The position numbers were made by a program, and so were the translations under genes. The notes under the pieces are model-generated. The model was not told where the DNA came from, did no database searches, and worked only from the letters and a program-made list of their open reading frames with translations. A stretch of DNA of 64,000 nt. Source: Eubacteriales bacterium. Lineage in GTDB: Bacteria > Bacillota > Clostridia > Oscillospirales > CAG-272. Location of the stretch: NCBI GenBank assembly GCA_045597145.1, contig JAZODU010000018.1, positions 24,894-88,893 of the forward strand, read 5' to 3'. Of the stretch, positions 1 through 64,000 are shown one piece after another (positions within the stretch are counted from its first letter, which is position 1; each line of letters begins with the position of its first letter).

Positions 1-2535
1 CGTCGTGGTTCCGCCATCGTCGCCACCTTCGCCGCCTTCACCGCCGAGCGCAACGTATTGGATCTTGTCGCCGCTCTTGAGAAGGTACGTTGACTGCACG
101 GTGTTACCGTTGACGGTCCAATAGCCTCTCATGTCAGCCGTATCGTCGTAGCTCATGTCGTACTGCTTCAGCGCGCGGTTCACTGCGTCGCGGAGCGTGC
201 TGCCCTCGTTGAGCGAGAGCATAACAGTCGGCACTGCGGTCCCATCCTTGATCAGCGCGGAAAAGTCAATGCTCACGATGAACATGACCTCGGGCTTGGG
301 CGTGGTGCTGTCAAACAGTGCCTCAAAGCCGCTATCCTCGGGAATAAAGGAGAAGCGGAATTCCAGATAGCCGCCGTCCGTGATCACGGTGCTCTTGGTG
401 CAGAGCTTGTTTTCAAAATACCAGCTACCGCACTTGGAAAGGTTGTTGTAATCCCAACCGTCGAAGAATGTGTCGGACAAATACAGCTGATAGAATTTAT
501 CAAGCGTGTATCCGTCCTTCGCAAACCAAACGGTTTCTTCCTTGAACTGATCCTCAAAGCGGAAGCCGAGCTTAATGGAGAAATCAAAATCCTCGGGATC
601 GTCGCCAAAAGCGAAATCGAACGTGGGGAACGGGCTCTCCTGCAGCCATCTGAAATAGCCGTCTGCTGGGATAAGGCTGTCGCCGCTGATCTCTCGGTCG
701 TCGGAGTCAAGGAAGCGACCGTACTGTGCGTAGTATTCGAAGCAATAGCCGTAATCCTCAAACGCCTCGCGCACGGTAACGCCCGGAAGCGCCCAGAAGC
801 CGATGTAATCCGCGCTGCCGTCAAGATAGCTCAAGCAGACCTGCGCGTCAACGGTTTCATACATGTTTTCCGCAAACACGTCCTCGTATTCCTCGGGAAT
901 CCCGTACCAATAGATATTTACCACGCTGTCGGGATAAATCTTTGTTTCTTTTGCATCCGCGAGATCAAAAACGCGAGCGTCGTCGATCATAAGCAAGAGG
1001 TGGTTCTCGTTTAAAGCCTTGTCGAGATCGATGCCAAAGATATGGCTGAAATAATTCTCGTAAAGCTCCGCCGCCGTTGTTCCCGTCGTAGAAAGCTTGA
1101 TGTCGAAGGGATACACAAGCAACTCGTGCGTGGTGACCATGCCCTTGATGCCCGTGCCCCACTCGTTGGAGTTATTCAGCCCGTTCTGGCGGAACATCAC
1201 GCTCTCGCCGCCACGGAGCATATAGTCACCGCTGCTCACGTCCTCACCGTCCACGCGCCACTTTCCGTTCCGCAGCATTTTGTCAAAGTCAAGCTCCATA
1301 TACAAAGCCAAAAACTCGGAAAGCGAGATATTCTCGTAAACATCGCGCGAATAGCTTTCGAACGTGTTGTCTGTATACAAAAGAATCACGCTTACGGTTT
1401 CATTGACGTCGGGGTTCGGCTTGGTGTTGGAATCAAAATCCGTGCCGGTCACGTCGATGTAAACGTGGTCACCGTTCTTGACGGCATAGGTCGTGGATTT
1501 GATCGGCGCGCCGTTGACATTGACCGTAACGTCCTTCGCCAAAAGCTGATTCATGTCAAAGCCCGCGATGTAAACGATCGACGAAAGGGATTCCGTTCCG
1601 CTACTCGCCGTCACAAAGTGACGGTGGGTGCTCGAGCCGTCCGAGGTCACGACCTCGACCAGCACGTATTCGTCCGAATCCCCGGGATTCGGGTCCGGAC
1701 CAACGGGATCATCCTCCTCGCCGGGAAGCCTGCGCATGGAAAGGGTGATCACGTCGCGGTTCTCCAGCACGCTTGCCGCGCCGTTGATCCCCAGCATTTC
1801 ACCGTTGAGATACCACGAGCCATACGCAAGAATCTCGGTATAGCTCATGCCGCCAAGAGGTCCGTCCAGATAATCGCGAATCAGAGCCTCCAAGGTGATG
1901 CTCTGTGCGTTGACTGCGATAACAACCTCGTCCTCCTCGCCGCGATAAGAAATTTTGAAGCCGATCTTGATCTCGCCGGCAGCGCCGTAGCCGTTCTGAC
2001 CGGGTGTGGGCGTGACATCCTCACCCCATATCTGATCGGGGTTTTCAAAATCAACGGTGCCGTCCACCGTGCCGCCGCTGCCGCCCATTGCCTCGGGAAG
2101 CGTGTGGAGCTTGAGGTGCAGCGTGTCGCCGTTGCGAAGCGTCACGAGAATATCGTTGACGCTCATGACCTCGCCGTTAAGCTCCCATACGCCGTACGGG
2201 AAGAGCTCGGCAAACGCCATGTTGCCAAGCGGGCTCTTCAAAAAGTCACGCACGAACGCTTCCACAGTTGCACTGCTTGCGTTCACCGTAACCGTTGCCG
2301 TTTCGGTTTCCCCTGCATACGTCGCCTTGAAGGTAATCTTGATCTTACCCTCGCCGCCGTATCCGTTTTGTCCGGGTGTGACCTTGATATCGTCACCCCA
2401 TGCGTTGTCGGGATCGTCGGCACTGTCTTGCTTACCGCTACCCGAGTTCATGTCGCATGCGCTCATCGTAAAGACCATGGAAAAGATCATTACGAACGCG
2501 ATGCACGCCATCAGTAATCTTTTGATGTGTTTCAT
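1..2535 (-). CDS. Large secreted lipoprotein with internally repeated modules (3' end outside the window)
   Basis: Absent from the ORF track because it runs off the window edge. The reverse-strand frame is open from 2535 to base 1 (845 codons; I hand-translated several stretches). ATG at 2535..2533 gives MKHIKRLLMACIAFVMIFSMVFTMSAC/DMNSGSG, a signal peptide plus lipobox Cys. The mature part repeats modules of about 100 aa, e.g. VTPGQNGYGGEGKIKITFKATY...WELNGEV and TPTPGQNGYGAAGEIKIGFKISY...WYLNGEM. Confidence 0.75.
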   Translation of the reverse strand, partial: MKHIKRLLMACIAFVMIFSMVFTMSACDMNSGSGKQDSADDPDNAWGDDIKVTPGQNGYGGEGKIKITFKATYAGETETATVTVNASSATVEAFVRDFLKSPLGNMAFAELFPYGVWELNGEVMSVNDILVTLRNGDTLHLKLHTLPEAMGGSGGTVDGTVDFENPDQIWGEDVTPTPGQNGYGAAGEIKIGFKISYRGEEDEVVIAVNAQSITLEALIRDYLDGPLGGMSYTEILAYGSWYLNGEMLGINGAASVLENRDVITLSMRRLPGEEDDPVGPDPNPGDSDEYVLVEVVTSDGSSTHRHFVTASSGTESLSSIVYIAGFDMNQLLAKDVTVNVNGAPIKSTTYAVKNGDHVYIDVTGTDFDSNTKPNPDVNETVSVILLYTDNTFESYSRDVYENISLSEFLALYMELDFDKMLRNGKWRVDGEDVSSGDYMLRGGESVMFRQNGLNNSNEWGTGIKGMVTTHELLVYPFDIKLSTTGTTAAELYENYFSHIFGIDLDKALNENHLLLMIDDARVFDLADAKETKIYPDSVVNIYWYGIPEEYEDVFAENMYETVDAQVCLSYLDGSADYIGFWALPGVTVREAFEDYGYCFEYYAQYGRFLDSDDREISGDSLIPADGYFRWLQESPFPTFDFAFGDDPEDFDFSIKLGFRFEDQFKEETVWFAKDGYTLDKFYQLYLSDTFFDGWDYNNLSKCGSWYFENKLCTKSTVITDGGYLEFRFSFIPEDSGFEALFDSTTPKPEVMFIVSIDFSALIKDGTAVPTVMLSLNEGSTLRDAVNRALKQYDMSYDDTADMRGYWTVNGNTVQSTYLLKSGDKIQYVALGGEGGEGGDDGGTTT

Positions 2536-2635
2536 ATCATCAGATTCCTTTCGTTCTTTTTCGGAAAAGGATAATTTTCCATTTTTATTATATCATACAA
2601 TTTCCCTTTTTGCAACACTTTTAGAATTTTTTAAA

Positions 2636-2668
2636 CGACAAAAGCCGCGCACCGAGGTGCGCGGCTTG
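2636..2668 (-). terminator. Rho-independent terminator downstream of ppdK
   Basis: The minus strand reads GCCGCGCACC-TCGG-GGTGCGCGGC followed by TTTTGTCGTTT, just after the ppdK stop at 2685. Confidence 0.6.
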
Positions 2669-2684
2669 ATTTGTTCGGTTTATC

Positions 2685-5309
2685 TTACTTCTTGAGAGCA
2701 GCCTGTGCAGCAGCCAGACGTGCGATCGGTACTCTGAAGGGAGAGCAGGATACGTAGTCAAGGCCGATCTGGTGGCAGAACTCAACGGACGTGGGGTCAC
2801 CGCCGTGCTCGCCGCAGATACCAACGTGGAGGTTGGAGTTTACGGGACGGCCGAGGGTTACTGCCATGTTCATCAGCTTGCCGACACCGGTCTGGTCAAG
2901 CTTTGCAAAGGGATCGTTCTCGAAGATCTTTGCATCGTAGTATGCGCCCAGGAACTTACCTGCGTCATCACGGGAGAAGCCGTAGGTCATCTGGGTCAGG
3001 TCGTTGGTACCGAAGCAGAAGAAGTCTGCGTTAGCAGCGATCTCGTCTGCGGTCAGGCACGCACGAGGAATCTCGATCATCGTACCAACCTCGTACTCAA
3101 GCTTAGCACCTGCAGCAGCGATCTCTGCGTCTGCGGTTTCAACGACAACAGACTTGACGTACTTCAGCTCCTTCACGTCGCCAACCAGCGGGATCATGAT
3201 CTCGGGCTTGACATTCCAATCGGGATGAGCCTTCTGAACGTTGATTGCCGCACGGATGACAGCGGTGGTCTGCATCTTTGCGATTTCGGGATAGGTGACT
3301 GCCAGACGGCATCCGCGGTGACCCATCATGGGGTTGAACTCGTGGAGAGAAGCGATGATCGCCTTGATCGCATCAACGCTCTTGCCCTGTGCCTTTGCCA
3401 GAGCTGCGATGTCCTCCTCGGTGGTAGGAACGAACTCGTGGAGAGGGGGATCCAGCAAACGGATGCAAACGGGATTGCCCTCGAGAGCCTCGTAAAGCTT
3501 CTCGAAGTCGCCCTTCTGGTAAGGAAGAATCTTAGCAAGAGCTGCTTCTCTTTCCTCAGCGGTGTCGGAGCAGATCATTTCACGGAATGCCGCGATTCTG
3601 TCTGCCTCGAAGAACATATGCTCGGTACGGCACAGACCGATACCCTCAGCACCCAGCTCGCGAGCCTTCTTTGCGTCTGCGGGAGTATCTGCGTTGGTGC
3701 GGACCTTCAGCGTACGGAACTCGTCAGCCCAACCCATGATGGTGCCGAAGTTTCCGGAGATCTCTGCGTCAACGGTGGGGAACAGACCGTCGTAAATATT
3801 ACCCGTGGAGCCGTCGATGGAGATGCAATCGCCCTCGTGGTAGGACATGCCTGCCAGCGTGAACTGCTTGTTCTCCTCGTCCATTGCGATCTCGCCGCAA
3901 CCGGATACGCAGCACTTACCCATGCCGCGTGCAACGACTGCTGCGTGAGAGGTCATACCGCCGCGAACGGTCAGGATACCCTGTGCAGCCTTCATACCCG
4001 TGATGTCCTCGGGAGAGGTTTCAAGACGAACGAGAACGACCTTCTTGCCTGCATTCTTCCAAGCCTCAGCGTCCTCTGCGGAGAATACGACCTGACCGCA
4101 AGCGGCGCCGGGGGATGCACCCAGACCGCGACCGATGGGCTTCGCTGCCTTGAGTGCCTTTGCATCGAACTGAGGATGCAGGAGGGTGTCAAGGTTTCTG
4201 GGGTCGATCATCAGAACTGCCTCTTCCTTGGTCTTGTGACCTTCAGCAACGAGATCTACTGCGATCTGAAGAGCTGCGGGAGCGGTTCTCTTACCGTTAC
4301 GGGTCTGGAGCATATAGAGCTTCTCATTCTCGATGGTGAACTCCATATCCTGCATATCGTGATAGTGGTTCTCAAGGATCTCGCAAACCTTCTTGAACTG
4401 CTCGAATGCAGCCGGGAACTTGTTTGCCATCTCCTCGATGGGCATAGGCGTACGAACGCCTGCAACGACGTCCTCACCCTGTGCGTTGGTCAGGAACTCA
4501 CCCATGAGCTTCTTCTCACCGGTTGCGGGGTCACGCGTGAACGCAACGCCGGTACCGCAGTTGTCACCCATGTTACCGAATGCCATTGCCTGTACGTTGA
4601 CAGCGGTACCCCAGGAGTAAGGAATATCGTTGTCACGTCTGTAGACGTTTGCACGGGGGTTGTCCCAAGAACGGAACACTGCCTTAACAGCGCCGATGAG
4701 CTGTACCTTAGGATCGCTGGGGAAGTTCTCGCCGATCTTTGCCTTGTACTCAGCCTTAAACTGCTCAGCCAGCTCCTGCAGGTCCTCAGCGGTCAGCTCG
4801 ACGTCGAGCTTCACGCCCTTCTCTTCCTTCATCTTGTCGATGAGCTCCTCGAAGTACTTCTTACCGACTTCCATAACGACGTCGGAGTACATCTGGATAA
4901 ATCTTCTGTAGCAGTCGTATGCCCAACGAGCATTGCCGGATTTCTTCGCCATGACCTCAACGACTTCCTCGTTCAGACCCAGGTTCAGAATGGTATCCAT
5001 CATACCGGGCATGGATGCACGTGCGCCCGAACGGACGGAAACGAGCAGGGGGTTCTCCAGATCACCGAACTTCTTGCCGGTAACCTCCTCCATCTTTACG
5101 ATATACTCCATGATCTCGGCCATGATGCCGTCGTTGATCTGTCTGCCGTCCTCGTAGTACTGGGTGCAGGCCTCGGTGGAAATCGTGAAGCCCTGGGGAA
5201 CAGGAAGACCGCTCTTGGTCATTTCAGCAAGGTTTGCGCCCTTACCGCCGAGCAGCTCACGCATGGATGCGTCGCCTTCGGAAAACAGATAGCAATACTT
5301 CTTTGCCAT
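2685..5309 (-). CDS. ppdK: Pyruvate, phosphate dikinase
   Basis: The track ORF is 2685..5402. I trimmed the start to ATG 5309 (MAKKYCYLFSEGDASMRELLGGKGANLAEM), which has a GGAGG-type RBS a few nt upstream. Full-length PPDK hallmarks are present: GGMTSHAAVVARGMGK phospho-His loop and a PEP-utilising C-terminal TIM domain ...GICGEHGGDP. Confidence 0.95.
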   Translation of the reverse strand: MAKKYCYLFSEGDASMRELLGGKGANLAEMTKSGLPVPQGFTISTEACTQYYEDGRQINDGIMAEIMEYIVKMEEVTGKKFGDLENPLLVSVRSGARASMPGMMDTILNLGLNEEVVEVMAKKSGNARWAYDCYRRFIQMYSDVVMEVGKKYFEELIDKMKEEKGVKLDVELTAEDLQELAEQFKAEYKAKIGENFPSDPKVQLIGAVKAVFRSWDNPRANVYRRDNDIPYSWGTAVNVQAMAFGNMGDNCGTGVAFTRDPATGEKKLMGEFLTNAQGEDVVAGVRTPMPIEEMANKFPAAFEQFKKVCEILENHYHDMQDMEFTIENEKLYMLQTRNGKRTAPAALQIAVDLVAEGHKTKEEAVLMIDPRNLDTLLHPQFDAKALKAAKPIGRGLGASPGAACGQVVFSAEDAEAWKNAGKKVVLVRLETSPEDITGMKAAQGILTVRGGMTSHAAVVARGMGKCCVSGCGEIAMDEENKQFTLAGMSYHEGDCISIDGSTGNIYDGLFPTVDAEISGNFGTIMGWADEFRTLKVRTNADTPADAKKARELGAEGIGLCRTEHMFFEADRIAAFREMICSDTAEEREAALAKILPYQKGDFEKLYEALEGNPVCIRLLDPPLHEFVPTTEEDIAALAKAQGKSVDAIKAIIASLHEFNPMMGHRGCRLAVTYPEIAKMQTTAVIRAAINVQKAHPDWNVKPEIMIPLVGDVKELKYVKSVVVETADAEIAAAGAKLEYEVGTMIEIPRACLTADEIAANADFFCFGTNDLTQMTYGFSRDDAGKFLGAYYDAKIFENDPFAKLDQTGVGKLMNMAVTLGRPVNSNLHVGICGEHGGDPTSVEFCHQIGLDYVSCSPFRVPIARLAAAQAALKK

Positions 5310-5513
5310 GTTTGGAATCCTCCATTTTATATGAATTTTATTTTGACATGCCGATGATCGGGCGCGGCAAAAAAAGCGTCCGTACCCTTTCGACTTTCGC
5401 ATTACGGCTTATTATACCACATTTTTTCCCATTTTTCCATAGGTTTACATCGTTAAAACATCGTCAATATTGTAAACATTTTGTGAACAAGAGCAAAATC
5501 GCACAAAATGCGT

Positions 5514-5542
5514 TTGACACCCGGGGGTTTGTATTGTATAAT
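5514..5542 (+). promoter_or_regulatory. Sigma-A type promoter for pth-mfd
   Basis: TTGACA (5514-5519), a 17-nt spacer ending in TG, then TATAAT (5537-5542), about 95 nt upstream of the pth ATG. Confidence 0.6.
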
Positions 5543-5637
5543 GTGGTAAATACGATTTTGCGGCGGACTCCGAGTGAGTCGGGCGCCCTTTTGCGTTTTC
5601 GGCTTGAAAACGCAGACAAAAGCAAGGAGAAGATCAA

Positions 5638-6285
5638 ATGGCTGACATTTTTGACCTGTTTAAAAAGATCGCAAAAAAGGAAAAGGCACCACAGTCCCCC
5701 ATCACGCACCTGATCGTGGGGCTTGGGAACCCCGGTGACAAATATTTCAATACGCGCCACAACGCGGGCTTTCTCTGCATCGACTACGTCGCGCAGACCT
5801 GCGGCGCGCGCATCGAGCGCTCCCGCTTTCACGCGCTTTGCGGCGAAGCACAGCTCGGCTCGCACCGCGTGATCCTTATGAAGCCGCAAACGATGATGAA
5901 CGCGTCGGGCACGGCAGTCGGCGAGGCGGCGACGTTTTACAAGATCGCGCCCGAGAACGTCATCGTGCTCTCGGACGACATCACGCAAGCCCCCGGCAAG
6001 CTGCGCGTGCGCCGCAAGGGGAGCGCGGGAGGCCACAATGGTCTCAAGGACATCATCGCACACCTCGGCTCGGACAATTTCCCCCGCGTGCGCATCGGCG
6101 TAGGTGAAAAGCCGCACCCCGATTACGATCTGGCGGCGTGGGTGCTGTCAGACTTTACCAAGAGCGAGCAGGAGGCACTGTTCGGCGCGTTCGGCTGCGT
6201 CCGCGAGGGGCTTGACAAGATCCTTGACGGCAAATTCGACGATGCCATGCAGCTCTGCAATTCTTACAAACCCGAGAAAGAGTAA
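5638..6285 (+). CDS. pth: Peptidyl-tRNA hydrolase
   Basis: LIVGLGNPGDKYFNTRHNAGF and GSAGGHNGLKDI motifs. AAGGAGA RBS upstream of ATG 5638. Confidence 0.95.
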   Translation: MADIFDLFKKIAKKEKAPQSPITHLIVGLGNPGDKYFNTRHNAGFLCIDYVAQTCGARIERSRFHALCGEAQLGSHRVILMKPQTMMNASGTAVGEAATFYKIAPENVIVLSDDITQAPGKLRVRRKGSAGGHNGLKDIIAHLGSDNFPRVRIGVGEKPHPDYDLAAWVLSDFTKSEQEALFGAFGCVREGLDKILDGKFDDAMQLCNSYKPEKE

Positions 6286-6288
6286 TTT

Positions 6289-9200
6289 ATGAGCCTTTTA
6301 ACCCAATGTATCCGCAGTGATCCCGAATATGCACAGCTGTTGCGCGTGGCAACACGCAATTTCCGCGACAAGCCGTTGCCGATCCTCGCCAGCGGCTTGT
6401 GTGACGGTGCGTCCGACGCGTTTCTCGTTTCTCTGGTCGAGGATACCGCGCAAACGCGTGCAGACACGCCCGCGCTGATCGTCTGTCCCGAGGAAAAGGA
6501 CTGCGTGCGTCTTCTCGGCGTGCTGGAGAGATGCGGACTGCGCGCCGCCTTCTATATGACGCGCGACCTCACGTTTTATAACATTACCGCCTCCCATGAG
6601 TACGAGCATGAGAGGCTGCGCGTGTTGTACGGGATTCTTTGCGACGACTACGACGTGATCCTGACCACGCCCGACGCAACGCTCGGCTACACCATTCCCC
6701 CGTCCCGTCTGCGCGAAGCAACGATCCGCATTGAGCAATCTACCGTGATCGAGCCGCAGGCGTTTGCAAAGCAGCTCACCGCCGCAGGCTACGTGCGCGT
6801 GGATCTGGTCGACAGCCCCGGTCAGTTTGCCCTGCGCGGCGGCATCGTGGACGTCTATCCCCCCTACGCCGCCTTCAGCGACGCTGACGGCGCGTCCAAA
6901 AACGGCACTTTTGCATTGCGTATTGAGTTTTTCGGCGACGAGATCGACCGTATGGGTCTGTTCGATCCCGAAAGCCAGCGCATGTCCGACACGGTGACGT
7001 CTGCCGCATTTCCGCCCGCGCGCGAGCTGCTCGTCACGTCCGACGTGCTGGCATCGCTGAAAAAAGCGTTGACCGCGCAGTTCAAGGTCACGCACGACGA
7101 GCGGGTGCTGGAGGAGCTGGTCAAGGAAAGCGCCGCCGTGGAGGGGGCAGCAGACGGCAGCCGCGAGCTTCATTTTCTTGACAAATATATCACGCTGGTC
7201 TACCCCGAGCGTGCTTCTCTTTTAGATTATTTCAATGCGCGCACGCTCGTCTGCATCCGCGGCACCAATGCCGTGAGCGACCGCATCAAAGCGTCGGCGT
7301 GGCATCTGGAGCAGACCGTGACCGAGCTTGTCGAGGGCGGCACGATCGCCCCCCAATACACCGATTATTCCAAATCCGCTACAGCGTTTGAGTTGTTTTG
7401 CGATGCAAACGTCACGCTTCACGCCGATTCCATCGCACACGCAGTCAGCGACAAGCGCCTTTCGGGCTTGTTCGGCTTCCGCACACGTCACACGGTGACC
7501 TACGTGGAGAACGAGGAGCTGTTTCTGGAGGATCTGGGCAATTATGTGCAAAACGGCTACCGCTGTCTGGTGCTGACCGAAAACGAGGTTGCCGCACGCA
7601 CCGCCGAGCAAAAGCTGTCCGCACGCGGCTTTGTCGTGTGCCCCGAGCCTAAGACCCCCGACGGAATGGAGCGCGGAACGGTATCGGTGCTTTACCGAAA
7701 CGCCTTGGCGGGCTTTGAATTGATCGTACCCAAATTTGCGGTGCTCTCCTTGGGCACGGACGCGCACGTGGGCGCGCTTTCGCTCTCCTCCAAGAGTAGG
7801 ATCAAGAAAAAGAGGAAAAATTCAAAAAGTATTCTGTCCTATGCCGAGCTTGAGGTCGGTGATTTCGTCGTGCACGAAAATTACGGTATCGGCCGCTATA
7901 CGGGCATTGAAACTCTGACCTGCGAGGGGATCACGCGGGACTATATCGGTATCCAGTACGCAGGCAGCGACAAGCTGTTCATTTCGATCGAAAAGCTCGA
8001 CAAGGTATCCAAATATATCGGCGCGCACTCAGACGACGGACTCGTCAAGCTCTCCAAGATGGGCGGAGAGGCGTGGAAAAAGTCCAAGGCGCGCGCAAAG
8101 GGTGCGGTCAAGGACATGGCGAAGGAGCTCATCAAGCTCTACGCCGAGAGATTGCGCCGCCCCGGTCACGCCTTCCCTGCCGACGACAGCTATCAGAAGG
8201 CGTTTGAGGACGCATTCCCGTACGACGAGACAGAAAGCCAGCTTTCCGCCGCCGACGAGATCAAGGGCGACATGATGAAGGCAGTTCCCATGGATCGCCT
8301 GCTTTGCGGCGACGTGGGCTACGGCAAGACCGAGGTCGCGCTCCGCGCCGCATACAAGGCGGTGCTGGGCGGCAAGCAGGCGGCGATCCTCGTGCCCACG
8401 ACGCTTCTCGCGCTTCAGCACTACCAGACCATCGTCAGCCGCATGCGCGCCTTTGCGGTCAACGTGGATATGCTCTCGCGCTTCCGCACGACCAAGCAGC
8501 AGGCGCAAACCGTTCGGCGTCTCTCGCGCGGGGAGATCGACATCATCGTCGGCACGCATCGCCTGCTCTCCAAGGATATCAAATTCCACGATCTGGGGCT
8601 GGTGATCATCGACGAGGAGCAACGCTTCGGTGTGGCGCAAAAGGAAAAGCTCAAGCAGCTTTGCGACGGCGTGGACGTTCTCGCGCTCTCCGCAACGCCG
8701 ATCCCCCGCACGCTCAACATGGCGATGGGCGGCATCCGCGACATCTCGATCCTTGACGATGCCCCCGGCGACCGTCTGCCCGTGCAGACCTATGTCCTCG
8801 AAAAGGACGGACTCATCATCGAGGAGGCTGTGCGGCGCGAATTGCGGCGCGGCGGACAGATCTTCTATCTTTACAACAACGTAGAAAACATCAACACGGT
8901 GGCATCCCAGCTTTCCGCCGCCATTCCCGAGGCGCGCATTACCGTGGCGCACGGGAAGATGGACAAGGAGGAGCTGGAGCGCATATGGGAGGAGATGCTG
9001 CGCGGCGAGATCGACATTCTCGTGTGCACCACGATCATCGAAACCGGTGTGGACATTCCCAACGCTAACACGCTGATCGTTGAAAACGCGCACCGTCTGG
9101 GGCTTTCACAGCTGCATCAGATCCGCGGACGCATCGGTCGCTCCTCGCGCCGCGCGTATGCGTATTTCACTTTCCCGCCCTTTAAATCCATCCCCGAGAT

Positions 9201-9855
9201 CGCACAAAAGCGGCTCGAGGCGATCCGCGAATACGCCGAGTTCGGTGCGGGCTTTAAGATCGCCCTGCGCGACATGGAGATCCGCGGTGCGGGCAACATT
9301 CTCGGCGCGGAGCAGCACGGACACCTTGACGCGATCGGATACGATCTTTATATCAAGCTGCTCAATCGCGCGGTACTGGAGGAAAAGGGCGAGGCGGAGG
9401 CACCCGAGGTCGAATGTACGGTTTCCCTGCAATTCGACGCGTATCTGCCCGAAAAATACGTCCCCTACCCCGCACAGCGCATGGCACTTTACAAAAAGAT
9501 CGCACTCATTGCCACAAACGAGGATCTGTCGGACATCACCGACGAATTGGTCGACCGCTTCGGCGAGCCGCCCGTCCCCACACAAAACCTCTTGCAGATC
9601 GCCTTGATCCACAATATTGCCGTCAAATGCGGCATCACGTCGATCAAGCAGGATGCCTCGGGCATTCACATCACGCCCGAGCGGCTGGACTTTGACGTAT
9701 GGTCCGAGCTTGCCACGCTCTACCCCGGTCGCTTGCGCATGGTGATGGCGGGCGAGGCGCGCATCTGTCTGCGATTGCAAAAGGAGGACGATCCGCTCCC
9801 CTTCATTCACAAAATGTTTGAAAAATATATGGAAATCCGTCACCAAAACGGGTAG
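6289..9855 (+). CDS. mfd: Transcription-repair coupling factor
   Basis: 1188 aa. Has a CarD-like segment (GDFVVHENYGIGRY), an SF2 helicase core (GDVGYGKTEVA, DEEQRFGV) and a TRCF C-terminal domain. The pth-mfd order is conserved. Confidence 0.95.
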   Translation: MSLLTQCIRSDPEYAQLLRVATRNFRDKPLPILASGLCDGASDAFLVSLVEDTAQTRADTPALIVCPEEKDCVRLLGVLERCGLRAAFYMTRDLTFYNITASHEYEHERLRVLYGILCDDYDVILTTPDATLGYTIPPSRLREATIRIEQSTVIEPQAFAKQLTAAGYVRVDLVDSPGQFALRGGIVDVYPPYAAFSDADGASKNGTFALRIEFFGDEIDRMGLFDPESQRMSDTVTSAAFPPARELLVTSDVLASLKKALTAQFKVTHDERVLEELVKESAAVEGAADGSRELHFLDKYITLVYPERASLLDYFNARTLVCIRGTNAVSDRIKASAWHLEQTVTELVEGGTIAPQYTDYSKSATAFELFCDANVTLHADSIAHAVSDKRLSGLFGFRTRHTVTYVENEELFLEDLGNYVQNGYRCLVLTENEVAARTAEQKLSARGFVVCPEPKTPDGMERGTVSVLYRNALAGFELIVPKFAVLSLGTDAHVGALSLSSKSRIKKKRKNSKSILSYAELEVGDFVVHENYGIGRYTGIETLTCEGITRDYIGIQYAGSDKLFISIEKLDKVSKYIGAHSDDGLVKLSKMGGEAWKKSKARAKGAVKDMAKELIKLYAERLRRPGHAFPADDSYQKAFEDAFPYDETESQLSAADEIKGDMMKAVPMDRLLCGDVGYGKTEVALRAAYKAVLGGKQAAILVPTTLLALQHYQTIVSRMRAFAVNVDMLSRFRTTKQQAQTVRRLSRGEIDIIVGTHRLLSKDIKFHDLGLVIIDEEQRFGVAQKEKLKQLCDGVDVLALSATPIPRTLNMAMGGIRDISILDDAPGDRLPVQTYVLEKDGLIIEEAVRRELRRGGQIFYLYNNVENINTVASQLSAAIPEARITVAHGKMDKEELERIWEEMLRGEIDILVCTTIIETGVDIPNANTLIVENAHRLGLSQLHQIRGRIGRSSRRAYAYFTFPPFKSIPEIAQKRLEAIREYAEFGAGFKIALRDMEIRGAGNILGAEQHGHLDAIGYDLYIKLLNRAVLEEKGEAEAPEVECTVSLQFDAYLPEKYVPYPAQRMALYKKIALIATNEDLSDITDELVDRFGEPPVPTQNLLQIALIHNIAVKCGITSIKQDASGIHITPERLDFDVWSELATLYPGRLRMVMAGEARICLRLQKEDDPLPFIHKMFEKYMEIRHQNG

Positions 9856-9911
9856 ACAAACACAAAAAACTGCGTTATAATAAAGTATCCGCAAAAGAAA
9901 GGACGACCTTT

Positions 9912-11246
9912 ATGAAAAAACAACTGTCAAGAGTCATGCTTCTCTTGCTCGCGCTGACCCTCTTGCTGATGCCGCTCTCCTCCTGCGCCTCGTGCAAGGG
10001 AACCCACGGCACCCCCATGCTCACGCTGGAAATCGACGGCAAGACCTACGTCTACCCCGCAGAGCTCTACGAGCTCCAGCTTTCGATCCTCAAGGGAAAT
10101 CTTGCGGTGGCAGGCTACACGATCAACGGCAAAAACGCGCTCCAGAACGCCTTCTGGGACATGACCGACGATTTTGACAACAGCGGAAACCTCCAGACGA
10201 CCGACGAATACTACCGCGCCGTCATCCTCAAGGAGTGCCGCTACGTGCTTATCGCACAGTATATGTTTGATCTGTACGAACTGGAGCTGAGCGAGGCAAC
10301 GCTGGAGGAGATCGACGACTACCTCAACGAATTTGTCCTGACCGACGGTGACGGCAACAAGAACAAGCTCAACTCGGTGCTTGCCGACTACGGTGTCAAC
10401 TATGACCTGATGGAAGAGTACCTTGTGATGAACGCAAAGCTTGAGGCGGTGCAAAACCACCTCTACTCGCGCCTGGGTCACAACGTCAAGCAGAATTATC
10501 TCGAGGAGACCTACGTTCACTTCGACCAGATCTTCCTTGCCAACTACAACTACGTCTATGAGACCGACAAATACGGCGACGAGATCTACTTCAACGAGTC
10601 CGACGGCTCGGTCTGCTACAAGGTCACAACCCACACCGAGCTTGTAAACGGTGAGATCATCTACTACACCGATGCCTCGAAAACCCACGTGTCCTACGAC
10701 AGAGAAAAAGGCGTGCGCTCCTACAAGATCAACGCCGACGGCACGGGCTACGAAACAACGCCCAAAAGCGAATCCGAGCTGGAGGCACTTGACAACCGTC
10801 TGGACGCGCTCCTGACCGACCTCAGCGGTGCAACACCCGCGCAGTTTACGGCACTTGTGAGTGAATTGAGCGAGAGCGAGACCTACGCCGACGGCTATTA
10901 CCTGCAAAAGAACGTGGAATATTCGGCAAACAGCTCCGCGCTTTTCTATCTGGATCAGATCATGGAAAAGCTGGAAACGGCAGAGGTTGGCGAGATCTTT
11001 CACGTGGAATCCACGATGGGTTATCACATCGTGATGAAGCTTGACCACACCGAAAAGGCATATGAGATGGAGGAAAACGAATCCTGGTTTGAATCCTCCT
11101 ACAGCATCTCCTTTACCGAGGCACTGACCTCCAAGATCTTCCGCAACGAGTGCGACAAGCTTTACGACAAGGTATCGCTTGATCAAAAGGTTTATGCCGA
11201 CGTCAAAACGCTCAAGGACGTTCTTCCCAACTACTACTACAAATAA
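9912..11246 (+). CDS. Lipoprotein, probable divergent PrsA/SurA-like parvulin-type peptidyl-prolyl isomerase
   Basis: Signal peptide plus lipobox (LLLMPLSSC). C-terminal GEIFHVESTMGYHIVMKL resembles the parvulin G-x-H-I-[IV] strand. Its position after mfd is typical for prsA-like genes in Clostridia. The domain call is by eye only. Confidence 0.5.
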   Translation: MKKQLSRVMLLLLALTLLLMPLSSCASCKGTHGTPMLTLEIDGKTYVYPAELYELQLSILKGNLAVAGYTINGKNALQNAFWDMTDDFDNSGNLQTTDEYYRAVILKECRYVLIAQYMFDLYELELSEATLEEIDDYLNEFVLTDGDGNKNKLNSVLADYGVNYDLMEEYLVMNAKLEAVQNHLYSRLGHNVKQNYLEETYVHFDQIFLANYNYVYETDKYGDEIYFNESDGSVCYKVTTHTELVNGEIIYYTDASKTHVSYDREKGVRSYKINADGTGYETTPKSESELEALDNRLDALLTDLSGATPAQFTALVSELSESETYADGYYLQKNVEYSANSSALFYLDQIMEKLETAEVGEIFHVESTMGYHIVMKLDHTEKAYEMEENESWFESSYSISFTEALTSKIFRNECDKLYDKVSLDQKVYADVKTLKDVLPNYYYK

Positions 11247-11261
11247 TTTTTCTCAAAGCAC

Positions 11262-11290
11262 TTGACAAAGGAAGCGGCTTGTGGTATACT
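11262..11290 (+). promoter_or_regulatory. Promoter of the thi leader
   Basis: TTGACA (11262-11267), 17 nt, TATACT (11285-11290) with an upstream TGG. Confidence 0.6.
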
Positions 11291-11299
11291 ACAAGCGTT

Positions 11300-11482
11300 T
11301 CATACCAATCAAACCGCATAAAATCGGGGGTGCTGTCACAAGACGGCTGAGATGGCGATTGCCAAACCCTTTTACCTGATACGGATAATACCGGCGTAGG
11401 GAGATTCTTCTTTTGTTTGGGTACTTACTCTTAACAAAATGATTGACCACACGGAGATTTCGTGCGGTCAATTTTATTTTTT
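11300..11482 (+). promoter_or_regulatory. TPP (THI-box) riboswitch with intrinsic-terminator expression platform
   Basis: Aptamer core CGGGGGUGC...GGCUGAGA...ACCCUUUUACCUGAUACGGAUAAUACCGGCGUAGGGA at about 11322-11403. It is followed by the hairpin ATTGACCACACG/CGTGCGGTCAAT plus a T-run (11440-11482), directly upstream of thiT. Confidence 0.9.
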
Positions 11483-11496
11483 GGGAGGAAGTATCT

Positions 11497-12078
11497 ATGA
11501 ATATGAAACGATCCAAAAGCATTCGCGCGCTTTGCGAGTGTGCCGTGATGCTGGCTCTGGCTGTGGTGCTCAGCTTCGTGAAGTTCGCACAGCTCCCCTT
11601 CGACGGCTCGATTACCCTCGCGTCCATGCTGCCCATATGCCTCGTATCCATCAAATACGGCATCACGTGGGGCTTGGGAACGGCGTTCTGCTATTCCTGG
11701 ACGCAAATTTTGCAGGGCGGTGTGTTCTCGTGGGGTCTGACCCCCACGATGCTCATCGGCTCGCTCCTGCTTGACTACATCGTGGCGTTCACGGTGCTGG
11801 GACTGGCGGGGCTCTTCCGCAAAAAGGGCTTTGCGGGACAGATGCTCGGCATTACGCTCGCATGTGTGCTGCGCTTTGGCGTGCATTTTCTGGCAGGCAT
11901 CATTCTCTGGGCGAATTACGCCGAGTTCGTAGCCTTTGGCGCGGAATGGGTCAATCAACCCGTGCTCTATTCGCTCTGCTACAACGGCATCTACATGCTG
12001 CCCGACACAGCGATCGTGTTGGCTGTCGCCGCACTGCTGCTGCGTATTCCGCAGACCAAACGAATTTTGGAAGCATAA
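11497..12078 (+). CDS. thiT: Thiamine ECF-transporter substrate-capture (S) component ThiT
   Basis: Start trimmed to ATG 11497 (GGGAGGA RBS at 11483-11489). About 190 aa with multiple TM helices. It sits behind a TPP riboswitch. The N-terminus (ALCECAVMLALAVVLSF...LPFDGSITLASMLPI) is typical of the ThiT family. Confidence 0.85.
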   Translation: MNMKRSKSIRALCECAVMLALAVVLSFVKFAQLPFDGSITLASMLPICLVSIKYGITWGLGTAFCYSWTQILQGGVFSWGLTPTMLIGSLLLDYIVAFTVLGLAGLFRKKGFAGQMLGITLACVLRFGVHFLAGIILWANYAEFVAFGAEWVNQPVLYSLCYNGIYMLPDTAIVLAVAALLLRIPQTKRILEA

Positions 12079-12116
12079 AAAACCACTCTGCCCCGACGCG
12101 GTATGAAACGGGGGCA

Positions 12117-12151
12117 AAAGATGGGCGCCCCCACAGGACGCCCATCTTTTT
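12117..12151. terminator. Bidirectional terminator between thiT and the MFS gene
   Basis: AAAAGATGGGCG-CCCCCACAGGA-CGCCCATCTTTTTT lies between convergent gene ends. Confidence 0.6.
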
Positions 12152-13380
12152 TATCGTTTTCTTCCCTTCCACAGCTTGACGTAGATCGGGATCGCCGCCA
12201 GCGGAAAGAGCATGGCGACAAGCATTCCAAGCTTCATGCCGAATTGGTCGGGGGTGAGTGAGAGCGTGCGCGCCCCTTCTGCCAGCGTGGGATTGACGAT
12301 CGCCGCATCAGTGACGATCCCCATCATCTGCGGTCCCAGTGCCGCGCCGAGGTCTCCGCCCGATGCCATCAAGGCGTAGATAAACACACCGCCCGACGGG
12401 AAACGGTCGGAAGCCACGACAAGGCTGCCGGGCCAGAGCATCGACACGCAAAAGCCTGTCAGCGCGCAAGCCGCCAGCCCCACGATCGGCAGCGGCGACA
12501 GCACCGCGAGCAGATAGCAAAAAACAGCTCCAACAGCACCCAAAATCAACACACGCTCGATGTTTTTGCCGATCTTGGCGTAAAGCGTGCGCCCAAGCCC
12601 CAGCATGGCGGCAAACACAGCAAAGCCGAAGATATCTCCCCAAAGCTTCGGGATTCCAAGCGTCGCTTCAAGATATCCCGAGCTCCATTGCGTCATGACC
12701 GCCTCGGCAACGCTGCCGAGAAAGATCCCCGCGACGCTGAGCCAAAGCCCGCGATTTTTCAAGAGGCGCAATGCACCCGACACGCGCTCGGGCGTTTCCA
12801 TTTTGGGGATCTCCACGCCCGAAAAGAGGATCATGGAAAGCATGGGAATTGCCGCAAAGAGCAGTGCCAACCATTGCCAGCGCTCGCGCCCGAGCAGCTC
12901 GAGAAAGAGCGTTGCAAAAATGATCACGCCGACCACGCCCCACGCATAGGTGGAGTGAAGCTTGCTCATTTCGCGGTCGGGATCGTCCGACGGAATCGCG
13001 GCGATCACCGGGCTGGTCAGCACCTCGTTCAGTCCCGCTGCGGCTGAAAAGATCACCGTTCCGATCACAAGCCCCGCATAGACCGCATCGGGAAAGAGGA
13101 AGGACCAGAGCGCATAGATACACAACCCCAGCACCGTCAGCACGGGGGTCATTTTGACGGCGGCGGGGATATTGATCCTGTGCGAGAAAAAGGAGAGAAA
13201 TAGGTCAACGGAAAGCTGAGTCAGAAAATTGATCAGCACCAAGAACCCCAAAAGCGAATAGGAGATGCCGTAGAGCGTGCGGAAGGTCAGAAAGAGGATC
13301 GAAGAGAGCACGGTCACGGCGGACATGGAAACGTTGATGGTATAGCAGGCGTATTTTAAGCGCGTGTATTTGTTTTGCAT
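12151..13380 (-). CDS. MFS-type transporter
   Basis: 409 aa and hydrophobic throughout, with about 12 predicted TM segments in a two-halves MFS-like layout. Substrate unknown. Confidence 0.75.
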   Translation of the reverse strand: MQNKYTRLKYACYTINVSMSAVTVLSSILFLTFRTLYGISYSLLGFLVLINFLTQLSVDLFLSFFSHRINIPAAVKMTPVLTVLGLCIYALWSFLFPDAVYAGLVIGTVIFSAAAGLNEVLTSPVIAAIPSDDPDREMSKLHSTYAWGVVGVIIFATLFLELLGRERWQWLALLFAAIPMLSMILFSGVEIPKMETPERVSGALRLLKNRGLWLSVAGIFLGSVAEAVMTQWSSGYLEATLGIPKLWGDIFGFAVFAAMLGLGRTLYAKIGKNIERVLILGAVGAVFCYLLAVLSPLPIVGLAACALTGFCVSMLWPGSLVVASDRFPSGGVFIYALMASGGDLGAALGPQMMGIVTDAAIVNPTLAEGARTLSLTPDQFGMKLGMLVAMLFPLAAIPIYVKLWKGRKR

Positions 13381-13622
13381 GGAGACACCTCCCTGTTTTG
13401 ATCCCGTTTATTATAACACATCACTAAAAAAATAGCAAGTGCAAATTCAAAAAGCCGCGCGGAAAGCATCCACGCGGCCGTTTTTTATGTTCTCCTACAA
13501 GGTCAAAAGCTTCATGGAGGGATCCTTTCTGCTCACCGTTTGACGTCTGTATTGGCATTATACTAAACATATTTGCAAAAAAGCAATTGTCTTTTTCGCG
13601 CAAAAGATTGCAAATATTGCTC

Positions 13623-13651
13623 TTGACAAACGTGTGCGTTTCGGGTATAAT
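13623..13651 (+). promoter_or_regulatory. Consensus sigma-A promoter of rnpB
   Basis: TTGACA (13623-13628), exactly 17 nt, TATAAT (13646-13651). Confidence 0.7.
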
Positions 13652-13656
13652 AATGG

Positions 13657-14012
13657 ATAGCTCCGCCGGACGGTCGCGCGGTATGTTGCCGAAAGGTATT
13701 ACCGTGAGGAAAGTCCGGGCTTCACAGGACAGGATAGCTGATAACGTCAGCCACGGGTAACCGTCGGGAAAGTGCAACAGAAATAAACCGCCGCCACGCG
13801 CGGTAAGGATGGAAAGGCGAGGTAAGAGCTCACCCGTTCCTATGGTAACATAGGTCCGCTGTAAACCCTATCCGAAGCAACACCCCATGGGAGGCTTGTC
13901 CGGCATATCTCCCGAGGTGGCACGAAACACGCGTTTCGAAGCGTCGCGGTGACGCGGCGCGCAGATTGATGACCGCCCTCGACAGAACCCGGCTTACAGG
14001 CGGAGCTGTATC
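13657..14012 (+). ncRNA. rnpB: RNase P RNA (bacterial M1 RNA)
   Basis: Universally conserved GAGGAAAGUCCGGGC (about 13696-13710) and ACAGAACCCGGCUUA (13982-13996). P1 pairing AUAGCUCCGCC / GGCGGAGCUGUAU defines the ends. The overlapping track ORFs (13424..13777, 13830..14273) are spurious. Confidence 0.9.
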
Positions 14013-14019
14013 GAAAAGT

Positions 14020-14056
14020 AAATCAGTCGTGACCGCGGTCACGACTGATTTTTTTA
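14020..14056. terminator. Bidirectional terminator (rnpB / LRR gene)
   Basis: AATCAGTCGTGACC-GCG-GTCACGACTGATT followed by TTTTTT. It overlaps the stop of the convergent minus-strand gene. Confidence 0.75.
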
Positions 14057-15463
14057 TTTCAATTTGCTCTCGACACAGCCGTTCCCTTCGCCAAAGGTGA
14101 CCTTCTGCGAGGCGGAAACCGACTTGATTGCCGTGCAGTTGCGGAACGCCTGCGCGCCCACGCTCGTAACACCGCCGAGCTTCACGGTCTTGAGTGAGAT
14201 GCAATCGGCAAAGCAGGATGCGGGGAGAGATTTGAGCGCACTCGGCAAGGTCACCGATGTCAGCGACACGCACCCGTAGAACGCGTTTGCACCGATCTTC
14301 GTCAGCCCCGTGCCAAAGGTGATCTCCTTGAGCGCGCTACATCCGTGAAACGCCGCCTCGCGGATGGTTTTGAGCGAATCGGGGAGCTTGACGCTCCAGA
14401 GCGCGGTGCACAGATAGAAGGCGCGCGCACCGACGGTCGTCAGTCCCTCGGGCAGAACGACCTCCCTGAGTGACTCGCACTCAAAAAAGGCGTAATTGCC
14501 AAGTGACGTGCAGCACGAAAGCAGCTCCACGCGCGCAAAACGCGGCGGATAATACCCCTTTGAAAACTCAACGTGCTCCGCACCGAAAATATAACCGAGG
14601 TAGGTGTTTTCGGTCGCCGTACCACCCACAAACGGAAGCGTGAGGCTGAGCAGCCCGTCACAGCCCAGCAGTGCCGCATAGCCGATTGAGGTCAGCGACA
14701 CGCCAAAGACGAGTTCCTTAAAGGACGTGCAATCCGCAAAGGCGTATTCCCCGATCGCGTGCAATTGCTCCAGACCGACCACGCTTTCCAGGGACGTACA
14801 GTTGTAAAACGCAAATTTTCCCACCGTTTGAACGCTTTCGGGGAGGATCACCGCCAAGAGGTCGTTGCAATCAAAGAAGGTGTACGCGGCAATCTCCTCT
14901 ACCGTTCCGCCAAGGCGCACCAGCTTGAGCGACGCGGGAATATCACGCGGGTTGTTTCCGTGCGTATCCGCGCCAAAGAGGTATCCGAGGAACTGCGCGC
15001 TCTCGGCGTCCTCGCCCATCAAGGCGCACTCCAGATATTGCAGGGACGTGCAATTTTTCAAGATCCCCTCGCCGATATACGAGAGCGTATCGGGCAGGAT
15101 CAGCGTCACAAGCTCCGTGTGTCCTTCAAAAACGCCGTCGGCAATGCTCGTTACCGTCGCGCCGTCAAGTGTGTGCGGTACACGCACAGCGGATGCCTCC
15201 CCCGTGTAAGCCGTGATACGCGCCACGCCGTTGGCGGTGACGTAGGTAAAATCCGAGGCAGGGGCTGTCGGCACCTGATCCAACTGCTCGGCGGCAAGAG
15301 AGGCGTAGTCCGCGCCCTCCGGCACCTCAACGGGCGCGGTGTCGATTTTCTTGGGAACGGTCAGGGTGCTGTCGGGTGCCTCCCCCCTGTTTTTGCAAGC
15401 GGCAAGGGGCAAGACAAGCATCAGCGCGGCAAGCCCCAGCGCGATCATTTTTTTGACGTTCAT
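14054..15463 (-). CDS. Leucine-rich-repeat (BspA-like) surface lipoprotein
   Basis: Lipoprotein signal MNVKKMIALGLAALMLVLPLAAC. About 23-aa repeats of the type F..C..L..V.LP..L..IG..AF..C run through the protein. Confidence 0.8.
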   Translation of the reverse strand: MNVKKMIALGLAALMLVLPLAACKNRGEAPDSTLTVPKKIDTAPVEVPEGADYASLAAEQLDQVPTAPASDFTYVTANGVARITAYTGEASAVRVPHTLDGATVTSIADGVFEGHTELVTLILPDTLSYIGEGILKNCTSLQYLECALMGEDAESAQFLGYLFGADTHGNNPRDIPASLKLVRLGGTVEEIAAYTFFDCNDLLAVILPESVQTVGKFAFYNCTSLESVVGLEQLHAIGEYAFADCTSFKELVFGVSLTSIGYAALLGCDGLLSLTLPFVGGTATENTYLGYIFGAEHVEFSKGYYPPRFARVELLSCCTSLGNYAFFECESLREVVLPEGLTTVGARAFYLCTALWSVKLPDSLKTIREAAFHGCSALKEITFGTGLTKIGANAFYGCVSLTSVTLPSALKSLPASCFADCISLKTVKLGGVTSVGAQAFRNCTAIKSVSASQKVTFGEGNGCVESKLK

Positions 15464-15646
15464 GTGTATTTCCTTTCAGCAAAGCGAAAAATCCGATGAT
15501 CTACGCATTATTTTATCACAAAAAAGCGTTTTCTGCAAGTCTTTCCTCTCACATTTCACAATTATTTCAATTCCGTCACCGAAACTTCTTGTAAAAGACG
15601 AAAAAAAATGATATACTATCGTCAGATCAAAAAAACGGGGTACGCT

Positions 15647-16585
15647 ATGCAGATCATCATTTCAAAGGAATGGGCAGGACGGTCGGTGCGCGAGCTGCTG
15701 CGCACCGAGCTTGATCTGTCGACAAAAATGCTGAAATATCTCAAATATCGCAATGCCGGCATCTGCGTGAATGGCGTGCGTTGCACTGTGCGGTACGCGC
15801 TGCGCGAGGGGGACGTGTTGACTCTGGAAACCGAGGATCGCGCATCCTCGCCGAATCTTGCGGCGGTGGAGCTCCCCTTGGACGTGCTGTACGAGGACGA
15901 CGAGCTCGTCGTCCCCTCAAAGCCCGCCGATATGCCAACGCACCCCTCGCATGACCACCACGACGACACCGTGGCAAACGCGCTGGCGTTCCGCTACGCA
16001 CAACGCGGGATCCCCTTCGTGTTCCGCCCGATCAACCGCCTTGACCGCAACACGAGCGGACTATTGCTCGTGGCGCGCAACAAGACCGCCGCAGGGCGTC
16101 TGACGCAGGCGCTGCAGGCGGGAGAGATCCGCAAGCAGTATCTGGCGGTTCTGGACGGAGAGATGCGCGAGCGTGCGGGCGAGATCGACGTCTGCCTGCA
16201 CCGCACGAAGGAGAGCATTATCCTGCGCGAGGTCTGCACACCCGACACGCCCGACGCCGATCCTGCCAAGACCGTTTACGAGGTTTTAGCGGTCGAAAAC
16301 GGACACACGCTGGTCAAGGCGTCGCCGATCACGGGGCGCACGCACCAGTTACGCGTGCACTTTGCGTCAAGCGGGCATCCCATCACGGGCGACGACCTCT
16401 ACGGCACGCCCACGAACCTGATCCCGCGTCACGCGCTGCACGCACACACGCTGTCCTTTCCGCATCCGAGAACGCACGAGCGCATGACGCTCCAAGCCCC
16501 TCTCGCCCCCGACATGGAAGCCCTGATCCGCACGCTGTTCCCCGCATTTTGGGAATCGCTTACCACGAAGAAGGAGGCTTTATGA
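15647..16585 (+). CDS. RluA-family 23S rRNA pseudouridine synthase
   Basis: S4-like N-terminus, catalytic motif NRLDRNTSGLLLVARN, and HQLRVH. The track start 15608 lies inside a TG-extended -10 element (TGATATACT, 15608-15616; -35 TTGTAA), so ATG 15647 (MQIIISKEW) is preferred. Confidence 0.9.
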   Translation: MQIIISKEWAGRSVRELLRTELDLSTKMLKYLKYRNAGICVNGVRCTVRYALREGDVLTLETEDRASSPNLAAVELPLDVLYEDDELVVPSKPADMPTHPSHDHHDDTVANALAFRYAQRGIPFVFRPINRLDRNTSGLLLVARNKTAAGRLTQALQAGEIRKQYLAVLDGEMRERAGEIDVCLHRTKESIILREVCTPDTPDADPAKTVYEVLAVENGHTLVKASPITGRTHQLRVHFASSGHPITGDDLYGTPTNLIPRHALHAHTLSFPHPRTHERMTLQAPLAPDMEALIRTLFPAFWESLTTKKEAL

Positions 16586-17682
16586 ACACCCCCGAAAGCC
16601 GTGTAAAAAAATTACCCCTTGCGTCAAGGATCATTTTTGCCCTCACCGCCGCCAGTGCCTTGATCTACTTGGCGTTCGTAATCAGCCCCGCCTTTGCCGA
16701 TTGGTTCAACCGCACCGTCAGCCCCGTGTTCCGCTTTCTGCTGGCAAAGCTGACGGGCTGGCTCCCCTTTTCCGTGGCGGAGCTGTGTATCCTGCTGATC
16801 CCTCTCGCGGCAGCGGTCTTAATCGTCATTGCGTACCGTCACTACTGCAATTCATGGCGGAATACGCTGGTCTATATCGGGATCATTCTGTCCCTCGTCT
16901 GCATCGTTCTCAACCTCTTCGTATGGACCTTTGCGGCTGGCTATCACGGGTACACGCTGGACCACAAGCTGGGGCTGGAGCGCCGCCCCGTGAGTGCCGA
17001 GGAGCTGTACGACACGGCAGAAATTCTGGCGGCGGAGCTTTCTTGCCTTGCCGACGAGATCACCTATCAGCCAAACGGCGCATCGGTCATGCCCTACTCG
17101 GTTTCCGAAATGAACGACAAGCTCATTGACGCTTACGACCGCGTGTGCGAGCAATACGATTTTCTCGATCATTTTTCCTCGCGGCTGAAGCCCGTGATGC
17201 TGAGTGACCCGATGTCCTACACGCACATTACCGGTGTTTACACCTTTTTCACGGGGGAGGCAAACATCAACGTCAACTTCCCCGATTACACGATCCCCCA
17301 CACAGCGGCACACGAGCTGGCGCACCAGCGCGGTGTGGCACGCGAGGATGAGGCAAATTTCGTGGCGTTCTTGGTCTGCATGGCATCCGACGACCCTTAT
17401 ATCCGCTACAGCGGCGTACTGAACACATATGAGTTCGTCATGTCCGCACTCTACGCCGCCGATTACGAGGGATACGCCGAGATCCGGCAATCGGTGCCCG
17501 AGGAGATCCACGGCGAGCAGGCAGCCTACAGCGCGTTTTTTGACAAATACCGCGACAATCTTGCCGCATCGGTCACGGGTGCCACCAACGATGCCTATCT
17601 CAAGGGGCAAGGCTCCTCTGCAGGCACGCGCTCCTACAGCATGGTCGTGGATCTTGCGGTAGCATATTACAGGAAGAAATAA
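16582..17682 (+). CDS. DUF3810-like membrane zinc-metalloprotease-like protein
   Basis: Start ATG 16582 with AAGGAGG RBS. N-terminal TM helices and an HELAHQRG (HExxH) motif. The DUF3810 assignment is by recollection of family features. Confidence 0.65.
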   Translation: MNTPESRVKKLPLASRIIFALTAASALIYLAFVISPAFADWFNRTVSPVFRFLLAKLTGWLPFSVAELCILLIPLAAAVLIVIAYRHYCNSWRNTLVYIGIILSLVCIVLNLFVWTFAAGYHGYTLDHKLGLERRPVSAEELYDTAEILAAELSCLADEITYQPNGASVMPYSVSEMNDKLIDAYDRVCEQYDFLDHFSSRLKPVMLSDPMSYTHITGVYTFFTGEANINVNFPDYTIPHTAAHELAHQRGVAREDEANFVAFLVCMASDDPYIRYSGVLNTYEFVMSALYAADYEGYAEIRQSVPEEIHGEQAAYSAFFDKYRDNLAASVTGATNDAYLKGQGSSAGTRSYSMVVDLAVAYYRKK

Positions 17683-17958
17683 GAATCCAACAGCGGGAGG
17701 CTCTTGCGAGTCTCCCTTTTTTTGTTCTGCCCCAAAGCACACTTCTTCCGTGTCGGCATATACTGAAAATGCGGTCGCAAGCCGCAAAAAAATTGCAAAA
17801 AAATAGCAAAAGGGACTTTTCTTTTTGGAAATGTTATGTTATAATGTTAATATAAATATAATTTGTTTATATAGAGTGCCGAAAGCCCGTGCTTCGGTTG
17901 CTCTGTCAACACTACGGAAAAGGAGTGGGCGGCACGTCTGTGTCCCCTGTATCACATC

Positions 17959-19266
17959 ATGTCAACGACAAGAATGATCATTCAGGGCGGAAGACCTCTG
18001 TACGGTGAGATACCCGTCAGCGGTATGAAAAACGCGGCGTTGCCGATCCTTTTCGCAACGATCCTCGTAGGGGACGCTTGCACGCTGGAAAACATTCCGG
18101 GGGTCAGCGATATCGCCACCTCGCTCGAGCTTCTGCGCCAGATGGGCGCGCAGATCACCTACCTCAATCCCACCACCGTCCGTATCGACACGACCTACAT
18201 CAAGCAAGGTGCATCCCCCGACGAGCTCGTGCGCAAGCTGCGCGGCTCCTCCTATCTGCTCGGCGCGGAGCTCGGTCGCTTCGGCAAGGCGCGCATCACC
18301 TGGCCCGGCGGCTGTGACTTTGGTGGCACGCGCCCCTTGGATCAGCATTTCAAGGGATTCCGCGCACTCGGCGCACAGATCGACACCGACGGCGGCGTCA
18401 TTCGCGTGGAAACGGAAGCACCGCTGACGGGAGCAGGTACGGTGTATTTTGACATTGCATCGGTGGGTGCTACGGTCAACGTAATTTTAGCGGCGGTTCT
18501 GGCAAACGGTACGACGACCATCGAAAACGCGGCGCGCGAGCCGCACATCGTCGACCTTGCCAACTTCCTCAACGCCTGCGGTGCCAACATTACGGGAGCG
18601 GGCACGTCTGTCATCAAGATCCACGGTGTTACCTCGCTGCGCGGCTGCACCTACACGATCATTCCCGACATGATCGAGGCAGGCACTTATATGGTAGCGG
18701 TTGCCGCTACGGGTGGTTGCGTGCGTATCCGCTCGGTGATCCCCAAGCACGTGGAATCGGTTACGACAAAGCTGCGCGAGATGGGCGTGGAGGTCATTGA
18801 GGAGGACGACTCGGTCGTGGTCAAAAGCGACCGCAAGCTGACCAACGTCAACATTCAAACGCTGTATTACCCCGGCTTCCCCACCGACATGCACCCGCAG
18901 TTCGCCGTGCTTCTCTGCATTGCAAACGGCATCGGAACCATTCACGAGGGGATCTGGGCAAACCGCTTCCGCTACGTCGAGGAGCTTCGCAAAATGGGCG
19001 CGACCATTATGCTCGATTCGCAAAACGCCACGATCGTTGGCGTTGAGAGGCTGACGGGCGCGGTCGTGAAGGCAACCGACCTGCGCGCGGGCGCGGCATT
19101 GGTCGTGGCGGGACTTGCCGCCGACGGCGTGACCGACATTCGGGACGTCCAATACATCAAGCGCGGCTACGACAGCATCGTGGAAAAGCTGCAGGGGCTT
19201 GGCGCGGATATCACCGAGGAGCCGTTTGACGAGAATCCCGCTGACGTTATGCAAAAAGCAAATTAA
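17959..19266 (+). CDS. murA: UDP-N-acetylglucosamine 1-carboxyvinyltransferase
   Basis: MIIQGGRPLYGEIPVSGMKNAALPILFATIL and an active-site Cys loop WPGGCDFGGTRPLDQH. 435 aa. No obvious SD before either candidate ATG (17959 or 17974). Confidence 0.95.
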   Translation: MSTTRMIIQGGRPLYGEIPVSGMKNAALPILFATILVGDACTLENIPGVSDIATSLELLRQMGAQITYLNPTTVRIDTTYIKQGASPDELVRKLRGSSYLLGAELGRFGKARITWPGGCDFGGTRPLDQHFKGFRALGAQIDTDGGVIRVETEAPLTGAGTVYFDIASVGATVNVILAAVLANGTTTIENAAREPHIVDLANFLNACGANITGAGTSVIKIHGVTSLRGCTYTIIPDMIEAGTYMVAVAATGGCVRIRSVIPKHVESVTTKLREMGVEVIEEDDSVVVKSDRKLTNVNIQTLYYPGFPTDMHPQFAVLLCIANGIGTIHEGIWANRFRYVEELRKMGATIMLDSQNATIVGVERLTGAVVKATDLRAGAALVVAGLAADGVTDIRDVQYIKRGYDSIVEKLQGLGADITEEPFDENPADVMQKAN

Positions 19267-19300
19267 AAAAAGAAGCGCATTGTTGTGCGCTTCTTTTTTT
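19265..19300 (+). terminator. murA terminator
   Basis: AAAAAAAGAAGCGCA-TTGTT-GTGCGCTTCTTTTTTT. Confidence 0.75.
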
Positions 19301-19406
19301 AGTTAAGACACTTGAGGAACTCAACACCGCAAATTCGCAATACCCGATTATACCGCGCTACAGGCGAAAAATCAATAGCAGATCCCGCTTTTCCCATATT
19401 CTCCCT

Positions 19407-19436
19407 TGAATACGCCAATGCTTACACGCCAATACT
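19407..19436 (+). promoter_or_regulatory. Candidate forespore (SigF/SigG-type) promoter of sigG
   Basis: TGAATA (19407-19412), 17 nt, CAATACT (19430-19436) resembles the B. subtilis SigG/SigF consensus (GNATA ... CATNNTA). Similarity only. Confidence 0.35.
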
Positions 19437-19469
19437 TTTCTTGGAAAAAGAAAAACGGAGTTTTGGCGA

Positions 19470-20243
19470 ATGTACTATAACAAAGTGGAGCTCTGCGGGC
19501 TGAACACCTCGCAGCTCAAGGTTTTGACCGACGAGGAAAAGCACGACCTACTGTTGCGCGTAAAGGGGGGAGATGAGGAAGCACGGCAGGAGCTGATCCA
19601 AGGGAATCTGCGCCTCGTGCTCTCCATCATTCAGCGCTTTTCGGGGCGTCGCGAGAACCCGGGCGATCTGTTTCAGGTCGGCTGTATAGGCCTTGTCAAG
19701 GCGGTGGACAACTTCAACACCGATCTGGACGTCAAGTTTTCGACCTACGCCGTACCCATGATCATCGGAGAGATACGGCGGTATCTGCGTGACAACAACG
19801 CCATTCGCATCAGCCGCTCGGTGCGTGACCTCGCCTACCGCGCATTGCAGGCTCGCGAGGAGCTGATCGCAAGCCGCGAGCGCGAGCCGAGCGTGGACGA
19901 GATCGCGGCGGTATTGGGAGAAAAGCGCGAGGCAGTGCTGCACGCGATGGAGGCGATCGTTGAGCCGATCTCGCTTTACGAGCCCGTGTTCAACGAGGGG
20001 GGCGACGCGCTATACCTGATGGATCAGCTGTCGGATTCCTCAACGGGCGACGAGGTGTGGCTGGAAAACATCGTTCTGCGGGAAGCGATGAAAAGCCTCA
20101 ACGAGCGCGAGCGCAAGATCATCAACCTGCGCTTTTACCGCAACAAAACGCAGATGGAGATCGCCGACGAGATCGGCATCTCGCAGGCGCAGGTGTCACG
20201 CCTTGAAAAGGGCGCACTCGAAAAAATGCGGCGGCAGCTGTGA
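19470..20243 (+). CDS. sigG: Sporulation sigma factor SigG
   Basis: Collinear with B. subtilis SigG as I remember it: NKVE(I/L)CG..TS.L.VL, GNLRLVLS(V/I)IQRF, DLFQVGCIGL(M/V)K, KFSTYAVPMIIGEIRRYLRDNN.IR(V/I)SRS, GISQAQVSRLEK. Discrimination from SigF is by those N-terminal motifs. Confidence 0.85.
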   Translation: MYYNKVELCGLNTSQLKVLTDEEKHDLLLRVKGGDEEARQELIQGNLRLVLSIIQRFSGRRENPGDLFQVGCIGLVKAVDNFNTDLDVKFSTYAVPMIIGEIRRYLRDNNAIRISRSVRDLAYRALQAREELIASREREPSVDEIAAVLGEKREAVLHAMEAIVEPISLYEPVFNEGGDALYLMDQLSDSSTGDEVWLENIVLREAMKSLNERERKIINLRFYRNKTQMEIADEIGISQAQVSRLEKGALEKMRRQL

Positions 20244-20253
20244 TGCAGGGAAT

Positions 20254-20303
20254 GCGAGTGGGAGGGAGAGAACGCGTGAAAGAGTTCTCTCCCTCCCACT
20301 CGC
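20254..20303. repeat. Perfect 20-bp inverted repeat (hairpin) downstream of sigG
   Basis: GCGAGTGGGAGGGAGAGAAC - 10 nt - GTTCTCTCCCTCCCACTCGC. There is no adjacent T-tract. Confidence 0.85.
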
Positions 20304-20342
20304 GCTCCCCTACCCTCTTTCAGAACCTTTATAAGGGATTGA

Positions 20343-21000
20343 GATTTACGGAGAAAAGACCTTGTCGTTCATAACAACGCAGGAGCGGCATGCCTTGTTC
20401 AAGGCATCGCGAATGCTCCGATAGACATAAACGTATCCGTCAGGGAATCGCACCTTCTCCGTCTCTTGGATATAATCTCTCCCGATTTTAAGGAGCGGCT
20501 TTTGAACGGACCGCGTTGCTTTCGGATATCAGATACCTTGATCGCGGAGATAGAAAAGCTTTTAGATCAGTGCAACCTGTTAAGCTCGAAGCAGGTAAAC
20601 AAGAAAAACGGCTTGCTGTGCTCGGTTATTTTGTTGCTGTTACAGGAATTAAACCGTATTCAGCTAAACGTGCATGAGGATTTTTCTCCGTTCATGAAAA
20701 AGCTACTTCCCTTCACAAAAAAAGGAATTTCTCCGCTATTCCGTTGCCGACTTGCAAAAGGCTTTGAATGATTCGTCGGCGCATCTCAACCGTCTGTTCA
20801 AAGTACAATTTGGCATGACACCGCACGAATATTTACAAAGAAATAAATTTCGCTATGCGCGCAACCTTTTGCAAAGCACGGATATGAGCATGGCAGAAAT
20901 CGCAGCCGAAATCGGTTATTCGAATCTGTCACACTTCTTCAACAACTTCAAAAGGTATTACGGCATCACCCCGGGCAAATACCGCGCAGAAAAAGCTTGA
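20343..21000 (+). pseudogene. AraC-family regulator remnant (5'-truncated and frameshifted)
   Basis: Track ORFs 20466..20771 and 20752..21000 are two frames of one gene. Frame 2 carries the AraC HTH (VADLQKALNDSSAHLNRLFK...MAEIAAEIGYSNLSHFFNNFKRYYGITPGKYR). The frames can only be joined between 20698 and 20725, which includes an A7 run (20717-20723). The open frame starts only at 20343, so most of the N-terminal sensor domain is missing. The region is AT-richer than its flanks. Confidence 0.65.
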
Positions 21001-21137
21001 TCGTATTCCTCTTTGTCAGGTGCACGTTTACTTGACACGCAGAGCGTTTTATGATATACCACGCAAAAAAACTTCACCTCAATCCCCTGTAACAGGATCT
21101 CGCATGAGCGCCAAGTCCAAGGCATTGCTTTTCTCAC

Positions 21138-21164
21138 GGGGGAAATCTTTTTTGGATTTCCCCC
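21138..21164. repeat. G-rich palindromic hairpin with T-run loop
   Basis: GGGGGAAATC-TTTTTTG-GATTTCCCCC, between the AraC remnant and the tRNA promoter. Confidence 0.7.
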
Positions 21165-21184
21165 GAAAAAGTTTCAAAAAGGGC

Positions 21185-21213
21185 TTGCAATTTTGAAAAA
21201 GGTGTGATATAAT
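21185..21213 (+). promoter_or_regulatory. Promoter of the tRNA gene
   Basis: TTGCAA (21185-21190), 17 nt, TATAAT (21208-21213). Confidence 0.6.
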
Positions 21214-21230
21214 ATCTTGCGTACGAATAC

Positions 21231-21307
<77 letters not shown>

Positions 21308-21343
21308 ATAAAAAGGAGTAGACTTCAGTCTACTCCTTTTTAT
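21308..21343 (+). terminator. tRNA terminator
   Basis: ATAAAAAGGAGTAGAC-TTCA-GTCTACTCCTTTTTAT. Confidence 0.75.
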
Positions 21344-21386
21344 TGCGGTAAGATAATCGACCGAGAACTCTGCCAATTCCGCTCGC

Positions 21387-21475
21387 GGAATTGGCTAGAA
21401 CGCGCGGTAGCACAAACGACCGCATCTCACCGCATTTGCCGCGCGTTTGAGTTCTGAGTCTCCCTGTTTCCACCA
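21387..21475 (+). pseudogene. Degenerate tRNA-like remnant ending in a copy of the tRNA 3' end
   Basis: TTGGCTAGAACGCGCGGT versus TTGGTTAGAGCGCACGGT of the intact tRNA (3 mismatches in 18). The 3' part GAGTTCTGAGTCTCCCTGTTTCCACCA (21449-21475) matches the tRNA 3' end GAGTTCGAGTCTCCCTGTTTCCACCA apart from one extra T. It cannot be folded into a cloverleaf. Confidence 0.5.
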
Positions 21476-21545
21476 AGGTCTTTTTCTTCGCTGAATCCTG
21501 CGGCTCGCACTGCACATACACACAGCACACTTTTCGCGCACGCTC

Positions 21546-21573
21546 GAGTTCTGAGTCTCCCTGTTTCCCACCA
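21546..21573 (+). repeat. Third copy of the tRNA 3'-end segment
   Basis: GAGTTCTGAGTCTCCCTGTTTCCCACCA. It shares the extra T with the copy at 21449-21475 and has one extra C. Confidence 0.65.
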
Positions 21574-21737
21574 AAAAACAAACATTCGGGCTTATTTTTA
21601 TCGTTGCGGCGGCAACGGTATACTGATAAATCCCCCTCCCCAAATGCACTTCTGCGAAGCCCCCCGCGCCTTTACGGTGTTTAGCCGTCAAGACGCGGAG
21701 GGCTCTTGTGGGAAAGGTTTTAGCGGGTGAGGGGGAT

Positions 21738-21780
21738 GGGGAGAGGGAGCCTTTTTCCTTAAAAAGGTCTCCCTCTCCCC
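21738..21780. repeat. GGGAG/CTTTTT..AAAAAG/CTCCC palindromic element (terminator position after kdgK)
   Basis: GGGGAGAGGGAGCCTTTTTCCTTAAAAAGGTCTCCCTCTCCCC. Confidence 0.8.
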
Positions 21781-21803
21781 ATATTCTTTCTCTTCTTACA
21801 ATC

Positions 21804-22832
21804 TTATCTCTGGATTCTTCCCGAGCCGTCGCCGCCCGCGAGCTTTTCAACCTCTGCAAGCGTTACCATGTTGTAGTCACCCTCGATGGAGTGCTTGAGC
21901 GCGGATGCAGCAACCGCAAACTCAACAGCAGCCTGCGTGGACTTACCGTTCATCAGAGAGTAGATCAGACCGCCACCAAAGCTGTCACCGCCGCCAACGC
22001 GGTCGATGATGTGCAGCTCGTACTTCTTGGAGAAGCAGTACTCGTCGCCCTTAACGTCGTAGAGCATTGCGGACCAACCGTTATCAAATGCGCTGTGGCT
22101 CTCACGAAGCGTGATCGCAACGTACTCGAAGCCAAACTTGTCCGCCAGCTGCTTTGCAACAGACTTGTAGCCCTCGTGATTCAGCTTACCGCCGTAAATA
22201 TCGGTCGCCTCTGCCTCGATACCGAACACGTCCTTTGCGTCCTCCTCGTTGGAGATGCAAACGTCAACGTACCGGCACAGCTCGGTCATAGCCTCGCGTG
22301 CTTCTGCACGGGTCCAGAGCTTGCCGCGGTAGTTCAGGTCGCAGGAGATCTTGAGCCCCTTTGCCTTTGCAGCCTTACAAGCCTCCTTGCAGATTGCAAC
22401 AACGTTTGCACCGAGTGCGGGCGTGATTCCCGTGAAGTGGAACCACTCGGCACCCTCGAAAATGCTGTCCCAATCAAAATCAGCGGTCGTAGCCTTTGCA
22501 ATTGCGGAGTTCGCGCGGTCGTAAATGCAGACCGAGCCTCTCTGCGAGGCACCCTTTTCGTTGAAGTAGATACCCACTCTGTCGCCGCCGCGCGTGATCT
22601 TGGAGATATCAACGCCATATCTGCGCAGGCTGTTGACTGCTGCCTGACCGATGGCGTGCGTGGGAAGCTTGGTGACGTATGCAACGTCCATGCCGTAGTT
22701 GGCAAGAGAAACCGCTACGTTTGCCTCGCCGCCGCCGAACGTGAACTCAACGTGGTCGCACTGTACGAATCTTTCATAGTTATAGGGCTGAAGGCGAAGC
22801 ATCAGCTCACCGAACGTAACAACTTTTTTCAT
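21804..22832 (-). CDS. kdgK: 2-dehydro-3-deoxygluconokinase (PfkB family)
   Basis: MKKVVTFGELMLRLQP...FGGGEANVAVSLANYG and a C-terminal GGGDSFGGGLIY PfkB signature. It sits adjacent to eda. Confidence 0.85.
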   Translation of the reverse strand: MKKVVTFGELMLRLQPYNYERFVQCDHVEFTFGGGEANVAVSLANYGMDVAYVTKLPTHAIGQAAVNSLRRYGVDISKITRGGDRVGIYFNEKGASQRGSVCIYDRANSAIAKATTADFDWDSIFEGAEWFHFTGITPALGANVVAICKEACKAAKAKGLKISCDLNYRGKLWTRAEAREAMTELCRYVDVCISNEEDAKDVFGIEAEATDIYGGKLNHEGYKSVAKQLADKFGFEYVAITLRESHSAFDNGWSAMLYDVKGDEYCFSKKYELHIIDRVGGGDSFGGGLIYSLMNGKSTQAAVEFAVAASALKHSIEGDYNMVTLAEVEKLAGGDGSGRIQR

Positions 22833-22852
22833 GTTATTCTCCTATATATCTA

Positions 22853-23809
22853 TTATTTTACAAGGTGGTATGCAAAGCCGTCGATCTCGTCTGCAAGATA
22901 GATGAACTTCATGTTGCCTGCCGCATCGTAGGTTGCGCTATCCATGTCGAACTTCACGCCGCGACGGGAGAGATGGTAAACAGCACGGTCAACGCTGTTG
23001 ACGCTGATGCCGATGTGTCCGTGCGTACCGGGGCCCTTCTCGTTCATCAGTTCGATCGCAGAGCTTGCGAAGATGGACTTGGAGGTTTCGTTAGCCGCAA
23101 AGGAGAATGCGTTTGCAAGGGTTGCAGCCGCCTCCTTCGAGGTGGTGTTGCAGGGGTTGATGCCAACGTGGCGGAACTTCATGCCAAGCATGGTGTCAAC
23201 AGCCTCTCGAACGAGCTTCTCGATACCTGCAAAGTCGCCTGCCGCGATCATGTCGGGATTGACCATCCAGGAGCCGCCGCAGCAAAGGATCTTCGGGTTA
23301 GCGAGATAGTCGCACACGTTTGCGGGATTGACGCCACCCGTGGGCATAAACTTGACCGCGCCGTAAGGTGCCGCCATTGCCTTGATCATGTTCAGTCCGC
23401 CCGACTGCTCTGCGGGGAAGAACTTAACGACGTCAAGACCGAGAGAAAGCGCCTGCTCAATGCCCGAGGGATTGTTGATGCCGGGAACGATAGGGCAGCC
23501 CTTCTGCTGGCAATACTTGACGATCTCGGGGTTGAAGCCGGGGCTGACGATGAATTTTGCGCCTGCCTCGATCGCGTCGTCAACCTGCGCGGTGGTCAGC
23601 ACCGTGCCCGCACCCACGATCATGTCGGGATACTCCTTGGCAATGATCGCGATCGCTTCCTTCGCCGCCGCGGTACGGAAGGTGACCTCTGCGCAAGGAA
23701 GGCCTCCGTCGATCAGAGCCTTTGCAAGGGGCGCTGCGTCCTTCGCATTGTCGATTTTGATGACCGGTACGATACCGATCAGAGAAAGCTGTTTTACTAC
23801 TTCGTTCAC
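22853..23809 (-). CDS. eda: KDPG/KHG aldolase fused to a C-terminal VOC (glyoxalase-like) domain
   Basis: Start reassigned to GTG 23809 (GGAGGA RBS 8 nt upstream). The upstream 44 codons of the track ORF have no RBS and run into a hairpin. The aldolase part has VPVIKIDNAKDA..L..GGLPCAEVTFRT and VKFMPTGGV. An extra ~115 aa (MKFRHVGINP...GHIGISVNSVDRA...) looks VOC-like. Confidence 0.8.
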   Translation of the reverse strand: MNEVVKQLSLIGIVPVIKIDNAKDAAPLAKALIDGGLPCAEVTFRTAAAKEAIAIIAKEYPDMIVGAGTVLTTAQVDDAIEAGAKFIVSPGFNPEIVKYCQQKGCPIVPGINNPSGIEQALSLGLDVVKFFPAEQSGGLNMIKAMAAPYGAVKFMPTGGVNPANVCDYLANPKILCCGGSWMVNPDMIAAGDFAGIEKLVREAVDTMLGMKFRHVGINPCNTTSKEAAATLANAFSFAANETSKSIFASSAIELMNEKGPGTHGHIGISVNSVDRAVYHLSRRGVKFDMDSATYDAAGNMKFIYLADEIDGFAYHLVK

Positions 23810-23922
23810 TTTAGTGTCCTCCAAAGTATAAATTTCTACATCTACAATTCTACACCAATTCTCCCCGTCTGTCAAGTGGTTTTGGGGATTTTTTGGTGAA
23901 AAAGCTTGTGAGAGAGAGGTAC

Positions 23923-23954
23923 GGGGAGAACCTTTTTTCAAAAAGATTCTCCCC
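23923..23954. repeat. GGGAG/CTTTTT..AAAAAG/CTCCC palindromic element
   Basis: GGGGAGAACCTTTTTTCAAAAAGATTCTCCCC, just downstream of the regulator stop at 23969. Confidence 0.8.
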
Positions 23955-23968
23955 GAAACCGCGCCCCC

Positions 23969-25012
23969 TCACACCTCTACCCCATACTTCGCCAGCAGAA
24001 CGGGGATTTCGGACTTAGAGGAGACGGCGCAAAGCTTTTTCATTTTTTTGATGCGGTATTTCACGCCGTTGTCGCTCAAAAAGGCGGATTCCCCAATGGC
24101 GTTGCAATTTTCGGCAAGGTGACGGAGAATGTGCAGGTCGGTTTCGTCGCACGCGGACAGCAGGTGCTCGATCCGCATCAGCTCCGAAAGCTCCCCGTCG
24201 GTATAGATCGGATCGGCGGGCGCATCGGCATGCACGCCCACGTGCACGGGCGCACGCGCGCCGTCCAGATCCGCACGCGGATCGACCGTGACTCGCATCC
24301 CCGCAAACGTGGGATTGGCAGACAAGCAATCTGCGATTTCAAACGCCGCCGCGGCAACCGAGGAATGATCCACGGTGACGGACAGGATCTGCGGAAACCG
24401 CATAATCAGCTGGGCGTTTGAGTGCACGGCGATACAAATACCATCCGCCGACACCTCGCACAGACGCAGATGGTTGAACAGCGATACCGCCGCAAAATCG
24501 TTGGCGCAGATCACCGCGTCAAAAGGGGCTTTCAAATGGGTGCTGTAAAAGCGCTCAAAGCAATCCTTCAGCGAGCCGTGATTTTCAAACACCGCGCCGT
24601 CCGAAAAGCAATTTTCAAAGGCGTTTTTGCGTGAGATGTCCGAAAAGGATGCGGGGTTCATACCGTAAAACGCCGTGCGTTGTCTGCCGTGGCGCCAAAA
24701 ATGCGCCGAAAGCATATCCATAAAACGATTATAGTCGGTTTTCACACAGCTGTATTTCCCCAAAAACGGATAATCGGGCAGCTCGTTGAGCAGGATCGGA
24801 TGCGCCCCCATGCTCTGAAGTGCCGCCACCGTTTGCCCCAGCCACGCAACCGAGGCACCCGGCACGAACACGTTTTTCTCCCCCGCCACCTCGTCAAGAG
24901 AATCGGCAAAGGTCAGCTGCACTCTTTTCTTGTGCGCCTGGTTTTTCAAGGCATCGACACAGCTGCGATACCAGTTTGTGGTTGCATAATTCGGCTCGCT
25001 GACCATGTGCAT
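23969..25012 (-). CDS. Transcriptional regulator: LacI-type sugar-binding core with C-terminal LuxR/GerE-like HTH
   Basis: Only the last 348 codons of track ORF 23969..26698 look real. Start ATG 25012 or 25006, preceded by GGAGGA. Core motifs DAVICANDFAAVSLFNHL and ICIAVHSNAQL...ILSVTVD resemble LacI/PBP type I. The C-terminus ETDLHILRHLAENCNAIGESAFLSDNGVKYRIKKMKKL resembles a LuxR-type HTH. Confidence 0.55.
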   Translation of the reverse strand: MHMVSEPNYATTNWYRSCVDALKNQAHKKRVQLTFADSLDEVAGEKNVFVPGASVAWLGQTVAALQSMGAHPILLNELPDYPFLGKYSCVKTDYNRFMDMLSAHFWRHGRQRTAFYGMNPASFSDISRKNAFENCFSDGAVFENHGSLKDCFERFYSTHLKAPFDAVICANDFAAVSLFNHLRLCEVSADGICIAVHSNAQLIMRFPQILSVTVDHSSVAAAAFEIADCLSANPTFAGMRVTVDPRADLDGARAPVHVGVHADAPADPIYTDGELSELMRIEHLLSACDETDLHILRHLAENCNAIGESAFLSDNGVKYRIKKMKKLCAVSSKSEIPVLLAKYGVEV

Positions 25013-25039
25013 GGTGTCCTCCGTGTAATTTTTTGTGAA

Positions 25040-26715
25040 AAGACCGACGTCGATTACGACGTATTCATAATTGAAAACGAGTACGTCAAAACGCAGGTCG
25101 TGCCCGCTCTGGGTGGTAAGATCCTGCGCGGCTACGACAAGGTCGGCACGCATGATCTTATTTATTACAACGAGGTCGTCAAGCCCGCGCTGGTCGGCAT
25201 CGCAGATCCTTGGATCTCGGGTGGCATCGAATTTAACTGGTCCCAGCACCACCGCCCCACGACCTACATGCCTCTTGAGGCAGTGATCGAGGAGAACGCA
25301 GACGGCGGCAAGACCGTTTGGACGGGCGAGGTCGAGCCCATGAACCGCATGAAGGGCATGGTAGGCATCACCGTCGACAAGGGTCGCTCCTACATCAAGG
25401 CAAAGGTGCGCGTTTACAACCGCACCGCGCTCCCCCAGCTCTTTATGTGGTGGGCAAACCTTGCCGTTCCCGTAAACAACGACTACCGCACCGTTTTCCC
25501 GCCCGACTGTGAGTGGGTCAACGACCACGACCGCCGCGCAGTTCTTGATTGACCGATCGCAAAGGGCGTTTACAAGACCGCACGTCCCTACAACTTCGGA
25601 GAGGGCACGGATCTGTCGCGCTATGACGCTGTAAAGGTTCCCTCCTCTTATCTGATCTCGCAGGGTCAGTCCGACATGGACTTCATCGCAGGCTACGACA
25701 CGGGGATCAACAAGGGAATTGCTACCGTTGCCAATCATCACATCTCCTCCGGTAAAAAGATGTGGCACTGGGGCATCGGTGATTTCGGCGACATGTGGTG
25801 CTCCAACCTGACCGACGAAAACGGTCCCTACATCGAGCTGATGACCGGCATTTACACCGACAACCAGCCCGACTTTACCTGGATCGCGCCCTACGAGTCC
25901 AAGGCATTTGAGCAGTACTGGTATCCGATCCGCGATATCGGCGAGCCGAAGAACGCATCGATCGACGCCGCGATGAACATGGAGGAGCGCGACGGTGCCC
26001 TCTTCCTCGGCATCAACGTCACGGGCACGTTCAAGAACACCGTTGTGACCGTGAAGAAGGGTGACGAGGTCATCTACACCGAAAAATCGGACATGGATCC
26101 CACGACGTCTTATCTGCGAACGGTTGACATGAAGGGCGCAAAATACAAGGAGCTGACCGCAAGCCTTGTCTGCGAGTGCGGCAAGGAGCTGACCGAGGCA
26201 GGTCGCCTTGACGAGGCAGAGCAGATCTACATGAACGGGGTAAACATGCCCAAGTCCTACGGCGAGGCAAAGACCTTCTTCAATCAGGAGTCGCACATCT
26301 TCTACTATCTTGCAAAGCTTTATGCGAAGATGGGCAAGGCAGACCTTGAAAGAAAGGCGTACGAGAAAGCAGCAATCTACAAGGCGGCGGTTTCCGAGCT
26401 TTCCCTGTTCCGTGCGTGGGCGCTCAAGGCGTTGGGACGCGACGGCGAGGCGTGTGAGGTGCTGGACGAGATGCTCCGCGTTGCCGACAACTTTATCGTC
26501 AATAAGGATCTGCGCACCTACTGCGGTGTCGGCTCTCCCTCCCCATGCCCTTTGAATACGACATCGAAAAGAACAATCTGCGTGACGGTCACATCCTGCG
26601 CGCATTTGCACTTCTCGGCTACGGCAAGGTGGCAGAGGCTGAGGAATCCATCGCGGTCGCTCGCAAGCTTGATCCCAACGATTTTCGCATCCTTGCATTT
26701 GACAAGGTGAAGTGA
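25040..26715 (+). pseudogene. DUF5107/TPR-like protein gene, disrupted (no start, in-frame TGA, frameshift)
   Basis: Homology-like sequence (IIENEYVKTQVVPALGGKIL..., WWANLAVPVNNDYRTVFPPD...) starts about 30 nt from the divergent regulator start, with no start codon. There is an in-frame TGA at 25550-25552 (..RRAVLD*PIAKGVYK..). Track ORFs 24680..25552 and 25676..26710 are in the same frame. A frame change between 26506 and 26545 is needed to reach the plausible C-terminus MPFEYDIEKNNLRDGHILRAFALLGYGKVAEAEESIAVARKLDPNDFRILAFDKVK (stop 26713-26715). Confidence 0.6.
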
Positions 26716-26723
26716 TTTTTTAC

Positions 26724-26753
26724 GAGGGAGACTTTTTGAAAAAAGTCCCCCTC
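26724..26753. repeat. GGGAG/CTTTTT..AAAAAG/CTCCC palindromic element
   Basis: GAGGGAGACTTTTTGAAAAAAGTCCCCCTC; a T8 run follows 11 nt later. Confidence 0.8.
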
Positions 26754-26873
26754 TCGCTCCCCTCTTTTTTTTGTGCGCTGTTCGGCTGGGGCAGAATGTC
26801 CTTCTAACTCGTAAGACGTGGGGGCTTGTCTCCTGCCGTTTGTAAACAATTTTCATTTTTTCAAGCAATCCCC

Positions 26874-26902
26874 TTGCAAAGATTTTCGGTTCATGGTATA
26901 AT
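26874..26902 (+). promoter_or_regulatory. Promoter of the membrane-protein / SGNH / DUF4358 operon
   Basis: TTGCAA (26874-26879), 17 nt ending in TGG, TATAAT (26897-26902). Confidence 0.6.
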
Positions 26903-26936
26903 CTTTTTGATACTGATAAAAATAAGTGAGGACCGT

Positions 26937-27380
26937 ATGAATTCCACTAAAAAGAAAGCAGTAAAAGAAGAACCCTTGAGTTTCTTTCATTTATTGAAAA
27001 GCTGGTTTTGCGGCGGATTGCTCTGGTACGCCGTGATCTCCCTGTTGTGGCTTGTGGCAGGAAGTGCCACGGGCGTGGGCGATAAATTTTTGAACGTGCG
27101 CGCTTTTTTAATGATGTTTCCCTTCGGGCTTTGCATGTCCGCGGCGGGCATACTCTTTTCTTCTCCCAAGATCCGCCGTTGGCTGCGTATGCTCGGGCAC
27201 TACGTGATCACGATCGTTTCGTTCATGCTCTTCATTCTGCTCCCCAACCAAAACGCCGCCGCTCCCTTCAAGGCATCCTTTGTGATGATCCTGATCGTGC
27301 TTTTGACCTTGATCTACTGGTTCCTCTTTTTGTGCGTACATATCTTCAAAACAAAGATCAAACAGCTGTTTGAGGAGTAA
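26937..27380 (+). CDS. Small integral membrane protein, unknown function
   Basis: ATG 26937 (MNSTKKKAVKEEPLSFFHLLKSWF...). Four hydrophobic segments. The track ORF start 26826 lies upstream of the promoter. Confidence 0.6.
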   Translation: MNSTKKKAVKEEPLSFFHLLKSWFCGGLLWYAVISLLWLVAGSATGVGDKFLNVRAFLMMFPFGLCMSAAGILFSSPKIRRWLRMLGHYVITIVSFMLFILLPNQNAAAPFKASFVMILIVLLTLIYWFLFLCVHIFKTKIKQLFEE

Positions 27381-27398
27381 CGCGCAAAGGAGCTTTCC

Positions 27399-28094
27399 AT
27401 GAAACAAATAAAACACCGTCTGACCCTTTTCTTCCTTGCGGTATGCTGTCTGCTTGCCGTCCTGCCGCCCTTGGCACGCGCAGAAGAAAAGCCCTGTCAG
27501 ACGGTGTTTTTCGGTGAGTCCACCACGGCGCACCTCTCGCGCCGCGGTGGCGTGCTGGACACGCCCGAGGGGCGCGCGTGCGTCTGGCGCGACAGCAGCG
27601 GCACGCGTATGCTCTCACGCCGTATTCTCTCCTCCACGGTCGATTTGTACCGTGCGGACGGTACACGGCGGACGGTGTCGCTGACCGAGGCGTTGAAATC
27701 GGTACGCCCTGCGCGCATCGTGCTCTCCTTTGGGCTCAACGGCATCATGGGCTTTATCAAGGACAAGGAGGGCTTTATCGGCGCATACCGCGCGCTGATC
27801 GATGGAGTGCGCGAGCATTCGCCCACCACCGAGATCATCCTGCAATCGGTCTACCCCGTGCGCACGTCGGAGGGCTTTTCCTGTGACGTGGCGACGCTGA
27901 ACGCGCATATCGTAACGCTGAACGCGTGGATCTCCGAGCTGGCACGTGACACGGGAAGCCAATACGCCGACACGGCGTCTGTCTTACGGGCATCGGACGG
28001 CTCGCTCCTTCCCCAATACGACAGCGGCGACGGGATCCACCTGACAAACGAGGCTTACAAGCGGATCTTAGCCTACCTGCAAGCTACATCTTAA
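27399..28094 (+). CDS. Secreted SGNH/GDSL-family hydrolase
   Basis: Signal peptide. Block I VFFGESTTAHL, block III SFGLNG, block V GDGIHLTNEAY. Confidence 0.75.
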   Translation: MKQIKHRLTLFFLAVCCLLAVLPPLARAEEKPCQTVFFGESTTAHLSRRGGVLDTPEGRACVWRDSSGTRMLSRRILSSTVDLYRADGTRRTVSLTEALKSVRPARIVLSFGLNGIMGFIKDKEGFIGAYRALIDGVREHSPTTEIILQSVYPVRTSEGFSCDVATLNAHIVTLNAWISELARDTGSQYADTASVLRASDGSLLPQYDSGDGIHLTNEAYKRILAYLQATS

Positions 28095-28105
28095 AGAAAG
28101 GATGT

Positions 28106-28615
28106 ATGCAAATGAAAAGAACCATAACCGTTTTTTTGATCCTCATCTGCGCGCTTGCGCTGCCCGCCTGCTCTCAAAAAGCCGAATACCGCGACGACGT
28201 TGACGTGACGGCACTCGCCGAGCGCGTGACGAGCGAATTGAACGAGGACACCGATCTGCCGCTGAAATACGTCAAGGACGACACGGGCTTTCTGGAGGAT
28301 TATTTCAAAGCACCCGACTATATCACCGACCACGCCGTGCTTTACGCCGTCTCCACCAACAACATCAACGAAATCGGCATTTACAAGGTCCGAGACGGGC
28401 ATGCGCGCGAGCTGGCAACGCTGCTCAAGACCGATTATCTGAAAGCGTCGTTTGACAAAAACAGCGCGTGGTATGATTCCTATATCCCTATGGAAACGCC
28501 CAAGCTGCGCGACGCCGAGGTGCGCGTGTTCGGCAACTACGTCGTTTATGCGATCCTTGACGCCGACGGGCGTGAGACCGCCTTTGATACCGTGGAGAAT
28601 CTGCTTGAAAAATAA
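28106..28615 (+). CDS. Lipoprotein, DUF4358-like
   Basis: Lipobox LALPAC. The size, the ...INEIGIYKVRDG... segment and the ...VRVFGNYVVYAILD layout resemble DUF4358 as I recall it. Not verified. Confidence 0.55.
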   Translation: MQMKRTITVFLILICALALPACSQKAEYRDDVDVTALAERVTSELNEDTDLPLKYVKDDTGFLEDYFKAPDYITDHAVLYAVSTNNINEIGIYKVRDGHARELATLLKTDYLKASFDKNSAWYDSYIPMETPKLRDAEVRVFGNYVVYAILDADGRETAFDTVENLLEK

Positions 28616-28649
28616 AGAAACCGCCGTGAATTTTGCACGGCGGTTTCTT
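28614..28649 (+). terminator. Terminator of the 26.9-28.6 kb operon (left border of the AT-rich cassette)
   Basis: AAAGAAACCGCCGTG-AATTTTG-CACGGCGGTTTCTT. Confidence 0.75.
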
Positions 28650-28723
28650 ACTTTAAGTGTCTATGCACCGCCACTCCGTGGGGGGACATACTGCCGAGTT
28701 CGAAAAAAAGTTTTGGGAACGAA

Positions 28724-29152
28724 TTATCCTTCAAAATTTTTGTATTTCCTATCGCCCAAAAAAGAAATATCATTTTTCAACATCACGGAGACTATATCAA
28801 TTAACCAAATCACTAAGGCGGGTGTGACAGGAAGCCATATACTAATTCTAAAACCGACTGTAATACTCATTGTAAACATCATTACAATATTTGGAATTAA
28901 AAGAAGAGAACACCAACCAAAAATCACTTGTGCTATCCTATTTCCGCTAAAACGATACAGAAAACCATATACATCAAATAATAGAACTAAAACCACCTTC
29001 ATCGCTCGCGGCATGTCCCGTAGTTTTTTTCCCATTTTCTCACGGAATGTGGGGTTGGGATCGGTTTCATAGGTTATTCCTTCATGCTCAATTTCATCAA
29101 TCGTCACCCGCCCATCATCGTGGAACTCGATTTCATATTCCTTGCGGCTCAT
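28724..29152 (-). CDS. Small membrane protein, no recognisable family (AT-rich cassette, gene 2)
   Basis: Preferred start ATG 29152 (MSRKEYEIEF...) with AGGAGG 6 nt upstream; the track start is 29167. Has a soluble ~45-aa N-terminus, then three hydrophobic segments (AMKVVLVLLFDVYGFLY; IAQVIFGWCSLLLIPNIVMMFTM; ISIWLPVTPALVIWLIDIVSVML). Confidence 0.6.
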   Translation of the reverse strand: MSRKEYEIEFHDDGRVTIDEIEHEGITYETDPNPTFREKMGKKLRDMPRAMKVVLVLLFDVYGFLYRFSGNRIAQVIFGWCSLLLIPNIVMMFTMSITVGFRISIWLPVTPALVIWLIDIVSVMLKNDISFLGDRKYKNFEG

Positions 29153-29163
29153 ACCAAACCTCC

Positions 29164-30135
29164 TCATATCTTCGTTGCTTGAATGTCACAAATCAAACCT
29201 TCCGTTAATGGTAATGGGGATGAAGCACAATCACTGCTCCAATTTTCTAACACATATTTTTCCAGTTCTTCAAATATACTCTGTGCGATTACCTCACACT
29301 CAAGTAATTCCTCCACAAGCCCTGGCATTTTTTGTGAAAAAATATTTTTATGCTTTAATGTCAAAGAAACATCTGGAATAAACATTCCATTTGCCTCATC
29401 TTGATTGTGACGCGTTATTCCCTCTTGCAACGTAGAAATATATCCTTTTTTCCAATAAAAATCAATCATATATACAGATATATAGTTCTTACAATTTGAA
29501 GGAAAGGCTATCAAGTTATAAACTTTTTCTCGAATACGTTGTAATTCATTTTCCACTCTTCGTAATGAACCAAATATTTTCAAAGCTCTTTCTTTTTTCT
29601 CTTCCAGTAATCGCTTTTTGCGATCATACTCCAGCACTGCGATCTCATATTCTTCCATAGCCGTCTTATATTTTGCCGACTCTTCAGCATACCTCCGCTC
29701 ATTGTCAACAATACCTTGATTCCTGCGCTTTATTTCTTCACATTCGTCAAGATACATTTGGTAAGCAGCTTGCCGCCTCGCCCCCACTTGAAAAGGCAAT
29801 GAAAAAATTCCAACAACCAAAGGTATCCAACATATTAACAGACCAATCAATGTAGATGCCAGCGTTACCGCAGCTAAAAAGCATTGATCTCTAAATGATG
29901 AATACTTTCCTTTTTCGTTCTCCTTTACTTTTCTAAGATAATAGTCTTCGTCATAAGGAGGATACGCTTCGATTTCTCGCCAAGTTTTTTGGGGCTCACG
30001 CGGGCGAAGCGGTTCTACTAAATTACCCCAATAGCGGCAAGAGCGCTGGTGCTCCTTTGCGTATAGCAACTCTAAAATATAACAATATGCCTCAATCTGT
30101 TTAACTTTTCCCACTTTCTCTTCCAATGTCGTCAT
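29164..30135 (-). CDS. Membrane-anchored coiled-coil protein, no recognisable family (AT-rich cassette, gene 1)
   Basis: Start ATG 30135 (GGAGGTG RBS). A ~95-aa N-terminal domain, a hydrophobic stretch CFLAAVTLASTLIGLLICWIPLVVGIFSLPF, a highly charged heptad-like region (RRQAAYQMYLDECEEIKRRN...EEKKERALKIF...ENELQRIREK), then a ~110-aa C-terminal domain. Confidence 0.6.
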   Translation of the reverse strand: MTTLEEKVGKVKQIEAYCYILELLYAKEHQRSCRYWGNLVEPLRPREPQKTWREIEAYPPYDEDYYLRKVKENEKGKYSSFRDQCFLAAVTLASTLIGLLICWIPLVVGIFSLPFQVGARRQAAYQMYLDECEEIKRRNQGIVDNERRYAEESAKYKTAMEEYEIAVLEYDRKKRLLEEKKERALKIFGSLRRVENELQRIREKVYNLIAFPSNCKNYISVYMIDFYWKKGYISTLQEGITRHNQDEANGMFIPDVSLTLKHKNIFSQKMPGLVEELLECEVIAQSIFEELEKYVLENWSSDCASSPLPLTEGLICDIQATKI

Positions 30136-30223
30136 TAAAATCACCTCCACGCTTATATTATACACCTATAGTTCAATAATGTCAACCCTTGGATGCTTAA
30201 AATTAATAAAAAAAGCAATATAA

Positions 30224-30239
30224 TTAAACTATAGTTTAA
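30224..30239. promoter_or_regulatory. 16-bp perfect palindrome, candidate Xre operator
   Basis: TTAAACTATAGTTTAA, immediately upstream of the xre RBS. A second CTATAG core lies at 30166-30171 nearer the divergent operon. Confidence 0.5.
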
Positions 30240-30253
30240 AACGAGGTGGAGCT

Positions 30254-30568
30254 ATGGAAGAACTTTTGAAACAAATCGGCGCACGGATTTGCCGTCGGCG
30301 CAAAGAGTTAGGATATACACAAGAACAGCTTGCGGAAATGATCGATGTTTCCATCCAAATGATTTCTAATTTGGAACGCGGTAACAAGGCGATCCGCATT
30401 GAAAATCTTTTAAAACTCAGCACAGTTTTACAGGTCAGCACCGATTATATCTTAACAGGAAAAAGAGAGCAAGCAGACGAGCAAATTCTTTTAAAAAAGA
30501 TTGAATCGTTATCCGAACGAGATTACAACATCATTTCTCAAATGTTGGACTATCTTGGAAAAAATTAA
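30254..30568 (+). CDS. Xre/Cro-type HTH transcriptional regulator
   Basis: IGARICRRRKELGYTQEQLAEMIDVSIQMISNLERGNKAIRIENLLKLSTVLQVSTDYIL is a canonical HTH_3 domain. GAGGTGGA RBS. Confidence 0.85.
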   Translation: MEELLKQIGARICRRRKELGYTQEQLAEMIDVSIQMISNLERGNKAIRIENLLKLSTVLQVSTDYILTGKREQADEQILLKKIESLSERDYNIISQMLDYLGKN

Positions 30569-30585
30569 AAAGATTGCTTTCTATC

Positions 30586-30624
30586 AAAAAAGGAGCAGGT
30601 TCACGCCTGCTCCCGTATCTTTTT
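30586..30624. terminator. Bidirectional terminator (right border of the AT-rich cassette)
   Basis: AAAAAAGGAGCAGG-TTCACG-CCTGCTCC...TCTTTTT. The radical-SAM stop codon (30601-30603) lies in the loop. Confidence 0.7.
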
Positions 30625-31587
30625 CTCATATTTCTTCCCCTGCCACGAGTTGCGGTCGTAAAGAAGCTTGTCAATATCGTTGATCACGGCAGTCTTTTTG
30701 GTGCTCCACAGAGGCGCGAGCAGGTCGTCTGCCTTGCCGTCACCCGTGAGTCTGCCGATCACGGTGTCGGGCGGTAACAGCTCCAGCGCATCTGCCACCA
30801 AGCGAACGTATCGCTCGCGCGCAAGCGGCTCGTAACGTCCGCTTTCGTACATGGCGGCAAGAGGTGTGCCGCGCAGGACGTGCAGCAGGTGAATTTTGAT
30901 CTGATCGGGGTGCAGTGCCGCCACGTCGCGCACGGTCTGCATCATATCGGCGTCGCTCTCGCCCGGAAGCCCGAGGATAATATGCACACAGATATTGATC
31001 CGTCGGTCAGCGCATCGCAGCCGTTCGTATCCCTGCACAAACTGCGCAAAGCTATGCCCCCGATGGATGCGGCGCGCGGTCGCGTCACATGAGGATTGCA
31101 AGCCCAGCTCCACGGTCAGGGTCGTCCGCGCGGCAAGAGAAGCAAGATAGTCCACCACGTCCTCGGGCAGACAATCGGCGCGCGTAGCAATATTGAGCCC
31201 GACGATCCCCTCCTCTGCCAACGCCTCCTCATACAAGGTGCGCAGGCGTTCAAGCGGCGCGTAGGTGTTGGTATGTGCTTGAAAATACGCAATGCAGCGC
31301 GTCGTGTCCCACTTGCGCGCAAACGCCGCCTTTTGCAGGGCGATCTGCTCGCGCACGGGCAGGACGCTGTCGGGTGCGAAATCGCCGCTTCCGCGGTCGG
31401 AGCAATAGATACAGCCACCCGTACCGCATCTGCCGTCGATATTCGGGCAGGTCAGCCCCGCATCGATGGGCAGCTTGGCGCACTTGCCGCCATATGTACT
31501 GCGCAAATAGTAGTCGTACGTATAGTACCGCTTATTCGTATCGCTGTTCGGGTACGGATTGGTATCCGCTTGCGTCAATTTTGCCAT
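30601..31587 (-). CDS. TIGR01212 (YhcC-like) family radical SAM protein
   Basis: Start ATG 31587 (AAAGGAAG RBS). KRYYTYDYYLRSTYGGKCAKLPIDAGLTCPNIDGRCGTGGCIYCS matches the atypical Cys-rich N-terminus of this family. Confidence 0.8.
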   Translation of the reverse strand: MAKLTQADTNPYPNSDTNKRYYTYDYYLRSTYGGKCAKLPIDAGLTCPNIDGRCGTGGCIYCSDRGSGDFAPDSVLPVREQIALQKAAFARKWDTTRCIAYFQAHTNTYAPLERLRTLYEEALAEEGIVGLNIATRADCLPEDVVDYLASLAARTTLTVELGLQSSCDATARRIHRGHSFAQFVQGYERLRCADRRINICVHIILGLPGESDADMMQTVRDVAALHPDQIKIHLLHVLRGTPLAAMYESGRYEPLARERYVRLVADALELLPPDTVIGRLTGDGKADDLLAPLWSTKKTAVINDIDKLLYDRNSWQGKKYEKKIREQA

Positions 31588-32275
31588 AGCGCTTCCTTTC
31601 TGTTTGCTTTTTTCCGCCGCACACGCACCACAAAACGAACGCAACGGCAACGAGGACGGTCGGGATCAGGGCGTAGAGCGTGGGGTGTGCGGTGGTGGCA
31701 AGCATTGCTTCCATGCCGCCAAGCAGGCGCACAACGCCGCACACGAAGAACAAAACGGCGGACAGACGCGAAAAGAGCGTCTGCGGCAGGCGTTTGCCAA
31801 GCACCGTCCCCACCAAAAGTCCGATGAGTCCCGAGAGGAAGAGTCCTCCCGTCGCCCCCAACAGCACGGCAAGTGCCGAGTGAGTGCCGCCTGCCGCAAG
31901 TGCCACGGCGGAAAGCTGCGTCTTATCGCCCAGCTCCGCCAGAAAATAGGCGCCGAAAACAGCGGGAATCGCGTGCTTTTTGCGGTACGTATGCGCGTTT
32001 TCCTCGGCATCCTCCTCCAAGAGTGCCGCGCGCGCGAAGAACAGAAACGCTACCGCCGAGGCGATCGCCACAAGGCTCGTCGGCAGATACCGTCCGATCA
32101 GCCCGCCAACCGTTACCGCCAGCAAATTGAGCACGCAGATCGCCGAGAATGCGCCCAAAAGAATGTCGCGCACGCGGTACTGTGCGGTCAGCGCCGCCAT
32201 CAGAAACTGGGATTTATCTCCCATTTCCGCCAAAAAGATCATCAAAAAGCTCTGCAACAGAACGCCCTTCTCCAT
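31532..32275 (-). CDS. UPF0016/TMEM165/GDT1-family cation (Mn2+/Ca2+) transporter
   Basis: Two copies of the E-x-G-D-K-[ST] signature (FLAEMGDKSQ, FLAELGDKTQ) within a duplicated 3-TM topology. The 3' end overlaps the next gene start by 56 nt. Confidence 0.85.
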   Translation of the reverse strand: MEKGVLLQSFLMIFLAEMGDKSQFLMAALTAQYRVRDILLGAFSAICVLNLLAVTVGGLIGRYLPTSLVAIASAVAFLFFARAALLEEDAEENAHTYRKKHAIPAVFGAYFLAELGDKTQLSAVALAAGGTHSALAVLLGATGGLFLSGLIGLLVGTVLGKRLPQTLFSRLSAVLFFVCGVVRLLGGMEAMLATTAHPTLYALIPTVLVAVAFVLWCVCGGKKQTERKRYGKIDASGYQSVPEQRYE

Positions 32276-32361
32276 CAGTTCACCTCACGGTCGTGATACG
32301 AAAAAACTGCCGCAGAGATCGGCAGTCTTTTCAAAAAAGTAATACGTCCTGTGTTTTCGGG

Positions 32362-33651
32362 TCAATTGGCACTTGCCAAAAGCTTCTCGACCACCGCGAT
32401 CCGCACGCAAAGCGTGAGCACCGCCATCGCCTGCGCAAGGCTCTTTGTGTTCGGGAAGGTGGGCGCGATGCGGATATTGCTGTCATAAGGATCACAGCGA
32501 TACGGATAGGTCGCACCGACGTCGGTCAGCTTCACGCCCGCCTCGCGGCAAAGCTCATACGTGCGCTTCGCGCACCCGTCCATGACGTAAAGGCTGACGA
32601 AATAGCCGCCCAAGGGATCGGTCCAACGTGCCGCGCCCGTATCGCCGAGATCTTTTTTCAGGGTGTCCAGAACGATCTCAAACTTGGGGCGGATCATATC
32701 TGCCAGCTCGCTCATGTGGTGCAGCACGTTTTCTGCCGAGCCGAAATAGCGCACGTGGCGCATCTGGTTGATCTTATCAAAGCCGATGGTCTGCGCGCCG
32801 ATGATGGGCATGATCTGCACCAGATTCTCGCGCGACGCCGCCATGATCGCCACACCCGAGCCCGGGAAGGAGATCTTGGAGGTGGACGCAAAATAAAACA
32901 CACGGTTGCCGTTGCCCGCGTCCTCGCACGCCTTGAAGATATCCGCCAGCGCATCCTTGCGATCGGGATAGAGGTCGTGTACCGCGTATGCGTTATCCCA
33001 GAAAATACGGAAATCCTTCGCCGCGGTCTTCATTTGACCGAAGCGGCGCACGGTTTCGTCGGAATAGGTGATACCGTCGGGGTTGGAGTACTTGGGACAG
33101 CACCAGATACCCTTGACGCTCGGGTCGGACGCCGCAAGCTTTTCAACCGCGTCCATGTCGGGTCCCGTGGGAGTCATGGCAACGGGCAGCATAGTGATAC
33201 CGAGCGACTCACAGATCGCAAAATGGCGGTCGTAACCGGGTGCGGGGCAGATAAACTTGATCTTCTCCTCGCGACACCACGGACGCTCGCTGTCGCACAC
33301 ACCGTAAAGCAGTGCGCGCGCCACCGCGTCGTACATTAGATTCAGCGAGGAGTTGCCGCCGATAAACAGCTTTTCCTCGGGGATATCCAAAAGATTCGCA
33401 AACAGCCGCTTTGCCTCCTTGATGCCGTCCAGCACGCCGTAGTTGCGGCAATCCAAGCCGTCCTCGGTGCGGCAATCGTACGAGGAATCGATGCAGTGCA
33501 GCATACCCTGCAAAAGATCCAGCTGATCGGCACCGGGCTTTCCGCGCGACAGATCCAGCGAAAGCTTTCTCGCCTTTGCCGCTTCATATTCCGTTTGCAG
33601 GCTCGCAAGCGTTTCTTGCAACGCTTCCCTGCTCATTTTTGCAAATTCCAT
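32362..33651 (-). CDS. PLP-dependent aminotransferase (class I/II fold)
   Basis: Start ATG 33651 (AAGGAGA RBS, 6-nt spacing). [13 protein letters not shown]..., [11 protein letters not shown], and the PLP-Lys context [13 protein letters not shown]. Confidence 0.75.
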
Positions 33652-33754
33652 GAGGGTTCTCCTTATCATTCAACGTATGAATGCTAACAGTATATCATAT
33701 TCCTTGCGCGATTGCAATATGTTTTTGCATATTTTTCAAAAAAACTTGCATTTT

Positions 33755-36190
33755 TTATCGGACATCTCCGATTTTTTCCCAAAACCCTCGCACAATTTCT
33801 GCAAGTTCCATTGCATTTCCTGCATATTCCACGTGATTCCAGTGTTCCGGGAACAAGGCTCTCGTGCGCGGATCGGCATATCGGTCGTCGATCAGCACCA
33901 CCACGCCGCAGTCGCTCTCGCGTCGGATCACGCGGCCCGCCGCCTGAAGCACGCGGTTCATGCCGGGGTACACGTAGGCGTAGTCGAAGCCGTGCTCTCG
34001 CGTCGTTTCGTAGTGGTCACGCAGAATGTTGCGCTCGTTGGAAAGCCCCGGAAGTCCCGTGCCCACGATCACGCTGCCGATCAACCGCTTGCCGGGCAGG
34101 TCCACGCCCTCGGAAAAGGAACCGCCCAGCACGCAAAAGCCGACGCGCAGAGTGCCGTCCGAGGCAAAGGAATCCAAAAATTTTTCCTTCTCGCTCATGC
34201 TCATGCCGCGCGTCTGTCGCACGACTGTCACCGCAGGATATTTCTTTTCAAATTGCTCCGCGACCTTTTCCATGTATTCGTAAGACGGAAAATACGCGAT
34301 ATAGTTGCCGCGCCTTGCCGACACGGAGGCGGCGATGAGCGAGGCGAGCTTTTTGTAGCTTTTGTCGCGATCCTCGTATCGTGTGCTGACCCCCGTGACC
34401 GCCGCCAGACAGAAGTTTTCGGGATCGAACGGGCACGGCAAAGAGATGCGCACAGCTCCCTTTCCGCCGCCGAGAATATCCGCAAAATAATCGATCGGTG
34501 TCAGCGTTGCCGAAAACAGAACTGCGGCATGAGCGCGTGAAAGGCACGCATCCAGCACGTGCGAGGGATCAAGACAGATCAAGCGCACGGTGCGGCGGTC
34601 GCCCGCAAGCTCGATAAAGGTCAGGAAGGACGAGTCGTAATATTCGGAGATCACCTCAAAGTGCTTGAGCTTTGCGCAAAGGGCGTAAACGGCAAGCTCC
34701 GCGGGTGCTCCTCTGTGTGTGCGAAGCCACGCATCCGCTGCCCGGCGCACCAATGCCACCAAGCGGTGAAAATCCTCCATGGCGCTGCTGTTGACGTAGT
34801 ATCCGTGCTCAACGCCGTCCCCGTCCTTTTCGATCGTGTCGCGGCACAAGCGGCGAAAGCCCTGCATGGTAACGCTCAATTTTTCCAGTACCTCGCGCAG
34901 GGGATCCTCCTCGGGGAGCTGTCCCCAAAGTGCCGCCACGTCCTCGCTGCAAAGCTCTGCCGAGTACATGGCGCGCGCGCGGTCTGCAAGGTTGTGTGCC
35001 TCGTCCACCAAAAGCACGTGTCGCGCGTGGGGATCCGCTTCCCCGCCGAAATAGCGCCGCAGATAGACCTGCGGGTCAAAGGCATAGTTATAGTCACATA
35101 TGACGATGTCGCAAAACTCGGACAGCTCCAATTGAAGCTCATACGGGCAAATGCCGTATTTCTGCGCCACCGCCTCGATCCGCTCGCGCGTATATCCGAA
35201 CCGCCGGGAGAGCAATTCGCACACCGCGTGCGGGGCTTTGTCGTAAAACGCCTTGGCGTGCGGACAATCCAACGGATTGCAATGGCGCGAGATCCCTGCG
35301 GGATCCTCGCGCGCCGCCGCGTTGGCGCAGATCTGGTCGCGCGCGGTGAGAACGGCGGTGCGCAGATGCGCCCCCGCCTCAAAGATTTTCGCCGCCGCCG
35401 CAAACGCCTCGCGGCGCGTTGCCGCCTTGGCGGTCAGGTAGAAGATCTTGTCGCAATACCCCTCCCCCACGCAACGCACGGCGGGATAGAGCGTGGACAC
35501 GGTCTTGCCGATCCCCGTGGGGGCTTCGGCAAAGAGACGCTTACCCGCCTTGATGTCGCGGTAGCACTCCTTGAGCAGGATGTCCTGCCCCTCGCGCACG
35601 GAGGAATACGGGAATCGTCCGCTCGTGACCGACGGTCGCAGTACCGTTTCGCGCTCGCAAAGGATCCGCGCGCGGTATTCCACGCGCGAGAGCAGATCAA
35701 AATAGAAGCTTTTCAGTGCCTCGGCGGTGTGTCGGGTCGTTACGTATTTGGTTTTGCCGTCCTCAAGCCGATAGTAGGTCAGGCGGGTCTGCACCTCGTC
35801 AAGTCCCTTGTCGCGGCACAAAAAATAGGCGTAGCATTTCGCCTGTGCGTCGTGCATGGGGACAGGGGGGCGGTCAAAGGCATGACCCGAAACGGTCTTG
35901 ATCTCGTCCACCGTCATGGGCTCGGTTGCGATCACGCCGTCCGCGCGACCGCTGACCTCAAAAGCAAGGTCATGAAAGCACGTGGTATTGCGCATAGCGA
36001 CCTCGGGCGTATACATAGCCCCCGCCTCGCTTTGCAGCTTGCGGTGCACCGCCGCGCCGACTGCCGCACGCTCGCTTGACAGCCGCTTCATCATACCCGG
36101 GCGCAGATCCAAGTCCCCGCCGCTCGCAGCATACGCGCACAGCTCTGTGACCGACATCACGACCGCCGCACGCTCGGTATCGTATCGCAT
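33755..36190 (-). CDS. DinG/XPD-like Fe-S helicase fused to an N-terminal PD-(D/E)XK nuclease domain
   Basis: Start ATG 36190 (GGAGG RBS). Nuclease motifs GRADGV...VDEIKT...QAKCYAY. Walker A AEAPTGIGKT. Cys cluster C-x(n)-C-x3-C (..ICANAAAREDPAGISRHCNPLDCPH..). DEAH box (VDEAHNL). Helicase C-terminal motifs. Confidence 0.8.
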   Translation of the reverse strand: MRYDTERAAVVMSVTELCAYAASGGDLDLRPGMMKRLSSERAAVGAAVHRKLQSEAGAMYTPEVAMRNTTCFHDLAFEVSGRADGVIATEPMTVDEIKTVSGHAFDRPPVPMHDAQAKCYAYFLCRDKGLDEVQTRLTYYRLEDGKTKYVTTRHTAEALKSFYFDLLSRVEYRARILCERETVLRPSVTSGRFPYSSVREGQDILLKECYRDIKAGKRLFAEAPTGIGKTVSTLYPAVRCVGEGYCDKIFYLTAKAATRREAFAAAAKIFEAGAHLRTAVLTARDQICANAAAREDPAGISRHCNPLDCPHAKAFYDKAPHAVCELLSRRFGYTRERIEAVAQKYGICPYELQLELSEFCDIVICDYNYAFDPQVYLRRYFGGEADPHARHVLLVDEAHNLADRARAMYSAELCSEDVAALWGQLPEEDPLREVLEKLSVTMQGFRRLCRDTIEKDGDGVEHGYYVNSSAMEDFHRLVALVRRAADAWLRTHRGAPAELAVYALCAKLKHFEVISEYYDSSFLTFIELAGDRRTVRLICLDPSHVLDACLSRAHAAVLFSATLTPIDYFADILGGGKGAVRISLPCPFDPENFCLAAVTGVSTRYEDRDKSYKKLASLIAASVSARRGNYIAYFPSYEYMEKVAEQFEKKYPAVTVVRQTRGMSMSEKEKFLDSFASDGTLRVGFCVLGGSFSEGVDLPGKRLIGSVIVGTGLPGLSNERNILRDHYETTREHGFDYAYVYPGMNRVLQAAGRVIRRESDCGVVVLIDDRYADPRTRALFPEHWNHVEYAGNAMELAEIVRGFWEKIGDVR

Positions 36191-36228
36191 TTCATGACCT
36201 CCTTTCTTTAAAATCCTTGTTTTTTGCA

Positions 36229-36254
36229 GGGAAAGCTTTTGAAAAAGCCTCCCC
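36229..36254. repeat. Imperfect member of the GGGAG/CTTTT..AAAAAG/CTCCC palindrome family
   Basis: GGGAAAGCTTTTGAAAAAGCCTCCCC, in the polA-helicase spacer. Confidence 0.55.
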
Positions 36255-36466
36255 CACGCCTCTTTCAAGCCCTTCACCGCGAGGGTATGAGTGCCCACCA
36301 AAGACGCACCACACTGTGCGTCCCTCTTTGGCTTGAGCTTCGCTCGCCCTCTCCGTCACGGCAAGCCGTACCACCGCTCCCTGAGTGCGAGGCTGAAATT
36401 ATCACGGCAGGACATCGCCTTGCTCCCGTTGTTTGGTTTGCCGTTGGATTCGATCCCGCTCGAGCG

Positions 36467-38977
36467 TTATTTCGCCTCGTACCAACTGTTGCCCGCGTGG
36501 ATATCGACGTCAAGCGGCACGGAATAGGAAACGGCGTTTTCCATTTCCTCCTGCAAGATCTTTTTTGCTTCCTCCGCGCAGGAGCGGTGCGCCTCGATGA
36601 GCAATTCGTCGTGCACCTGCAAAATCAGGCGCGCGTCGATGCCGCTCTCTGCAAGGCGATCGTGGACGCGGATCATGGCAAGCTTGATAATATCGGCAGC
36701 CGTTCCCTGGATCGGGCTGTTCATCGCCACGCGCTCGCCGAATTTCTGCTGCATCTTGTTCGTGCCCGACAGCTCGGGGATATATCTGCGGCGACCGAAG
36801 AGCGTGGTCACGTAGCCGTCGCGGTAGGCTTCCTTGATCGTATTTTTGAGGTACGCATCGATACCGGGATACCCCGCAAGATACTGATCGATATACGCCC
36901 GCGCCTCAGCACGCGACACGCCGATGTCGTCGGAAAGCGAGAACGCGCCGATGCCGTACATGATACCGAAATTGACCGCCTTCGCCTTTTTACGCATCTC
37001 GGGGGTGACAGCACTCTCCTCCACGCCGAACACGGTGGCGGCGGTCGAGGTATGCACGTCCACGCCGCTGCCGAAGGCGCGGATCATATTGGCGTCACCC
37101 GACACGTGCGCGAGAAGCCGCAGCTCGATTTGCGAATAGTCCGCGTCGATGATGACGTAATCGCTGTTTTCGGGCAGGAAAAAGCGGCGCAGCTCGCGCC
37201 CAAGCTCCGTGCGCACGGGAATGTTCTGCAGATTTGGCTCTGTAGAGGACAGTCTGCCCGTAGCCGTGCCCGTCTGCTTGAAATGCGTATGCACGCGCCC
37301 GTTTTCGTCCGCGACCTTGAGAAGCCCTTCGACGTAGGTGCTGATGAGCTTTGTCACCTGTCTGTAATCCAGTATATCCGCAACGATCTCATGATAGGGG
37401 CGGAGCTTTTCAAGGATCTCCGCATTGGTGGAATATCCCGTTTTGGTCTTTTTTGCGTGCGGCAGCCCCAGCGTATCAAACAAGATCTCGCCGAGCTGCT
37501 TGGGGGAATTGATGTTGAATTGCTTCCCCGCGTGGAAATAGATACGCTCTTCAAGTGCCGCTGCAACGGCGGAAAGCTGCTCGCCGTAGCGCACAATCCC
37601 CTCGCGGTCGATGCGAAAGCCCGCAGTTTCCATGTCGGCAAGCACGCGCGCGAGCGGCATTTCAAGCGTGCGAAGCAGCTCTGCCTGCCCGCTCTCCTTC
37701 AGCTTTTCGGAGATCGGCGCATACAGACGCGTGTAGTAGCTCACGCGCGGCAGGTTGTCGTTGTAAAGCTCGCCCAGATAGTCGGACACCAGCGTGGGAA
37801 GCTCGAAATTGCTCTTGGAGGAGTTGGCAAGATACGCGCCGAGCATCAGGTCGTACAGATCAAGCGCGTCAAGCCCCTGCATGGCGGGTGCCTTGTAAAG
37901 TGCCTTGCAATCATACGTGATCAGCTTTTTGCCCATGAGCGAAAAATAAAGCGTGCTCAACGGCTCCTCGGTCTGCCAGACGGCATCACCGTCTGAAAAA
38001 AAGAGGGACGTGCCGTCAAAATCAAGCGCAACCGCATCAAGCTCGGAAAGCTGCGCAAGCAGCTCTTCCCCCGTAACCGTTGCCACGGTAACGCTTTTGG
38101 CGGGCTCTGCCTCCGCCGCGGTCAGTTCAAACCGCTTCAAAAACGCAGAAAACTCCAATCGCAGGAACAAGCGGCGCATTTCCGACTTGTCGGGCGTTGG
38201 TGCCAGTGCCGCCAAGGACGTTTCCATGGGCACGGTGCGGCAGATGCGCGCAAGATTCTGCGAAAGATACGCGCTCTCACGCCCGCCCTCCAGCTTTGCG
38301 CGCACCGACGGGGTGTGCTTTGCCGTGGGTAGTGCCTCGTACACGCCGTCAAGACTTCCGTACTCCGCAATGAGCTTGAGCGCGGTCTTTTCACCAATCC
38401 CGGGAACACCGGGGATATTGTCCGAGCCGTCGCCCATAAGTGCCTTGACGTCCACAAAGGAGGAGGACGGAACGCCGTATTTTTCCATGAATTTCGCCTC
38501 GTCCATCTCCACGGTTTCGGTGTTGGTGGCAAGCAGGACGTGCACGTGCGAGTCGATCAGCTGAAGAGAATCGCGGTCACCCGTGAGAAGATACGCGTCG
38601 CAATCGGCATCGTCGCACATCTGCGATAGCGTTCCGAGGATATCGTCCGCCTCGTAGCCTTCAAGCTCCAGCACGTGGTAGCCCATGGCGGAAAGCAGCT
38701 CCTTTGCCACGGGGAGCTGTGCCGCCAGCTCGTCGGGCATGGGGCGTCGCCCTGCCTTGTACGCGTCGAACATCTTGTGGCGGAAGGTGGGTGCTTTGAG
38801 GTCAAACGCCACCGCGCAATAGTCGGGGCGGATCGCATCCGCCTGCCGCGTGATCATGGTGACAAGCCCGTAGAGCGCGTTTGTGGGAAAGCCGTCCTTG
38901 GTCGTCAAGGGGCGGATTCCGTAAAACGCGCGGTTGAGGATACTGTTGCCGTCGATCGCCAGTAATTTTTTCTTCAT
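36467..38977 (-). CDS. polA: DNA polymerase I
   Basis: Start ATG 38977 (MKKKLLAIDGNSILNRAFYG, 5'-nuclease domain). Pol A motifs DYSQIELRLLAH, RRKAKAVNFGIMYG, QVHDELL. Confidence 0.95.
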   Translation of the reverse strand: MKKKLLAIDGNSILNRAFYGIRPLTTKDGFPTNALYGLVTMITRQADAIRPDYCAVAFDLKAPTFRHKMFDAYKAGRRPMPDELAAQLPVAKELLSAMGYHVLELEGYEADDILGTLSQMCDDADCDAYLLTGDRDSLQLIDSHVHVLLATNTETVEMDEAKFMEKYGVPSSSFVDVKALMGDGSDNIPGVPGIGEKTALKLIAEYGSLDGVYEALPTAKHTPSVRAKLEGGRESAYLSQNLARICRTVPMETSLAALAPTPDKSEMRRLFLRLEFSAFLKRFELTAAEAEPAKSVTVATVTGEELLAQLSELDAVALDFDGTSLFFSDGDAVWQTEEPLSTLYFSLMGKKLITYDCKALYKAPAMQGLDALDLYDLMLGAYLANSSKSNFELPTLVSDYLGELYNDNLPRVSYYTRLYAPISEKLKESGQAELLRTLEMPLARVLADMETAGFRIDREGIVRYGEQLSAVAAALEERIYFHAGKQFNINSPKQLGEILFDTLGLPHAKKTKTGYSTNAEILEKLRPYHEIVADILDYRQVTKLISTYVEGLLKVADENGRVHTHFKQTGTATGRLSSTEPNLQNIPVRTELGRELRRFFLPENSDYVIIDADYSQIELRLLAHVSGDANMIRAFGSGVDVHTSTAATVFGVEESAVTPEMRKKAKAVNFGIMYGIGAFSLSDDIGVSRAEARAYIDQYLAGYPGIDAYLKNTIKEAYRDGYVTTLFGRRRYIPELSGTNKMQQKFGERVAMNSPIQGTAADIIKLAMIRVHDRLAESGIDARLILQVHDELLIEAHRSCAEEAKKILQEEMENAVSYSVPLDVDIHAGNSWYEAK

Positions 38978-39146
38978 TTTGACACCTTCAAGCAAAAAAG
39001 GAAAAACGGCTCTTCTCGTTTCCCCTTTCATGCTTCCTTCAAAATTTCTATAGAAAGATTGTACCATATTTTGCCCTTTTTGTCAAGAGCTTATGCCGCG
39101 GTTCGGCAAAAGCGTTCCAAAGAAGTTTTGCAAAACGCCGCGCGCG

Positions 39147-39923
39147 TTACCTTGTTTTTTCTGCTGCCGCATACTGTGTGGGAGCGTATCCCGTTTCACG
39201 CTTGAATTCGCGGCAAAAATAAGAATAATCGCCAAAGCCCGATTGCTCCGCCACCTCGCGCATAGTACAGCTTTGGGACAGGATCAGTTCACTCGCGCGC
39301 CGCATTCTGCACGCGCGGATATACGAAGCCGGGCTTTTTCCGTGCTTTTCCTCAAAGAGCTTGCGCAAATAGACCTCGCTGATCGCAAGCTCTGCGGCAA
39401 TCATTCCCACACGTAAGCCCGAATCGGTATAATGCTGGGCGATAAAGTGCTCCGCGCGCGTCACAAGGATCCGACTGCTCCGCGCCATATAGCGCTCCTC
39501 GCTCTTGCGTTGCAAAACGGCAATCACAGAATACAGTGCCGCACGGCAGACAGCATCTGCCGCACCACCGCCGTCGCGCCATGCGCGCTCGGCTTCCTTG
39601 AAGAATCTGATCGCATTCACGACGCCAACGTCCGCAACAATCGGCTCAAACGGAGCTTCAACGTCCAATTCGAAATTGATCGCATAGGTTTCCCCCGCAC
39701 TTTTCTCACGAACGGTATAGCTCGCTCCCTTGGGAAGATAGGACAAGCTTCCCGGAGAGGCATGTAAAACCGTCCCATTCTCAAACACGTAATCTGCGTC
39801 GCCCACGGTGCGCAACGCCAACCCGTGCGTGGGGCGGTTACGGTGAATGGGCGCCCCCTTGTGCACGCAGATCGCCAGCGCGATCCGCGTCACGGTGATC
39901 TCCTTTAATTCCAAAAAATCCAT
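39147..39923 (-). CDS. AraC-family transcriptional regulator (cupin sensor + HTH)
   Basis: The C-terminal double HTH ends ...MREVAEQSGFGDYSYFCREFKRETGYAPTQY. Divergent from the glycyl-radical enzyme gene. Confidence 0.85.
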   Translation of the reverse strand: MDFLELKEITVTRIALAICVHKGAPIHRNRPTHGLALRTVGDADYVFENGTVLHASPGSLSYLPKGASYTVREKSAGETYAINFELDVEAPFEPIVADVGVVNAIRFFKEAERAWRDGGGAADAVCRAALYSVIAVLQRKSEERYMARSSRILVTRAEHFIAQHYTDSGLRVGMIAAELAISEVYLRKLFEEKHGKSPASYIRACRMRRASELILSQSCTMREVAEQSGFGDYSYFCREFKRETGYAPTQYAAAEKTR

Positions 39924-40050
39924 GTCTGCACCTCACATTCTGCAATCATTATACACTTTTGTTTCGAAAAAGTCAAGTGTTATCGAAACATCCATTGACT
40001 TTGATTTTTTAAAATGTTATAATGTTGTAAAAAAGCACGGGAGGCGCGCT

Positions 40051-42297
40051 ATGACAGAACAATTCAAAAAAGACCGCAATTATATCGAAAACAAATATCA
40101 CCGCACGGATGCACCGTTCGACCCCTACCGCCGCCGCGAGTATCACGGCTACGAATACGATCCCGCAACGGGCATGAGTGACGGCGAGCTGAGCGACGGG
40201 ATTGCCGCGCTCGTAGCCGAAAACGCCGCCCTGCCGCGCCCCGTCGTCAAGGCAAAGGCTGTGGCATTTGCACTTGAAAACACCCGCATCGACGTCAACG
40301 TGCAGGACTGGTTTGTAGGGATATACTCATGGGACCGCCCGATCTTCCCCCACACAGTCAAGGAGTGGCACGACGAGCTGTTTGACACCGTCCTCAATCG
40401 TGAAAAAGCGCAAATGGATCTGTTCAACCGCTCGGGAGCCATCAGTATGTGGGTGGATTACGACCACATCGTGCCCGATTGGGATGCGTTGATGACGCTC
40501 GGCTTTCCCGGCATCTTAGCGCGCGCGCGCCAATATCGCCGCCAGCGCGAAGAAAGCGTGGGACTGAGCGCACGGGAATGCGCCTATTTTGACGGAATCG
40601 AGATCGAATACGAGGCGATCTTATCATTCATCGAACGCCTCTACCGCCACGCCTCTGCGCAAACGCACGAAAAAGCACCGCGTATCGCAAAATGCCTTCT
40701 GCAATTGAAGGACGGCACCCCCACCGATACGTACGAAGCGCTGCAGCTGATGTATCTGTACTTTATGGTCAGCGAGAACGTAGACGTTTATCAGGTGCGC
40801 TCGCTCGGAAACGGTCTGGACCATACGCTGCGCCCCTTCTGGGAAGCAGATCTCTCGCGCGGTGTACCCCGCGAGGAGCTGTGCGAGATCCTCTCCTATT
40901 TTCTGATGCAGTTTTCCGCGATCGGCAACTACTGGGGGCATCCGTTCTACCTGGGCGGCACCGCCGCAGACGGCTCAAGCCTTGTCGATCACGTCACGTA
41001 TGATATTCTGAACACCTATCGTTCTCTCAAGATCTACAATCCCAAGATCCAGATCAAGGTTAATACCACCACCCCCGTGGAATTTCTGCGCATTGCCTAC
41101 GACATGGTTCGCTCAAACGAGGGCAACATGGTATTTTGCTGTGAACCGGGTATGATGCGCGCCATGATGAGCTATGGAGCTACGCACGAGGAAGCGCGAA
41201 CGATGGATATTCGCGGCTGTTATGAAACGGGTGTGCGTGCCAATGAGGTCGTCACCGCCGATACTTACATCAACCCGCTCAAGGCGGTGCTGTATGCACT
41301 GCACAACGGATACGACGCTTACGCCGATGCACAAGTGGGCGTGCAGACGGGTACGCTTGAGCGTCTGAAGACCTTTGAGGATTTTTATGCGGCGGTTCTT
41401 GCTCAGCTTGAGTCTTTGGCTGAGCGCGCGATGGGAATCGTAACGTCGCTGGAGGCGCATCTGGAGGAAATAACCCCCTCCTCGCTCTATTCCGCAACGA
41501 TCGAGCACAGCCTCGCATGCGCGACCGACGGCTACGCGGGTGGTGTCAAATTCAACAACTCTGCCGTCCTCATCTGCGGATTCGGAAGCTTTGTGGATGC
41601 CATGATGGCGGTCAAGGAGTTTGTTTACGACAAGCACACCGTCACACTCGAGGAGCTCGTTGCCGCACTGGATGCCGATTGGAAGGGCTACGAGGCATTG
41701 CGCCATGCTATTCTGCACTCCCCCCACAAATACGGGAACGGCGATGCGGAGGCCGATTCCTATGCCCGTGCCTTATCACATTGGTTTGCATTGAAGGTCG
41801 ACAACCGCCCCACCGCACGCGGCGGTGTTTACAAGGCACTCATGCATTCAGCAATGCAATTTGTCTGGCAGGGCGAAAAAACCGAGGCAACACCGGACGG
41901 GCGCCGCACGGGAGAGGAGATCTCCAAAAACGCCTCCCCCGCCCCCGGTATGGATCGCAACGGCGTCACCGCGCTGATTCGTTCAGCCGTCAATCTTTCG
42001 CCCGCTCTTTACACCGAGTCGTTTTGTCTGGATGTCATGCTCCACCCCTCCACGGTCAGCGGTGAAAAAGGACTTGCCACCCTGCACGCGTTGGTGCAAA
42101 TCTACATGCAGGGCAACGGCATGGCAATCCAATTCAACGTCTTCGACACAGCCACTCTGCGCGACGCGCAGGAGCACCCCGAAAAATACCAAAGCCTGCA
42201 GGTTCGCGTTGCAGGTTGGAACGTGCTTTGGAACAATCTCTCGCGCGCCGAGCAGGATGCCTACATCCGCCGCGCCGAGGGAGTCGCAGACACCTAA
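40051..42297 (+). CDS. Glycyl-radical enzyme (PFL2/dehydratase-like clade), substrate unknown
   Basis: Start ATG 40051 (GGGAGG RBS). C-terminal glycyl-radical motif LQVRVAGWNVLWNNL. Cys loop MDIRGCYETG (G-C-x-E). 748 aa. Confidence 0.8.
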   Translation: MTEQFKKDRNYIENKYHRTDAPFDPYRRREYHGYEYDPATGMSDGELSDGIAALVAENAALPRPVVKAKAVAFALENTRIDVNVQDWFVGIYSWDRPIFPHTVKEWHDELFDTVLNREKAQMDLFNRSGAISMWVDYDHIVPDWDALMTLGFPGILARARQYRRQREESVGLSARECAYFDGIEIEYEAILSFIERLYRHASAQTHEKAPRIAKCLLQLKDGTPTDTYEALQLMYLYFMVSENVDVYQVRSLGNGLDHTLRPFWEADLSRGVPREELCEILSYFLMQFSAIGNYWGHPFYLGGTAADGSSLVDHVTYDILNTYRSLKIYNPKIQIKVNTTTPVEFLRIAYDMVRSNEGNMVFCCEPGMMRAMMSYGATHEEARTMDIRGCYETGVRANEVVTADTYINPLKAVLYALHNGYDAYADAQVGVQTGTLERLKTFEDFYAAVLAQLESLAERAMGIVTSLEAHLEEITPSSLYSATIEHSLACATDGYAGGVKFNNSAVLICGFGSFVDAMMAVKEFVYDKHTVTLEELVAALDADWKGYEALRHAILHSPHKYGNGDAEADSYARALSHWFALKVDNRPTARGGVYKALMHSAMQFVWQGEKTEATPDGRRTGEEISKNASPAPGMDRNGVTALIRSAVNLSPALYTESFCLDVMLHPSTVSGEKGLATLHALVQIYMQGNGMAIQFNVFDTATLRDAQEHPEKYQSLQVRVAGWNVLWNNLSRAEQDAYIRRAEGVADT

Positions 42298-42302
42298 ACG
42301 CC

Positions 42303-42340
42303 ACACGGCGGTCGCCTTCAAGCGACCGCCGTGTGTTTTT
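42303..42340 (+). terminator. Terminator of the glycyl-radical enzyme gene
   Basis: ACACGGCGGTCGC-CTTCAA-GCGACCGCCGTGTGTTTTT. Confidence 0.75.
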
Positions 42341-42473
42341 ATAAATGGGGCCTTCGGAACGCCGTAGGGCTTTTACCCGTGTGACGGCGGAAGGCGTTGG
42401 TAAAATAGTAGGCGTTGGGATAACCGCACCGCTCGGCGATCTCGTTCCCTGAAGGCTTTTCAAGATTTTTTCT
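42339..42473 (-). pseudogene. AraC-family C-terminal fragment (about 44 codons)
   Basis: The minus-strand frame reads RKNLEKPSGNEIAERCGYPNAYYFTNAFRRHTGKSPTAFRRPHL*. It is bounded upstream by TGA (42474-42476). It is the last helix-turn-helix of an AraC protein with nothing upstream. Confidence 0.55.
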
Positions 42474-42481
42474 TCAAATGA

Positions 42482-42510
42482 TTGACATATCTTTTATTTT
42501 ATGATATACT
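42482..42510 (+). promoter_or_regulatory. alaS promoter
   Basis: TTGACA (42482-42487), 17 nt, TATACT (42505-42510). The leader is only about 40 nt. Confidence 0.65.
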
Positions 42511-42553
42511 TATATGTAATTTTGAAGTAAATTCACCGAAAGGATCGATCCTT

Positions 42554-45184
42554 ATGAAATGGACATCTCTCAACGACCTGCGTGAGAAGTACCTCGCGTT
42601 CTTTGAATCCAAGGGACATCTGCGTCTTCCCTCTTATCCGCTGGTTCCCATCAACGACAAATCCCTCCTGCTGATCAACTCGGGCATGGCACCCATGAAG
42701 AAGTTCTTCACGGGCGAGGAGGAGCCGCCGCGCACGCGCGTGACCACCTGCCAGAAGTGCATCCGCACGCCCGACCTTGAGCGTGTCGGTCACACCGCAC
42801 GCCACGGTACGTTTTTTGAAATGCTCGGAAACTTCTCCTTTGGCGACTATTTCAAGGAAGAAGCCATTCCGTGGGCTTGGGAATTTCTGACCGAAACGCT
42901 GGAGATCCCGAAGGATCTGCTCTGGCCCTCCATTTACGAGGAGGACGAGGAGGCTTACGGCATCTGGGCGAACAAGATCGGTGTGGATCCCTCTCACATC
43001 GTGCGCCTTGGCAAGGCGGACAACTTCTGGGAGCACGGTACGGGTCCCTGCGGTCCCTGCTCCGAGATCTACTTCGATCGCGGCATCAAGTACGGCTGCG
43101 GCTCTCCCGACTGCAAGCCCGGCTGTGATTGCGACCGCTTTATGGAGATCTGGAACAACGTGTTCTCTCAGTTCAACAACATGGGCGACGGCACTTATAC
43201 CGAGCTGGCGCAGAAAAACATCGATACGGGTATGGGACTGGAGCGTCTTGCGTGCGTCATGCAGGGCGTGAACAACATGTTCGAGGTCGACACGATCCGC
43301 AAAGTACTTGATAACGTCTGCGCGATCGCGGGCAAGGAGTACGGCAAGGACAAGAACGACGACATCTCCATCCGCGTGATTACCGACCACATCCGCTCCG
43401 CGACCTTTATGATCTCGGACGGCGTCATTCCCTCCAACGAGGGTCGCGGCTACGTGCTTCGCCGCATTCTCCGCCGCGCTTGCCGTCACGGCAAGCTCCT
43501 TGGCATCAACCGCTCCTTCCTGCCCGAGCTTGGCGTGATCGCCATCGGCGAATCCGAGGGCGCATACCCCGAGCTTGCTGAAAAGAAGGATTATATCCTC
43601 AAGGTCGTTGCGATGGAGGAGGAGCGCTTTGACGCTACCATCGACGCAGGCCTTGCCATTCTGAACACCATGGTCGGGGACGCAAAGCAAGCAAACGCGA
43701 CCGCGCTTTCGGGCGAGGACGTGTTCAAGCTGTACGACACCTTCGGCTTCCCCATTGACCTGACGCGCGAGATTGCGGAGGAAGCAGGGCTGTCGATCGA
43801 CGAGGCTCGCTTCACGGAGCTGATGCAGGAGCAAAAGGTTCGCGCGCGCGAGGCGCGCGCCAATATCAGCGGTTGGTCGAGTGCCTCCAAAAATCTGTTG
43901 GCTGACCTGCCCGCAACCGCGTTTTTCGGCTACGACGCTCTTTGCGGCAGCGCAAAGGTTCTGGCGATCCTTGCCGACGACATGAGCGTAAGCGAGATCA
44001 GCGAGGGCGAATGCTCCGTGATCCTTGACGCAACGCCCTTCTACGGCGAGGGCGGCGGTCAGATCGGTGACACGGGTGTTATCAAAACCGCCAATGCGGA
44101 ATTGACCGTGACCGACACCAAAAAGACCGACGGCGTTTACATTCACCTGTGCTCCATTCTCTCGGGTGCCGTTAAGGTCGGCGACACCGTGACCACCGAG
44201 GTCGACGTAACCCGCCGCGCAGCGATCATGAGAAACCACTCCGCGTGCCACCTGCTCCAAAGTGCGCTCCGCCGTGTGCTTGGCAACCACGTTGAGCAGT
44301 CGGGCTCTTACGTTTCCGACAGCGTTTGCCGCTTCGACTTTACTCACTTTGCGGCAATGACCGCAGACGAGATCGCACGTGTTGAAGCGATCGTCAACGG
44401 CGAGATCCTTGCGGGTCAGATCGGTTCCATGACCGAGATGCCCATTGACGAGGCAAAGAAGCTGGGTGCTATGGCTCTGTTTGGAGAAAAGTACGGCAAG
44501 ATCGTGCGCGTGGTGCGCATGGGCGACAATTCCGTAGAGTTCTGCGGAGGCACGCACGTGGACAACACCGCAAAGATCGGTATGTTCAAGATCCTTTCCG
44601 AGTCCTCCGTTGCCGCAGGCGTGCGCCGTATCGAGGCGACCACGGGCGAGGGGATTCTCAAGCTGCTGGCTGAAAAGAACACGCTGATCGCAGACACCGC
44701 AAAGGAAATGAAGGTGCAAAAGCCCGCAGATCTTGCAAAACGTGCGGCACAGATGCAGAACGAGCTCGCGGCTATGAAGCGTGAGATCGATGCGCTGAAC
44801 GCAAAGATCGCGGCGTCGCAGATCGATTCGATCGTCGCATCTGCCGAAACCGTGGGTACGGTACGCCTGATCACCCATGATCTGGGTGCGATGGATGCCG
44901 GTGCTGCAAGAACGCTTGCCGACGAGATCAAGGCGCGCTATGACGATATCGTGGCGGTGCTTTCGATCCACGACGATACAAAGCTGAACTTCATCGCAGT
45001 TGCGGGCAAGGATGCCGTGGCACACGGTGCACACGCAGGAAAGCTCGTGGGAGCTGTGGCAGCTGTAACCGGCGGCAAGGGCGGCGGACGCCCCGACAAC
45101 GCAATGGCAGGCGGCAAGGATCCCGCAAAAATCGACGAGGCACTGCGTGCCGCAAAGGATCTTTTGCTCCCTTCTTTGAAATAA
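42554..45184 (+). CDS. alaS: Alanine--tRNA ligase
   Basis: Start ATG 42554 (MKWTSLNDLREKYLAFFESKGH). FEMLGNFSFGDYFK. Editing-domain HxxxH (HSACHLL) and CGGTHV motifs. Confidence 0.95.
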   Translation: MKWTSLNDLREKYLAFFESKGHLRLPSYPLVPINDKSLLLINSGMAPMKKFFTGEEEPPRTRVTTCQKCIRTPDLERVGHTARHGTFFEMLGNFSFGDYFKEEAIPWAWEFLTETLEIPKDLLWPSIYEEDEEAYGIWANKIGVDPSHIVRLGKADNFWEHGTGPCGPCSEIYFDRGIKYGCGSPDCKPGCDCDRFMEIWNNVFSQFNNMGDGTYTELAQKNIDTGMGLERLACVMQGVNNMFEVDTIRKVLDNVCAIAGKEYGKDKNDDISIRVITDHIRSATFMISDGVIPSNEGRGYVLRRILRRACRHGKLLGINRSFLPELGVIAIGESEGAYPELAEKKDYILKVVAMEEERFDATIDAGLAILNTMVGDAKQANATALSGEDVFKLYDTFGFPIDLTREIAEEAGLSIDEARFTELMQEQKVRAREARANISGWSSASKNLLADLPATAFFGYDALCGSAKVLAILADDMSVSEISEGECSVILDATPFYGEGGGQIGDTGVIKTANAELTVTDTKKTDGVYIHLCSILSGAVKVGDTVTTEVDVTRRAAIMRNHSACHLLQSALRRVLGNHVEQSGSYVSDSVCRFDFTHFAAMTADEIARVEAIVNGEILAGQIGSMTEMPIDEAKKLGAMALFGEKYGKIVRVVRMGDNSVEFCGGTHVDNTAKIGMFKILSESSVAAGVRRIEATTGEGILKLLAEKNTLIADTAKEMKVQKPADLAKRAAQMQNELAAMKREIDALNAKIAASQIDSIVASAETVGTVRLITHDLGAMDAGAARTLADEIKARYDDIVAVLSIHDDTKLNFIAVAGKDAVAHGAHAGKLVGAVAAVTGGKGGGRPDNAMAGGKDPAKIDEALRAAKDLLLPSLK

Positions 45185-45207
45185 TTTAATTTTTTTTGAA
45201 AAAACTA

Positions 45208-45236
45208 TTGACAACGCACCGCAAAAGTGCTATAAT
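45208..45236 (+). promoter_or_regulatory. Promoter of lipoprotein paralog 1
   Basis: TTGACA (45208-45213), 17 nt ending in TGC, TATAAT (45231-45236). Confidence 0.65.
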
Positions 45237-45297
45237 GCAAATGTGGTATTTCACAAAAATATCACAAAAAAATCACATTTAAAGGAGAATTTTCATC

Positions 45298-45723
45298 ATG
45301 AAAAAGTTCACCAAAATTCTGGCTCTGAGCCTCGCTCTCATCATGTCCGTTATGATGCTTGCTTCCTGCGCAATTTTCGGTGCAAAGCCCGCTAAGGATC
45401 CCGAAAAGGCTAAAGATGCACTGAAGGACAACGATTACAATGTTCAGTTGATCGACGACAAGGATGCCCTTGAAGGGTACGCTGAAATGAACGAGTGTGG
45501 CAAACTCACCGCGGTTGTTGTTGGTGCTAATGAGGACGAAGAGTTCATCTCCATTCTCTACTTCGAAGATGCATCTGATGCTAAGAAAGCTTATGAGGAT
45601 TCTAAGGAAGAGCTCAAAGAGATGCAGGAAGAAGACGATGACTACAAGGACTATGTCTGCGGCAGATCCGGCAAGATGGTTTGGATGGCTTCCTCCAAGG
45701 ACGCTGTTAAGGCAGCAAAATAA
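45298..45723 (+). CDS. Small lipoprotein, paralog 1 of 3, unknown function
   Basis: MKKFTKILALSLALIMSVMMLASC lipobox. AAAGGAGA RBS. Acidic, Lys-rich mature part. See the finding at 45185-46669. Confidence 0.75.
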   Translation: MKKFTKILALSLALIMSVMMLASCAIFGAKPAKDPEKAKDALKDNDYNVQLIDDKDALEGYAEMNECGKLTAVVVGANEDEEFISILYFEDASDAKKAYEDSKEELKEMQEEDDDYKDYVCGRSGKMVWMASSKDAVKAAK

Positions 45724-45776
45724 TTTGAACATAAAAAAGAAAGTCGCTTCGGCGGCTTTCTTTTTTGCGCTTTCTC

Positions 45777-45805
45777 TTGACAATCATACCAAACGGTGCT
45801 ATAAT
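45777..45805 (+). promoter_or_regulatory. Promoter of lipoprotein paralog 2
   Basis: TTGACA (45777-45782), 17 nt ending in TGC, TATAAT (45800-45805). It is preceded by the paralog-1 terminator hairpin (about 45733-45768). Confidence 0.65.
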
Positions 45806-45861
45806 GTGAAAGGAGCGCATCAATCATCACCCAAAATCATATTTAAAGGAGAATTTTCATC

Positions 45862-46302
45862 ATGAAAAAGCTCACCAAAATCCTTGCCCTCTCGCTGGCA
45901 CTGATCATGTCCGTTATGATGCTCGCTTCTTGCTCCATCTTCGGTGCGAAGCCTGCTAAAGATTTCGAAGACGCAAAAAAGGCTCTTGAAGATAACGATT
46001 ACGACATTGGCTACGCCGACAAGAATCTTGACGGTGATCCGGAAGCAAGAATCTATGCAAGCAAGAAGGATGAGTTTATCACCATTTATTGGTATAAGGA
46101 TGTAGCAGATGCAAAGGACGCATACAAAGATGCCAAGGAAGATCTGAAAAAGATGAAGGAAGATCTCAAGGCCATGCAGGATGACCTTAACGAGGACGAT
46201 TATAAGGGATACGAGGAAGAGCTTGACAACTACGTGATCGGCAGATCCGGCAAGATGGTTTGGATGGCTTCCTCCAAGAACGCTGTCAAGGCAGCAAAAT
46301 AA
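45862..46302 (+). CDS. Small lipoprotein, paralog 2 of 3
   Basis: MKKLTKILALSLALIMSVMMLASC. The C-terminus GRSGKMVWMASSKNAVKAAK is nearly identical to paralog 1. Confidence 0.75.
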   Translation: MKKLTKILALSLALIMSVMMLASCSIFGAKPAKDFEDAKKALEDNDYDIGYADKNLDGDPEARIYASKKDEFITIYWYKDVADAKDAYKDAKEDLKKMKEDLKAMQDDLNEDDYKGYEEELDNYVIGRSGKMVWMASSKNAVKAAK

Positions 46303-46309
46303 GTTGAAC

Positions 46310-46669
46310 ATGAAAAAATATCTTTCTTTTATTCTCGTTATTCTCTGTCTGCTCCTTCCCCTCTCTGCCTGCGCGCAAAAGGACGGCGGCAAGCCTGCCG
46401 ATACGCCCGAAGCGGCAAAAGCGGCTCTGAAGGAAAACGGCTACACCGTCAGCCTCACGACCGACGAAGCCCTGCTCGATCACCAGGGGTTGCACACCAC
46501 GCTCTACGCCTACAAGGGCGAGGACGTCATTACCATTCACTATTTCGACTCTGCCGCCGATGCCGATGCCGCATGGGAAAGCATCAAAAAGGACGGCTAC
46601 ATCTGTAAAAAATCCGATTCCATGATCTGGATCGCTACCTCCGCCGCCGTCGTCAAGGACGCGCGGTAA
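46310..46669 (+). CDS. Small lipoprotein, distant paralog 3 of 3
   Basis: ATG 46310 (the track start 46304 is TTG). MKKYLSFILVILCLLLPLSAC. Shares K-P-A-D-x-P-E-x-A-K-x-A-L-K-E-N-G-Y and ...MIWIATS..VVK with paralogs 1 and 2. GC-richer codons, no promoter of its own, and starts 8 nt after the paralog-2 stop. Confidence 0.65.
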   Translation: MKKYLSFILVILCLLLPLSACAQKDGGKPADTPEAAKAALKENGYTVSLTTDEALLDHQGLHTTLYAYKGEDVITIHYFDSAADADAAWESIKKDGYICKKSDSMIWIATSAAVVKDAR

Positions 46670-46674
46670 CAGCA

Positions 46675-46714
46675 AACACACGGGGAGAGCCGCTTGGCTC
46701 TCCCCGTGTGTTTT
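46675..46714. terminator. Bidirectional terminator
   Basis: ACACGGGGAGAGCC-GCTT-GGCTCTCCCCGTGTGTTTT, between convergent genes. Confidence 0.75.
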
Positions 46715-49448
46715 ATTCCTCGTTACCCCAATTGCTGATAGGCGTGGGATCGTAAATCTTTTTGGTGACCGTCTCACCCTCGGCAAGGAGTGCGCAGGCC
46801 ACCGAGAGGCGCAAGCGCTCCTTGACGTCGGCTTCGATGTAAAGGCGCGTCAGATCGCAGCCAGGCACCGCTTCGGTTGCAAAGCGTGCCTGCCCAAAGC
46901 CGCCCGCCTTACAAAGCAAGGTCTTTCCGTTCTTTTCCAGCTTTGCGATCTTGTTGCCGCCCTGAAGCGTCACGCTCGCAGGCGTATACACGCTCCAAAC
47001 GATCTTTCCGGGAGCTTTCAGCACCAGCTCATCCTGAATGACCGCTACCGAGCGGTTTTCGGTAAGCATTACACCGCGCTTTCCGCGCGCGATCGCGGAA
47101 TTGGTCGAGGTCATATCCACCACCGCGTAAATGCGCTCCATGCTTCCGCGCATTTCGGTCAGCTTTGCCTCAGCGGTCGGATTCTGATCGGGTGCGGGGG
47201 ACGCCACGGGATTGACCACGATGGTGTTCTGCCCTGCCGCACGGCGACGCATGGTCACGGGAAGCGACGCAATACCGCCCGTTTCGGCAAAGAAACGAAC
47301 GCCGCCGCAATCAAGGATCACGCTGCCGCAGTCGAGGTCGCCATTCGCCACCGCGTTACTGCCGCCGTGAAGACCGAGGAACCAATCCTCGCCGCTCCAG
47401 CCCGAGCGCATCACGGCAAGTCCCGCCTTGCGGTAGACCGCGTCAAGCGGCATACGGGGTGCGTATGCGTCGTCAACGGGCATATAGAACACGATATCAA
47501 AGGGGCTGACCTTCTTTTGACCCGCGATCAACTGCTGGCGGCGAAGCCATGCAGGCGTGGGATCCTCTATCAGTGCAGACGCGCGGAACGCCATGCAGTT
47601 ATCCACGGGGATCGCCGTGCTGTTGTGATAGTTCCACATACCGTTTGCATTCTCGGTGCAGATCGGGAAATAGATACTGCCGTTGAAGCCGGGCGCACTG
47701 CCAAATCCGTAATCGTTGCCGCACGCCTTTTCAAGCATTGCGATCATCAGGGAAAGTGCGCGATAACTCTTTTCCCAAGCCGCCACGCCCTCGGCATATC
47801 CGCCGTCGGGTGCGTAGGACGCAAAGCAGAGCTCGGCGTTGCGCAAAATGCGATCCAAAAGCTTGAGCACGGTTTCGGGATAGATGTCGCAGAGTGCCAG
47901 TGCCATGGCAAGCATGCCCGCGTTGACGACCGCAGCAGCAGTGCCGCCTGCGATCCACATCTTTCTCTTGCCGTCGTAGCACTCAAGACCGACGCGCATA
48001 CCGTTGCGAAGCATAGCGCGCTCGATGATCGCCTTTCTGCCCTCGCTCCAAACGTGGTGGCACCAGTCGTAGCAGATCGCCACGGCAAGCGCGACCGTGC
48101 CAAGCGCGGACATCAGATTGGGATTCCAATCCGACAAGCCCGCCAACGCCTCGCACTCAAGTGCGGCGCGCTCGGAATATTTCTTGTCACCCGTTACACG
48201 GTAAAGGGTGGAAAACGCCAAAATTTTATCTGCCGACTCGGTCAGCGCATCGACCGATGCGATCGGCGCAGAGGCGAACGCCGCACTGCCCGTTCCAAAG
48301 TCAACCTTCAGCTTTGCCACGTAATCTTTCAGCTGCTCGTCCTCCTTGGCATTTCGGCGCAGCTGCATCAATTCGTCGTAGGAGAGCAGAAGTCTGCCGC
48401 GCGACGAATTTGGGAAACGGCGGCGCAGGTCTGCCACGACGCGCTCTGCCGTGGGACGCAGGAAGGTCAGGTCGGACACGAGCTGCCAGATCACAGCCGC
48501 ATCTCTGCCGCTTTGGAAAATATTCTTGCGGTTAGAGAGGACGATCAATCCCGTGGGATCGACGAAGATCTGACGCCAACGGAAAAACTCACGCACAAAA
48601 TCTGCGGGGAAAAAGAGCGTTCCGTTGACGGCACGGGGTGCAAAGTCAAGTGCCTGCTCCTCGCCGTCCACACGCATCTTCTTCTCGCCTGCCACAAAGG
48701 CGTACTTTTTGCGGCGGTAGGTAAAGTTCAAGGTCAGCGCGCGGTTATCCACGACCGCGGAAAACGCGATGCACGCCGCTACGGGTGCCATGGGAAGCCA
48801 GAGCGTGCCGTCCTCCTCAAAAGGCTTGGCAGGCTCGCCGTCGATCGAGTTGGCAATTCGCTTGCGATCCACAATGCTGAAGTTGCCCGTGCGCGAGAAG
48901 AGTGCCGCGCCCTTGAGCTCGGGCATGGTGGTATACAGCGGAGCTGCCAGATCCGCATACACGTAAAAGCTGTCAAGATAGATCGCGGTCCGTCGTGCGC
49001 CTTCGGGGACACCGCCGATGTATTCGAGCGTGATGCTGCCGATATGATCCCAGCCTGCCGCATCGCGTACACTGTGCAAAAACGGCAGCTCGATGCGGTA
49101 ATCGTTCCAACCGTCCTTTGCAACCGTCAGGTCGCAAGCGTAGCCGTTCTGTCCGTCCCCGTCAAGGCTGTTGTCAAACAGCACGCGGAAGGAAAGCCCT
49201 GCGGCACCGACACCCATGAGCGAAAAGGTCAGAAAACGCACGCCCGACAAATCCGACCCGCCCATCGGGATCGACACGCGCGGTGCTTTTACGGGATACC
49301 ATGCCGCCGACATATGCGCGCTCTTTTTGTGCGCGAGGTCGGGCGTAAGGTCTGCCCCCTCGATCAGATCATACTGGTTCATATCCACGAGGAGCTGTGC
49401 CTGACTGCTCTCAACTGCCTCGATCATGCTTCTCAAATTCTTTTTCAT
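46713..49448 (-). CDS. Heparinase II/III-family (polysaccharide-lyase-like) protein with extra N-terminal domains
   Basis: Alpha-toroid-like segment ...ICYDWCHHVW...YAPDGGYAEGVAAWEKSY... and a C-terminal ...GLHGGSNAVANGDLDCGSVILDCGG... resembling the heparinase II/III C-domain. A copper-amine-oxidase-N-like beta segment (ALTLNFTYRRKKYAFVAGEKKMRVDGEEQALDF). No signal peptide seen. Confidence 0.6.
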   Translation of the reverse strand: MKKNLRSMIEAVESSQAQLLVDMNQYDLIEGADLTPDLAHKKSAHMSAAWYPVKAPRVSIPMGGSDLSGVRFLTFSLMGVGAAGLSFRVLFDNSLDGDGQNGYACDLTVAKDGWNDYRIELPFLHSVRDAAGWDHIGSITLEYIGGVPEGARRTAIYLDSFYVYADLAAPLYTTMPELKGAALFSRTGNFSIVDRKRIANSIDGEPAKPFEEDGTLWLPMAPVAACIAFSAVVDNRALTLNFTYRRKKYAFVAGEKKMRVDGEEQALDFAPRAVNGTLFFPADFVREFFRWRQIFVDPTGLIVLSNRKNIFQSGRDAAVIWQLVSDLTFLRPTAERVVADLRRRFPNSSRGRLLLSYDELMQLRRNAKEDEQLKDYVAKLKVDFGTGSAAFASAPIASVDALTESADKILAFSTLYRVTGDKKYSERAALECEALAGLSDWNPNLMSALGTVALAVAICYDWCHHVWSEGRKAIIERAMLRNGMRVGLECYDGKRKMWIAGGTAAAVVNAGMLAMALALCDIYPETVLKLLDRILRNAELCFASYAPDGGYAEGVAAWEKSYRALSLMIAMLEKACGNDYGFGSAPGFNGSIYFPICTENANGMWNYHNSTAIPVDNCMAFRASALIEDPTPAWLRRQQLIAGQKKVSPFDIVFYMPVDDAYAPRMPLDAVYRKAGLAVMRSGWSGEDWFLGLHGGSNAVANGDLDCGSVILDCGGVRFFAETGGIASLPVTMRRRAAGQNTIVVNPVASPAPDQNPTAEAKLTEMRGSMERIYAVVDMTSTNSAIARGKRGVMLTENRSVAVIQDELVLKAPGKIVWSVYTPASVTLQGGNKIAKLEKNGKTLLCKAGGFGQARFATEAVPGCDLTRLYIEADVKERLRLSVACALLAEGETVTKKIYDPTPISNWGNEE

Positions 49449-49550
49449 GTACGTCCCCCTGCGAAGTATAATTCTCTAATTTAAGTATAGCACACAAAAG
49501 CCGAAATGTCAATTTCGGCTTTTGTTTTTTTATGTTTTTTTTTATGATTT

Positions 49551-51167
49551 TCAGCCAACCGCACCAAAGACGCCGCGCAGATGTGCGACCAGCGCACGGG
49601 CGCGCTTTTCGTAGCCCGTGTCACTGAGCGCAAAGAGATCGATCACATATCCGCCATCGCACCGTCTGTCGGTGTCGGCGTTGATCGACAGGTGATCGTA
49701 AAGAATCACGATCCCCTCCTCCTCCCTGCCGCCAAGTGCCCGTTGCAGGTGGTCGAGAAACAAGAACTGATCTGCGCGCGTTTTGCCTACGTTGATCTCC
49801 AAGGCACTGCTAAAGCCCGTCAGTTGATACCTCTTGTCGGGCGAGAGTGCGGGGGGCAGAATGATGACTTGAATATCGCCGTCGTACGCCTCGATCGACT
49901 CGACGATATCGGCAACATCCATCGCGGCGTCGCGCCCATAGCCGTCGCCATCGCCCAGAGAGATCACCACGAAATCCAGCGCGGTGTAGCCGTTTTGTTG
50001 CATATAATACGCAAAATCAAAGGTGCCCGCGGTCGGATTGTAGAAGGGATTGTCGACCGAGCTGTGTAGGTAATCCGCCGCGCTCCACCCATATCCTCCC
50101 TCGTGGGAAAGCCTCCCCGTGGAGCGTGTGCCGATGAGCGTCAGCTCGGGGCATGCTTCTGTCAACGCAGCAAGATAGCCCTCGCGCGCCACGTGGTCGT
50201 CGCCAAGCAGAAGCCCTGTCAAGTGCCCTGCCGTCACCTCGGCACGAAGCACCCGCACCGCGACGTTGTGCGTATACGCCGTATACCAGCCGCCCGCATC
50301 GTAAAGCTCCAGCGAAACGGTCAGCGTTTCCATGCCGTGTGCGCTCGGCGTTACGGTAAAGCCCGCGTCGGTGTAGATGCGCTCGCCATCCCCCGAAAAG
50401 GCGTAGGACACCCGCATATGCTCAGGCAAATACGGCACAATCTGGTCGTTTTGCAGTATGAGCGGCTCGCCCGCCGTCACCGTCATCTGCTCGGGCAGAT
50501 GCACGTCGGGCAATTCGCCATGATATTCGTATTTCAGCTCCAGATAGTAGGAGCTTGCGTAGCAGATCACGCTCTCGCCGTTCTTTTGGTAAACAAGGCG
50601 CGACCAGCCCACGCTTCCAAGGCTCTCGTTCTCGCCCACGCGCAAAAGCTCGGCACCCGCAGGAACGGGATCGACCAAAGGATAGCTTGCGCCGGGGCCC
50701 TCGCGCAGATTGAGTGCTGCGCAATTGGTCACCGTTACCATCTCGTAGGTGCTGACGAAGCCCCCGTCATCGACCTCGCCCAAGGAATCGTTCTCGCCGC
50801 CGATATAACCCGCGTTGAGAACCACGCCGTTGGTCAGTGTCACGTAGAGGTAGCCCTGCGCACTGATGCGCACGTCGCGCACGCCGATGCCGTTCTGTCC
50901 GTCCTTGCCGGGAGCACCGTCGTCGCCGTTCTCACCCTTGATTGCCAAGGACAGAAGCCACTCGTGAAGCGAGCCCTCAAAGCCGTCCTCAACAGCCAAT
51001 TCATAGGCGGACTTGCCGCTCTCGCCGTCCTTGCCGGATGCTCCGTCACGACCGTTGAGCCCTTCGATGACCCAAACGCCGCCTTTGATGGCATGAACGG
51101 TCAAAAGCCCTGCGATCGCCACCAGAACGACCAGAATACAGATCAATAACCCTGTGTTTCTTCTCAT
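49551..51167 (-). CDS. Membrane-anchored protein with collagen-like (G-X-Y) tail-fibre-type segment, SH3b-like domain and SGNH-like C-terminal domain
   Basis: N-terminal TM anchor ([16 protein letters not shown]). [81 protein letters not shown] (SH3b-like). No SD in front of ATG 51167. Confidence 0.6.
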
Positions 51168-51176
51168 CGTTGTGTA

Positions 51177-51646
51177 TTAAATCGTTGCGACAAAGCGTTC
51201 AAACGCCGCTCTGCCCTCGGGTGTGCACTTGTAAACACCTGCGTCCTCAAGAACCCCTTCAAAGTTTCTGCCGATCTCGGTTTGGAGCACCCTATGTACG
51301 TTTTCGGGGGTAAAGGTGCAGTGTCGCGCAAAGTCTGCGACCCACGCGGCGTGCTTGGAAAGCACCTCGTCGGTCGAGAGAGCGCGTCCGTCAGGGAGTG
51401 CGTCGGCAAGAGAGCCATCTCGGACTTCAGCCGCGACGGGAGAACCGCCAGGTCCATGACCTCGATCAGTCCAATATTTTCCTTTTTGATGTTGTGCTTG
51501 TCGGCGTGGGGGTGGAACACACCCAAGGGGTGCTCCTCGGTGGTCAGATTGTTGCGCAGCACCAGATCGATCTCATAGTCCTCGCCGCGGCGGCGCGCGA
51601 TGGCATACTCGCAAAGATCGGCAATTCTGTTACATATGTTTCCCAT
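51177..51646 (-). pseudogene. galT: galT (Firmicute-type galactose-1-phosphate uridylyltransferase) 3' remnant, frameshifted
   Basis: Track ORF 51164..51646 begins ...[48 protein letters not shown], the C-terminal third of type-2 GalT. The rest of the C-terminus ([11 protein letters not shown]...[26 protein letters not shown]) is in another frame (ORF 51177..51365). The N-terminal ~2/3 of the gene is absent. Confidence 0.65.
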
Positions 51647-51759
51647 TGATCAGGTGTCCTCTTTTCCATGGTTCTCAATTATATTCATTATAGCACATCC
51701 TTCCCTTTTTGTAAATGCCCGCAATGATTTTTTTGGAAATTTATTTGATGTTAGGGACA

Positions 51760-51797
51760 AAAACACGACCCACCCCGAGGGGTGGGTCGCTTGGATC
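51760..51797 (-). terminator. Terminator of the 814-aa lipoprotein gene
   Basis: The minus strand reads GACCCACCCC-TCGG-GGTGGGTCGTGTTTTTGT. Confidence 0.7.
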
Positions 51798-51834
51798 ATT
51801 GAATGATTATCAAATATCCAATAGGGTCAGGCAA

Positions 51835-54279
51835 TTACTGCTTTTCCATCGTCTGAGGGAAGCGCAAGCCTTCACACTGGAAGGTCAATTCGCCGCCAAG
51901 ACCAACACTGATCATAACGGCATTGGTCTCCTCACCGCCTTCATCGTAAATGGTAATTGCCTGCGTGGTTTCATCTACGGTGTAGGTGTAGGTGTTGGTA
52001 ACGAAGGCATTATTATCCTCAACCACCAACGTACCGTCCTCAACGTACAGCATCCAGATACCGCCCATAACGCTGTAGGTACCGTTGGGAAGGAGAGAAT
52101 CATCAACATCACCGCCCTGATCGCCGCCGTCATTAACAGGAATTGCTACGTAATCCTCGTCCCAATCATAGGTGGACGTTACAAATATAATGGTTTCGTA
52201 GTTAGCATCAAACATTGCATCATCAATCGGCTGAATCGTTCCGTAGTAATCCTCAAAACCGATCTCAGGAGTATCGTTGTCTGCAAGGGTCATAACGATG
52301 TCGCCTTCTACTACAACGTAAGCATAGGTGTCGCTAACAGCACCATCGGTCAATACAACCGTACCGTCAACAGCATCGGTAGAAGCGTCGGGCGTAAAGG
52401 TTGCGGTAACACCCATCAAGCCACTCAGGCTGTAGGTACCGTTGAGAAGCGCGTCAAGGTTGGGAGTGTCATTCACAACTACCGTCAAGGTCGTGGTAAC
52501 GTCAGTATTTGCAACGGAAGTAAAGGTAATGGTATAAGTGCCTGCCTCGCTGATGATAAGCTTGTCAGCGACACCGTCAACACCCATTTCCCAGCCGTAC
52601 TCGTCCTCTACGTCGTAGACAACGCTCATGCTCGCTGTATCAATCGAAACTGCATCGGCATTGCCTTCGGTAACCGTCCAGGTATAGGAAGCATCTGCAT
52701 TGGGATTTGCTACAACGCGGAAGCCAAAGGGAGTATTCGCCCAAATTTCAAGCTCGGTTGCATTTACCCAAGAGGTGTAATACTCCATGCCAAACCAGCC
52801 GGCATCTACCTCAACGGTACCCAGCACCTGAGCATACAGCTCGGTGGTTGCGGGAGCGACCAGAACCATCTCAAAGCTCTTGGTTACGTTCGCAGTCGTT
52901 ACGGTTACGGTGTAGGTGCCGCCTGCCAGACCTTCGGTTTTGACCATCGTGTAGTAGGTGTAGGGCATCCATGTACCTTCCATAAGGAAATTGCCGTCTA
53001 CATCAAAAATCTCAACGGTGGGCTCATCAATTACAAGAAGCGCAGAATCGGGAGCGAAGTTGGTGTAGTACAGATCCAGTCTGCTACCTGCTTCAACGGT
53101 AATCGAATCCTCAATTACTTCACCGCCATCACCGTTGGTAACGTCGAAGTCGTTAAACAGAAGCTTATCCTGTGTGTAGGGGTTGGAATCGTCAACAACG
53201 TCTGCCTGCGTCAGAACTGCAAGCACTGCATATTCTGCCGCTGCGTCCTCTGCAATTGCGAATTCGCCCTCTACCTCAACGATAGAATCGCTGTAGTAGG
53301 TGTCGATAGCAACCGCCAAAGAATCGATGATGTAGGTCTCGGACAGCGTGAATGCAATTGCAACAGTAGTAATCTTGCTGCAAGACTGACCGATCACCTC
53401 ACCGGTATCTTCATCGTAAATCTCGCCCATAACGGCAATCTGACCTGCGATGGTGTAAACACCGTCCTCAACGGACAGAACAGCGTCATCGCCCAGAAGC
53501 TCAAGAACGCCTTCAATCACTGCAACCGCACCGTAGAAATCGAAGCCGTCTACCTGCGTGAGGAAGTTGAAGCGAACACCGTTCATAATCTCAACGCCCT
53601 CATCGCCCCAATACTTGCCGGCTTCTCCGTTCTGTACCTGAATTGCAAACACAACGTCCTCGTACTCACCCGTAGGCTCGCCCGTGACATCGTCGATGAT
53701 TTCGGACTGACCGAGCGAATACCAAATTTCCGTACCGTCCATCTTGGTGAAGAAATAGTCGTCGCCGTATGCGAATTCCGTCTTTTCACTGTAGGTGTAG
53801 TCCCCGTTCGTGGTTGCTACAACCAGCTTACCGCCGACTACGGTGTTCTGCAGAAGCGCACCGATCTTCAGCGCGTTTTCTACGGTGCTGACGTCGGGCT
53901 CACCGACAACTGCTTTACAAACGGTGCAAGCACCGAGATCGTCGGGCGTACATGCCGTTACGTCTGCATTTGCCACGGTGTGACCGCAATCAGCCACGTG
54001 GAAGTGGTAGCCGCCTTCGGAAGTCCATTCCTCGGCGTAGGTGTGGGTGTGATCGTAGTCATAAGCACAATCATCACATACACCGTCGTTGTTGTCGTCT
54101 GCATGGAGTTCCAGATCAGCCTTGAGGTCCTTACAGCCGCAGGTTGCAGCATGCCAGTGACCGTTCTCGTTGGTCGTCCACTCTTTTGCATACGAATGAG
54201 TGTGTGCGGGCTCGTTACATCCGACCAGCATAGAAGCGACCAGAAGCAAGCAAAGACCCATGTAGAGAAGTTTCTTCAT
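51835..54279 (-). CDS. Large surface lipoprotein with N-terminal repeated His/Cys motif
   Basis: MKKLLYMGLCLLLVASMLVGC lipobox. Two copies of H-T-H-x-Y-A-x-E-W-T-x5-H-[WF]-H-x-A-x-C-G, each followed by Cys pairs. The remainder is Thr/Val/Asp-rich and beta-like. Confidence 0.7.
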   Translation of the reverse strand: MKKLLYMGLCLLLVASMLVGCNEPAHTHSYAKEWTTNENGHWHAATCGCKDLKADLELHADDNNDGVCDDCAYDYDHTHTYAEEWTSEGGYHFHVADCGHTVANADVTACTPDDLGACTVCKAVVGEPDVSTVENALKIGALLQNTVVGGKLVVATTNGDYTYSEKTEFAYGDDYFFTKMDGTEIWYSLGQSEIIDDVTGEPTGEYEDVVFAIQVQNGEAGKYWGDEGVEIMNGVRFNFLTQVDGFDFYGAVAVIEGVLELLGDDAVLSVEDGVYTIAGQIAVMGEIYDEDTGEVIGQSCSKITTVAIAFTLSETYIIDSLAVAIDTYYSDSIVEVEGEFAIAEDAAAEYAVLAVLTQADVVDDSNPYTQDKLLFNDFDVTNGDGGEVIEDSITVEAGSRLDLYYTNFAPDSALLVIDEPTVEIFDVDGNFLMEGTWMPYTYYTMVKTEGLAGGTYTVTVTTANVTKSFEMVLVAPATTELYAQVLGTVEVDAGWFGMEYYTSWVNATELEIWANTPFGFRVVANPNADASYTWTVTEGNADAVSIDTASMSVVYDVEDEYGWEMGVDGVADKLIISEAGTYTITFTSVANTDVTTTLTVVVNDTPNLDALLNGTYSLSGLMGVTATFTPDASTDAVDGTVVLTDGAVSDTYAYVVVEGDIVMTLADNDTPEIGFEDYYGTIQPIDDAMFDANYETIIFVTSTYDWDEDYVAIPVNDGGDQGGDVDDSLLPNGTYSVMGGIWMLYVEDGTLVVEDNNAFVTNTYTYTVDETTQAITIYDEGGEETNAVMISVGLGGELTFQCEGLRFPQTMEKQ

Positions 54280-54367
54280 AAAACTTTCCTCCTTAAAAAA
54301 TTTTTATTTCAACTTTTCATTGAAACCGATAGTAGTGAATGCCACGTGCGTTGCGTGTGAAAAGCAA

Positions 54368-55792
54368 TCAGCTGTTTTTCACGTAGTAGCCGCAGGCGAA
54401 GAGCCATTGGTCCTCCTCAAAGGAATCGACCGACACGTCGGGGTTGGTTTCCACCCAACCGTCGCCGTCCATAAAGAGGAGCTGTGAGGTGCTGAACTTT
54501 TGCAAGAAGGTTTTCAGCTCCTCGGTCACGGGCGCACGCCCGTCTATGTTGGAGTATGCGCCGTAGCTTTTGGCTGCCCGATATTGGTCAAGCTCCGCTG
54601 CGGTCAGTCCCACCTGCCACGAGGTATCGTAGCCGACACTCTCAAGCCCCGACCAGCCCTCGATAAAGAGCTTGTAGCACTCGGTGGCTGACACGGTCAG
54701 TGCCTTGTTATCCTGCTCGATGGTTGTAAAGGAGCGGTCGATAAAGCGCGTGGCGGTGGCAATGTCCGCGTAAAGCACGGGGCCGTAGGTGTCGTTTTCC
54801 GCATCATACAAGTGATAGAAGCCGGTTGCGGGATTGAGCTCGAACATCGTTCCGTCGAACATATTGTAGCCACCCATCGGCACCTCGGGATACACGAACC
54901 TGTAGCCGTTCGCCGTAGTCACCGTGCCGTCGTACGGACGCCACGTTTCGGTGGGCAGGATCATCCTGTACTGCGTTTTTTCAAGGCTGAAGCCGCCGTT
55001 GTATTGCAGTGCAAAGGTGATTCGCACGGGGTAGGTCTCGCTTTTCGAGGTTGCCTTGACGCCAAACGCAAAGACCGATCCGATCTGCTCCTTGGCGACC
55101 TGCACGGTAAAGCGCACGTTCTTGGTGTAGATGCCCTCGGCACCGCCATCGTCCTGCGTATACGCAAAGACCTTATACGCCACCGAGCCGTTGTAGATAT
55201 CGAGCTTGGGGTTAACGTCGTTTTCGGTCACGTCCATCCAGGTTTCAATGGAATACGTGCCCGCCTGTCGGGGAACGAACTGATAGTAGACCTTGGCAGT
55301 ACCGCTCTTGATCTCCTCGCTCCGATAAACGCCCATTTGCGACATCTCGATGATATTGGCATACAAATTTTTACCGCTTCCCTTTGTGGGAATGACATCG
55401 TAGATATCGATCACGATATTCCGCGCGTGGTTGGTTGCCGTGTGCACGTTGGGATTGTACGCCAGCTCCTCGGGAAGTCCCGAGAGGGTGACGCGGTAGT
55501 CACCGTCCAGTCCCGTAACGCTTGCCATACCGTTTCCGTTGACGGGTGCGCTGTGAATGCTTGCACCGTCTGTCCATTGCACGCTGACCGTGCTTGTGGG
55601 GATATACAGCTCGCCGTTATAGCGCAGGGTGGCGGTGAACGCCTCGCCCGAGGGAGGCACTACAGGAGGCTTTTGCGTTGTGGTTTCCTCCTCGGTGCCG
55701 CTCGGCGTTGAGGATTGCACCATACAGCCCGTAAGGGTCGCCGCAAGAAGAAGGACGGCAACGAGCATGAACAATATTCTGTTTCGTTTCAT
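54368..55792 (-). CDS. Lipoprotein, unknown function
   Basis: Start ATG 55792 (AAAGGAGAAG RBS). MKRNRILFMLVAVLLLAATLTGC lipobox. Last or penultimate gene of the MoxR cluster. Confidence 0.65.
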   Translation of the reverse strand: MKRNRILFMLVAVLLLAATLTGCMVQSSTPSGTEEETTTQKPPVVPPSGEAFTATLRYNGELYIPTSTVSVQWTDGASIHSAPVNGNGMASVTGLDGDYRVTLSGLPEELAYNPNVHTATNHARNIVIDIYDVIPTKGSGKNLYANIIEMSQMGVYRSEEIKSGTAKVYYQFVPRQAGTYSIETWMDVTENDVNPKLDIYNGSVAYKVFAYTQDDGGAEGIYTKNVRFTVQVAKEQIGSVFAFGVKATSKSETYPVRITFALQYNGGFSLEKTQYRMILPTETWRPYDGTVTTANGYRFVYPEVPMGGYNMFDGTMFELNPATGFYHLYDAENDTYGPVLYADIATATRFIDRSFTTIEQDNKALTVSATECYKLFIEGWSGLESVGYDTSWQVGLTAAELDQYRAAKSYGAYSNIDGRAPVTEELKTFLQKFSTSQLLFMDGDGWVETNPDVSVDSFEEDQWLFACGYYVKNS

Positions 55793-55806
55793 ACGCTTCT
55801 CCTTTC

Positions 55807-58431
55807 TCATGCGCGGCGTTTTTTGAACAAGCTGCGGATATCGTCCCATTTGAGCTTGCGCACGATGATGTCAACGACGTACAAAACAACTGCCGCGATC
55901 AGGAACGGAACGGTGAAGGAAACGGTGTAGGACTCAATGTCACGATCATTGTTTTCCAGCTTCATAGCCCCATTTTCGCTGACCGTTCCGCGGTTGCGGA
56001 CGGCGGTATAGAGCGAGGATGCCTCAAAGGTGGCGAAGCTGTCGTACTCTGCCGCATACGGAATGTGGAAGTGGTTGTCGGACAAATAGAGCCTTTGATC
56101 GTAGGTATACTCGATCTGCATACTGTATCTTCCGACGGTGGGCGTTTCAAAGGTGTAGAAATAGCGAGAGCCGTCAAAGATCATCGTACTTCTCTCGATC
56201 CGTCCGTTCGGAAGCGTCAACACCACGTTCGCCCCCGCCTTGGCACTCAAGGTTGCGGGAACGATGGAAACGGTGGTATATGCACCGCTCGTTTCAAGCG
56301 ACATCGTATAGGGGTCGTCGTTACATTCGTCGGGAGTGTTGACCGTGAGAACATTCTGCAAGAACGTCTCTCCGCTGTTTCCGCTCCAGGAATCCAGCCA
56401 TCCGTTTGCCAAGGAGGAGGTAAAGGTCGTGACCTGACCGTTGCCGTAGTTACGGTAAGCATAGATCGGAACCTCTACGACCGCACCGCTGGTTTTGACG
56501 TAGTCAACCGTAAGCACCGTTGAGGAGCTTGCCTTTGTTTTTGCATACACGTACCCGTAAATATCGGGCAATGCGGCAATTCCGTCCAGCAGCTTGTCGC
56601 GCCCCAGTTGGATCTCCACGGGGGTCTGCCGCTCGATAATGGTTTCGGTGATATCGTCCGCCACGTCCGCAAACAGAACGTCCATGACGTCCTCCTCGCG
56701 GTCTATGCGGTAGTACTTTCCGTGTCCCGCCTCGGCGATCCCTGCCAGAACCGTGGTTCCCGCCTCGGGTCCCGCCGTGTCGATCACAGACACCGTGATT
56801 TCGTTTTGGTAAAGCTGTGCCGCAATATCCGACGTACTGGCAGAACCGAGATGGTTCTTACCGTCGCCGATAAGCATGACCTGCTTGTTGGCATAGCTGT
56901 TCAGGGGCTGCATCGTGCTCAACGCCGCCTCCAGTGCCGCATCCATACGCGTTCCCTGCGTCGGCTCCAAGCCTTGGATCATCTGCACCAGCCGCGCGCG
57001 GTTAGCTGCGGGCGTGGGAGGCTGAACGATGCGGGCATCACCCGAAAAGGCGATGATGGTCACATAATCCTCGTCGCGGATCAGGTTGAGCAGCTGGATC
57101 GCCGCCTGCTTTGCCATAAAGAGCTTGGAGGCGTTTTGCATACTGCGCGAGGTATCGATCACGATGCCGTAAAGCTTGGGATCGTCCTCATTGTTCCCGA
57201 AGGATACGGGAAGCATCGCCTCGAGCTGCTTCAGCACCTCGTCGTCCTTGTTCTGGATCCGCAGATCTCCCAGCGTGATCAGGCTTTTTCCAAAGACCGA
57301 AACCGCCTTGTCAAGAGCGTCCACGAACGCGGTATAGTTATTCAGCTCACGCACGTCTACGTTGGAGAGAATGATCTCGTCATACTGACAAAACTCCTCC
57401 ACGCTGCACGGAACGGTCACCTTATTAATATAGGAGGTGATGCTTGCACGCTCGCCGTAAAGGCGTTCGACCTGCGCCAGATCCTCCGCCAGCGAGGAGA
57501 TCAGCAGCACATTCAATTTGCCTGCGATTTGCTGGGTAAAGGTATATGCGTTGTTGTAAGAGGACTCATCGTCCGAGGCGTTCACGGTTTCAACGCGCAC
57601 CTCGTACTGATAGGTCACGTCGGGCGTTGCGGTCTCCAGATCGAAATTGATCACGTTATAGCCGCGATCCAGATTCACCGCACGCCTTGCAACCTCCTCT
57701 GCGTCACGGTAGAGGTAAACGGTTGCCTGCGTTTCTCTGTTGGACTGGATCAGAACGTCTGCGGTCGTTTCCTGATTCTGATACGCCGTAGCGGTAACGT
57801 CCACGCCCGAGATCTGCACCTCACGGGCAGTGGCGGGAATATTGTTGTTCAGATAGATCGCGTCCAGATAAATATCCTTGGAATAGAGCATATCGATCGT
57901 AGAGATCAGCTCTCCCGTTTCGTGCCCCGCGTTCTGCTTGCCGTCGGTGATCAGCACCACGCGCTTGACGGTATTGCCTCCGAACAACGACGAAGCGTAT
58001 TCCAACGCCCCCGCGATATCGGTTCCGCTCTCATCAACGCGCGCTTTTTTCACGCTCTGCATCTCGCCGCCAAGAGGCGTGAGCAGAGTCGTATTTTTGC
58101 CGAAGCAGATCACTCCGACCTTGGTATTTGCGGGAAGATCCGCGCAAACATCCTCAATGTACTCGTCGATCTTATCCAGATTGCGATGTGAGGAATAGGA
58201 CACGTCCGCCACGATGTAGACCTCGGTCTGCGTGACGACGGTCGTGACCATCATGCCCGCCAGCGACAGCGTGACGAGAACAACGATGAGTAAATGTAAA
58301 ACGAGTGACGTAATGACGCTTCTGCTGCGATTGTCACGCCTGATCGCCACGAAATACGGGATCAGAATCAGGCACAGCAGCGGAATGGCGATCAAAAGCA
58401 GCCACGCATTATCGAAGCTGATACTTTTCAT
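55807..58431 (-). CDS. Membrane protein with BatA-like N-terminus and two VWA domains
   Basis: Start ATG 58431 (MKSISFDNAWLLLIAIPLLCLIL). MIDAS-type D-x-S-x-S motifs (ADVSYS, IDTSRS). C-terminal TM segment. Confidence 0.75.
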   Translation of the reverse strand: MKSISFDNAWLLLIAIPLLCLILIPYFVAIRRDNRSRSVITSLVLHLLIVVLVTLSLAGMMVTTVVTQTEVYIVADVSYSSHRNLDKIDEYIEDVCADLPANTKVGVICFGKNTTLLTPLGGEMQSVKKARVDESGTDIAGALEYASSLFGGNTVKRVVLITDGKQNAGHETGELISTIDMLYSKDIYLDAIYLNNNIPATAREVQISGVDVTATAYQNQETTADVLIQSNRETQATVYLYRDAEEVARRAVNLDRGYNVINFDLETATPDVTYQYEVRVETVNASDDESSYNNAYTFTQQIAGKLNVLLISSLAEDLAQVERLYGERASITSYINKVTVPCSVEEFCQYDEIILSNVDVRELNNYTAFVDALDKAVSVFGKSLITLGDLRIQNKDDEVLKQLEAMLPVSFGNNEDDPKLYGIVIDTSRSMQNASKLFMAKQAAIQLLNLIRDEDYVTIIAFSGDARIVQPPTPAANRARLVQMIQGLEPTQGTRMDAALEAALSTMQPLNSYANKQVMLIGDGKNHLGSASTSDIAAQLYQNEITVSVIDTAGPEAGTTVLAGIAEAGHGKYYRIDREEDVMDVLFADVADDITETIIERQTPVEIQLGRDKLLDGIAALPDIYGYVYAKTKASSSTVLTVDYVKTSGAVVEVPIYAYRNYGNGQVTTFTSSLANGWLDSWSGNSGETFLQNVLTVNTPDECNDDPYTMSLETSGAYTTVSIVPATLSAKAGANVVLTLPNGRIERSTMIFDGSRYFYTFETPTVGRYSMQIEYTYDQRLYLSDNHFHIPYAAEYDSFATFEASSLYTAVRNRGTVSENGAMKLENNDRDIESYTVSFTVPFLIAAVVLYVVDIIVRKLKWDDIRSLFKKRRA

Positions 58432-60289
58432 AGCAATACACCATCCAATCTGCAACGACGAACACAGCCAAGCAAATAAATACAATCATCAAAACGTCAT
58501 AAATGCCGTCACGGTAATTTTTTTCGGGAGTACCCGAGATCGCGAAGGAATCCCTCTTGGGGCTCGGCTCTCTCTCCGACTCGGAAAGCGAGGTATAAAC
58601 GGAATAGACACGCTCGGAGCCGCCCACCATCAGCGTAATGCGCCAGATGCCGACCTCGTTAAGGTTCACCGTTCCCGCAGCGCTCGCGGTATCCAGATAG
58701 TAGACCTCGCCCGCGGGGCTGTCCACGCGAATGCTCTCGCAGCCCGGAATGACGTTGACCGTCATTTCCTCGCCGCACGCGTAATTGACGCTGTCAAGCA
58801 CGGTCGGGAAGGAATACTCCAGCAAATTCTTCATAAACGGAAGGAAGTCCGGCAGAACCGCAATATTGGACTTGTGCAGATCGAACGCCAGAACCACCTC
58901 GCGGTTACCGTAATCGTTCGTGCCCGCAAAAACCACGGGAGTTGCGCGATAAGACATCACGGTTGTAAAATTGCGATTCAAGCCGCACTTGAGATACGCC
59001 GAAACGTACACGTCGTTCAGCTCCAGATTGGCGGTCAGCTTCTCTGCCAGCGTGGACGAGGAGTTCGAAACCTCCAGCACGCCGCCCTCCTCCAGCGTGA
59101 TTTCGCTTTGCACGCTGAATCCTGCGCCCGAGAGCTCGCCCGTCGGATTGATGATCATAACGGAACCGTCGCGCGGCATCTGTGCGGGAGAAAAGGAATC
59201 GAAGATATACAAGCCGTATCCGTCGGCATCGGTATACTGATCGGGATTTACCACGTCGACGTGCGTGTAGTTCCACGCGCGCAACGCCTGCTCGATCATA
59301 TACGGATCTGCGCTCACGAGAAGAATGCTGTACGCGCTCTCGTTGCGCGTGTTAAAGATCATGTACTCGTTGTCAAGCGTCAGCGAATCGGACTTCCCTA
59401 CGGTCAGCTTCAGGGAGGAAAAGTCGTTGATGCCAAGGCAATCGGTTCCCTCGGCGTTCAGCTTTCCGCTATACGTCATGGAAAAAGCGGTGCTGTTTCC
59501 TGCGCTTGCGAACACCTCAACGACAGCATCGGGATCCTTTGCGCCGTCCACGTAAAGCTGTACGGTCAGCTCCGCGTCACCCGCGTAGGACACCACAGCC
59601 CCCGTCAGCGTCAGCGTGCCTCCCGACAAGTCGTAGCTCACGTCGGTCAGCGCATAGTTCTCCGCACTCTTTCCGACACGGATCAATTCCGCGTTTTTCA
59701 AGGACGTGTATGCGGTATCGGTGACAAGATAGAGCTTTGCGGAGGGATTTTTATTGAAATACGCCTGCGCTTTACCAAGCGCCTCGGTCATATCCGCCTC
59801 GGTATGTGTCGGCTTTGCTTCATTGAGCAACAGCAGTGCCTGCTCCCGATCCTCCAGATTTTCAAACACCACGTCAACGCCGTCTCCCACGCAAAGCAAG
59901 GTATAGGAGCTGCCGTTGGCAGATTCGTCGATCACCTTGGCGATCTCGTCCTTGCCAAGCTCAAAGCGCGTTTTTCCGTCCTGCACCATGCTCATACTGC
60001 CCGATGCGTCAAGCACGAAGCAATAGTCACGTGCGCCGCCCTCGATGACGAACACGGGGTGCGCGATCGCCAGCGATATTGTGGCAACCGCCAGAATCTG
60101 CAGCAGCAGTGCGATCAAGCCCGCCAAGGGGCTGACACGCTTTTTTCTTTTAAGGAATTTTTCACTCAGCGTCCACAAATACGTAGACGGTACGGTCTGC
60201 TCGGTATACTTGCTCTTGATGATGTAAACGATGATCAGGATCGGAATGCCGATCAAACCCAACAGCCCTAAAGGATACAGAAATCTCAT
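58409..60289 (-). CDS. BatA-like VWA-domain membrane protein
   Basis: MRFLYPLGLLGLIGIPILIIVYIIK (aerotolerance-regulator N-terminal type). VLDASGSM MIDAS. C-terminal TM. ATGA overlap with the DUF58 gene. Confidence 0.8.
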   Translation of the reverse strand: MRFLYPLGLLGLIGIPILIIVYIIKSKYTEQTVPSTYLWTLSEKFLKRKKRVSPLAGLIALLLQILAVATISLAIAHPVFVIEGGARDYCFVLDASGSMSMVQDGKTRFELGKDEIAKVIDESANGSSYTLLCVGDGVDVVFENLEDREQALLLLNEAKPTHTEADMTEALGKAQAYFNKNPSAKLYLVTDTAYTSLKNAELIRVGKSAENYALTDVSYDLSGGTLTLTGAVVSYAGDAELTVQLYVDGAKDPDAVVEVFASAGNSTAFSMTYSGKLNAEGTDCLGINDFSSLKLTVGKSDSLTLDNEYMIFNTRNESAYSILLVSADPYMIEQALRAWNYTHVDVVNPDQYTDADGYGLYIFDSFSPAQMPRDGSVMIINPTGELSGAGFSVQSEITLEEGGVLEVSNSSSTLAEKLTANLELNDVYVSAYLKCGLNRNFTTVMSYRATPVVFAGTNDYGNREVVLAFDLHKSNIAVLPDFLPFMKNLLEYSFPTVLDSVNYACGEEMTVNVIPGCESIRVDSPAGEVYYLDTASAAGTVNLNEVGIWRITLMVGGSERVYSVYTSLSESEREPSPKRDSFAISGTPEKNYRDGIYDVLMIVFICLAVFVVADWMVYCYEKYQLR

Positions 60290-61170
60290 TTCAATACCCC
60301 CATATCAACCAATTTGCCAAAGAAAACGTCCACGATATCCTCGTCGTCCGCTACCAGCATATACTCCGCGCCGCGTGCGTTACAGTACCCGCGCAGACGC
60401 TCGGTGGCATATTTCAGTGCCTCCTTGTAGGCACGCGCGATCTCGCGGTCGATATTCTTGCGATAGGTCTTTTCCACGTCCTCCGAGTCGAAGAAATGCA
60501 TTTTTCCGCGGCTCTGGGGATTGATCTCCTCGCGCGAGAGGATCTGCACGCAAAGCAGATCGCGCTTTTTTTCGGTGAAATAGTGAATGGCGTCCTCGTA
60601 GTCACGATCGGTCAGAAAATCCGAGATCAGCACGGTCAAGCCGTCGCCGCGCCCGATATTCGCAGGCATGATCGCGTCGCTGATCATGCTTTCGCCGCCA
60701 AACGTAATATCGTTCAGCTTTCCGACCTCGCTCAGATACGCATCTCTGCCCACCATGCCGCCGATGACCTCCTCGATCTCGGTTCCGCGGATCACGTAGA
60801 CCGACACCTTGTCCATTTCATTCAGCGACAGATACGCAAAGGTCGCCGCCATGCGGATCGCCTGCTCCGCCTTACGGGTCTTTCCGTATTCCATCGAGCG
60901 GCTGGCATCGATGTAGATCCTCGTATGCATCTGCCGCTCGTCCAGATACAGCTTCTGATACAGCTTGTCTGTGCGCGCAAATACGTTCCAGTCGATCTTC
61001 GTGATGTCGTCGCCGGGAATATAATCACGGTGGTCTGCGAATTCGCAGGAGGAGCCGTAAATCTTACTTTTACGGTTTCCGCCGAACAATCCGCCGACGT
61101 TGTTTTTCAGGAGTGATTGCAGCGTTTCGATCTGCTGCAAAAGCTCCTCGTTGATCACATATCTGCTCAT
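60286..61170 (-). CDS. DUF58-domain protein
   Basis: HRDYIPGDDITKIDWNVFARTDKLYQKLY is the DUF58 signature. The position after MoxR is canonical. Confidence 0.85.
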   Translation of the reverse strand: MSRYVINEELLQQIETLQSLLKNNVGGLFGGNRKSKIYGSSCEFADHRDYIPGDDITKIDWNVFARTDKLYQKLYLDERQMHTRIYIDASRSMEYGKTRKAEQAIRMAATFAYLSLNEMDKVSVYVIRGTEIEEVIGGMVGRDAYLSEVGKLNDITFGGESMISDAIMPANIGRGDGLTVLISDFLTDRDYEDAIHYFTEKKRDLLCVQILSREEINPQSRGKMHFFDSEDVEKTYRKNIDREIARAYKEALKYATERLRGYCNARGAEYMLVADDEDIVDVFFGKLVDMGVLK

Positions 61171-61180
61171 GTCGGTCTGA

Positions 61181-62161
61181 TTACTTTTTGGTTTCCTTAA
61201 TCAGCATTGCGATCACGTCGTCAGCGCGCAGACGCTCGTTGACGGCGTTGTAGTTGATCTTGATACGGTGGCGCAAAACGGGAGTCGCCAGCGCGTTGAT
61301 GTCCTCATAGGACACGTTGTAGTTGCCGTTGATCAGTGCACGCACCTTTGCGGCGGTGATCAATGCCTGCGCCGCACGGGGAGATGCACCGTTTTTGATG
61401 TACTTCTTGGCGATATCGCTCGCCTTTTCGATCTCGGGATGCGTTCCCGAAACGAGGCGGATCGCATAGCGCACCACGTCGTCGATCACGGGAACCTGTG
61501 CTGCCAGCGCGCGCATTTCAAGGATCTGTGCACCGTCGATCACGGCAGTCGCGCTCTCGTCCATGGTGATCTGCGTCATTTTAACGATATCGAACAGCTC
61601 GTCGTCGTTCGGGAAATCCATGATCAGCTTGAACATGAAGCGGTCCATCTGTGCCTCGGGCAGAGGATAGGTACCGTCCTGCTCAATGGGGTTCTCGGTT
61701 GCAAGCACGAAGAAGGGCTCGTCGAGCTTATAGGTTTCGTTTGCCACCGTGATCTTATGCTCCTGCATAACCTCCAGCATCGCAGACTGCGTTTTGGGGG
61801 TTGCGCGGTTGATCTCGTCTGCCAGCACTAGGCTTGCAAAGATCGGGCCCTTGCGGAACACCGTGTTCATTTTGCCGTTTTCGTCCTTTTCGATCACGTT
61901 CGTACCCGTGACGTCCGAGGGCATCAGGTCGGGGGTGAACTGAATACGGGAGAACGGCAGGCTCAGGGTCTTGCCAAGGGAGCGTACCAAGCGCGTTTTA
62001 CCAACGCCGGGAACACCCTCGAGAAGCACGTTTCCACCCGCGATAACAGCGATCAGAACGCAATCGACGACCTCTTCCTTACCAACGATATCCTTTTTCA
62101 GCTCGCGTCTGATAATAGCGATGGAATCACTGAACTGTTTGACTTTTGCTGCATTTTCCAT
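61181..62161 (-). CDS. MoxR-family AAA+ ATPase
   Basis: Preferred start ATG 62161 (MENAAK). Walker A LLEGVPGVGKT, Walker B LADEINRA, and ...ATENPIEQDGTYPLPEAQMDRF. Confidence 0.9.
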   Translation of the reverse strand: MENAAKVKQFSDSIAIIRRELKKDIVGKEEVVDCVLIAVIAGGNVLLEGVPGVGKTRLVRSLGKTLSLPFSRIQFTPDLMPSDVTGTNVIEKDENGKMNTVFRKGPIFASLVLADEINRATPKTQSAMLEVMQEHKITVANETYKLDEPFFVLATENPIEQDGTYPLPEAQMDRFMFKLIMDFPNDDELFDIVKMTQITMDESATAVIDGAQILEMRALAAQVPVIDDVVRYAIRLVSGTHPEIEKASDIAKKYIKNGASPRAAQALITAAKVRALINGNYNVSYEDINALATPVLRHRIKINYNAVNERLRADDVIAMLIKETKK

Positions 62162-62185
62162 TTGGATCATTCCTCTTTCTTTCCG

Positions 62186-63877
62186 TCAGTTACCGCTCGG
62201 ATATTTCGTGCCGTAAAGTGCCTCGAAATACTTGATGATAACCTCTTTCATTTCTTCACTGTAGTCGTCGCCCTGAAGCTGTTCCTGTACCTTTGCGTAA
62301 AATTCGTTGATCTTATCGCCGTATTCGATATGCGTATTGTCATCGGGGTAATAGATCATATCCTTACTTCCGTAAAGCGTGTCACCCGTACCGGGAGCAC
62401 CATGCTGACCCTCCTGCTCGGGCTTCTGCTGCGGAATATCCTCAACGCCGCCCGGAACACCCGTTTGGGGGATCTCGGAGGCGGAGATACCGAAGATTTC
62501 CATCAAGCGGTTGCGCACCGTTAAAGCCGTAGCGCTGTTCGCATACTGCACGTCCAACGCCTCGGACGAGGAAAGATAAAACGCCGAAAAGGCATCTCCC
62601 ATTTCGTCCTGACAGCTTGCGGGCGGCTCGGCGGCGATCGCCTCGATCGCGTCTGCCAGCCCTACCAGAGAGGCGCGCAGTGCATCGCTCTCGCTCACAC
62701 CCGCGTTGGTAATTGCCTGACGCACGCCCGTAGCAAACTTCGTTGCGCTTTCCGCATCCGAAAGAGCGGCGCAGATCTCATCCAACCGCGTGCGGTATGC
62801 GGGGTTATCCGGCACGCTGATCGCCTCGCCAAGCGTTACGACCTCCCCGCAGGTACTGATCTCCATCAGCCGACTGATGTTGTCATAGGAATTGGCATTG
62901 CCCGCGATCTCGTCCGCGCGAACGATCACGGCAATAACCTTCGTTTTCATTTGTGCGACCGTTGTGGTCGTGCGCAGGGCGGTCAAGAGATTTTCAAGCT
63001 CTGCCACCATCGCGTTTTTGGGTGCTTCCTCCATATCGGACGCGCGCACCTCTGCGATCAGATTTTCCATCGCGGTGATCTGCCATTCGCTAAGGCTGAA
63101 GGGCGGCTCGACGGAACCTGTCGGTTCATCCTGCGGCACCGCATCCCCCGCTGTCACGGGGATCAGAGCAGATCCGCTCAACAGCGCCACGCAAAGCGCC
63201 AACGCACACAGGCAGACCCACACGCTGTGATGGCGCAGGCCGTTCGGCCCGATCGCCTGCAAGCGGCTGTCGGTATCCGTGCGCTGCAAGGACACCATTG
63301 CCTCCCGCGAATTGCGGAACGCAAGCATGGTCTGTACCTTTTCGTCCATACCGAAGGTCGCGTCCAGCGTTTTTGCCACGTGTCGCTCGCTCGGACGAAG
63401 GATCAGAAGCATCACGGTGGCTGCAAGCAACGCCGCCACGATCGGCAAAGCGATGTAATACGTCAGCGGCACCGTCACGTCGGCGAAGCGTCCCAGCGCC
63501 ACGAACACGGTCAGCGCCAAAAGCCCTGCAGCAAGTGCCACCGTCACGGTTCTGACGAGCGTTGCCAGATAAATTTTGCGTTTGAAGATTTCAAAGCCCT
63601 GCGGCATGGGGGCGTTGACCACGCGCTCGCGCACGGGCATCGGCTCTCTTCTTTGCTCCACGAAAAGTCTGGCGCATACGGCAAGGGAAACGGCAAAGAG
63701 AAGGAAAGCCGCCACCACGGCCGCGATCATACCCGCTAAAACGCGGTTACCGATCACGCCTGCTACGCTCAGAATCACGGGAACGGCAAGGCAAAGAACC
63801 GCGACGCCGCAAGCGATCGCATAAATGCGGATCAGCAAACGGCACCATGCCTCCCAGCTCATTTTTCGCTTTTGCAC
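62186..63877 (-). CDS. Polytopic membrane protein, first gene of the MoxR cluster, unknown function
   Basis: The track start 63898 is TTG. GTG 63877 lies 6 nt after AAAGGAGGG and is preferred; ATG 63862 is the alternative. Several N-terminal TM helices, then a ~330-aa soluble Ala/Glu-rich region. Confidence 0.55.
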   Translation of the reverse strand: MQKRKMSWEAWCRLLIRIYAIACGVAVLCLAVPVILSVAGVIGNRVLAGMIAAVVAAFLLFAVSLAVCARLFVEQRREPMPVRERVVNAPMPQGFEIFKRKIYLATLVRTVTVALAAGLLALTVFVALGRFADVTVPLTYYIALPIVAALLAATVMLLILRPSERHVAKTLDATFGMDEKVQTMLAFRNSREAMVSLQRTDTDSRLQAIGPNGLRHHSVWVCLCALALCVALLSGSALIPVTAGDAVPQDEPTGSVEPPFSLSEWQITAMENLIAEVRASDMEEAPKNAMVAELENLLTALRTTTTVAQMKTKVIAVIVRADEIAGNANSYDNISRLMEISTCGEVVTLGEAISVPDNPAYRTRLDEICAALSDAESATKFATGVRQAITNAGVSESDALRASLVGLADAIEAIAAEPPASCQDEMGDAFSAFYLSSSEALDVQYANSATALTVRNRLMEIFGISASEIPQTGVPGGVEDIPQQKPEQEGQHGAPGTGDTLYGSKDMIYYPDDNTHIEYGDKINEFYAKVQEQLQGDDYSEEMKEVIIKYFEALYGTKYPSGN

Positions 63878-64000
63878 GTCATTCCCTCCTTTTCTCAAGC
63901 ATTCGGATTTTTATTTCTGACATGGGTACTCCTTTATGCAGAATACACCGACGGCAACTGAAAAAATCATATACAAGCGGTCACGTCCGACTGTGAAATT

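Follow-up and report, generated by a model that had tools for sequence, protein, structure and literature searches.

An AT-rich cassette of ~2 kb, in which the gene of a small Xre regulator (104 aa) lies divergent from a pair of genes encoding predicted membrane proteins, gpA (323 aa) and gpB (142 aa), was found between two host genes of the window, the 64,000-nucleotide stretch of DNA analysed in this study. Judging from sequence comparisons, the cassette is a member of a rare family that is exchanged among uncultured Clostridia MAGs. We tentatively favour, with somewhat less than even confidence, the explanation of a conflict-type membrane module under tight repression, with an abortive-infection, exclusion or toxin-like role. 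Its features are as follows.

28615..28649, no strand: left border hairpin with a 14-bp stem (terminator scan; junction alignment with L002, L004 and L010)
28724..29152, minus: gpB, 142 aa (ORF list; hydropathy; seven-member alignment A4)
29159..29164, minus: gpB ribosome-binding site AGGAGG (direct sequence reading)
29164..30135, minus: gpA, 323 aa (ORF list; family alignment A3; exhaustive HMMER scan; flank-charge analysis)
30142..30148, minus: gpA ribosome-binding site GGAGGTG, 6 nt ahead of the ATG (sequence)
30157..30185, minus: P_AB, predicted promoter of the gpA-gpB operon, TTGACA-N17-TATAAT (promoter scan; consensus match at 12/12 positions)
30163..30176, minus: O2, putative operator half-palindrome TTGAACTATAGGTG within the P_AB spacer (direct repeat D5 and inverted repeat I15 with O1)
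30197..30224, plus: P_xre, predicted promoter back-to-back with P_AB, TTAAAA-N16-TATAAT (promoter scan; 10/12 positions)
30224..30239, no strand: O1, putative operator, perfect 16-bp palindrome TTAAACTATAGTTTAA overlapping the P_xre -10 hexamer and the predicted start site
30254..30568, plus: Xre, 104 aa, Cro/CI-type HTH_3 regulator (Pfam HTH_3, E = 4.9e-17)
30591..30614, no strand: right border hairpin GGAGCAGGTTCACGCCTGCTCC (terminator scan; L002 sequence; alignment)

Composition, borders and insertion site

The GC content of positions 28616-30590 is 37.8%, compared with 55.3% and 55.8% in the rest of the window to the left and right, and the lowest-GC kilobase of the 64-kb window falls within the cassette. 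The counts given in a preliminary description of this DNA were reproduced (20/60 at 29401-29460, 15/60 at 29461-29520 and 39/60 at 30721-30780). The compositional difference is present at the codon level, with a GC3 of 0.33-0.40 for the cassette's three genes versus 0.73 for the adjacent DUF4358 gene.

Both border hairpins that had been claimed were found in the terminator scan. The left one can, by its sequence, serve as a bidirectional terminator for the DUF4358 gene (plus strand) and gpB (minus strand), and it is probably part of the insert because it is missing in the empty-site relative L002. The right one is bidirectional, includes the stop codon of the radical-SAM gene and is host-derived; in L002, this hairpin comes straight after the stop codon of DUF4358. 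The alignment of this junction with relatives, as had been proposed, revealed empty sites in related MAGs: in L004 and L010 the convergent DUF4358 and radical-SAM genes are only ~60-75 bp apart with no cassette between them, and the cassette is therefore an insertion. In a second related genome, L001, a cassette occupies the same site as in the window. The proposal of horizontal acquisition holds, but not as a recent one-off event, given the shared site in L001, syntenic retention elsewhere and cross-lineage recombination (see below). As reported before, no integrase-like or transposase-like gene was present in the ORF list across 26000-33500, and the repeat search around the cassette gave no convincing flanking direct repeat.

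Regulator, control region and membrane proteins

The predicted Xre/HTH_3 reading frame was supported by Pfam, with a score of 62.1 bits against HTH_3 over residues 15-66 (cut-off 23), which places Xre in this family, and its C-terminal helix is conserved (LSERDYxxxxxxVDY). The nearest solved structures are ICEBs1 ImmR and P22 C2. Narrower assignments to the RstR family (NCBIfam NF041951; 66.5 bits, curated cut-off 80) and to the NCBIfam DicA model (57.5 bits, cut-off 101) were rejected, the HipB/Y4mF-type and PezA antitoxin models were hit below threshold, and Xre scores equally well on many generic HTH models. The layout resembles the switches of P22 C2, ICEBs1 ImmR and E. coli DicA in its small HTH_3 repressor, its divergent back-to-back promoters and its palindromic operators (putative here), one for the regulator's own promoter and one for the divergent one. 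Unlike in those switches, the regulator lacks both an S24 autocleavage domain and an ImmA/CapP-type partner protease, the genes under its presumed control encode two membrane proteins instead of cro/ant or excision functions, and the cassette lies outside any phage or ICE. No sensor domain, cleavage domain or partner protease of Xre was found at the locus.

The control-region features of the preliminary description were all present, namely the 118-bp xre/gpA intergenic region, the 16-bp palindrome at 30224-30239 and the CTATAG core at 30166-30171. The palindrome O1 occurs once in the window, against a chance expectation of 0.04 matches. Its centre is 63 bp from that of O2 (repeat D5), corresponding to ~6 helical turns, which would place both putative operators on one face of the double helix. 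Comparison of the control regions of nine loci showed that the switch register is fixed although their gpA proteins are only 20-55% identical. The 17-bp spacer and -10 hexamer of P_AB are kept in 9/9 loci and the -35 hexamer TTGACA in 8/9 (TTGACT in L036), O2 occupies the same alignment columns in 9/9 (consensus TTAAWCTATAGG), and the offset of O1 from the P_AB -35 hexamer is likewise identical in all nine. The P_xre elements ATTTTAAGCAT and TTATAT are kept in most related loci, and the gpA ribosome-binding site GGAGGTG in 8/9, with GGAAGTG in L033. In this last locus, the same switch lies ahead of a different cargo, a lipoprotein, suggesting that the switch is portable between cargoes.

The two minus-strand membrane proteins described earlier were also borne out, gpA with one hydrophobic stretch of ~37 residues and gpB with 2-3 hydrophobic segments by hydropathy. 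In gpA, a variable helix (1-45), a Pro-rich linker and a YPPYDExxYxRK motif precede the hydrophobic hairpin (83-119), which includes CWIP. After it come RRxAYxxYxxECEEI, ~70-85 residues of coiled coil and, at the C-terminus, a helical domain (206-323). The secondary structure is taken from a low-confidence AlphaFold2 model. Across the family the hydrophobic stretch is 32-48 residues long, and Lys+Arg residues are evenly split between its two sides (100 vs 97 in 23 sequences), which fits a predicted membrane hairpin with both domains cytoplasmic.

The gpB protein consists of a short soluble N-terminal head (MSxKEYE..., tDPTxRE) and its hydrophobic segments, and carries the conserved motifs FDxYGxLYRFxxN and WLIDxxS. 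Homologues of gpB adjoin gpA in eight distinct gene-pair versions (14 ORFs counting near-identical contigs; E = 1e-31 to 1e-61), and the conserved gpA core is always accompanied by one, even in L041, where gpA is the core alone. The AGGAGG reported beside the gpA stop codon is present but does not lie 5' of it; on the transcript it shares the final base of the stop codon (29164-29166) and extends 3' from there, an overlap that would imply translational coupling of gpA and gpB. In L001, L025 and L030, the gpA stop and gpB start codons themselves overlap.

No match explaining either protein was obtained from Pfam, NCBIfam, PHROGs, PADLOC, the PDB or Foldseek. For gpA, DUF4407 (PF14362) was rejected: it matched only the most divergent relative, P0035 (24.7 bits over 56 transmembrane residues, gathering threshold 31.3), and 0/23 aligned members. 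For gpB, the TM2 domain was considered. TM2 domains have the pattern GxxGxHRFYLG ... WWxxD over two hydrophobic helices with a short linker, which we take to be resembled by YGxLYRFxxN ... WLIDxxS of gpB; hmmscan against Pfam, with E up to 10, reported PF05154 in none of the 7 homologues, and gpB is not counted among TM2 proteins here. The top Foldseek rows for gpA, including Lsp1, PACSIN and CdvB2, have E >= 0.26 and TM-score <= 0.23 (for CdvB2, E = 4.4-9.8 and TM-score ~0.1), and the Foldseek results are uninformative because the gpA and gpB models are poor (pLDDT 60 and 51, respectively).

Distribution, exchange and evolutionary rates

When 1.84 billion proteins were scanned exhaustively with HMMER, the gpA family comprised ~30 unnamed clusters at 50% identity. 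The preliminary description had recognised no family for either membrane protein; it is correct that no curated family matches gpA or gpB, but they are not orphans, being part of this rare unnamed family with its three-gene cassette. Nearly all loci examined combine gpA with a gpB homologue and an Xre-type regulator gene in divergent orientation, are set amid housekeeping genes and are AT-rich (GC 0.32-0.40 in the cassette versus 0.45-0.61 in the host flanking DNA). The three-gene unit is intact in at least 6 different housekeeping contexts. It is retained, together with neighbouring housekeeping genes, at syntenic sites in the diverged genomes L030, L036 and L034, and relatives are polymorphic for its presence or absence. 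The neighbours are housekeeping genes in most long-contig loci of this small sample, and no recognisable defence island was seen around the cassettes in the loci examined; the sole exception is a TIR-domain gene (TIR_2) inserted 2.5 kb from the cassette of L046 and absent in the syntenic L026.

The regulator and the membrane proteins evolve differently. In same-site locus pairs, Xre conservation equals or exceeds that of the flanking host genes, with 90% identity between the window and L001 versus 79% for DUF4358, and 84% versus 68-74% for flanking host genes in another pair; in 6 other gpA cassettes, Xre is 59-66% identical to that of the window, and in the alternative-cargo locus L033 it is 49% identical. 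Between the window and L001, gpA and gpB are only 54-57% identical, and differences at 4-fold degenerate sites are more frequent in the cargo (0.67-0.71) than in Xre and the flank (0.41-0.47; Fisher p = 0.003). The opposite pattern was observed between L026 and L046, where dS is 0.05-0.09 in the cassette versus 0.7-1.2 in the flank and nucleotide identity rises from 60-80% on the left flank to 95-100% over the cassette; this low cassette dS beside a high flank dS indicates a recent cross-lineage exchange.

For gpA, dN/dS is 0.43, compared with 0.03-0.11 in neighbouring genes, and residues 1-57 account for 14/29 of its amino-acid changes (binomial p = 2e-4). The dN/dS of 0.18 for gpB points to purifying selection. 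All 5 changes that separate the gpA genes of L036 and L042 are nonsynonymous (0 synonymous). Taken with the cross-lineage exchange, the presence/absence polymorphism, the persistent AT-richness and the TIR-domain gene near L046, this rate pattern resembles a signature typical of conflict genes, in rate comparisons that cover few locus pairs with dS saturated in the older ones; the raised dN/dS and N-terminal clustering in gpA could alternatively reflect relaxed constraint.

Candidate roles of the cassette

For the favoured conflict-type membrane module, we infer the following course of events from the sequence. Xre dimers would bind the putative operators O1 and O2. Because O1 spans the xre start site, its occupation is proposed to autoregulate xre, and because O2 occupies the 17-bp spacer of the perfect-consensus P_AB, its occupation is proposed to keep the coupled gpA-gpB operon silent. 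Upon inactivation of Xre by some signal, the strong promoter and strong ribosome-binding sites would give a burst of gpA and gpB. The gpA protein would be anchored in the membrane through its conserved helical hairpin, with the variable N-terminal helix, the coiled coil and the C-terminal helical domain on the cytoplasmic side, and gpB would be its small polytopic partner. The conserved membrane cores of the two proteins may associate in a complex and thereby perturb or remodel the membrane, resulting in abortive infection, exclusion or conditional growth arrest/toxicity, and the fast-evolving cytoplasmic parts of gpA may set specificity. Defence systems are usually constitutive or lightly repressed, and the tight silencing that the cassette design seems to imply is counted against a defence role. 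So are the housekeeping surroundings of the cassettes, apart from the TIR gene near L046, and, for the favoured module, the lack of a sensor domain, cleavage domain or partner protease of Xre. In addition, profile searches, including PADLOC and PHROGs, detected no homology of gpA or gpB to known defence, toxin, holin or exclusion proteins.

By the models of PADLOC-DB 2.0, a check suggested in the preliminary description, neither gpA nor gpB is assigned to a known or candidate anti-phage system: the best gpA match has E = 0.035, gpB has none, and 23 gpA family members gave scattered single-member coiled-coil matches with no consistent model. Xre matches the regulators PDC-M69A (8e-16) and CapH (1e-12) over nearly its full length. 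Unlike in CapH-regulated CBASS, PDC-M69 and systems with R-M control proteins, this generic regulator is the sole match, and the cassette contains no CapP-like protease, cyclase, nuclease or methylase. The cassette also resembles lambda RexA/RexB in its pair of ~300 aa and ~140 aa beside a CI-like repressor, its polytopic small protein, its AT-rich composition and its fast-evolving larger protein. This resemblance is one of logic only, as far as the analogy goes: PADLOC and PHROGs revealed no sequence similarity to RexA/RexB-type abortive-infection pairs, gpA is itself predicted to be membrane-anchored, and the gpA-gpB operon is divergent and apparently repressed, not co-transcribed with the repressor, and not in a prophage.

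An accessory host envelope or physiology module, either a Psp/ESCRT-III-like stress and remodelling pair or a conditional division or sporulation modulator switched by Xre under stress, is a less probable explanation, though the strongest of the alternatives. It would account for the syntenic retention in L030, L036 and L034 beside housekeeping genes and for the lack of a defence-island context in the loci examined. Long helices and membrane association, as predicted for the anchored coiled-coil protein gpA, are shared with PspA/IM30/ESCRT-III and BAR-like proteins, and helical proteins of the BAR/eisosome and ESCRT-III-like kinds head the Foldseek list, although at non-significant scores. In pspF/pspABCDE and lexA/yneA, too, an operon for membrane proteins is divergent from the regulator gene. 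However, none of 23 gpA members has a Pfam match to PspA_IM30 or any stress family. The family is moreover very rare and patchy, with close relatives carrying empty sites, its cargo evolves several-fold faster than the neighbours, cassettes are exchanged across lineages, and the AT-rich codon usage has not drifted to that of the host, all of which would be unusual for a core physiological function.

We consider it unlikely that the cassette is a stand-alone addiction or toxin-immunity module, in which gpA or gpB would be toxic and neutralised by the other, or Xre would be the antidote by repression, with selfish persistence and spread. The predicted design of a tightly repressed consensus promoter with strong ribosome-binding sites, the strict co-occurrence and likely coupling of gpA and gpB, the selfish-element-like composition and cross-lineage exchange, and the sub-threshold matches of Xre to HipB/Y4mF-type and PezA antitoxins are consistent with such a module. 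A type II toxin-antitoxin system with an Xre/HipB-type antitoxin was nevertheless rejected, since Xre is divergent with no co-transcribed toxin, unlike in classical type II systems, the family searches assigned neither gpA nor gpB to a toxin family, and the antitoxin models scored below cut-offs while many generic HTH models matched equally well. In addition, gpB alone appears to be under purifying selection, and toxicity of either protein is hypothetical.

The origin that had been suggested in a prophage immunity region, here a lysogeny relic of a prophage or integrative element whose decay left a CI-like repressor and a superinfection-exclusion or RexAB-like pair, is very improbable. The AT-rich composition, the kinship of Xre with ICEBs1 ImmR and P22 C2, its below-cut-off RstR and DicA matches, and gene sizes and layout reminiscent of lambda cI-rexA-rexB (rexA-rexB encoding 279 aa and a 144-aa four-TM protein) fit a relic, but neither gpA or gpB, nor the switch motif, nor any close homologue of Xre was found in INPHARED phages, PLSDB plasmids or IMG/VR, the flanks of all 10 or more loci are free of phage and integrase genes, and the cargo seems to be repressed by, not co-expressed with, the repressor, unlike RexAB, Sie and Ltp. 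A prophage, ICE or transposon was rejected on the same database results, the lack of integrase, transposase and relaxase genes in the window and related loci, and the lack of convincing flanking repeats. A phage lysis cassette was likewise rejected, with no lysin gene in any locus and no PHROGs match for gpB; gpA relatives gave only two separate single-member coiled-coil matches, to Rz-like spanin families. The three-gene unit stands intact at its at least 6 sites, a recurrence that independent decay of larger elements would not yield.

Composition, borders and insertion site of the cassette

The cassette lies between a DUF4358 gene and a radical-SAM gene and consists of xre (encoding a 104-aa regulator) and the divergent operon gpA-gpB, arranged in the window as follows.

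28106-28615, plus strand, DUF4358 gene (Pfam, 2.9e-9)
28615-28649, left hairpin
28724-29152, minus strand, gpB (142 aa)
29164-30135, minus strand, gpA (323 aa)
between gpA and xre, control region of 118 bp
30254-30568, plus strand, xre (HTH_3, 4.9e-17)
30591-30614, right hairpin, enclosing the radical-SAM stop codon
minus strand, radical-SAM gene, its stop codon within the right hairpin

The abrupt change of composition noted in the preliminary description was borne out, with a GC content of 37.8% in 28616-30590 versus 55.3-55.8% in the remaining window, and its three 60-base GC counts were reproduced exactly. In the sliding-window analysis that it had proposed, GC fell to 0.31-0.42 in a dip bounded exactly by the two hairpins, and the lowest-GC kilobase of the 64-kb window lies inside this block. 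The three genes of the cassette have a GC3 of 0.33-0.40, versus 0.73 for the adjacent DUF4358 gene; the GC shift is a matter of codon choice and is not accounted for by amino-acid composition. Elsewhere in the window, a second, smaller dip (0.39-0.44) at 26700-27150 covers intergenic sequence and the start of a gene for a small membrane protein (26826-27380; weak ABC2_membrane_3 match) immediately upstream of the paired SGNH hydrolase and DUF4358 genes, and further dips are found at 45001-46000 (0.457 over 1 kb) and 33450-33900 (~0.44 over 300 bp).

To compare the insertion site, relatives were found through the DUF4358 protein. In two of them (L004 and L010), the DUF4358 and radical-SAM genes are convergent and merely ~60-75 bp apart, and in the closest species representative (L002, 74% DUF4358 identity) the DUF4358 stop is followed directly by GGAGCAGGCTCACGCCTGCTCC, the hairpin that closes the window cassette on its right side. 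This comparison of the orthologous junction, also proposed earlier, identifies the cassette as an insertion at a polymorphic site. In a further relative (L003:6575-8070), two other genes (241 and 257 aa, both on the minus strand) occupy the same junction; by eye, their products resemble a CpsD/CapB-type tyrosine kinase (with the Walker A motif GEGKST) and a chain-length determinant of the Wzz type. The convergent-terminator junction seems to accept different inserts. No integrase- or transposase-like gene is present in the ORF list across the cassette region and a repeat search gave no convincing flanking direct repeats or att sites, in agreement with the earlier reading. That reading had, however, misplaced the AGGAGG of gpB 5' of the gpA stop codon; on the transcript, the motif overlaps the last base of the stop and extends 3'.

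The Xre switch

The predicted gpA-gpB promoter (P_AB), TTGACA-N17-TATAAT, matches the consensus at 12/12 positions and carries a putative operator (O2), the half-palindrome TTGAACTATAGGTG, within its spacer. Back-to-back with it lies the predicted xre promoter (P_xre), TTAAAA-N16-TATAAT, of which the -10 hexamer and the predicted start site are covered by a second putative operator (O1), the perfect 16-bp palindrome TTAAACTATAGTTTAA. O1 occurs once in the window, with 0.04 chance matches expected, and its centre lies 63 bp from that of O2 (repeat D5), which is about six helical turns. This geometry of operators and promoters suggests that Xre represses both P_AB and P_xre, probably cooperatively.

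In an alignment of nine loci on the -35 hexamer, none departs from the 17-bp spacer, from the -10 hexamer or from the placement of O2 and O1, and the P_xre sequences are common to most. L036 alone has TTGACT in place of the -35 hexamer TTGACA of P_AB, and L033 alone has GGAAGTG in place of the gpA ribosome-binding site GGAGGTG; the other eight loci agree in each case. Xre is 90% identical to the window protein in L001, a 2.2-kb contig with homologues of both cargo proteins, 59-66% identical in six other gpA cassettes and 49% in L033, whereas gpA outside L001 is only 19-28% identical to its window counterpart. As judged from these comparisons, the switch (Xre and its control region) is far more conserved than the cargo (gpA and gpB). 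No sensor or cleavage domain was found in Xre, nor was a partner protease.

The L033 locus (688-2012 of metagenome contig ERZ827104 NODE-1631) combines TTGACA-N17-TATAAT, both operators in register and the 49%-identical Xre with other cargo, a 288-aa Cys-rich protein that has a lipoprotein-like signal sequence and gave no Pfam match. Like the gpA cassettes, this locus is AT-rich relative to its flanks. The switch seems to be a portable unit carrying more than one cargo.

Cargo families, recurrence and exchange

A word-indexed search of 5.8 billion proteins returned one homologue each for gpA and gpB, both on L001, which has the layout, palindrome and DUF4358 neighbour of the window and is also AT-rich; the search repeated with a family profile gave at least one further homologue. 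Scanned exhaustively with HMMER, 1.84 billion representatives yielded 32 gpA proteins at E ≤1e-3, 27 of them at ≤1e-10. None of the 20 gpA relatives looked up is named, and they fall in clusters of 1-3 members. The two proteins, for which the preliminary description recognised no family, are thus not orphans but members of a very rare, unnamed family, and the absence of a consistently matching curated family held up. gpA and gpB of the window matched none consistently in Pfam, NCBIfam, PHROGs or PADLOC; 23 gpA relatives gave only scattered coiled-coil noise against subsets of Pfam, PADLOC and PHROGs, and seven gpB relatives gave no consistent family against subsets of Pfam and PHROGs. The proposed defence-system check with PADLOC accordingly yielded no consistent match for gpA (window protein and 23 relatives) or gpB (window protein). 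A TM2 domain, suggested by a resemblance of gpB to such domains, was rejected after hmmscan. PDB profile searches with the family alignments returned coiled-coil or repeat matches only. Foldseek searches of PDB and BFVD gave nothing at E <0.26, a result of little weight because the AlphaFold2 models were poor, being built from two-sequence alignments (pLDDT 60 and 51).

In the alignment of 23 gpA sequences, a conserved core comprises YPxYDExxYxKAK, a 32-48-residue hydrophobic stretch usually with a central CWIP turn, and RRxAYxxYxxECEEI, flanked by a variable N-terminal helix, a coiled coil and a helical C-terminal domain. Some relatives (95-172 aa) consist of the core alone. Lys and Arg residues are equally frequent on either side of the hydrophobic stretch (100 versus 97 over the 23 sequences), supporting a predicted membrane hairpin with both soluble parts of gpA in the cytoplasm. 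An HMM built from the seven gpB relatives matches the small cassette proteins with E-values of 1e-31 to 1e-61. Among the gpA relatives, P0035 (332 aa; L039:2794-4336, and L040) is the most divergent; it is accompanied by a divergently oriented 99-aa protein that matches HTH_3 weakly, and its contig holds no gpB homologue. DUF4407 was rejected as a family for gpA, being a sub-threshold match to the transmembrane part of this one relative.

All three parts, namely a divergent HTH_3 protein (102-105 aa), gpA and a small hydrophobic protein (121-168 aa), are present in every typical-family locus retrieved (L024, L025, L026-L029, L030-L032, L034/L035, L036/L037 and L042-L046). The conserved entity is the three-gene unit Xre-gpA-gpB. 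Two variant loci (L041:3282-4906 and L038:7380-8939) are without an adjacent Xre and have upstream of gpA an extra 198-225-aa membrane protein with a common C-terminal motif, APNGxY...W; in L041, gpA is only the 172-aa core, yet a gpB homologue follows. The neighbours are housekeeping genes that differ per locus, including Ldh and a transglutaminase-like protein, DUF1576 and homoserine O-succinyltransferase (HTS), a PHP-domain protein and 2-hydroxyacid dehydrogenase, ribosomal protein L33 with the secE-nusG genes and a peptidyl-prolyl isomerase, and an S1-like protein. GC content is 0.32-0.40 in all cassettes versus 0.45-0.61 in their flanks.

The window and L001, which share the insertion site, differ unevenly along the cassette.

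Divergence between the window and L001 (amino-acid identity; 4-fold differences)
Xre: 90%; 0.41
DUF4358 flank: 79%; 0.47
gpA: 54%; 0.71
gpB: 57%; 0.67

Nucleotide identity drops from ~85% to ~62% just past the gpA start, inside the gene, and 4-fold differences are higher in the cargo than in Xre and the flank (Fisher p = 0.003), so that the cargo alleles are older, or faster evolving, than the switch and host flank. In another syntenic pair (L030 and L036), identity is 84% for Xre, 68-74% for the flanking genes and 43% for gpA. The opposite pattern is seen between L026 and L046, again at one site, where dS is 0.7-1.2 in the flanking genes but 0.09 in gpA and 0.05 in gpB, and nucleotide identity is 95-100% in the cassette versus 60-80% in the left flank; this indicates a recent recombination tract that moved the cassette between diverged genomes. 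Together, these comparisons indicate that both cassette and cargo are exchanged by recombination. As a separate observation, L046 carries a gene for a 600-aa TIR_2-domain protein (5645-7447; Pfam 7.5e-8) between lysA and DUF1576, ~2.5 kb from the cassette, which is missing from the syntenic L026; the region is a possible local hotspot of accessory or defence genes.

Between L026 and L046, dN/dS is 0.43 for gpA, 0.18 for gpB and 0.03-0.11 for neighbouring genes. Residues 1-57 of gpA hold 14 of its 29 amino-acid changes (binomial p = 2e-4) and three synonymous changes, and gpA of L036 and L042 differs by five nonsynonymous and no synonymous changes. These differences indicate fast and possibly diversifying evolution of the gpA N-terminus, although relaxed constraint may also account for its rate.

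Possible roles of the module

The regulatory logic is of a known kind, a Cro/CI-type switch over an accessory operon. The gpA-gpB promoter of consensus type would be shut off through the operator in its spacer, while strong ribosome-binding sites and translational coupling of the two genes would support expression once it is released. The products would be a membrane-anchored coiled-coil protein (gpA) and a small polytopic partner (gpB), with the membrane cores as their most conserved parts. This design fits a product that is kept off and then acts quickly at the membrane. Moreover, rarity, patchiness, foreign composition, cross-lineage exchange, a fast cargo and an ultra-conserved regulator form a pattern typical of conflict genes. 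From this design and pattern, we tentatively favour a conflict-type, conditionally expressed membrane module of the abortive-infection, exclusion or toxin-like kind, in which the effector would be a gpA-gpB complex and its specificity would be set by the variable cytoplasmic parts of gpA.

A more specific version is rather doubtful as a whole: Xre-gpA-gpB would be an undescribed conflict system, known so far from uncultured Clostridia MAGs, and in effect a new defence of the abortive-infection/exclusion type. In this version, gpA would be a sensor that is anchored by its hairpin, has a hypervariable helix at its N-terminus and gates gpB, a small membrane effector of a new family. The portable, ultra-conserved Xre switch would silence the pair and could carry other surface cargo, and the cassette, which has no mobility genes, would spread from one species to another through homologous recombination at its flanks.

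With the same predicted membrane products, a host envelope-stress or developmental module is another reading, an unlikely one beside the patchy distribution and exchange of the cassette. Distinctly less probable is a selfish toxin/immunity or addiction module, which would share the coupled gene pair and its repressor. A relic of a prophage lysogeny module, to which the Cro/CI-type logic might point, is very improbable. No copy of gpA, gpB or the switch is present in 50,697 phage records, 72,556 plasmid records or IMG/VR; tblastn with gpA against phages and plasmids gave nothing, and a back-translated peptide search did not find gpA or gpB in metagenome_contigs and viral_contigs. In phages, the best Xre match is 53% identical and covers 63% of the protein; in plasmids, it is 44% identical and covers 95%. 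The Xre profile gave one IMG/VR match, of 32% identity. In addition, Rfam places a class A bacterial RNase P RNA (13658-14012, 234.6 bits), a TPP riboswitch (11316-11419, 76.4 bits) and one tRNA (21231-21304) in the window, features usual for a chromosome, which confirm that the context is cellular and not that of a phage. The remaining weight goes to explanations outside these four. Non-functional DNA was rejected in view of the gene order, reading frames and motifs kept across ~30 clusters and of the dN/dS of gpB.

The cassette is a well-defined, testable candidate system. In the libraries and literature searched, no description was found of the two cargo families, of a fixed cassette of these three genes or of its spread in the absence of mobility genes. 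If gpA and gpB are a conditional membrane effector pair, two database-unannotated families would join the bacterial conflict and defence systems, which are poorly charted in Clostridia MAGs of the type recovered from gut samples; if the module has a plain envelope-stress function, the gain in annotation would be modest. The cassette also illustrates how a small islet without a mobility gene keeps a foreign composition while it passes from species to species at fixed positions in the chromosome. Its switch combines compactness with strong conservation, having a consensus promoter, a spacer operator and a second operator at a fixed distance, and since it occurs with more than one cargo, it could help to find further cargo genes and possibly serve as a tight genetic switch for Clostridia.
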